Source of the DNA: Candidatus Dadabacteria bacterium
GTDB taxonomy: Bacteria > Desulfobacterota_D > UBA1144 > Nemesobacterales > CSP1-2
Assembly: GCA_040289575.1 (NCBI GenBank)
Contig: PSLL01000017.1
Location: forward strand, 31,527 to 64,715
Length of the DNA stretch: 33,189 nt
Reading direction: 5' to 3'
A program made the position numbers and the translations under genes. How positions within the stretch are numbered: the stretch's first letter is position 1; each line of letters opens with the position of its first letter. Positions 1 to 33,189 of this stretch are shown one piece after another. A model generated the notes under the pieces. That model was not told the origin of the DNA and did not search any database. It saw only the letters and a list, made by a program, of their open reading frames with translations.

Positions 1-2
1 CC

Positions 3-920
3 GCCGACCCAGAGAGGCTGAGTCTGCGCGCAACCATGCCGCGATTCCTCGATATGGAAGAGGAGCATGGCAGCATTATCAGAGCAATGATGATTGAACA
101 GCGCAAAGCCCAAAGGCGTCAGGGTAGCGACAGCGGTGCCAGGTATAGCCTGTTTATGTCTCTTAAGGGCGGGATGCAGACGCTTGTGGATGCGATTTCG
201 GCGCGACTGCCAGAGGGCACAATTCGGCTCAATCGTTGCGTGAGGCTATTGTCTAAGGCAAACGATCTCTGGGACATTCTTATGGACGACGGCACGAGGC
301 TCAATGCCGATGGGGTCATTATTGCCACATCAGCTCATAATGCGGCGGTGCTGTCGGAGGGATTCGACCCATCACTCGCATTGGATTTGGCGAGGATTCA
401 GTACGCCTCTTCCGCCGTTATAAACCTCGGTTATAGGTGTGAAGACATACCTCATCCCCTAGACAGCTTTGGGTTTATTGTCCCAATCGTTGAAAGGCGT
501 CCTATTATCGCCTGCTCATTTAGCAGTGTCAAATTTGCCGGTCGCGCTCCTGAGGGGAATGCCCTTCTGCGCTGCTTTATTGGCGGTGCATTGCAGCCTG
601 ATGTTTACGAATGGGACGATGATTCTCTGATTGGAGCAATGTGTAAAGAAATGAGAGACCTGCTTGGCATCAAGGCTCAACCAATATTTGCAATGGTGCA
701 CCATCATCCGCAATCAATGCCCCAATATCCAGTTGGGCATCTTGAGCAAATCTCGCGAATCAATTACAGGGTGAAACAACACAGAGGGCTTGCAATTGCT
801 GGAAACGCTTACGGCGGAGTCGGCATCCCGGACTGTATACATTCGGGCGAATCGGCAGCTGAAGCAGTTGTGAATGACATAGGGCGGTATTCTAATCAAT
901 GTAGGGGTATGTTACCCTGA
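3..920 (+). CDS. hemY: Protoporphyrinogen/coproporphyrinogen oxidase (HemY/HemG family), 5' truncated by window edge
   Basis: The frame is open from position 3 (ADPERLSLRATMPRF...). Motifs FMSLKGGMQTLVDAI, SSVKFAGRAP, SMPQYPVGH and AGNAYGGVGIPDCI are typical of the HemY C-terminal half. Confidence 0.92.
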   Translation, partial: ADPERLSLRATMPRFLDMEEEHGSIIRAMMIEQRKAQRRQGSDSGARYSLFMSLKGGMQTLVDAISARLPEGTIRLNRCVRLLSKANDLWDILMDDGTRLNADGVIIATSAHNAAVLSEGFDPSLALDLARIQYASSAVINLGYRCEDIPHPLDSFGFIVPIVERRPIIACSFSSVKFAGRAPEGNALLRCFIGGALQPDVYEWDDDSLIGAMCKEMRDLLGIKAQPIFAMVHHHPQSMPQYPVGHLEQISRINYRVKQHRGLAIAGNAYGGVGIPDCIHSGESAAEAVVNDIGRYSNQCRGMLP

Positions 921-976
921 GCATAACGAAGGGTCTCGTATTTACTCCGAGATTCTTCGCTTCGCTCAGAATGACA
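910..976. repeat. Palindromic REP/RPE-like element (GTCA..CTGAGC..CGAAG..TCTC / GAGATTCTTCGCTTCGCTCAGAATGAC)
   Basis: Arm 910-938 TGTTACCCTGAGCATAACGAAGGGTCTCG matches the reverse complement of arm 948-976, TGTCATTCTGAGCGAAGCGAAGAATCTCG, at 21/29 positions by eye. It overlaps the hemY stop codon. Confidence 0.75.
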
Positions 977-1092
977 CCCTATACCCGGTAAACTCAAGCG
1001 CAGTTCGCAGGATACTTGTAGAACCGAATTCGCTGGGTTACGCTATGATGTGGTAATTATTTTGGGGGAATCCTGATTTAGGTGTGGTTATT

Positions 1093-1857
1093 ATGATAAG
1101 AAGGGACGAAAGGGATGGCTGGATTTTGATTAATCAGCATGACCACGCGGAGCTCTCCGGGGAGATAATGAAATACTGGGGAAATAAGGAGTTTATCAGA
1201 CCCGATAGCGAGGTTCTATTTGCGATTGGGGAGCACGACAACGGGTGGAAGGAATGGGATTCTTGCCCTAAGATAAATCCCATAAGTCGGTACCCGATGA
1301 ATTTCTTGGAGATGAGTCCTTCCGATCAGTCCGAGATATGGAGGCGGTGTTTTAGAAGGCATTCGGCAGACCACCCTTATGCCTCGGCGCTGATTGCGCT
1401 CCATTTTGGGAAACTCAATGAAAAGTCGCTTAATAAAAACTCAAATAACGGCACAGCCAGGTCTTTGCAGGCTGAAATCACCGACTTTGTCTCTGGTATG
1501 TTAAATATTAATATTCCAAGTTTAGACCTCAATTCACTGCCTAAAGATGTTCAAGTGAATCTTAGGTTTGTTCAAATTGCGGATATAATCTCACTTACCC
1601 TCTGTCACGGCTGGCTTTCAATCGGGATTGAAGAGGTCCCGCTCGGCTATAACGGCTCGTCAACGACCCTGAATCTAAAATCAACCGATGGTAGTAATTA
1701 TGTCGTGTCTCCTTATCCATTCTCTCAGCCTCTGATTGAGCTTCAGATTGAGGGGCGCAGATTGGGTCAGAAAAGATTCACTGGCGATGCCGAACTTAGA
1801 GAGATGATAGAAAAATCTCAACGTGAGATACTGCATTTCTCGATTCGGAAGGAATGA
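1093..1857 (+). CDS. DUF3891-like (HD-fold-related) protein
   Basis: MIRRDE..WILINQHDHAELSGEIMKYWGN, AIGEHDNGW, YASALIALH and QIADIISLTLC resemble the DUF3891 pattern. ATG 1093 is preferred over GTG 1084. Confidence 0.7.
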   Translation: MIRRDERDGWILINQHDHAELSGEIMKYWGNKEFIRPDSEVLFAIGEHDNGWKEWDSCPKINPISRYPMNFLEMSPSDQSEIWRRCFRRHSADHPYASALIALHFGKLNEKSLNKNSNNGTARSLQAEITDFVSGMLNINIPSLDLNSLPKDVQVNLRFVQIADIISLTLCHGWLSIGIEEVPLGYNGSSTTLNLKSTDGSNYVVSPYPFSQPLIELQIEGRRLGQKRFTGDAELREMIEKSQREILHFSIRKE

Positions 1858-1860
1858 AAT

Positions 1861-1943
1861 CAGGATACAGCATACAGGGAAACAGAAAACAGGATAGAGG
1901 GGTTAAGGTTTTTCCCTGTATACTGTCTACTGTATCCTGTATT
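1861..1943. repeat. Inverted array of CAGnATA heptamer repeats forming a hairpin
   Basis: + strand: CAGGATA CAGCATA CAGGGAAA CAGAAAA CAGGATA (1861-1896). Reverse complement of 1911-1939: CAGGATA CAGTAGA CAGTATA CAGGGAAA. Confidence 0.75.
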
Positions 1944-1972
1944 CTTCTGTTCGTGGCTAAATAGTTATATAA

Positions 1973-3283
1973 ATGAAAAATACAGCTTTCCCAGCATTTG
2001 ATGAAATAGATAAGCCCAGTCTCAGCATTATTCGTGATTGCGTGCACTGTGGATTCTGTCTTACGGCATGTCCGACCTACCTTGAGACTGGAAATGAGCT
2101 TGATTCCCCGAGGGGAAGAATATATTTGATGAAATCGGCCATAGAGGGTCGAATTTCCATGGGCGAGGCTCTGGTTAGGCATCTCGATCTGTGCCTTGGA
2201 TGCCTCGCATGTGAGACCGCTTGTCCTTCAGGCGTAGACTATTCCCATCTTATTGAATCCTCAAGGTCTCAGATTGAGCGCCGGTACAAGAGGCCTCTTT
2301 TGGATAGGCTTTACCGCTCACTTTTGTTCTCTATTTTTCCATATCCCAAGAGGCTCAGGCTTCTTCTTCCATTTCTCTTTTTGTATCAGGCCATGGGGAT
2401 TAGAGGATTAGTTCGGTCTTCGGGTGTCCTTCATAAGCTCTCTGACAAACTATCACACATGGAAGGGATGTTGCCGGAGGTTAAGTCTGCATTTTCCTCT
2501 CCTTTGCCCAACCTAATGCCCGCTGAAGGGAGGAGACGATTTCGGGTTGCGCTCCTTACCGGATGCGTCCAGGGCGTCCTTTTCCCGGAAACAAATGAGG
2601 CTACGGTCAGGGTTCTTGCCGAAAACGGATGCGAGGTTGTCATTCCACAAGGCCAGGGCTGCTGCGGGGCACTCTCTCTCCATTCGGGGCGTTTGTCCGA
2701 ATCAAGGGAATTTGCCCGATCGAATATTGAGATCTTTGAGAACCCGGACTTTGATGCGATTATAGTAAACTCCGCAGGATGCGGGTCTGCCATGAAGGAA
2801 TACGGTGAGATTCTTAAAAGAGATTCACGTTATGCTGAACGCGGAGAAAAGTTCGGCAAAAGGGTGAAAGACATTATGGAGTTCTTATCGGATATTGGGA
2901 TTCAAGGAGAATTAAAGGAATTGAGGCTCAGGGTCACATATCAGGACGCGTGTCACATAGCACATGCGCAGAGGATAAAAACACATCCTCGAAAGATCAT
3001 AAAACGGATTCCCGGAATTGAATTTGTTGAGCTTCCCGAATCAGAGATATGCTGCGGGAGTGCGGGGATTTATAATCTCGTAGAGCCTGAAATGTCTGAA
3101 AAACTCCTTGAGCGGAAGATCTCCAAAATCAAAGAAACAGGAGCACAGGTTTTAGTTGCAGGAAATCCCGGATGCCTCTTGCAGATTGGAATGGGCACCA
3201 GACGATACGGTCTAAACATCAAAACCGCTCATCCAGTTGAGCTACTCGATTGGGCGTATAGGGGGAGTGTTCCTGACATCTAG
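1973..3283 (+). CDS. glcF: Glycolate oxidase iron-sulfur subunit (GlcF-type Fe-S/CCG-domain protein)
   Basis: Two 4Fe-4S motifs (CVHCGFCLTACP, CLGCLACETACP), DSPRGRI, and two CCG domains (QGCCGAL, YQDACH..CCGSAGIYN..NPGC). Confidence 0.88.
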   Translation: MKNTAFPAFDEIDKPSLSIIRDCVHCGFCLTACPTYLETGNELDSPRGRIYLMKSAIEGRISMGEALVRHLDLCLGCLACETACPSGVDYSHLIESSRSQIERRYKRPLLDRLYRSLLFSIFPYPKRLRLLLPFLFLYQAMGIRGLVRSSGVLHKLSDKLSHMEGMLPEVKSAFSSPLPNLMPAEGRRRFRVALLTGCVQGVLFPETNEATVRVLAENGCEVVIPQGQGCCGALSLHSGRLSESREFARSNIEIFENPDFDAIIVNSAGCGSAMKEYGEILKRDSRYAERGEKFGKRVKDIMEFLSDIGIQGELKELRLRVTYQDACHIAHAQRIKTHPRKIIKRIPGIEFVELPESEICCGSAGIYNLVEPEMSEKLLERKISKIKETGAQVLVAGNPGCLLQIGMGTRRYGLNIKTAHPVELLDWAYRGSVPDI

Positions 3284-3367
3284 TATCTACTTTCTTCAAA
3301 ACCTATTGTAAGGAATTTAAGGTTCTTATAAATAGCCGAAAAGCGAGCTTGAGAGTAAGGTTTAGAT

Positions 3368-3807
3368 ATGGATTTGATTTATCTTGACTATAACTGTTTT
3401 CAGAGGGGTTTTGATGACTTTCGGCAGATGAAAATCCATATGGAAGCTTTGGCGTGCCAAGAGATATTTATAAGAGCAGAAAGAAACAAGGTTCGATTAG
3501 TTGGTCTTTTATGCATGAGGATGAAACGATTCTCTGTCCTTTTTTAGAACGGAAATACGAAGTCGCCTTGCTAATCTTTGCAGGGTACGCATAGGCCCAA
3601 AAGAGGAAATTTATAAGCTCGCTCAATCATTTCAAGAAAATGGAAAGCTCTCGGCCAAAAATGCCATTCACCTAGCATGTGCCTATTATACAAATGTTGA
3701 TTTTTTTCCTAACCTGCGATAATAGGCTAATTAAGCGGATTAAGAGATTAAAACTTGAGATAGTAGTTATAAATCCGGTAGATTATATTAGACAGGAGAT
3801 AATATAG
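3368..3807 (+). pseudogene. PIN-domain (VapC-like) toxin pseudogene with three frameshifts
   Basis: Manual translation: MDLIYLDYNCFQRGFDDFRQMKIHMEALACQEIF..RLV / WSFMHEDETILCPFLERKYEV / RLANLC..LSAKNAIHLACAYYTNVDFF / LTCDNRLIKR..INPVDYIRQEII*. Shifts at ~3501, ~3563 and the T7 run 3701-3707. Not in the ORF track. Confidence 0.8.
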
Positions 3808-4016
3808 TGAAGAAAAAGAGAATAATGAATGATGCGGAAATAAGGATTATCGGGATAGAGGCCTTAAACAAAGCTCTTGGTCCTACGGCTGCTTTTAGAT
3901 TTCTAACTTTGATTCAGCGTGAACCTACTGATTATGTGAAAATCTCTCGACGACTCTACAAGGGGCAGACTATAGACGATATATTTGACAGAGCAAAAAA
4001 GCACTGGAAGGAATAA
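3807..4016 (+). CDS. Small putative antitoxin partner of the PIN gene
   Basis: 69 aa, overlapping the PIN stop (TAGTG). GIEALNKALGP..FRFL....TDY..R.L resembles small proteins that pair with this PIN subfamily. Confidence 0.65.
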   Translation: MKKKRIMNDAEIRIIGIEALNKALGPTAAFRFLTLIQREPTDYVKISRRLYKGQTIDDIFDRAKKHWKE

Positions 4017-4040
4017 GAAGTGCATAAGAAAGATCATAAA

Positions 4041-4187
4041 GCGGATTTGGAGACTGTAACCCTAAGCACCAATCCTCAGTTTCTTGCTCTAATTGAGCGG
4101 TCACGGGTGCGACAGAAATCGGAGGGTGGAATCTCCAGCACAGAGATGCGCCGTCGGTTGAAAGTGAAACAAGCGCCATCCAAATAA
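4041..4187 (+). pseudogene. C-terminal fragment of a Phd/YefM-like antitoxin
   Basis: Translates as ADLETVTLSTNPQFLALIERSRVRQKSEGGISSTEMRRRLKVKQAPSK*. LET..L.TNPQFL.LIERSR..GIS..EMRRRL recalls Phd/YefM C-termini. The N-terminal DNA-binding part is absent. Confidence 0.6.
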
Positions 4188-4354
4188 AGGCATGATGCCA
4201 AGAGAAAGATTTCTTCCTATATGTTGGTATTCTGGACTCTGATGAATAATCCTCCTCTCCTCAGCAAGCAAAGCCCATTGTAAAGAAATCAAAGTTTTTA
4301 TAAAAATTTTTATAAAATAGTTAGCAAGAAAAAACAGGCTTAAAAACGTCTATT

Positions 4355-4651
4355 ATGAGAAATTCTGATAAATTACCGCTTGAATTTTTAGAAAAGGTGA
4401 AAGCCTTAAACATTGAAGTAACTCCAATCAAAATTTTACGAAGCAGCACCTTTAATTTCGGAAAATCAAATATTTTAGTTCAAACGGCCTCTGATTTAGG
4501 AAAACGGTATTTCTTTGGTCTAAATTACATTAACGCTGAAGAGATATACAAACTTGATAATTCTTTTGTTGCTTTCATATGTGGAAGTATTGATGAAGTG
4601 GTATTTCTTCCAACCGAAATTTTAGTAAAACATTTATTCTATCAATATTGA
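4355..4651 (+). CDS. Hypothetical protein, probably a truncated N-terminal fragment
   Basis: 98-aa AT-rich ORF with a protein-like beta/alpha pattern. It ends where another reading-frame remnant begins. Confidence 0.45.
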   Translation: MRNSDKLPLEFLEKVKALNIEVTPIKILRSSTFNFGKSNILVQTASDLGKRYFFGLNYINAEEIYKLDNSFVAFICGSIDEVVFLPTEILVKHLFYQY

Positions 4652-4808
4652 AGACTTACAAAATGTCGCTGAGCAGGAACTAGACAGAGAACTCACTGAT
4701 GAAGAGATAAAAATCGTTGAAGAGCGTCTAGGCGATTATATTGATTGATATGGAACGATAGCTTTGACTTTAGGTGAGATGATAAGAAAGAAAAAACGAC
4801 GAAAATAG
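4632..4808 (+). pseudogene. Remnant of a small hypothetical gene (no start codon, internal TGA)
   Basis: IYSINIEDLQNVAEQELDRELTDEEIKIVEERLGDYID*YGTIALTLGEMIRKKKRRK*. TGA at 4746-4748 is probably a TGG>TGA change. Confidence 0.5.
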
Positions 4809-4877
4809 ATTGGAATGCTCTGATAAAAATTAATTCTTCCACTTCAGTGGGAGTGAAGCGAGGTAAAAAGGGGCATC

Positions 4878-5192
4878 ATGAAGATAAAAGAAATACTTAA
4901 CGAATTTAGATCGGAAGTTGAAAAGTTATATGGCAAAAGGTTGAAGAGTATTATGCTCTATGGCTCATGGGCCAGAGGCGATGCAACAGAGGAGTCGGAC
5001 ATTGATCTACTCATTGTCCTTGGAGGAAAAGTCATTCCAGAAAAGGAGATTGATAGAATGATTGACGCTATTACTGAGATCAATCTAAAGTATGGCGTGC
5101 TGCTCTCGGTCTATCCTATTTCTGAAGGGAACTACTTTACGGTAAACAGCCCACTACTTATTAATGTACGAAGGGAAGGAATACCTGCATGA
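4878..5192 (+). CDS. Minimal nucleotidyltransferase (MNT) antitoxin
   Basis: LYGSWARGDATEESDIDLLIV is the GS..RG..SDxD Pol-beta/MNT motif. Its stop overlaps the HEPN start (ATGA). Confidence 0.9.
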   Translation: MKIKEILNEFRSEVEKLYGKRLKSIMLYGSWARGDATEESDIDLLIVLGGKVIPEKEIDRMIDAITEINLKYGVLLSVYPISEGNYFTVNSPLLINVRREGIPA

Positions 5193-5583
5193 AGGAGATA
5201 CAATCCCTTATTAAAAGGGCGAATGGCGAATAAGGTATCTCAAAAGTGCTGAAATACTTCTCAAGGACGGGGATCATGAATCCTGCGTTTCAAGAACATA
5301 CTATGCGATGTTCTATTCTGCTCAAGCAGTGTTGCTTGCAAAGAACCTATCATTTTCGTCTCACAAAGGTCTGATTTCCGCTTTCGGAGAGCATTTCATC
5401 AAAACGGATATTTTTCCAAAAGAAATGGGCAGGGAACTCAATAGAGCTTTTGAAAAGAGACAGCTAGAAGACTACGAATACACATTTGTTATATCTAAGC
5501 AGGAGGCCGAAGAAATACTTGAGAATGGGAAGAAATTTATAGAAAAAATAGTCCAGCATTTAAAAAATGAAAAAATATTATGA
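5189..5583 (+). pseudogene. HEPN-domain protein (MNT-HEPN pair), frameshifted near its 5' end
   Basis: ATG 5189 gives MKEIQSLIKRANGE*. The downstream frame gives RYLKSAEILLKDGDHESCVSRTYYAMFYSAQAVL..SSHKGLISAFG..RQLEDY. A tandem duplication GGCGAAT GGCGAAT at 5218-5231 marks the break. Confidence 0.82.
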
Positions 5584-5700
5584 AATAGGTTTCCTCCCTT
5601 GATTGTTGATTTAAACAGTGTAAATTCCTCTTTCCAATATTGGGCATTATATTTATAGATTGTTGCACTTAACGCTAATCTCAGGATAATCCCCTGAAAA

Positions 5701-7137
5701 ATGAATAATGTAGCGCGCCGAGTCATTTCTAATTTCATCTGGCTTCTCCTGAGCGATGTATTTTCAGGAGGCACGATATTTTTAGGCAACCTCTATATCG
5801 CCCGCGTTGTGAAGGCCGTCGAGTTTGGCATCTTCTCATTTGCCCTAGCGGTCAGCGAATACATGTGGATAGCGGCTGACCTGGGAATCACCCTATACGG
5901 TACAAGAGAGGTGGCTAGGAATCCGGATAGGGCGGAGGAGATCCTTAGCGTTTTAAATTCCATGCGCTTCTTTAGCTCCATTGTATTATTTAGCGTTCTC
6001 TTTCTCATACTTACCCTAGCCCACGTTCCTCCTCACAAGGAAAACATTCTCCTTGCAGCGGGATTCTATGTGATTGCATATGCGCTTAGCCCAGATTGGC
6101 TCTTTCGCGGATCTGAGACTATGAAATACCTCGCCATAGGGGATATAATAACGGGCTCTTTTTTTCTCTCCAGTATCCTTTTTCTGGTTAAGGGGCCGGA
6201 GAACACCACTTGGGCGGCATTTCTCTGGTCATTTTCATCATTGGTTGGAAGTGCCGGGACGCTTTATCTGCTTTGGAGAAATCTGGGCATAAGGTTCTTT
6301 TTTACCTTCTCCCTTTCTAAGTGGAAGGGGCATATAAGGGAATCGGTTTACTTTGCTTTAATCGCCTCACTGATGAGGGGGTATGCGTATATTCCAATAC
6401 TCCTGCTCGGTTTCTTATCTACACCTGATCAGTTGGGCATCTTCTCTGCGCCACATAGGTTTGTCTACATGCTAAATCGCTTTAATTTTGTGTTCCCCAG
6501 GGCTTTTTATCCCGTGCTTGCAAGCCTTTCCGGAGACATAAAAGCCTTTAAAGAAGCCAACTATAGTCTTCAAAAGATTATGTTGGCCATAGGACTCCCC
6601 ATAGGGGTAGGCGGCACTATATTGGCAAGGGATATAATACACCTTCTCTATGGGAACTCTTATCTCGGCGCAACAGATATTTTTAAGATTTTAATCTGGG
6701 TAGTTCCTATAGGCTTTGTAAGGTCGAGTTATAGCAACCCACTTTTGGCGCTTGGGCTTCAGAGGCTCAATGCCATTGCAACGGGTATATCGGTCTTCAT
6801 AACGATTATACTTAATCTCATCCTGATACCGATCTATGGCATATACGGTGCTGCTGTAGCCTGTGTAGCATGCGAGATTATGGTCTTATTTTTTATGGCT
6901 CTGATCTTCTCAAAAAGGGTTTATAGGTCTATTCCGTTTGATGCCTATTTTTTTAAGATCTTTATATCCTGTGTTCTTATGGGGGTATTAATCGAAGTGG
7001 TGCATGTAAACGTAATAATTAAGATAATCCTGGGGGCGGTTTCGTATGGGATTCTGGCAATAGTGCTTGGTGTAACGGATAGAAAAGCTATTTTGGGTTT
7101 TTACTCGACTGTTGTTAATAGTAGGAAAAAGGTGTAA
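5701..7137 (+). CDS. wzx: Wzx-type (MOP superfamily) oligosaccharide flippase
   Basis: 478-aa polytopic membrane protein: VISNFIWLL, EFGIFSFA, DLGITLYGTREVA, LNLILIPIYGIYGAAVA. Confidence 0.88.
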   Translation: MNNVARRVISNFIWLLLSDVFSGGTIFLGNLYIARVVKAVEFGIFSFALAVSEYMWIAADLGITLYGTREVARNPDRAEEILSVLNSMRFFSSIVLFSVLFLILTLAHVPPHKENILLAAGFYVIAYALSPDWLFRGSETMKYLAIGDIITGSFFLSSILFLVKGPENTTWAAFLWSFSSLVGSAGTLYLLWRNLGIRFFFTFSLSKWKGHIRESVYFALIASLMRGYAYIPILLLGFLSTPDQLGIFSAPHRFVYMLNRFNFVFPRAFYPVLASLSGDIKAFKEANYSLQKIMLAIGLPIGVGGTILARDIIHLLYGNSYLGATDIFKILIWVVPIGFVRSSYSNPLLALGLQRLNAIATGISVFITIILNLILIPIYGIYGAAVACVACEIMVLFFMALIFSKRVYRSIPFDAYFFKIFISCVLMGVLIEVVHVNVIIKIILGAVSYGILAIVLGVTDRKAILGFYSTVVNSRKKV

Positions 7138-7156
7138 TTTATAACGAATTAAATCA

Positions 7157-8719
7157 ATGGGTAAAATTAAACCGCCGCATCTACTTATTATAGGCATGGA
7201 TGGAGCCACCCCAAATTTGATCCTACCTTGGGCGCAGAGCGGAAGGCTTCCAAACATATCCCGGTTAATTTCAAGTGGGAGCTATGGAGAGCTTCTCTCT
7301 ACCATTCCTCCAATTACGCCCCCTGCGTGGACATCATTTATGACCGGGGTAAATCCTGGCAAGCACGGAATCTTCGACTTTGTAGATAGGGTTCCCGGGA
7401 CATACGAATTCAGATACATAAATGCGAGAATGAGAAGGGTTCCGTCCATATGGCAGTATCTATCTAGTCTCGGCTTAAGGGTCGGCGCTTTAAATATCCC
7501 CATGACATTTCCCCCTGAGGAGGTAAATGGGTTTATGATATCGGGTCTGGATGCGCCCGATGAAAAGGGGGCGACATATCCGGCCAGTTTATACAACGAG
7601 TTATTTAGGGGGGTCGGCGGCTTTCAATTGGATATTAGAAACCTGGGGAATATGAAGACCGATGAGCAGAGAGGGCTTTTCTTAAAAGAGGCATTGAATG
7701 TAGAGGAGCAGAGGGCGAGGGTTCTTCTCTATCTGCAGGAGAAATATAAGTGCGACGTTCTTATGTTGGTGTTTAATGCTACAGACCAGGTTCAGCACCA
7801 CTTCTGGCACTACATGGATCCCTCGCATCCAAAGTATGACCCCATTGGGGCTAGGAGATTCGGCGATGCGATATTTAGGGTATATGCCAAGATTGATGAA
7901 CTTATAGGCGGTTTATTGGACGAAATTCCTCCTAGAGACGCCGTAATGCTCATGTCCGATCATGGAGCCGGTCCTACGAGTAGGTATTATCTCCATACCA
8001 ATCTCTTATTAGAGCATTTGGGTCTTCTCAGGTTTAAGAAAAAGAGCCTTTTTGTAGATGCCATCGGAGGGTTTGAGAAGTTTTTAAAATCGAATCTCTC
8101 GGATGGGCAGAAGAAGTTCATAGCAAAACTCCTGCCCGACATCCGCGGAAGGATAGAGAACTATAGCCAGCTTGGGGCGATAGACTGGGAGCACACAAAG
8201 GCCTTTGCTACGGAGCTGACTGGAATCGCACCTTTTATATGGATCAACACGGGCAAGGACTTTCCAAAGGGCTCCGTTCTCTTTGAGAAGGAGAGGATGC
8301 ATATAGTCGAAACAATAAAGAACGCCTTTCTTAGTCTTAAAGACCCCGAAGGCAATTCAGATTTGGGCGTAGAGGTCTTCTCTAAAGAGGAGATATTCAG
8401 AGGCCCCATCGTGTCAAAAGCCCCCGACCTGATACCGGCTGCCTGGTCGGATAGGGGGTTTAATCTAAAGAAGGCTCCTTCTGGGCCTCAAAATGGCTCC
8501 ATTTTAAGGATAGAAGCGGGGCCTCTGGCGGGTGATTTTGGGTGGAGCGGAACACATAAGATGGAGGGTTTTTTCCTTATATCCGGAGAAAAAGCGGTAA
8601 GCGGAAAGGTACTGAGAAATATAAGGATAATTGATATACTCCCAACGGTGCTTACCATATTAGACCTTCCGATTCCTCAATATGTAGATGGAAGGGTTAT
8701 AGAGGAAGTAATTAAATAA
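7157..8719 (+). CDS. AlkP-superfamily (NPP/type I phosphodiesterase-like, COG3379-type) enzyme, paralog 1
   Basis: IIGMDGAT, STIPPITPPAWTSFMTGVNPGKHGIFDF, DQVQHHFW, MSDHG, SGTHKMEG, IIDILPT. Confidence 0.88.
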   Translation: MGKIKPPHLLIIGMDGATPNLILPWAQSGRLPNISRLISSGSYGELLSTIPPITPPAWTSFMTGVNPGKHGIFDFVDRVPGTYEFRYINARMRRVPSIWQYLSSLGLRVGALNIPMTFPPEEVNGFMISGLDAPDEKGATYPASLYNELFRGVGGFQLDIRNLGNMKTDEQRGLFLKEALNVEEQRARVLLYLQEKYKCDVLMLVFNATDQVQHHFWHYMDPSHPKYDPIGARRFGDAIFRVYAKIDELIGGLLDEIPPRDAVMLMSDHGAGPTSRYYLHTNLLLEHLGLLRFKKKSLFVDAIGGFEKFLKSNLSDGQKKFIAKLLPDIRGRIENYSQLGAIDWEHTKAFATELTGIAPFIWINTGKDFPKGSVLFEKERMHIVETIKNAFLSLKDPEGNSDLGVEVFSKEEIFRGPIVSKAPDLIPAAWSDRGFNLKKAPSGPQNGSILRIEAGPLAGDFGWSGTHKMEGFFLISGEKAVSGKVLRNIRIIDILPTVLTILDLPIPQYVDGRVIEEVIK

Positions 8720-8720
8720 G

Positions 8721-10085
8721 ATGCGCCTTCCCTTTCTCCTTTTTCTCCTTGTGCTCTCAGCCCTTTCTACAAACTCCAATGGGCAGGAGGTCTGGACCCT
8801 TCAGGATTTAATCAACTATGCTGATAAGAATTCCCTATCCCTTATACGGGCAAGGATGGATGTTGAGATAGCTACCCTAGATGAGGATATAGCCAAACAG
8901 AATCACATATATGGTTTTACATTAGACGCAAACCCATTTGCCGGTGCTGCAATTGGGAGGAGATTGGTAAGGGGAGGGGTTCTTGTCTCTCAAAAGGGGC
9001 GCGAGGTTAATTTTGCCTCATTTGTCTCCTTAGGCCTTGACTATCCATTGCTTAGTGAGGGTAGATTTATTTTCCAAAGGTCAATATCTCAAGAGATAGC
9101 CGGGGTTGTCTACAAGCAGAGTAACCAGTCATATCTGATGCAGAGGCAGCAGGTGATTTATTCTGTGGCAGACCTATTCCTACAGATAGTGCTCAAGAAA
9201 AGAGAGTTACGATACCTGAATCAAAATGTGTCTAGGTTAAAGACCATTGTGGAGCAGAGTAGGGAGCGGCTTAAGAATAAATTGATTACACAGGCCGACT
9301 TTTTAGAGGTTGAGCTTCAATTAACCGACACACAAACCAGTATAAAGCTGATCGAGATGGACCTAAACACACTTAAAAAACAAATGGCCAATTTAATAGG
9401 GATGCCTTTAGAACAAAGCCCGCCGGAGATAGAAGACGATGTTTCCTTATTTGAAGATATTGGCTCTCTTATTCCCGATTTAGACACCCTCCAGTCTCAG
9501 GCTCTTGAACGGAATCCGCATCTATCCATAGCGGGTTTAGACATTGAAAAATCACAATTGGAATCAAAGTTGGTGGTAAATAAGATATACCCTAGGGCGT
9601 CCCTTACGGCGACATCTGTATTTAGTCTCGACCACTTTGATAATGCCGATCTTATCGGTATATCAGTCAGTTTCCCACTCCAGGAGCTATTTAAAAGGTT
9701 CTTGACTAAAGACCCGGAGCTCCTTAGGGCGAAGCTCGCGGTTGAAAAGAGTAGGGTGAACTTTCAGTCCGTTCGCAACTCTGTAGAACTGGAGATCATA
9801 CAGGACTATACAAATTGGAATAAGGCAAAGGAATTGGCCATGAGTGCATGGAATAAGGTCAAGGCAAAGGAAGCGAGGGTAAATGAGGGGCAGATACGCT
9901 CAAAAGAGGGTCTAATTACTATAGGTGAGTATTTGGGATATATAAACTCATATCAAGAGGCGTATAATGAGTTTGAATTGAGAAAGAGGGAGGAATACGA
10001 TGCACTTCTAACACTCCTCAAGAATGCCGGGGTAATTGATAGATTTCTGGCAGAATCAAACCCACCTCCTATGACCAAAGAGTAA
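8721..10085 (+). CDS. TolC-family outer-membrane efflux protein
   Basis: Signal peptide, WTLQDLINYADKN, two OEP-like helical repeats, QALERNPHL, YPRASL, GISVSFPL. Confidence 0.8.
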   Translation: MRLPFLLFLLVLSALSTNSNGQEVWTLQDLINYADKNSLSLIRARMDVEIATLDEDIAKQNHIYGFTLDANPFAGAAIGRRLVRGGVLVSQKGREVNFASFVSLGLDYPLLSEGRFIFQRSISQEIAGVVYKQSNQSYLMQRQQVIYSVADLFLQIVLKKRELRYLNQNVSRLKTIVEQSRERLKNKLITQADFLEVELQLTDTQTSIKLIEMDLNTLKKQMANLIGMPLEQSPPEIEDDVSLFEDIGSLIPDLDTLQSQALERNPHLSIAGLDIEKSQLESKLVVNKIYPRASLTATSVFSLDHFDNADLIGISVSFPLQELFKRFLTKDPELLRAKLAVEKSRVNFQSVRNSVELEIIQDYTNWNKAKELAMSAWNKVKAKEARVNEGQIRSKEGLITIGEYLGYINSYQEAYNEFELRKREEYDALLTLLKNAGVIDRFLAESNPPPMTKE

Positions 10086-10092
10086 TTGCATA

Positions 10093-11343
10093 TTACGGAG
10101 CACTGGAGGACTTATAATGCGGTGCATTTGGAGGGCTTCCAAATATCGCAATGTCGTTTTTCTTCAATCGGTCTCGCGCCTCCTTGAGGATCTCTGCCAC
10201 CTCGGGGCGATAGTTTTTGCTATTGGGATTGCTGGCCAATATCTCAGGTTCTTGAGCAAAGTAGATAGTGGTTGGGATTTCAGGAATGCCGTCTGTGCCG
10301 CCGAATGCGTTGTTTAGCGATTTGCGAAGAAATTGCTCATCTCGATTTCTGGTTGCCTCTTTTCCGCGTCTTCTTTCAGGAACCCAGAGCGGCCAGTCAT
10401 TCCCAAGACCAATCCGTGTAATTTCCATTCGAGCATATGGAATCACGCCTGACACCTTATTGTAGACCTGAGTCATCGCATTCATATCTGCATCCAAGCC
10501 GAAGCCGATTATAGCTGTCCCCTCTCTTCCGAACTCTGTGATCAACTCACTCGCCTCTTTTCTATAATTGTCCCGATTGGGGTTTTTTATGAATATCCCG
10601 GCGGCCTTAATAAGAAGCGGGATATTTGTAAAGTTTTTACGGTAGACTGTCATCATGTGGCGACAGTAGTTCTTCCACTTCTCAGCCGTAAATCCTGCCT
10701 CAAGAAAAGCCCGACCGCCGTCTTCGGAGGGCTGGGCGGTCAGGTTTCCAATGTGCCCAAGGCCAGGCATTATATACCAGACATAAGGATTCCCGTTGAA
10801 TGTCTTGGCAAAGGCCTTAATCATAGGCTCTAAGTTCTTTTCAATAAACCCTTCGTCCCAGACCTCTGGAACCCGAATCCTTTTCCCCTTGGCTTCCCCG
10901 CCTCCTTTAAAGTATATTGCCCGAACCCCGGGCTGATTGTATATCCATGGGGGAGTTTGGGTATCATCAACCCCCTGGCCATAGAGAAGCAGGTTGATAA
11001 TCACCCCCTTTCCCGACTTACCCCACTGATTTACCTCATTTAAGAGGGAGTCGAATGAGTAGACCCCCGGCTGCGGCTCCACCTCCCGCCAGGGGACTGA
11101 GATTATAACTGAGTCTACAAGAGGATTGGTTTTAATAAGTTCAACCACCTTATCCCTTTTTCTCATCCTTCTATTTAGACGGACATAAATGCCTGACTTA
11201 CCACGATGTAGGGACTTAATATTAGCGACGGTATTATTGCTAATATCATCCCCTTGGGTGTTTATCGGGCTGATTGCAATCAGAAGGAGAAATGCAATTA
11301 ATGCCTTATGGATGACACAGTTTCCGGTTATTTGTATAGACAT
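10093..11343 (-). CDS. Secreted GH-A (GH42/GH35-like) TIM-barrel protein, paralog 1
   Basis: N-terminal signal peptide, VPWREVEPQPGVYSFDSL, TPPWIY, VPEVWD, FNGNPYVWYI. Confidence 0.65.
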   Translation of the reverse strand: MSIQITGNCVIHKALIAFLLLIAISPINTQGDDISNNTVANIKSLHRGKSGIYVRLNRRMRKRDKVVELIKTNPLVDSVIISVPWREVEPQPGVYSFDSLLNEVNQWGKSGKGVIINLLLYGQGVDDTQTPPWIYNQPGVRAIYFKGGGEAKGKRIRVPEVWDEGFIEKNLEPMIKAFAKTFNGNPYVWYIMPGLGHIGNLTAQPSEDGGRAFLEAGFTAEKWKNYCRHMMTVYRKNFTNIPLLIKAAGIFIKNPNRDNYRKEASELITEFGREGTAIIGFGLDADMNAMTQVYNKVSGVIPYARMEITRIGLGNDWPLWVPERRRGKEATRNRDEQFLRKSLNNAFGGTDGIPEIPTTIYFAQEPEILASNPNSKNYRPEVAEILKEARDRLKKNDIAIFGSPPNAPHYKSSSAP

Positions 11344-11414
11344 ATTTCCTTGATTTATTTGTTGGTCTATTTAGACATAAGTGAGCACGATGTAGTAAAA
11401 TTTTTTATCTTTGT

Positions 11415-12293
11415 CTATGCAATGAGATACCCAAACCGCTCAAGCATCTCCCTGGCGTGGAGGGTAATGATCGCCTTATCTTCATCAGATAACCTAGAGA
11501 GGCTTCCGGCATTGAAATCCTTGATTCGGGATGGTGTCCCGTCAACGTTGTGTACGACAAATTTCCTGTCTCCAATGGAGAGAAACGGGGTCTTATCAAT
11601 GCCGAGGAAATCGGCCAGGGAACTGGAGACGGCGATGGGATCGCGAGTGAATTCCTCGTATGTCAGAAGCTTAAATCGGTTCAGAAACTGCGAGTCTTCA
11701 ACCATAATCTTGTTTGACATATTCCAGTGACGGGCACAACGCTCGAGAGAATGACCATTGCGGCGCCGCATACCCTCACAAACGGCATACCCATTTCGCA
11801 CAAGGCCGATAAAATAGCAATTCCCAAATACCTCCTGGAGCCATCGAGAGCGGAGCATATCTGGAGGCGATTTTTCTAATATGAACTCTGTTTCAACCCT
11901 TTTATATTTGATCCAATCATAAACCAGACGGGCTTTATTATATCGGTTATCGTTTTCAGTCAATCGGAATACATCGAGGCGCTCTGTCCACAGACGCGGG
12001 CAGCCCAGTTTCTCCGGCGTAGGTGCTATCTTGGTTAATTTTTGCCCTTCCCTTGGCATCCCACTAATCAGGGGATGCAGCCTCAGCACATTGGAAACGA
12101 GCGTTGTACCGGAGTTGTTGCATCCCAGAACGAAGATCCACTTGTGCTCCCGCGCCCTTTCACGCCAGTGCTTTGAAAATTCATCGCCTTCCCATATCCA
12201 GCGCAAGGCCCGCTGTGTGTAGCCTATCCTCTGCATAACCACCATCTCAAGCCGCCAGAGCAATATCCGTATGTCCATCGGGTTTATCTCCAA
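11415..12293 (-). CDS. PAPS-dependent sulfotransferase
   Basis: 5'-PSB loop IFVLGCNNSGTTL, EKSP, 3'-PB motif LVRNGYAVCEG, TYEEFTRDP, C-terminal MLERFGY. Start codon uncertain. Confidence 0.88.
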   Translation of the reverse strand: MEINPMDIRILLWRLEMVVMQRIGYTQRALRWIWEGDEFSKHWRERAREHKWIFVLGCNNSGTTLVSNVLRLHPLISGMPREGQKLTKIAPTPEKLGCPRLWTERLDVFRLTENDNRYNKARLVYDWIKYKRVETEFILEKSPPDMLRSRWLQEVFGNCYFIGLVRNGYAVCEGMRRRNGHSLERCARHWNMSNKIMVEDSQFLNRFKLLTYEEFTRDPIAVSSSLADFLGIDKTPFLSIGDRKFVVHNVDGTPSRIKDFNAGSLSRLSDEDKAIITLHAREMLERFGYLIA

Positions 12294-12448
12294 CTATTTC
12301 AATCTAATTTTAGAAGACCTAATTAGATTAGGTAAAAATACCGCAACAAATATTTAGGGTCAAGGCACACACCATAGAGCAGCGACTGAAATTGCATATA
12401 TGAAAACGCCAAGCCCGCTTAGCTCTTTTGTTGAATATCCATTTATAG

Positions 12449-12477
12449 TTGACATTTTTCCTCTGTATTGATATACC
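12449..12477 (+). promoter_or_regulatory. Putative sigma70 promoter of the heptose operon
   Basis: TTGACA (12449-12454), 17-bp spacer, TATACC (12472-12477), preceded by an extended -10 TG. Confidence 0.45.
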
Positions 12478-12594
12478 TAAGTACATAGACTTGGCTGGGA
12501 CTAATTTCCCTACGGTGGTAAGTAGGATGTGAGTAATGGCTTTTGTTTTTCCCGGTTTAATAGGGTGAGAGCTATAATACAAAAGGGGTCAAAC

Positions 12595-13620
12595 ATGATA
12601 TTTCGTGCAAAGGCACCGCTGAGGCTTGGGCTCGCAGGCGGCGGAACTGATGTTTACCCATATTCGGATTTATATGGGGGTGCGGTTCTAAATGCGACGA
12701 TAAGCATGTATGCCTATGCGACTATTGAACTGAAAGGAGATGGAACGATAATCCTTGAAGAGATAGATAAAGGACAAGAGATAAAGGAAGAGATTAAAGA
12801 TAAAATCGATATTGACGGGAGATCGAATCTATTAAAGGGGGTTTATAACAGGGTAGTAAAGGATTTCATAAAAAATCCTCTGTCATTCAAACTCACTACA
12901 TATGTTGATGCACCGCCAGGTTCCGGTCTGGGTTCTTCCTCTACTCTGATTGTGTCGGCAGTTGGCGCGTTTTGCGAATGGCTTAAACTGCCTTTAGGCG
13001 AATATGATATTGCCCAACTTGCATATAAGATAGAAAGAGAGGACTTGGGCATAGTCGGGGGCAAACAAGACCAGTATGCGGCTACGTTTGGCGGTTTTAA
13101 TTTTATGGAGTTTTATAATAATGACAAGGTAATTGTAAATCCTCTGAGAATAAAGCAGGAGTGTATAAATGAACTTGAATTTAATCTCTTGCTCTATTAT
13201 ACGGGAAAGAGTAGACTCTCTTCTAGGATAGTAGAGGTTGAGCAGAAAAGCATGATAGAGAATAACAAAAGAACTATAGAGGCGATGCATAGACTCAAGG
13301 AACAGGCCATATTAATGAAAGAGATAATCTTAAAAGGCAAGCTCGGTGGCATAGGGGAGTTGCTTGAATATGGATGGCAATATAAAAAGCAGATTACAGA
13401 GGGAATATCAAATCCCGTGATAGATGAGATCTATGAGGTGGCGAAAAAAGCAGGGGCGACGGGCGGAAAGATTTCCGGAGCGGGTGGTGGAGGATTTATG
13501 ATGCTATACTGCCCTGCCAATTCGAGATACAGGGTAATAGAGGCTTTAAAGCCGTTCGGGGGAGAATTTAGGAGGTTTCAATTCACGAATTATGGTTTGA
13601 TCACATGGAAAACCGAATAA
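12595..13620 (+). CDS. hddA: D-glycero-alpha-D-manno-heptose 7-phosphate kinase (GHMP kinase)
   Basis: RAKAPLRLGLAGGGTD, PPGSGLGSSS, GGKQDQYAA, GGKISGAGGGGF. ATG 12595 follows AAGGGG. Confidence 0.92.
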   Translation: MIFRAKAPLRLGLAGGGTDVYPYSDLYGGAVLNATISMYAYATIELKGDGTIILEEIDKGQEIKEEIKDKIDIDGRSNLLKGVYNRVVKDFIKNPLSFKLTTYVDAPPGSGLGSSSTLIVSAVGAFCEWLKLPLGEYDIAQLAYKIEREDLGIVGGKQDQYAATFGGFNFMEFYNNDKVIVNPLRIKQECINELEFNLLLYYTGKSRLSSRIVEVEQKSMIENNKRTIEAMHRLKEQAILMKEIILKGKLGGIGELLEYGWQYKKQITEGISNPVIDEIYEVAKKAGATGGKISGAGGGGFMMLYCPANSRYRVIEALKPFGGEFRRFQFTNYGLITWKTE

Positions 13621-14198
13621 AGGATAAGATCGCCGGGGCTATAAGGGATTCAATCAAAGTAAAAGAGGCGATTTTAAGTAGCGATGAGGTTTTGAATATT
13701 GTTCTAAGGGTTTCGGATGAGATATGTAAGGCTTTCAAAGGAGGTAAAAAGGTTTTATTATGCGGCAATGGCGGAAGCGCCGCCGACGCCCAGCACATAG
13801 CGGCGGAACTCTCCGGCAGATTCTATATTGATCGTCCTCCCTTATTTGCCGAAGCCCTCCATGTAAATACCTCATATTTGACAGCTGTCGCAAATGATTA
13901 TTCTTATGATGAGGTTTATGCAAGGCTTCTAGGGGCTAAGGGCAGAAGAGGGGATGTTTTAATAGGGATTTCTACATCTGGGGATTCAAAAAATGTCATA
14001 AGGGCGGTTGAAACCGCAAATGATATGGAAATAGTCACGGTTGGTTTAACAGGTAAAACGGGTGGGAAGATAAGCCATCTTTGCAAATACCTAATTAGGG
14101 TTCCTTCAACAGATACGCCTAGGATTCAGGAGTCACATATCTTAATAGGCCATATTATATGTGAAATAGTGGAGGCAGAGCTTTTCGGTGGTGGTTAA
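13605..14198 (+). CDS. gmhA: Sedoheptulose-7-phosphate isomerase
   Basis: CGNGGSAADAQH, TAVANDY, ISTSGDS, TPRIQESH. Confidence 0.95.
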   Translation: MENRIKDKIAGAIRDSIKVKEAILSSDEVLNIVLRVSDEICKAFKGGKKVLLCGNGGSAADAQHIAAELSGRFYIDRPPLFAEALHVNTSYLTAVANDYSYDEVYARLLGAKGRRGDVLIGISTSGDSKNVIRAVETANDMEIVTVGLTGKTGGKISHLCKYLIRVPSTDTPRIQESHILIGHIICEIVEAELFGGG

Positions 14199-14727
14199 AC
14201 CCGTGGTTTTTCTTGATAGAGATGGGGTAATCAACAGGAAAATGCCAGAAGGTGATTATGTAAAGGATTGGGGCGAGTTCTCCTTTCTACCGGGTGTTCT
14301 TAAAGCCATAAAGATGTTAAAGGGGAATGGATTTCTAATAGCTGTTATTACGAATCAGAGATGTGTCGCCAAGGGAATCATAACGGAGGAGGAGTTAAAA
14401 GAGATACACGAGAGGATGGTGAATGAAATAAGAAGATACGGAGGCGACATAGACGCCGTTTACTTTTGTCCGCATGATGTCTCGGATGGCTGCGGTTGCA
14501 GAAAGCCGGAGCCGGGCATGATTCTGAGGGCGATAAAGGACTTTAGGGATTGTAATATGGAAGTAGATTTGGAGAGGAGCTACGTAGTAGGAGATTCTGA
14601 AAAAGATATATTATCTGCAAAGGCATTGGGCATTAAATCAATAAAGGTAGGGGAATACTTGCCTGAAGCGGATATGAATAAAAGAGACTTATTAGAAGCG
14701 GTAGAGACTATCATTGGGCATGATTGA
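14188..14727 (+). CDS. gmhB: D-glycero-D-manno-heptose 1,7-bisphosphate phosphatase (HAD-IIIA)
   Basis: FLDRDGVIN, ITNQ, Zn-binding CPH..CGCRKPEPGM, VGDSEKD. Confidence 0.93.
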   Translation: MVVKPVVFLDRDGVINRKMPEGDYVKDWGEFSFLPGVLKAIKMLKGNGFLIAVITNQRCVAKGIITEEELKEIHERMVNEIRRYGGDIDAVYFCPHDVSDGCGCRKPEPGMILRAIKDFRDCNMEVDLERSYVVGDSEKDILSAKALGIKSIKVGEYLPEADMNKRDLLEAVETIIGHD

Positions 14728-15418
14728 AGAAGCTATCATTCTTGTTGGAGGGCTTGGGACAAGGCTGGGGTCCATAGTAAAGGATATCCCTAAGCCCCTA
14801 GCCAATGTGGGGGGAAAACCGTTTTTATGGCATCTTGTTAATAAGCTTTTAAAGGAAGACATAAAGAGGATAATCTTCTCTGCCGGATACAAGTCTGAGT
14901 TGATAGGTGGGTTTGTCCGCGAGTTCTTTCATGATAAAAATATTGATGTGGTTGTAGAGGAAGAACCTCTAGGGACGGGGGGAGCCATTAAATTCGCTAT
15001 GCCTTTTGTCCTAGGTGATTGCTTTTTTCTCCTGAACGGAGACTCATTTTTCGATATAAGCTTAAGTATGTTTGAAACAGATTCATTCTCTATAGGGGAT
15101 TTTGACATATCAATAGCTCTTTGCGAGATGGAAAATCCAGAGAGATTTGGCATTGTAGAGATAGATAGACATTTCAGTGTTCTAAGATTTAGAGAGAAAA
15201 ATTCTCGAAGAGGCAAGAGCTACATCAATGCAGGGGTATATATTCTTAAAAAATCCGCTTTGGAAGGTTACTTAAAAGATTTCCGGGATAAATTCTCTTT
15301 TGAAAAGGATGTTCTTGAAAGACTGGATCTATGCACAGTAGGTATTCCTTATAGGGGAAATTTTATAGACATTGGTTTGCCGGAGGATTATGTAAGGGCA
15401 TCTACTATAGGATTATAA
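14714..15418 (+). CDS. hddC: Heptose-1-phosphate guanylyltransferase (NTP transferase)
   Basis: ILVGGLGTRL..PKPLA, EEEPLGTGGAI, LNGDS, INAGVY, FIDIGLPEDY. Operon context with hddA/gmhA/gmhB. Confidence 0.85.
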   Translation: MGMIEEAIILVGGLGTRLGSIVKDIPKPLANVGGKPFLWHLVNKLLKEDIKRIIFSAGYKSELIGGFVREFFHDKNIDVVVEEEPLGTGGAIKFAMPFVLGDCFFLLNGDSFFDISLSMFETDSFSIGDFDISIALCEMENPERFGIVEIDRHFSVLRFREKNSRRGKSYINAGVYILKKSALEGYLKDFRDKFSFEKDVLERLDLCTVGIPYRGNFIDIGLPEDYVRASTIGL

Positions 15419-15550
15419 ATGATCGAAATATGATTCAAATTCAATATCTTTGAGTTACACTTATAATCCGCATTTAGGTTTGTAAAAGGGAGCCGGTCTG
15501 AATAGGTTTTCTCTAGAATTCCAAAATTGGATAGTCTTGTGTTGGTATTG

Positions 15551-15565
15551 TAACACTTTTTGTCA
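15551..15565 (+). promoter_or_regulatory. Candidate enhancer (bEBP) box TAACACTTTTTGTCA
   Basis: Similar to the boxes at 21365 and 27615, each upstream of a sigma54 site. Confidence 0.45.
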
Positions 15566-15647
15566 ATTGGGAGTTTAATAATTCTTAATGAGAATCAACT
15601 TGGCAATAGTCTCGATAAGTTAGATGGCGGAGTGATGAAATTGCCAG

Positions 15648-15663
15648 TGGCACGGCCGTTGCA
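15648..15663 (+). promoter_or_regulatory. sigma54 (RpoN) -24/-12 promoter
   Basis: TGGCAC-GGCCG-TTGCA is an exact match to TGGCAC-N5-TTGCW. The predicted TSS (~15674) falls just before the riboswitch. Confidence 0.85.
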
Positions 15664-15677
15664 AAGAATTTGTAATA

Positions 15678-15776
15678 ATCGGTCCTAACCGAAGAGGCAA
15701 ACCATTCGAAAGGATGGGGCACAAAGCCTTCGACCTAAGGGCTGTTTTACAGCCTATGGTGGCCGGGTTGCCGAAG
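15678..15776 (+). ncRNA. Cyclic di-GMP-I (GEMM-I) riboswitch
   Basis: GGCAAACCATTC-GAAA-GGATGGGGCACAAAGCC..GACCTAAGGGCTG-TTTTA-CAGCCTATGGTGGCCGGGTTGCCGA. P2 has a GAAA tetraloop, P3 has a CCTAAG/TATGG receptor, and P1 is TCGGT/GCCGA. G20/A47/C92 equivalents are at 15696/15723/15771. Confidence 0.9.
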
Positions 15777-15855
15777 ATAGGGCAGGTTTCTTTTCCAACC
15801 TTCCTCGGTGCAACCCTATATTTTTACCGATACTTATACAGGAAGGAGGAAGGTC

Positions 15856-17007
15856 ATGAGAAAATCAGTAAAAGACATATTGCCTTCTAAGGCCTTATGT
15901 CATTCCGGTACACTTGGTCGCATTATCTGTGTTTTACTTATCAGTCTTATTATCTTCGATATTAATCTAGTCCGTCCGGTTCTGGCGCAAACCGTCTCTC
16001 CAAACAGAGATATCATATTCTTTAATTTTTATCAGAATATTTTAATAAACCGCCCGGCGCTCTTTTCGGACCATCCACTGCTGGATGTGGTGATTCTGCC
16101 TGTATCCTGGCCTGAGATCGAGCCAAGCAAAGGCGTTTTTAACTTCGATTCTTTGGACACAATAATAGATATTTGGAATAAGGCAGGCAAAAGGGTCATG
16201 TTAAGGGTTATTCCCTATAGCCAGGATAATGGAAACGATAGCACTCCAGCATGGATTTATGACACCGTCCCATCAATAACATTTACGTCAACAACCCTTG
16301 GCACAGTGAAGATTCCAGTTGTATGGAGCGATCAATTTGCTGCGGAGTATAGTTCTTTTATAATGGCGCTTGCAAGAAAATACGACCAAGATCCAAGGGT
16401 GCAATATATACAGATAGGAATTGGTCTAGGAGGATATATGAACGCTGCGTCACCAAACGAGGCTACAACGCCATTTCTTCGGGCTGGCTGGGCGCTGAAG
16501 GTTTGGAATAAATATATAGATAATTTAATTGGGCTATACTACAGCAACTTTACACATAAACAACTGGTTATTACTATGACTCCTGAATTTCTCAGTGGGT
16601 ATCGTTTAGTAAATAATATTAAAACCGGAGAAAACATAGCCGAATATGCTGCTAGTAAGAATTACACCTTTATATTTAGGGGTCTTAGTCAGAATCCAAA
16701 GGTATTCCAAAAGACTGGTTTTCCCACAATAGTGAAAGATCTAGCTTCATTAAACTTAAATAATCCTTCTCTTGGATTTGGCGATGACTGGCCACTTTAT
16801 GGACAAACCCCACAGGGATTTAGAAATGCAGCCGATTTCCAGGCAATTTTGAATAATGTTTATAACCTCTGGGTATCAATAAATAAAAAATACCCTATTT
16901 TTCTGGTGCTCTTAGATAATGAACTTGCCGCAACCCAGGAGGGGAATAATAATTTCAATGCAGATGTATACAATTCCCTTGTTGATTTTATAAATAAGGT
17001 TGATTAA
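15856..17007 (+). CDS. Secreted GH-A-like TIM-barrel protein, paralog 2 (riboswitch-controlled)
   Basis: ATG 15856 follows AGGAGG. Hydrophobic signal segment ending VLA-Q, then VSWPEIEPSKGVFNFDSL, TPAWIY, IPVVWS, YDQDPRVQYIQIG, LGFGDDWPLY. Confidence 0.68.
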   Translation: MRKSVKDILPSKALCHSGTLGRIICVLLISLIIFDINLVRPVLAQTVSPNRDIIFFNFYQNILINRPALFSDHPLLDVVILPVSWPEIEPSKGVFNFDSLDTIIDIWNKAGKRVMLRVIPYSQDNGNDSTPAWIYDTVPSITFTSTTLGTVKIPVVWSDQFAAEYSSFIMALARKYDQDPRVQYIQIGIGLGGYMNAASPNEATTPFLRAGWALKVWNKYIDNLIGLYYSNFTHKQLVITMTPEFLSGYRLVNNIKTGENIAEYAASKNYTFIFRGLSQNPKVFQKTGFPTIVKDLASLNLNNPSLGFGDDWPLYGQTPQGFRNAADFQAILNNVYNLWVSINKKYPIFLVLLDNELAATQEGNNNFNADVYNSLVDFINKVD

Positions 17008-17118
17008 TATCTCTAATCCAGAGTTATACTTAAGGGGCGGGTTGATAAGGTGTTAGATTCAGCTTTATAATGCCTTAATAGTAGCTCCATTTAGGATTAT
17101 TCATCTAGGAACAAGCCC

Positions 17119-18369
17119 TTGATAAAGGATATCTTTAGTAAATGTAGGGAGAAATCTAGCCCTAAAAAATTATTGTCTAAGATATCTCTGGACCAATGGA
17201 TTCTGCTATTGGTTTCTGTCGGATCGTTTCTGCGTTGGGTTAAATTTCCATTATCTGGCGGAATAAGCCCTTTTAATCTTCATTCTCCGATTCTTTTATC
17301 TTGGGGTTTATTATTCTTACCGATAGTAATATTGGCCATAATGGGGATTAGTAGGTGGTTTTTATTTATTCTCTTAATTATGGTTTTTTCCTTCCCTCTA
17401 CAAATTCATTGGGATTATGGATTTATTCAGGATATTGCCTTGGAAACCTTACAGATGAACGATATAAGGCAATTCACTAAGAAGAATGTATTTGAACCCA
17501 ATGTCTTAGACGACACCCCAACAGATATAAACCATCCTGATGTCAGTGATCTCTGGACTGCGCCGTGGTCAAGGGTCACTCTTACTGTAGACTCTTTAGG
17601 AATCGGTTTTTGGATAGTTTTTATAGGGACCGTAATCGTTTCGAGAAAACTCGGAGCAAGGAGAATTACTATTGCTTTGCTTGTTTCCATTACTTTATCT
17701 ATTCCAGGAATTATGACTGCTTCTTTCCTGACATTAGGAAGAAGTGCCTTTCTTGTAGGCAATTACTCCAAGTCGGTAGATATGTATAAGCTCGCTATGA
17801 GAATAGATCAATCCCTTGGAAATAGAACGTTAAATAGGCTAGAGCTATATTACCTATGGTTTGGGGAGAGCCTATTTCATATGGGAGTTAGGGATGAACC
17901 TCAAGTTTATTTCTTTCTTGCAAAAAATCTACAGCAAGTTAGGTCTTTTTCTAAGTCTAGGGAGATGTATTGGGAATCGATGAGCTTACCACCAACGAGA
18001 AGGGCTCTAGCCAAGGCTATGGTGGACGAAGCTATTATGGATATTAAGGAAAAAAGTTTTGGATCGGCTATGGACAGGCTTAATGAAGCATATGGACTAG
18101 ATAGAAATAATTTTGAATCGCTTTTTTATATGGCTTATATCTCTTTTGTTTTAAAAGATCGGAAATCAGCTTCATATTATTCTGGTTTGCTATTTGATAG
18201 TTGTAAAGAAAAACTTTTATTTGCTGATTTGTATAATATTCTTGGTGATACATATAATAAGACAGGAGAGCTTGTAGATTCTAGAAATATGTATATAAAG
18301 TCTGTGGATACCTTTGACAGGGTTAAAAACGGGAACTACCATGCTTGGGTAGGAATTGCCGGGTGGTAA
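17119..18369 (+). CDS. Membrane protein with C-terminal TPR-like repeats
   Basis: Several N-terminal TM segments. Helical repeats LGRSAFLVGNYSKSVDMYKLAMRID and YNILGDTYNKTGELVDSRNMYIKSV. Its stop abuts the next ATG. Confidence 0.65.
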   Translation: MIKDIFSKCREKSSPKKLLSKISLDQWILLLVSVGSFLRWVKFPLSGGISPFNLHSPILLSWGLLFLPIVILAIMGISRWFLFILLIMVFSFPLQIHWDYGFIQDIALETLQMNDIRQFTKKNVFEPNVLDDTPTDINHPDVSDLWTAPWSRVTLTVDSLGIGFWIVFIGTVIVSRKLGARRITIALLVSITLSIPGIMTASFLTLGRSAFLVGNYSKSVDMYKLAMRIDQSLGNRTLNRLELYYLWFGESLFHMGVRDEPQVYFFLAKNLQQVRSFSKSREMYWESMSLPPTRRALAKAMVDEAIMDIKEKSFGSAMDRLNEAYGLDRNNFESLFYMAYISFVLKDRKSASYYSGLLFDSCKEKLLFADLYNILGDTYNKTGELVDSRNMYIKSVDTFDRVKNGNYHAWVGIAGW

Positions 18370-21294
18370 ATGAAATTGAAGAGAATCTCGACGATATTGC
18401 CGATCTTGCTCTTCTCTGCGTTATTTGGATTCTTTTTATGGGAGATTTATGTTGCTTATAATAATTCTGGATATCGTGCCGATTGGCATGGATGGTGGAT
18501 AACCTCATCCAAATTAGAAGGGGATGTATTCTATTTTCGAAAAAAGTTTAATTTATCCAACAACATAAAGAATGCTTGGCTTTTAGTGTCAGCATCGGAC
18601 GAACTTAAGGTGTATTTAAATGGGAAAAATTTAGGGCAGGCAAATCTGGACGGTTGGTTTCCAATAGGTGTTTATGATGTTACTGACACAATCAATTTAG
18701 GCGTTAATGTACTGGCTGTAAGAGTAGATAAAAGGAGTTTTCAGGGTCCTGTTAAAGCGGTAGTTGAACTTGGTTATGAAGATATATATGGAAACAAACA
18801 TTATGTCTTCTCGGATGAGACATGGAAACTTTCAAATAGGGAAGAGAGAAGTTCTCCTTCCGGTCTTTATTGGTACAATTTAGGTTTCAACGATTCTAGC
18901 TGGGTGAATGCCGAAACATTAGGAAGACCTAGAGATCTCTGGTTAAATGTTGATCCTAGGATTTATACCACTTCTGCCAATGGGCTGTGGTTCTGGGCAG
19001 GTAACCAACGGGAGATTTCTTGTCGAACAGATATAGATACCTCTAAAAAACCCGAAACGGCATGGATAAGATTAGCTTCAAAGGGCGGATTTATACTCTC
19101 TGTAAATGGAATGCGAGTAGATGTTCGGGAGAGTGTAATTGGAACGGAAGCAGAAACTGTAACTATACCAAGTAATATTCTGAGAATATATGATATAGGT
19201 CCTTTTTTAAGAAATGGTAATAATATTATATTAGTTACTGTCTATGCCGAAGGCCTGGATCGCGGTCTATATATGGATGGAATAATTGAAGGAGATGGTT
19301 GGAATAAGAAAATAGATGAAACTGGTTTTAAGTGTTTTTATTCAGGAGGATCAATTTCTTTACCAATCTATAAGGGTGACCCTGGCTGGGTTAGTATTAA
19401 AAATAAAAGTGTACTAGACGCATATATACCCTTGGGATTAGACGTTTTATTGTATTCTATATTGATATTTATTTTCTGTATCAGTTCAGTGGTGTTTATA
19501 GGATTTACTTTTGTTATTAGCGCTATAATCCGTTTGCCTTTTCATTATTTATCCAAAACCTATTTTATACCTTCTTTGTTTCTGCTGTTTATATACATTC
19601 TACGTTATGACGTTAGATTCTATGAATCCTTTCCGTTTCAGAGTAGATTTTTAATCCTTTCCCTGTGTTTACTCTTTTTAATTTGGTTGCTTAATCCATT
19701 GATTGATAGGATTAGAGTTAGAGAACTGCCAAAACGGATGCCAGTTATCGTATTTATTTCAATACTTTTAATAGGTGCCTTCTTAAGATTTAAGGGAATA
19801 TCTATAGAGTCCTTACATCCAGATGAGGCTGGTTTTGTGGTAAAAGCTCAAGGGGTTTTAGATTACGGCTATCCCAGCATCAAACTTGCTCCGGAACTTC
19901 CTGCCTGGTATGTATCAACAAGTGAGCTTGTCTCATATTTACAAGCATTGTCTTTTATAGTACTTGGGAAAACTGAATTTGCTCTAAGACTTCAAATGGT
20001 TTTATTTGATGTATCAACTATAGCTCTGCTTTACTACTTTGGTAAGATGATTGGTGGAACGAGGGTTGGCCTATTATCTTCGGCTGTTTATTCTCTGTTG
20101 CCTTCGGCTATAGGGATGAGTAACTTTGGTAGGTATCCATCCCAGTTGGCTTTCTTTGGTTTTTTAACTGGTTTTTTAGCCTTTATCTATTTAAGGACAT
20201 ATAAGCTCAGATACTTATGTCTTTGTGCCCTATCATTTTTGCTAACCTATTTTAGCTGGCAAGGTTCTGCTCTTATGATTCTGCCCTTATTCTTTGCTTG
20301 TATTGTAACGTGGAAGAATGAAAGGATTCTTAAGGATATAGTGCTTTTCCTTTCTATCGTAGTTCCTGTTGTTGCTACTCATCTTTCAATTAGATTTTTA
20401 GAACAGATCCTGATACCTGGTTATTTCTTTGGTCCCAGTGTTTCTTCACTCACTCCAGAACCGATGATTTTATCTCCAGCCTATGACCCCTTCTATTATA
20501 TACCGAACTTTTTCTTTATAGAGAGCCATCAATTTATATCAATTCTATTCTTCGCTGGTATTCCATTGGTATCTATAAAATATAAGACATATAAAAACTT
20601 GCTATTTCTATATCCAATCCCACTCCTGACCCCTTTTGTTATGTCTAACCTATTAGAAATTTCTGATTACAGGTATGCGTATTATCTCCTTCCGTATCTA
20701 GTTCTTTGCGCTTGTGGGTTTTTTTTTGTGTTTCTCGACTATCTGGGATGTAACAAAGAGGGTAGATCCATAAGCTTTATTAACTACATCTTTGCATCCA
20801 TTATGTTAGTGGTCGTCTCGTCCAATTTATTTCTTAATCTCAAAAATTTCCCAAATATTACAGACGGCCTAAAAAGCGATCCGAGTCTTAGATATTTCCC
20901 TGAAACGGAAAAATTAGTGCGGTTTATGAAAGCAAATATGGAACCGGGGGATATAGTTGTATCGTACCAGCCTCATTTACTTGAATACTATTTCAATAAA
21001 ACTGGTTATTCAGGTAAAGCGGATTATTTTTTTGAAAGTAGACTCTTACTTCCTGTGGTAATCCTCCAGCGGAATTCAACTTTTATCCCTATACATAGAA
21101 TAAGTGGAAACAGAGCTATCCTATCACTAAACGAACTCAAAAGAATTATCGGTGCTGGCAAAGGAAAGATATGGATCGTTGCAACACCGGATGTTTCCGG
21201 CATGTTAGATGAAGATAGCCAGGAGTTTATGAAAGGTACATTGGTCGTTTTTGAGAGGTATAAGGCCACAGTTTATTTAATAGGAGGTGGATAG
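18370..21294 (+). CDS. GT-C (ArnT/PMT-like) glycosyltransferase with two N-terminal galactose-binding-like (CBM67/rhamnosidase N-terminal-like) domains
   Basis: YFRKKFNL..AWLLVSASD..VYLNG..YDVT..GVNVLAV, repeated as AWIRLAS..LSVNG..YDIG..GNNIILV. Then LRF..SLHPDEA, GKTEFALRL, RYAYYLLP and many TM helices. Confidence 0.72.
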   Translation: MKLKRISTILPILLFSALFGFFLWEIYVAYNNSGYRADWHGWWITSSKLEGDVFYFRKKFNLSNNIKNAWLLVSASDELKVYLNGKNLGQANLDGWFPIGVYDVTDTINLGVNVLAVRVDKRSFQGPVKAVVELGYEDIYGNKHYVFSDETWKLSNREERSSPSGLYWYNLGFNDSSWVNAETLGRPRDLWLNVDPRIYTTSANGLWFWAGNQREISCRTDIDTSKKPETAWIRLASKGGFILSVNGMRVDVRESVIGTEAETVTIPSNILRIYDIGPFLRNGNNIILVTVYAEGLDRGLYMDGIIEGDGWNKKIDETGFKCFYSGGSISLPIYKGDPGWVSIKNKSVLDAYIPLGLDVLLYSILIFIFCISSVVFIGFTFVISAIIRLPFHYLSKTYFIPSLFLLFIYILRYDVRFYESFPFQSRFLILSLCLLFLIWLLNPLIDRIRVRELPKRMPVIVFISILLIGAFLRFKGISIESLHPDEAGFVVKAQGVLDYGYPSIKLAPELPAWYVSTSELVSYLQALSFIVLGKTEFALRLQMVLFDVSTIALLYYFGKMIGGTRVGLLSSAVYSLLPSAIGMSNFGRYPSQLAFFGFLTGFLAFIYLRTYKLRYLCLCALSFLLTYFSWQGSALMILPLFFACIVTWKNERILKDIVLFLSIVVPVVATHLSIRFLEQILIPGYFFGPSVSSLTPEPMILSPAYDPFYYIPNFFFIESHQFISILFFAGIPLVSIKYKTYKNLLFLYPIPLLTPFVMSNLLEISDYRYAYYLLPYLVLCACGFFFVFLDYLGCNKEGRSISFINYIFASIMLVVVSSNLFLNLKNFPNITDGLKSDPSLRYFPETEKLVRFMKANMEPGDIVVSYQPHLLEYYFNKTGYSGKADYFFESRLLLPVVILQRNSTFIPIHRISGNRAILSLNELKRIIGAGKGKIWIVATPDVSGMLDEDSQEFMKGTLVVFERYKATVYLIGGG

Positions 21295-21364
21295 AGCAGT
21301 ACAAACAAATCCTTATATAGAACTCCAGGTACTGATTTAGTATTAGGAACATGTTCTATCAAGA

Positions 21365-21379
21365 TGGCAATTTTTGTTA
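21365..21379 (+). promoter_or_regulatory. Candidate enhancer box TGGCAATTTTTGTTA
   Basis: Similar to the 15551 and 27615 boxes, about 117 bp upstream of the sigma54 site at 21496. Confidence 0.4.
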
Positions 21380-21495
21380 TATGGATCGCGGACTTTGCAT
21401 TTAACGTTAGCTTATCTCGGCTTATAATTCGGGAGGAGTTTGAAATCTTTCATCTTTTCAGCCAGTTGCATTCCAGGTTAGTTTCCTTTCTCTTT

Positions 21496-21511
21496 TGGTA
21501 TGCAACTTGCT
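21496..21511 (+). promoter_or_regulatory. sigma54 -24/-12 promoter
   Basis: TGGTAT-GCAAC-TTGCT has correct GG-N10-GC spacing, about 100 bp upstream of the GT4 start. Confidence 0.72.
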
Positions 21512-21607
21512 CGAAAAGGAATTAAGTCACCAGGGAAATTAGAGTTTGTATAAAAGTCAAAAAGCAGTAATAATACTGAGCTCACTTACAGAAGCTGTGA
21601 GGGGTAA

Positions 21608-22789
21608 ATGAAACTCAATATTCTTCATGTAGTGGCGACGCCCTTTCCTGCGAATCAGGGGACGGCAGCAGCCGTAAAAGAGCTTATCAATGCCCTGGTT
21701 AAAAGGGGGCACGAGATACATATAGTTACCTACTATCAGGGAGAGGATACCCCTATTCCCGGTGTTTATATACACCGTATCCCGAGCCTTGGTGGAAGGC
21801 GGAATGAGAGCTTTGTCGGTTTTACAAAGAAAAGACCGCTATTAGACCTTGCCCTTGCTCTTAAAACCCTTCAGGTGGTCCGTAGGGTTCGTCCTCATGT
21901 CATTCATGCCCATCATCATGAGGGTGTTATGGCAGCTTTCTTATCAAGGATTATAAGTAAAATTCCTTTGATATATCACTGTGTGGCCTCTATGGAACAG
22001 GAGCTTCCTTTATTTGTAAGGCCCTCATTTCTTTTACAGAGAATTGGAAAATTATTGGACACTTTTGTTCCACGGCTTGCCGATTACTGTGTGGCTTTAT
22101 CTCCCGATTTGGTGGACAATATTGGTATGACTGGTTTTCCCCCTGAGAAGACATTTTATCTACCTATGGTAGTAGATACATCCCTGTTTAGGGAGGGGAG
22201 TGGAGAAAAATTTCGAGATAGATATAGATTGGCAAATAACAATATAATACTATATACTGGTGTAGTAGATGAGTTCCAAGGCCTTGGTAATCTGCTGAAG
22301 TCTATGACTATTGTGACAAAAGAGGTACCTTCTGCTAAACTCATCATTGCTGCTACCATATTCAATGTAAATCAGATAAAAAAATACAGAGCCTTGGTAC
22401 AGGAGCTTGGTTTAGAAAATTTTGTGATGTTTTTAGAGGATTTTCCATTTAGTGAACTTCCCAATTTATTGGCCGTAGCGGACGTTACAGTTATACCAAG
22501 AGAAAAGTGTCCAGGCTTTCCTATGAAACTACTAAACTATATGGCTGCTGGAAAGCCGATAGTGTCTATGAGGGGATCAGCTAAGATTTTACGGGAAGGG
22601 AAAAATGGATTAATAGCAGATACATGGGAAGAATTAGGAGAGAAAATTCTCGTCCTTCTTAAAGACAAGGATCTATCGCAAAGACTCGGAAGGGCGGGAA
22701 AGTTGGAGTTGGACAGATTCGCACCCGATGTAGTGGCCGAAAAGATGGAGCGGGTCTATATCTCCTTGGTTAGACATAATAATTTCTGA
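21608..22789 (+). CDS. GT4-family glycosyltransferase (GT-B fold)
   Basis: ALVKRGHEIHIVT, IHAHH, ILYTG....QG, ADVTVIP..GFPMKLLNYMAAGKPIV. Confidence 0.9.
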   Translation: MKLNILHVVATPFPANQGTAAAVKELINALVKRGHEIHIVTYYQGEDTPIPGVYIHRIPSLGGRRNESFVGFTKKRPLLDLALALKTLQVVRRVRPHVIHAHHHEGVMAAFLSRIISKIPLIYHCVASMEQELPLFVRPSFLLQRIGKLLDTFVPRLADYCVALSPDLVDNIGMTGFPPEKTFYLPMVVDTSLFREGSGEKFRDRYRLANNNIILYTGVVDEFQGLGNLLKSMTIVTKEVPSAKLIIAATIFNVNQIKKYRALVQELGLENFVMFLEDFPFSELPNLLAVADVTVIPREKCPGFPMKLLNYMAAGKPIVSMRGSAKILREGKNGLIADTWEELGEKILVLLKDKDLSQRLGRAGKLELDRFAPDVVAEKMERVYISLVRHNNF

Positions 22790-22975
22790 TTTTTGCATTT
22801 CATAGAAATAAGGGCTATGGGTCGCCGGATTAATGTTATCTTGACTTGAAATTAGGAGAAGCTCTAAATCTTTCAATAGGTTCACCCTTAAATTGATCTC
22901 TTTGTCTTTCTAAAACACATAAGGGAAGGTGGGATGGAGGCCTAATTTAGAAAACCGATTTGGAGACGTCACGGA

Positions 22976-24697
22976 ATGAGAGATGGCAAAAGTTTATTTA
23001 TCTTAGGGATAGACGGTGGAACCTTTGATGTAGTTCTACCTATGATAAGGAACGGGGAACTTCCTACATTGAACCGTCTTATGAAAGAGGGGGTTTATGG
23101 AGAGCTTAACTCTACCCTCCCTCCCATGACTCCACCCGCCTGGTCGTCCTTTGCCACCGGGCTTAATCCCGGAAAACACGGAGTATATGACTTTACAGAG
23201 CGTGTTCCCGGAACCTATTCCGTAAGGTTTGTCAATGCCTCCATGAGGCACGGCAAGAACATATGGACGATTGCAAGCGAATTCGGCAAAAGGGTTGCCG
23301 TTATGGCTGTTCCCTTTACGTATCCGCCGGACAGGGTAAACGGTGTTATGATAAGCGGGATTGATGCCCCGGGCGGAGCTAAAAGCGACCCAAGGGTTAT
23401 TATGTATCCTCCACATCTATACGATGAGCTGATTAAGAACGTGGGTCCCTATATAATTACATCGAGTCCCGTTAAATATATATACGGGGGGGATATGAAA
23501 TTGGCCCTAGATAGGATTCTTGAGGCTGTGGAAAGGAAGGGAGATACGGCCAAGTATCTGATTCAAAAGGATAACTGGGACCTTTTTATAATGGTCTTTG
23601 GGGAGACAGACCTCGTAGGGCACCACTTTTGGAAATATCATGACCCTAACTCTCCATTTTATGAGAGAACCCTTCCTGAGATCAATGATGCCGTAAGGAC
23701 TGTATATGGAACAATAGATAGAAAAATAGGAGAGATGCTGAGCCTATTTCCCAATGATGCATCGGTTATGGTAGTCTCCGACCATGGATTCGGTGGGAAT
23801 GGCGATGTTGTGATTCACTTAAATAGGGTTTTAGAAGAAATGGGCTTTCTTAGATTCAAGGGCTTTGCCAGTGCGGAGTATATATCCGCCCTTATTCTCG
23901 ATAGGGTTAAAAAGATGGGACTAAAGCTGACCCCCCAAATTATGAGAAGAGAACTAATCAAAAAACAGCGGGGCGGCATAGTGAACAAGATGGAGTCCTG
24001 GCTCCGTTTTTCTCTTATAGATTGGTCTCAAACCCTGGCATATTCAGAAGAGACTCCCTACTTCCCTTTGATATGGATAAACCTTAAGGGCAGAGAACCA
24101 AAAGGGATAGTTTCTCCAGGCGCTGAGTATGAGAGGGTAAGAGAAGACATTATAAGAAGATTGGCTGCCTTAAAAGACCCATTTACGGGAACCCCTGTAG
24201 TTAAGGCCGCATATAAAAGAGAGGAGATATACACAGGCCCTTATGTTGAGAAGGCCCCAGATATAATAATAGACTGGAATAATCCGAATGGATATTCCTA
24301 TATGAGCAGATCGAGTCTCTATTCAAAAAACAAGGGTTCGATAAGACGCTTTACGAAGGAGGAGATGAAATCTGATGGATTCAGAAATAAAAGCGGCAAT
24401 CATCGTCAATACGGAATATTCATAGCCTGCGGTGGTGTATTTGAAAAGGGGAAGTCTATAGAGGGGGCACAGATAATTGACATAGCCCCTACGGCTCTAT
24501 ATATACAGGGAATACCGATTCCTAAGACCATGGATGGCAGGGTTCTAACCCAGGCGATCTCTCCTGAGTTTCTTGCAAACCACGATCCCGTTTTTTCAGA
24601 GGATATTAATGAGGATGGTGCCGATGCTCATCCCTATACAGAAGAGGAGAGCGAAATTATACGGAGAAGACTGAAAGACCTTGGTTACCTGGAGTAA
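22976..24697 (+). CDS. AlkP-superfamily (NPP-like, COG3379-type) enzyme, paralog 2
   Basis: ILGIDGGT, STLPPMTPPAWSSFATGLNPGKHGVYDF, DLVGHHFW, VSDHG, SGNH, C-terminal YTEEESEIIRRRLKDLGYLE. Confidence 0.88.
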   Translation: MRDGKSLFILGIDGGTFDVVLPMIRNGELPTLNRLMKEGVYGELNSTLPPMTPPAWSSFATGLNPGKHGVYDFTERVPGTYSVRFVNASMRHGKNIWTIASEFGKRVAVMAVPFTYPPDRVNGVMISGIDAPGGAKSDPRVIMYPPHLYDELIKNVGPYIITSSPVKYIYGGDMKLALDRILEAVERKGDTAKYLIQKDNWDLFIMVFGETDLVGHHFWKYHDPNSPFYERTLPEINDAVRTVYGTIDRKIGEMLSLFPNDASVMVVSDHGFGGNGDVVIHLNRVLEEMGFLRFKGFASAEYISALILDRVKKMGLKLTPQIMRRELIKKQRGGIVNKMESWLRFSLIDWSQTLAYSEETPYFPLIWINLKGREPKGIVSPGAEYERVREDIIRRLAALKDPFTGTPVVKAAYKREEIYTGPYVEKAPDIIIDWNNPNGYSYMSRSSLYSKNKGSIRRFTKEEMKSDGFRNKSGNHRQYGIFIACGGVFEKGKSIEGAQIIDIAPTALYIQGIPIPKTMDGRVLTQAISPEFLANHDPVFSEDINEDGADAHPYTEEESEIIRRRLKDLGYLE

Positions 24698-24739
24698 TGT
24701 ATTGAGCATTTACTAAAATCAATACAGAGAGTGTAGGAG

Positions 24740-25927
24740 ATGAAAAGGAAAAAGATTGTAATTTCTCTATTCATAATCTCTCTGGCAATTCTCGTGCTCG
24801 TCATATTTTTGTTTGTTAAGGTTGGATTATTAGAAAAGCTTCCTCAAAGTCCACTTATAGCCCGTATTTTGAGGCTGCCTATTCCCATATACGTCGTTCC
24901 TGTAGTCAAAGAAGATTCAACAAGATTTATAGGAGCCAATGCCACCTCTGAATCGTCTATTGTAGTGCAGGTTTCTTTTCCCTCACTGGAGATTGGATCA
25001 AAATTGAGAGTTGCGAAGATATTTGTAAAAGTCAGCGATCAGGTTAAGAAAGGACAGTTGCTGGCGATTCTAGAGAATGTGTCTCTTCAAGAAGACGTAA
25101 AGAGGTTTCAGGAGAATCTCCCTCTTATCAGTTCCAAGATCGAGACGGCTAAGGAGAATGTGGAAGAGAAGAAGAAATACTTTTCCACGGTGCAGGATTT
25201 GTTCTTGAAGGGATTTGCCACTAAGATTGAGCTAGAGTCCGTCAGGAATACGCTGGTGCAGGCCGAGGTAGATCTGCGGAACTACGAACAACAGATGATA
25301 GACACGAGGTCTCTTCTTAATAGAACTTCGTCGAGCTTTAACGAGTTAAAGGTGTTATCGCCTATGGACGGAGTGGTTCTCGAAAAAAAGGTAGAAGAGG
25401 GGGATGTAAGCTCGGTCGGCGGAACCCCTATGTTTTCTATTGGACAATTATCCCCCATCTACGTGGTTGCTAATGTATCCCAAGAGGATAAGGATGGTGT
25501 ATATCTGGGACAGGAGGCTGAGGTTTCATTTAACTATTTGCCGGGAAGGGCCTTCAAAGGAAAGGTAGTAAGGATAGACCCTACTGTAGATGTTAAGACT
25601 CAGACCTTTGAGGTACGCGTATCTATACCAAATGAAAATAGGCAATTTGTGCCTGGTTCAGCCGCCTTTGTCAGGTTCAGTGCGAAATCAAAGGCTTTAG
25701 TTATTCCTAGACTCGCAGTAGTAGGAAGGAGTGATGAACCGGCAGTTTTCGTAGTCGAAGATGGCAGAGCATATCTTAGGAAGGTAATTTTAGGCATGGC
25801 TTTTCCTCCCAACAAACTGGAGGTAATTAGGGGTCTGAGCGAGGGGGAGAGGGTCGCTAGTTTTAACCTTAAATACCTGAGCAACGGCTCCCGCGTCCTG
25901 ACTCTGAATGATGAGAAGAAGCAGTAA
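24740..25927 (+). CDS. Membrane fusion protein / periplasmic adaptor (HlyD/RND-MFP family)
   Basis: N-terminal TM anchor, lipoyl-like VKVSDQVKKGQLL, coiled-coil hairpin, SPMDGVV..VEEGD, GKVVRIDPTVD..TQTFEVR, GLSEGERV. Confidence 0.9.
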   Translation: MKRKKIVISLFIISLAILVLVIFLFVKVGLLEKLPQSPLIARILRLPIPIYVVPVVKEDSTRFIGANATSESSIVVQVSFPSLEIGSKLRVAKIFVKVSDQVKKGQLLAILENVSLQEDVKRFQENLPLISSKIETAKENVEEKKKYFSTVQDLFLKGFATKIELESVRNTLVQAEVDLRNYEQQMIDTRSLLNRTSSSFNELKVLSPMDGVVLEKKVEEGDVSSVGGTPMFSIGQLSPIYVVANVSQEDKDGVYLGQEAEVSFNYLPGRAFKGKVVRIDPTVDVKTQTFEVRVSIPNENRQFVPGSAAFVRFSAKSKALVIPRLAVVGRSDEPAVFVVEDGRAYLRKVILGMAFPPNKLEVIRGLSEGERVASFNLKYLSNGSRVLTLNDEKKQ

Positions 25928-25964
25928 TTGGTGGAAAGGACTATGCGGCTTGTACCGGATAATC

Positions 25965-26531
25965 TCATAACGCAGTCTTCAATCTTTTTGTCCTTTTTAC
26001 CCTTTCTGCGGGGACATATCCCAGCCCTATCAGGCCATTGATGATCTTATCAAGGCTCTCCTGTGGGGTCTCCTTATGAGTCTCAACCACTATCTCTGGA
26101 TTTAAGGGCTCTTCATAAGGATCTGAGATCCCCGTGAAGTTCTTAATCTCTCCCTTTATAGCCTTTTTATACAGCCCTTTTACATCCCTTCTTATACACT
26201 CCTCTAAATCGCATTTTACATATACCTCGACAAATCTTCCGATCTCCTCTCTAGCCTCATTTCTTATTTCACGATACGGAGATATAGCACATGTTATAGC
26301 AACCGCTCCACACCTCGTTACAACCTTAGCCACATAGGCGATTCTCCGTATATTTTCATCTCTATCTTCTTTTGAAAATCCCAATCCCTTCGAGAGCCTT
26401 AACCTTACTTCATCTCCATCCAGTACCTCTACATGGAATCCTCTCTCTTTCAACACATTCTCAAGCATCCTTGCCAGTGTGCTCTTCCCAGAACTTGGCA
26501 GTCCAGTAAACCAGACGGTAAATCCATTCAT
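25965..26531 (-). CDS. cysC: Adenylyl-sulfate (APS) kinase
   Basis: [61 protein letters not shown] 26531 follows AGGAGAGG. Confidence 0.96.
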
Positions 26532-26601
26532 ATCTTCCTCTCCTTTGTTTATTGTTTCTTCTAAGTATAAGGCATTTTCCCCCTTTTTGTTTTTCTCTAA
26601 A

Positions 26602-27381
26602 TCAACCAAGGCTCCTGAGGCCGCTTATTATTATCAGTAAGGCTATGATCAACTTGAGCGGCTTAGAGGGAACCAATGCGGTTATATAACTGCCAATCAT
26701 TACCCCCGGCAAAGAGCCAATGAGCATATTAGAGACAAGCCTGAAATCCACGGTATGTATGCCCATGTGTCCTAAAGCTGCAACCCCTGTTAAAAGAACC
26801 GCGTGTGCTATATCCGTACCTACTACGTCCTTTGGCTTCATCCCTGAAAAAAGTAGTAGAAAAAGGGCTATAACTGAACCGCTTCCTATAGACGTTATGC
26901 CGACAACGAACCCGATTATTGCCCCGAATGTAGATACAACAGCCTGGCTCTTTTGGGGATCGTCTATCTGCAATCTGCCGAGCCTGCCCTTTAATTCCTG
27001 TGATAATGTCTCACCCGTGACCATAAAAACCGATGTAAATACCAAAACGGCTCCTAACGCCCTTCTGATAAACAGGTTAGTAAAGTCAATCCCATAGTGG
27101 TTGAATAACTGATGGATTAAAAAGATTCCGGATAACGCCCCAAAGACGCTCCCCGTGCCCAGGGTTTTTACCCATCTTATATTGACTGAGCCTTGACGGT
27201 AGTGTTGGGCTGTGCCCACAATCTTTGTTATGAATCCGTAGAACAGATCGCTTCCTACAACAACGCTTGGCTCAATGCCCAGAAAGAGAAGTATTGGAGC
27301 CATTATCACCCCTCCGCCAATACCCGTTGCGCCTATAAGCACCCCTACTATTAAACCTGCAACAGCCAATTCTGTGCTCAT
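26602..27381 (-). CDS. TauE/SafE (TSUP) family sulfur-oxyanion transporter
   Basis: [19 protein letters not shown], repeated as [18 protein letters not shown]. About 8 TM segments. Confidence 0.88.
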
Positions 27382-27502
27382 TTAGTCCTTTACTGACTTT
27401 TAAAAATCGTGTTCTCCAAGACTGGGCTTATTTCTTTTGATGAGTCAAGTAACCTCATTTTTTCAAAAATGGTACATATTGAGCCTTGCTTGTTAGATTG
27501 TT

Positions 27503-27518
27503 TGCAAAGTATATGCCA
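27503..27518 (-). promoter_or_regulatory. sigma54 -24/-12 promoter of the tauE-cysC operon
   Basis: The minus strand reads TGGCAT-ATACT-TTGCA. Confidence 0.8.
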
Positions 27519-27614
27519 GAAATAAGAGGCAGGCTCAAATGCGTAACTTATTAGAAACAAGGCGCTTTATTTAAGGAGTTAAGCCGATATTCAACTTTGA
27601 ATCCTATTGTTAAC

Positions 27615-27629
27615 TGACAAAAATCGTCA
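27615..27629 (-). promoter_or_regulatory. Candidate enhancer box TGACGATTTTTGTCA (TGAC-N7-GTCA palindrome)
   Basis: About 97 bp upstream of the minus-strand sigma54 site. It is the most palindromic of the three boxes. Confidence 0.5.
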
Positions 27630-27680
27630 TTATTTAAGTTGTTAAGCCTTAGCATTAGCCAGAAAAGGAGCTAATGTCTT

Positions 27681-28718
27681 TTAATTAGAAATAAGCCCCC
27701 GTCCCCTTATATACCTGGGTCGAGAGGTAGAATACGGGTTTAAACTGAGTTCTGAGCGCTCGCCTCCGCTGAGCCTATAGAACCCAAGCGCACCGATCAT
27801 CGCTGCGTTGTCTGTACAATACTTCGGGGAAGGAATAAAAAGAGAAATCCCTTCATCTCTAAACCTTTTCCCTCCCAGTTCCCTAAGTCGTGAATTGCAT
27901 GCGACCCCGCCTGCAATTACAACAGATTCGACTCCGCTTCGTTTTGCTGCATTAAGGGTTTTCTCTATAAGCGTCTCAACAATCGCCTCCTGATAGCTCG
28001 CGCATATATTCCTTAAATTCTCATCATTCAAATCCGGGTTCTTCCTCATATAGTAGACCAGTGAAGTTTTTATCCCACTGAAGCTAAAGTCATACGAGGA
28101 AGATGTTATAAAAGGACGCGGAAAGGAAATAGATTTTGGGTCTCCTGATCTTGCAGTCCTGTCAATCTCTACTCCGCCCGGATAGCCTAAGCCGAGGAGC
28201 TTTGCCGCTTTGTCAAACGCCTCTCCCGCCGCATCATCCCTTGTCTTTCCGAGGAGTTGAGATTCTGTAAGACTCTTTACAAGATAGAGACTTGTGTGCC
28301 CGCCTGAAACCACAAGGCCTATGAATGGGAACGGAACATCATACTCGAGATAGGCGGCGGCGAGATGGGCTTCTAGATGGTCAATCCCTATGAGTGGGGT
28401 TCCAAGAGAAAACGCTATTGCCTTTGCCGTTGAGACTCCGACCATAAGGCACCCTATAAGACCCGGGCCTTGCGTCACGGCAATACCTTCAATGTCTGTG
28501 AGTTCTATCCCTGCTTTATCGAGTGCCTTTTCAATTACCGGAATTATATTCTCAATGTGTCTTCTCGATGCAAGCTCAGGGACTACACCGCCAAAATCCC
28601 TATGGATCTCTATCTGGGAAGCCACCACACTCGAGAGGACAGTTCTACCGTTTTTTATAACGGCGGCGGCTGTTTCATCACATGACGATTCTATGCCGAG
28701 TATGAGAGAAGATGCCAT
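27681..28718 (-). CDS. tsaD: tRNA N6-adenosine threonylcarbamoyltransferase
   Basis: LGIESSCDETA, GGVVPELASRRH, HLEAH, VSGGHT, DDAAGEAFDK, FSFSGIKT, CTDNAAMI. ATG 28718 is preferred. Confidence 0.97.
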   Translation of the reverse strand: MASSLILGIESSCDETAAAVIKNGRTVLSSVVASQIEIHRDFGGVVPELASRRHIENIIPVIEKALDKAGIELTDIEGIAVTQGPGLIGCLMVGVSTAKAIAFSLGTPLIGIDHLEAHLAAAYLEYDVPFPFIGLVVSGGHTSLYLVKSLTESQLLGKTRDDAAGEAFDKAAKLLGLGYPGGVEIDRTARSGDPKSISFPRPFITSSSYDFSFSGIKTSLVYYMRKNPDLNDENLRNICASYQEAIVETLIEKTLNAAKRSGVESVVIAGGVACNSRLRELGGKRFRDEGISLFIPSPKYCTDNAAMIGALGFYRLSGGERSELSLNPYSTSRPRYIRGRGLISN

Positions 28719-28799
28719 TTTTAATCTAGAACTTATTTTACACAAGTTCCCTATGTTTACAAATCGAGATAATAGGTTAGAATCAAAATAGGAGATTAA

Positions 28800-30710
<1,911 letters not shown>

Positions 30711-30713
<3 letters not shown>

Positions 30714-30750
30714 CCCCACCCATTCCCTCTCTCTTTAAGGTGGAGGGTTA
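30711..30750 (+). terminator. Imperfect hairpin after thiC (terminator-like or degenerate CCCTCTC repeat)
   Basis: TAACCC-CACC ... GGTG-GA-GGGTTA, with no clear U-tract. Confidence 0.3.
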
Positions 30751-30762
30751 CATAAAACAAAT

Positions 30763-31581
30763 ATGATTGATATTCATGTGCATTTTTTCCCTCCCGGTGT
30801 ATTTCAGGCAATCTGGCGGTATTTTGAAACCCCGACTTATGGGGACTGTGGAATGTCAAATACAAATTGCATAGCAATGAGTTTGTGGAAACACTGAGAA
30901 ATAAGGGTGTAGAGCGATTCACCTCTCTTGTGTATGCCCACAAACCGGGCTTGGCCGAGTATCTCAATGACTTCATCAGTGAATTGGCGGATCGTTTCCC
31001 TGAACTGATCCTTTCGGAACCGTTTTTATCGGTGATGGTCAATCTGAAAGGGTTGCAAGACGGATTTTCGAAGAGTATGAGTTTTTTGGAATAAAGCTCC
31101 ATCCATTCGTCTCAAAGGAAAACCTAGATGATCCTCGCTTTTTTCCGTTCTACGAGATCATGGAGGATTTGGGAAAGGTTCTTATTTGTCATCCAAGTTC
31201 AATTCCGGTGTATAAGCATACCGATGGCGCAGTTCGGCTCCGAATGGTTTTGAGCCGCTTTCCTAGATTGAATGTTGTTGTTGCCTATTGTGGGGCTTTT
31301 GAGTACGAAGACTATTGTGTGCTGGCGGATGAATTTGAATACCTTTATTTTGATACGGCTTTCAATTGCGTGCATACGGAGTTTTTTCCCAACAATTGCC
31401 CTGGAAGGGAATTTTTTTGAAATATCAGGATAGGATTCTTTTCGGTTCGGATTTCCCTAATATTCCATATGAATATTCAAACCAGGTCACAGCACTGAGG
31501 AGATTAAATCTCGGTAAGGCTGTAGAAAGAAAAATATTCAATGATAATGCACTGAACCTGCTTGGGCTGAAAGAGCCATAA
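30763..31581 (+). pseudogene. Amidohydrolase_2-family metallohydrolase, split by three -1 frameshifts
   Basis: MIDIHVHFFPP..TYG / LWNVKYKLH..FPELI / FGTVF..GIKLHPF..LICH..VVVAYCG..FDTA..REFF / LKYQDRILFGSDFPNIPY. Shifts at ~30843, ~31010 and ~31415. Confidence 0.85.
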
Positions 31582-31632
31582 TATCAGGCGTAATTTCCCT
31601 TATTATACCAATTCAATTTTCTTTCAGAGGGT

Positions 31633-31658
31633 ATTGCTTCACTTCATTCGCAATGACA
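31633..31658 (+). repeat. Half-copy related to the REP/RPE-like element at 948-976
   Basis: ATTGCTTCACTTCATTCGCAATGACA versus ATTCTTCGCTTCGCTCAGAATGACA. It lies between convergent genes. Confidence 0.55.
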
Positions 31659-31682
31659 ATTGTGATAAATAAGAGTGTGATT

Positions 31683-32843
31683 TTAAAAGGATGGACTTGG
31701 GCTCTTTTTCATATAGGGATAGAATAAAACCAAGCCCAAAGCCGATATAACACTTAGGACTCCAAAGACCCAGCCAAGTCCCATCACATCATATATGGCT
31801 CCGGCGATGAGCGGACCGATTGCCATTCCGGCGCTCATAGCAAAGTTAAAAATTGCCATAACGCTTGCCATTCCACTGTCTCTACCCTTTACCGTAACAA
31901 TAGCGTTTGTCGCTGGAAAGGAAATAGCGCTCCCCACAGCCATAACCATATTCCAGAAAAGGAGCTGCCAGAAGTTGGATGAAAACGGAATTCCAATAAG
32001 CCCCGCCGAGGCGATTATGCCACCTATTACGAGCATATTGATTCTATTTGTTTTGTCGGCGAGCCTTCCAAATGGATGCTGAAGAAGCCCCATAACAAGG
32101 ATGTTTAGCATGAGGACCGTCCCGACTTGAGATAGGCTTAGGCTTATTGACTTGGCAAAAATAGGGACGAATGTCATAAGTGAAGAGATTGTAAGCAGAT
32201 GAAGGAATCTTACGGATAAGATCACAACAAGAAGCCTGTCCTTCAGAAGCGATTTATAAGAAATAGGGTTTTTACTTTTCCTTATGATTCTGCCCCCCGG
32301 AAGCATAAAGGACGTTATAATGAGGGATGTAAGGCTGAGAATCCCCATAGAGAGGAAAGCTTCTTTATATCCAAAGAGGTCTGCAATGACCCCCCCTATA
32401 ATCGGGCCGATTGCCCATCCAACAAAAAGCGAAATCCCAAATGTTCCCAGGTATTGACCCTCTTTCCCTTCAGGAGTGATATCTCCTATATACGCGAACG
32501 CTACGGGAAGAACAAATGCGGCGGCGGCCCCGTGGAGAAGCCCGACCACTATAAGTCCGTAGACCGTTTTTGCATATATGTAACCCAGCGAAATCAGCGT
32601 ATATGCAAGAAGACCGAAAACTAAAAATGCCTTTCTACCCCTTGCATCCGATAGCTTTCCCACGGGTGGAGAAAGAATGGCTCTTGCTATGGAGATCCCT
32701 GAGTAAATAACCCCGAGTTGGAGACCCGTGGCACCAAGGGTCTTTGAATAAACCCCAAGGAGTGCGGCAATCATCCCACTCCCTATATTTGTTACAACCG
32801 AGGCAATGAATAAAACGTAAAAGACCCTTTTTGGTTTGTTCAT
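31683..32843 (-). CDS. MFS transporter (DHA1-like)
   Basis: Motif A GKLSDARGRK, second-half GRLADKTNR, GWAIGPIIGG, about 12 TM segments. ATG 32843 is preferred. Confidence 0.92.
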   Translation of the reverse strand: MNKPKRVFYVLFIASVVTNIGSGMIAALLGVYSKTLGATGLQLGVIYSGISIARAILSPPVGKLSDARGRKAFLVFGLLAYTLISLGYIYAKTVYGLIVVGLLHGAAAAFVLPVAFAYIGDITPEGKEGQYLGTFGISLFVGWAIGPIIGGVIADLFGYKEAFLSMGILSLTSLIITSFMLPGGRIIRKSKNPISYKSLLKDRLLVVILSVRFLHLLTISSLMTFVPIFAKSISLSLSQVGTVLMLNILVMGLLQHPFGRLADKTNRINMLVIGGIIASAGLIGIPFSSNFWQLLFWNMVMAVGSAISFPATNAIVTVKGRDSGMASVMAIFNFAMSAGMAIGPLIAGAIYDVMGLGWVFGVLSVISALGLVLFYPYMKKSPSPSF

Positions 32844-33189
32844 GTAAAGGTTAGAAAATATAACATATTTGGTATGGATAGGAAAGGCTTTTAGAGAAAA
32901 CAATAGTAGTTGTGGATGAAAATGAATTATTCACCTGTGTCGTAAGTATTCTGAATTTTATCATTTTGTATTCATGACCTTAACTGTATATTATATCATG
33001 CCTGCTTAAAGGCTGCGGAATGTTAGCCTATTATGAAATCTTGGGTGTATTAAGATGGTTTGCTAATCATGGCTGATAATTCCCTAAGTAAATGTCAATA
33101 CAAAGAGAAAATGTCACCTGTAAGTAGATTCTCAGGGGGGGTAGAGTATTAGCTTTAATATTTTTTGGTTCATTAGAACTAAGTCCTTT

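Follow-up and report, generated by a model that had tools for sequence, protein, structure and literature searches.

The window, a 33,189-nt stretch of a Candidatus Dadabacteria contig, carries a gene at 15856..17007 (+), and the question it raises is how this gene is controlled: from which promoter its transcript starts, whether its leader senses c-di-GMP, and whether the ligand turns the gene off or on. Its product, a protein of 383 aa, has a hydrophobic segment at the N terminus (signal-like as read by eye) and a weak GH42/GH35-like (clan GH-A) match. Pfam PF02449 was hit with an E value of 1.5e-10, PDB profile matches to GH35/GH42 beta-galactosidases range from E 1e-6 to 1e-3, and the atlas neighbours of the product are GH42-labelled hypotheticals; these weak sequence matches suggest a GH-A-like fold. 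Only 12 homologues were found in a large protein set, and a profile search of genome contigs with the 12-sequence alignment found no relative of the locus. Known homologues include P0002 and P0003, at 82-86% identity, and P0004 and P0005, at 69-70%. The gene lies downstream of a GDP-heptose operon that ends at 15418, and it looks like the first gene of a polysaccharide-synthesis operon. The dispersal or matrix-remodelling role suggested in the initial annotation of the locus may apply, but in such an operon hydrolases are also normal parts of the synthesis machinery.

The sequence TGGCACGGCCGTTGCA at 15648..15663 (+), 192 nt 5' of the ATG, matches the sigma-54 consensus TGGCAC-N5-TTGCA at 16 of 16 positions, with the -24 GG at 15649-50 and the -12 GC at 15661-62. 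The perfect match reported in the initial annotation was borne out, and it is the sole exact match on both strands of the window (0.01 expected from 100 shuffles). Transcription is predicted to start at about 15674 (15672..15676, +), the 11th base past the last base of the promoter, from the standard -12/-24 geometry. The predicted start falls 3-8 nt 5' of the first strand of the aptamer helix P1, in agreement with the earlier placement of the start just ahead of the aptamer, and 2 nt separate it from the beginning of the best leader-tail duplex. An activated ATPase is required for any transcription from sigma-54 promoters. No gene for an enhancer-binding protein (PF00158 domain) was found among the 30 window ORFs scanned, and upstream of the promoter (15419-15650) there is no inverted repeat of at least 7 nt and no IHF-like site. 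ChIP-mapped Salmonella sigma-54 sites tabulated in PMC3844500 share the form of the 15648-15663 motif, and the available part of the same paper states that enhancers share no common consensus and that activator genes are often distant. The promoter is probably functional.

In a cmscan search, Rfam RF01051 (c-di-GMP-I, GEMM-I) matched 15686..15775 (+) with 67.4 bits (gathering cut-off 35, E 2.5e-11) over the full model, positions 1-87 of 87; the window has no other Rfam hit. The span is close to the GEMM-I aptamer proposed earlier at 15678-15776, for which a covariance-model search had been named as the check; the hit lies well above the cut-off and has G at position 20. By the cmscan alignment and pair list, P2 (15702-15717) is 6 bp with a GAAA loop, and P3 (15725-15769) contains CCUAAG (15734-39) and UAUGG (15755-59), presumably a tetraloop-receptor motif. 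The equivalents of three ligand-contacting bases, of which A47 is one, are kept in the alignment: G20 is G15696, A47 is A15723 and C92 is C15771, the first and the last as already assigned in the initial annotation. According to the available text of PMC6140456, G20 and C92 contact the ligand and an A at position 20 marks cGAMP variants.

Two pairs in the aptamer are non-canonical. The C15698-A15721 mismatch noted previously is real (NC line of the cmscan alignment), and it breaks the canonical two-pair helix beside the pocket (G21-C46, C22-G45). The second, C15731-C15764 in P3, is an addition to the earlier description. The same is true of the departure at A15721 itself, the G45 equivalent, which replaces a G found in 119 of 119 confirmed relatives among the matches listed; c-di-GMP binding by this aptamer is in doubt for that reason. 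The two-pair helix is conserved but does not define the class by itself, so that class membership rests on the model score while function is in doubt. It was concluded that the element is almost certainly a GEMM-I-class (c-di-GMP-I) aptamer with G at position 20.

P1 was redrawn. Drawn as UCGG 15679-82 with CCGA 15771-74, as in the initial annotation, it would bury C92 in a pair and leave 13 nt between P1 and G20, compared with 4-6 nt in the relatives, and it was rejected on these grounds. By complementarity, P1 is better drawn as CG15690-91:CG15772-73 plus GUCCUA15682-87:UAGGGC15783-78. Its 5' strand (15682..15691, +) would then consist of GUCCUA, an internal loop and CG, and its 3' strand would be the purine-rich tail CGAAGAUAGGGC (15772..15783, +), with 15772-73 and 15778-83 as the paired positions. 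An interrupted P1 with a CCGAAG tail is also present in related loci. A leader hairpin UCGGU/ACCGA at 15679..15692 (+) competes with P1 in the ligand-free fold (unconstrained MFE). Of 111 sites with the same promoter-aptamer arrangement, 83 have a best leader-tail duplex that reaches at most 3 nt upstream of the predicted TSS, and in the other 28 it starts further upstream. This supports consistency between P1 and the TSS, but it is noisy, as the duplex reaches z <= -2 in only 19 of the 111. The aptamer-end finder used for cross-locus comparisons of polarity agrees with Rfam in 9 of 11 checks.

Between the aptamer and the gene, ACCTTCCTC (15798-15806) is the exact complement (9/9) of GAGGAAGGT (15846-15854) in the Shine-Dalgarno region (15841..15858, +; GGAGG at 15845-49 and ATG at 15856-58). 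A perfect RBS complement of at least 9 nt was obtained in 25 of 5000 dinucleotide shuffles of 15776-15839 (P = 0.005), and this claim of the initial annotation stood. The perfect 9-mer ACCUUCCUC (15798-15806) lies in a longer anti-SD arm at 15791..15810 (+). In the aptamer-enforced fold the sequestering helix exceeds 9 bp, with 15791-15810 pairing to 15825-15864 and covering the SD, the AUG and codons 2-3. The alternative pairing of the same segment with the aptamer 3' strand was also recovered: 15800-15816 pairs with 15765-15776 by RNAduplex at -13.6 kcal/mol (10 pairs, 2-nt bulge). None of 300 shuffles of the switching segment was as good, and a broader test gave 4.8%; the duplex-energy tests of the platform are marginal, with 5.2% and 4.8% of shuffles doing as well. 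The strong aptamer-pairing bases (15805-15816) share only 2 nt with the 9-nt anti-SD, so both helices could coexist in an H-type pseudoknot whose loops would be 25, 1 and 29 nt long. Programs for nested structures are blind to pseudoknots, and mutual exclusivity of the two helices depends on no pseudoknot being formed.

The pairing of the aptamer 3' strand defines a ligand-free hairpin, T2 (15765..15816, +), in which GGGUUGCC pairs with GG-UGCAACCC (15807-16) in the MFE structure. T2 is 52 nt long and irregular, with a GC-rich base of 7 bp (GGGUUGC:GCAACCC). Its formation excludes the lower P3 stem and P1, and the isolated region has an MFE of -19.2 kcal/mol. T2 enters the MFE structure once base 15816 is transcribed, and a transcript of that length favours it by about 6 kcal/mol. 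Directly 3' of it is the U-rich stretch UAUAUUUUU (15817..15825, +), a possible weak terminator tail or AU-rich linker. T2 forms exactly as this stretch is transcribed, a timing that fits the opposite (ON) logic. The initial annotation had pointed to a possible terminator formed by ATAGGG (15777-82) and CCCTAT (15814-19) followed by A and T5. The pairing (a 6-bp stem, duplex energy -6.5 kcal/mol) and the T5 are present, but the loop is 31 nt, and the T5 run is unremarkable (found in 15% of shuffles and at 2.7 per kb in the window). A terminator scan called neither T2 nor the AUAGGG/CCCUAU stem, and the sequence is only weakly suggestive of a transcription terminator at either.

We propose the following scheme for the locus. 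The sigma-54-dependent promoter at 15648-15663 would start a transcript at about 15674, which would enter a GEMM-I riboswitch controlling 15856-17007, the first gene of the polysaccharide-related operon, with a putatively exported GH-A-like protein as its product. When the ligand is absent, 15765-15776 would pair with 15800-15816 and the RBS would be open. c-di-GMP would lock the aptamer (P1 15682-91:15772-83, P2 and P3) and free the pyrimidine-rich segment 15791-15810, which would then pair with 15825-15864, bury the SD, the AUG and codons 2-3, and shut translation off. Expression would follow a two-input AND-gate logic: at the promoter an enhancer-binding protein would have to be activated, and at the leader c-di-GMP would have to be low.

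In the models, the aptamer-enforced and T2 folds are within about 1 kcal/mol of each other at full length; the former pairs 14 of the 18 RBS nt (15841-15858) and the latter 5 of 18. A stabilising bonus on the aptamer pairs shifts the probability of an unpaired GGAGG from 0.36 to 0.18 in the nested-structure model, raises anti-SD:SD pairing from 0.39 to 0.66 and lowers T2 from 0.26 to 0. The reduced SD accessibility is in favour of the OFF switch claimed in the initial annotation, but the shift is modest and a pseudoknot could let the helices coexist. We lean towards control of translation through the anti-SD. The modelled OFF polarity may be right with at best an even chance, and the whole proposal of a sigma-54 start, a c-di-GMP-I leader and translational OFF control of 15856-17007 is put forward tentatively, at slightly less than that.

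The promoter-aptamer arrangement is not confined to the window. The pattern TGGCAY-N5-YTGCW, 16-46 nt and a GEMM-I core was searched in 185,579 species genomes and found at no fewer than 120 loci. For 119 of the 120 loci listed, the GEMM-I-clan aptamer was confirmed by Rfam (CL00126, above gathering), and these matches fall into 61 flank-sequence clusters; the promoter-aptamer pairing therefore recurs. Away from these sites the listed loci contain just 5 copies of the promoter motif in 640,090 positions, and the base 5' of TGG, which is free in the pattern, is a pyrimidine in 77% of the listed sites against a background of 49%. The bins holding the listed loci are labelled with many phyla. The genes downstream in the listed loci appear to be mostly for secreted or surface proteins, and a recognisable domain of that type is encoded in 22 of the loci (fn3, PKD, cadherin-like, lectin or peptidase-type proteins). 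When the 100 longest of the 232 frames upstream of these loci were scanned for the sigma-54 activator domain PF00158, it turned up in two loci, L026 and L080. One carrier of the architecture, Desulfosarcina alkanivorans PL12 (locus L041), is cultured and fully sequenced. We found no description in the literature of a sigma-54 promoter paired with a GEMM-I aptamer. There is an even chance, in our estimate, that sigma-54 plus GEMM-I forms a two-input cassette that is widespread and conserved but has so far gone undescribed, and of which the window is one instance. In such a cassette a signal acting at initiation through an enhancer-binding protein would be joined to a cyclic-dinucleotide signal sensed by the leader, and the targets would be secreted or surface proteins and genes for exopolysaccharides in Thermodesulfobacteriota ('Deltaproteobacteria'), Methylomirabilota, Steroidobacteraceae and other lineages.

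When the aptamer was enforced by hard constraint at 95 related sites, RBS accessibility went down by at least 0.1 in 16, up in 8 and was unchanged in 71, which gives no family-wide polarity rule. In a triad analysis of 94 sites, SD sequestering reached z <= -2 in 47, tail:anti-SD pairing in 8 and direct tail:SD pairing in 1; the window has a tail:anti-SD z of -2.5. The Steroidobacteraceae flank cluster comprises 8 loci among the matches listed. In five of them (L056, L057, L078, L089 and L113) a GGGGUUGC:GCAACCCC helix competes with GCAACCCC:SD pairing, and no U tract follows, which is in favour of the OFF scheme. Duplexes in this cluster were computed per sequence, with a wrong segment picked in L047 and L103 and partly in L097. 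Column-wise covariation was dropped because the pairing register shifts among the sequences. The tail:switch pairing is also seen in L024 and L075 (GUUGCCGAAG with CUUCGGYAAC), where it overlaps a strong terminator at its 5' arm and loop, once more an OFF design. RNAalifold on 8 Desulfosarcina-type relatives gave a conserved RBS-sequestering helix with two-sided changes in 4 pairs; no alternative fold was seen in this set, and the result therefore carries no polarity information.

T2 could also serve a transcriptional ON switch, in which the ligand-free 15765-15816 with UAUAUUUUU terminates, c-di-GMP holds the aptamer 3' strand to give read-through, and the anti-SD only damps translation without being the regulated step. 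The early, stable formation of T2 and its 7-bp base are in keeping with such a switch. High c-di-GMP usually switches matrix and adhesin genes on, which counts in the same direction. In three related loci (L034, L052 and L062) the 3' strand of the aptamer doubles as the 5' arm of a hairpin with a U run directly after it (8 U in L034 and 6 U in L052), and their tail:switch z values are -6.3, -4.8 and -5.8, respectively. In the window, however, T2 has the length and irregularity described above and escaped the terminator scan, the U tract is interrupted with its T5 at chance frequency, and the exact RBS complement would be left without a role. Moreover, the closest analogues of the T2 helix (the Steroidobacteraceae cluster, L024 and L075) have no U tract after it. 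We consider the ON switch unlikely, though it keeps more weight than the alternatives below, and retain translational OFF control as the working reading.

It is less likely again that the sigma-54 motif is not a working promoter and that the leader derives from read-through of the GDP-heptose operon or from a sigma-70-like promoter, TTGCCA-17-AAGAAT at 15641-15669. The terminator scan found no terminator-like site in 15418-15648, the sigma-70-like match (9/12) overlaps the sigma-54 site, and neither an activator gene nor an enhancer-like repeat was seen nearby. Yet sigma-70-like matches of such quality occur at chance level (2 found, 1.8 expected), whereas the exact sigma-54 consensus is far from chance and, among the matches listed, 119 further aptamers have the motif in the corresponding position. 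Distant enhancers and activator genes are moreover frequent, as the accessible text of PMC3844500 notes.

The aptamer itself might be decaying or retuned, with A15721 and the P3 C-C mismatch weakening or abolishing c-di-GMP binding and the leader acting as a constitutive RBS mask. A15721 is unique against the G of the listed relatives, there are two non-canonical pairs, and by nearest-neighbour energy the consensus fold lies 15-25 kcal/mol higher than the MFE structure. Energy models, on the other hand, leave out tertiary and ligand contacts, a C-A pair is tolerable as a wobble, the score is 32 bits over the Rfam cut-off, and the aptamer retains the three bases that contact the ligand; we regard decay as improbable. 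Equally improbable is incoherent dual control, in which low c-di-GMP gives partial T2 termination with an open RBS and high c-di-GMP gives read-through with a sequestered RBS, so that the output is buffered or band-pass: the window contains both elements, each modelled state forms one of them in place of the other, and Bc1 shows exactly such a pattern, but the terminator evidence in the window is weak and Bc1 is one published precedent, called rare by its authors in the available text (PMC11218506).

The riboswitch is apparently real and of a known class, and its promoter context is recurrent and apparently undescribed. By itself the riboswitch would be an ordinary addition to a well-known class, and the novelty is in the promoter context. 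With a sigma-54 promoter followed by a riboswitch that filters the transcript, costly cell-surface products would be stringently gated by two signals. The arrangement, if confirmed, would join two regulatory systems each separately tied to the bacterial exterior, and it would provide a rule for locating the promoters of riboswitch-led operons in uncultured bacteria. The two-input cassette is directly testable in Desulfosarcina alkanivorans PL12.

Among known systems, Vc2 of Vibrio cholerae, upstream of tfoY, shares its aptamer class with the window, including ligand recognition by G20 and C92 (PMC6140456, available part). Vc2 is described in the accessible text of PMC9262584 as a translational OFF c-di-GMP-I switch in which P1 stability is key. 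The window differs from it in that P1 is interrupted by an internal loop, the platform has a separate anti-SD segment and an A occupies the G45-equivalent position. We found no sigma-54 promoter reported for Vc2 in the portions of its literature that were available. Bc1 of Bacillus thuringiensis, also c-di-GMP-I, has a long expression platform like that of the window. At low ligand it forms terminators with the RBS and AUG exposed, and with ligand added the RBS and AUG are placed in a stem-loop (PMC11218506, available text). The rho-independent terminators of Bc1 are two in number and clear, whereas a single irregular hairpin and an interrupted U tract are present in the window, and the phylum and promoter type are also different. 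The aptamers of Cd1 (Clostridioides difficile, OFF) and pilM (Geobacter metallireducens, cGAMP, ON) are homologous to that of the window, and the strand for which the platform competes decides their polarity, as far as the available part of PMC9262584 goes. Unlike the scheme proposed here, both act via transcription terminators, and pilM senses cGAMP with A at position 20 where the window has G.

A parallel to the combination of promoter and anti-SD comes from Levy et al. (bioRxiv 10.1101/086108). In sigma-54 promoters, as described in the accessible part of that preprint, translation is silenced when a short CT-rich 'insulator' motif that precedes the SD pairs with the RBS. The insulator and the window have in common the sigma-54 context and a short CT-rich anti-SD. 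The motif of Levy et al. is located within the promoter, its targets are read-through transcripts and it involves no ligand-sensing RNA, whereas the anti-SD of the window lies 3' of both the predicted TSS and a riboswitch aptamer.

The only Rfam (release 15) match in the whole window is the c-di-GMP-I aptamer (RF01051) at 15686-15775 (+), a full-model match of 67.4 bits (gathering score 35, E 2.5e-11). This covariance-model result confirmed the GEMM-I aptamer of the initial annotation, and from its sequence we regard the element as a real GEMM-I-class riboswitch. In the cmscan alignment mapped to coordinates, P2 with a GAAA loop occupies 15702-15717 (+) and P3 occupies 15725-15769 (+); P3 contains CCUAAG and UAUGG, which we take to be the tetraloop-receptor halves. 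The same alignment assigns G20, A47 and C92 (reference numbering) to G15696, A15723 and C15771 (+). The pair C15698-A15721, noted earlier as mismatched, is indeed non-canonical in it, and a second non-canonical pair (C15731-C15764) lies in P3. P1 had been drawn as a UCGG/CCGA helix, which was rejected: it would bury C92 and place 13 nt before G20 vs 4-6 nt in relatives. The redrawn P1 pairs CG15690-91 with CG15772-73 and, beyond an internal loop, GUCCUA15682-87 with UAGGGC15778-83; an interrupted P1 with a CCGAAG tail is also found in related loci. In the available part of PMC6140456, G20 and C92 are the ligand contacts and an A at position 20 is the sign of cGAMP-sensing relatives. The G at position 20 in the window thus argues for c-di-GMP rather than cGAMP as the ligand.

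The perfect TGGCAC-N5-TTGCA reported upstream is present as TGGCACGGCCGTTGCA at 15648-15663 (+), an exact match to the sigma-54-type consensus. TGGCAC-N5-TTGCW occurs once in the window, both strands counted (0.01 expected from shuffles). The predicted transcription start at 15674 (+), the 11th base after the motif, lies 3-8 nt before the 5' strand of P1. ChIP-mapped Salmonella sigma-54 sites share the form of this motif, and sigma-54 enhancers have no common consensus and may be distant (PMC3844500, from the portion available). Signs of an activator are scarce: none of the 30 window ORFs scanned has an activator domain (PF00158), and the region upstream of the promoter showed neither an inverted repeat nor an IHF-like site. 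It is very probable from the sequence that the riboswitch is preceded by a sigma-54 promoter.

We scanned 185,579 species genomes for TGGCAYN5YTGCW followed after 16-46 nt by RGCAAA-N6-GNRA-N10-CAAANC, for which our own calculation expects about one match in 596 Gb of random sequence, and found at least 120 loci (L001-L120). Of the 120 loci listed, 119 have an Rfam-confirmed GEMM-I-clan aptamer at this position, with RF01051 (n=52), RF03167 (c-di-GMP-I-GGC, n=65) or RF03168 (UAU, n=2) as the best model; L095 is a false positive of the scan. P2 complementarity reaches at least 5/6 positions in 119/120 listed loci. The scan selected loci by the motif itself; away from these sites, 640,090 positions of the listed loci hold five further copies of the promoter motif. 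At the resulting background of 2.4e-4 per 31-nt window, 120 chance pairings would require about 5e5 pattern-fitting aptamers across the 185,579 species, which we judge implausible. At the free base preceding TGG, 77% of listed sites have a pyrimidine vs 49% of background, in agreement with the sigma-54 consensus. By flank similarity the 120 sites form 61 clusters, 47 of them singletons, and so do not represent a single duplicated family. Motif-aptamer spacing in the listed loci is broad (18-46 nt), and sigma-54 activator genes adjoin only L026 and L080 (100 longest of 232 upstream frames). The base equivalent to A15721, unconstrained by the scan pattern, is G in 119/119 confirmed relatives among the loci listed; the window aptamer therefore deviates at an otherwise invariant base adjoining the pocket.

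Several loci have features of their own. Six of the 120 listed sites (L071, L085, L090, L103, L108 and L113) carry the cGAMP-type signature, an A at position 20. Tandem second GEMM-I-clan aptamers are present in L009 (1852-2041) and L075 (1708-2041); L074 (1953-2877) has a separate second one with its own sigma-54 motif, which is one of the five off-site motifs and lies 74 nt upstream. The Deltaproteobacteria MAG JANRKS01 has five or more sites whose leaders are nearly identical (L028, L029, L051, L058, L079), each preceding a 440-457-aa protein without Pfam matches, which looks like a paralogous family duplicated along with promoter and riboswitch. In the Desulfosarcina-type cluster (L002, L041, L053, L054), a divergent class III adenylate/guanylate cyclase gene with an FHA domain is found upstream of the promoter-riboswitch unit (2 kb examined). 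Near-identical Methylomirabilota-type leaders (L011, L012, L032, L035, L091 and others, compared with L004, L010, L015) turn up in bins assigned to Nitrosotalea, Verrucomicrobiia, Acidoferrum, Deferrimicrobiaceae and Limnocylindria. These are probably binning contamination, so phylum breadth taken from record titles is inflated and some taxonomic labels are doubtful.

The first downstream ORFs of the listed loci gave a Pfam match at E <= 1e-5 in 26/77 cases and none in 51/77. Twenty-two of the 26 carry fn3, PKD, He_PIG, Big_9, cadherin-like, lectin, beta-helix, MopE or M11/M12 peptidase domains; GGDEF, receiver, FecR and HHH_3 make up the remaining four. In the window, the product of the regulated gene (15856-17007, +) is a 383-aa protein with weak GH42/GH35-type matches and an N-terminus that by eye is basic, then hydrophobic. 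Only 12 homologues of this GH-like protein were found in a large protein set, and no relatives in the genome contig collection searched. Downstream are genes for a TPR protein (17119-18369), a 974-aa membrane protein with a PMT_2 domain (18370-21294) and a GT4 glycosyltransferase (21608-22789). Upstream is a four-gene operon (12529-15418) whose best NCBIfam matches, all under curated cut-offs, are hddA, gmhA, gmhB and hddC (GDP-D-glycero-D-manno-heptose pathway); no terminator was predicted in the 229 nt between its end (15418) and the promoter. A flippase-like gene, a sulfotransferase (11415-12293, -) and an outer-membrane efflux protein are also upstream. By gene content the neighbourhood is a surface-polysaccharide cluster. 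The sulfotransferase, an APS kinase with a TauE exporter (25965-27381, -) and two alkaline-phosphatase-superfamily proteins (PF01663; 7157-8719 and 22976-24697, +) suggest a heptose-containing polysaccharide that is sulfated or otherwise decorated. Another sigma-54-type site, TGGCATATACTTTGCA with a C before it, is found at 27503-27518 (-), ahead of the genes for the TauE-family exporter (27381-26602) and APS kinase (26609-25965), at a distance of about 120 nt. The relaxed motif has two window sites vs 0.15 expected, which hints that the sulfation genes of the cluster may also be sigma-54-driven. Within the cluster, a low-GC (0.385) island with short ORFs only (3284-5700) contains a nucleotidyltransferase (4878-5192, PF01909) and a HEPN gene (5308-5583, PF05168), which look like an MNT-HEPN toxin-antitoxin module. 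Named TsaD relatives come from Deltaproteobacteria or Thermodesulfobacteriota MAGs (identity <=82%).

The complementarity behind the anti-SD proposed in the initial annotation was borne out: ACCTTCCTC (15798-15806) is the exact reverse complement of GAGGAAGGT (15846-15854), upstream of the ATG at 15856 (+), with GGAGG at 15845-49. Dinucleotide shuffling of the 64 nt in between gave a perfect RBS-region complement of at least 9 nt in 25/5000 cases. The alternative pairing of 15800-15816 with the aptamer 3' strand also holds (10 pairs, -13.6 kcal/mol) and was equalled in 0/300 shuffles in one test and 4.8% in a broader one. The ATAGGG/CCCTAT stem suggested as a terminator is present but weak in that role (6 bp, 31-nt loop), and the terminator scan did not call it; its T5 run is not significant (one in 15% of shuffles, 2.7 per kb on this strand).

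The unconstrained minimum free energy (MFE) fold of 15674-15880 (-59.7 kcal/mol) includes T2, the ligand-free hairpin at 15765-15816 that pairs GGGUUGCC (15765-72) with GG-UGCAACCC (15807-16). T2 disrupts lower P3 and P1 and the SD is then in a loop. When the aptamer is imposed on the fold, 15791-15810 pairs with 15825-15864 (SD, AUG and codons 2-3; -18.5 kcal/mol for this region alone), and 14/18 RBS nucleotides are paired vs 5/18 when T2 forms. At full length, the best folds with and without T2 are about 1 kcal/mol apart. The aptamer pairs were also given a stabilising bonus (0 to -12 kcal/mol). From bonus 0 to -12, the probability of unpaired GGAGG fell from 0.36 to 0.18 and that of T2 from 0.26 to 0.01, and anti-SD:SD pairing rose from 0.39 to 0.62-0.66 (peak 0.66 at -10). 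The modelled effect is in the OFF direction and modest in size. On these models translational repression by c-di-GMP is the most likely mode: the bound aptamer would free the anti-SD, which would mask the RBS.

We keep polarity open for three reasons. Modelling of 95 related sites yields no family-wide polarity rule (aptamer effect on RBS accessibility: 16 down, 8 up, 71 unchanged). The strongest aptamer:switch duplex (15805-15816) shares 2 nt with the 9-nt anti-SD, so an H-type pseudoknot (loops 25, 1 and 29 nt), to which the folding used here is blind, could by our inference keep both helices. T2 becomes the MFE structure exactly when 15816 is transcribed and UAUAUUUUU comes next, an arrangement that in the folding model matches an ON-type terminator. 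Besides the anti-SD:SD helix, the consensus fold of the L002-type cluster (alignment A2) pairs columns 7-10 with 210-213 (5'-end GACA with start-codon-region UGUC); a comparable long-range pairing is available in the window (AUCGGU 15678-83 with ACCGAU 15826-31).

Analogues among the listed loci are split on polarity, and the closest favour OFF. In the Steroidobacteraceae flank cluster (8 loci), the intended switching segment was selected in five (L056, L057, L078, L089, L113). These have the same GGGGUUGC:GCAACCCC helix, rivalled by GCAACCCC pairing to the SD; the SD mimics the aptamer strand, 12-14 nt are common to both pairings, and no U tract follows the helix. In L024 and L075, the ligand would favour termination, since CUUCGGYAAC, with which GUUGCCGAAG pairs, lies within a strong terminator's 5' arm and loop. 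In L034, L052 and L062 the terminator 5' arm is the aptamer strand, with a U run directly after the hairpin (8 in L034, 6 in L052), an ON design.

The riboswitch class is already known; the recurrent sigma-54 promoter-riboswitch cassette appears to be a new observation, testable in the cultured carrier Desulfosarcina alkanivorans PL12 (L041). The full-text literature searched, subscription papers lying outside it, contained no description of a GEMM-I riboswitch coupled to a sigma-54 promoter, and a 2025 comparative sigma-54 regulon paper has riboswitches in its reference list only and c-di-GMP nowhere. The published work that comes closest to linking sigma-54 promoters with RBS masking is the preprint on CT-rich anti-SD 'insulators' in such promoters (bioRxiv 10.1101/086108, as far as its available text goes). 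Among published c-di-GMP-I riboswitches, PMC9262584 (in extract) describes Vc2 of Vibrio cholerae as an OFF switch acting on translation. For Bc1 of Bacillus thuringiensis, the accessible sections of PMC11218506 report that low ligand gives terminators with an accessible RBS and high ligand masks the RBS, a combination the authors term 'incoherent' dual control. Translational repression is our preferred mode for the window riboswitch; by analogy, it could also work by Bc1-like incoherent dual control.
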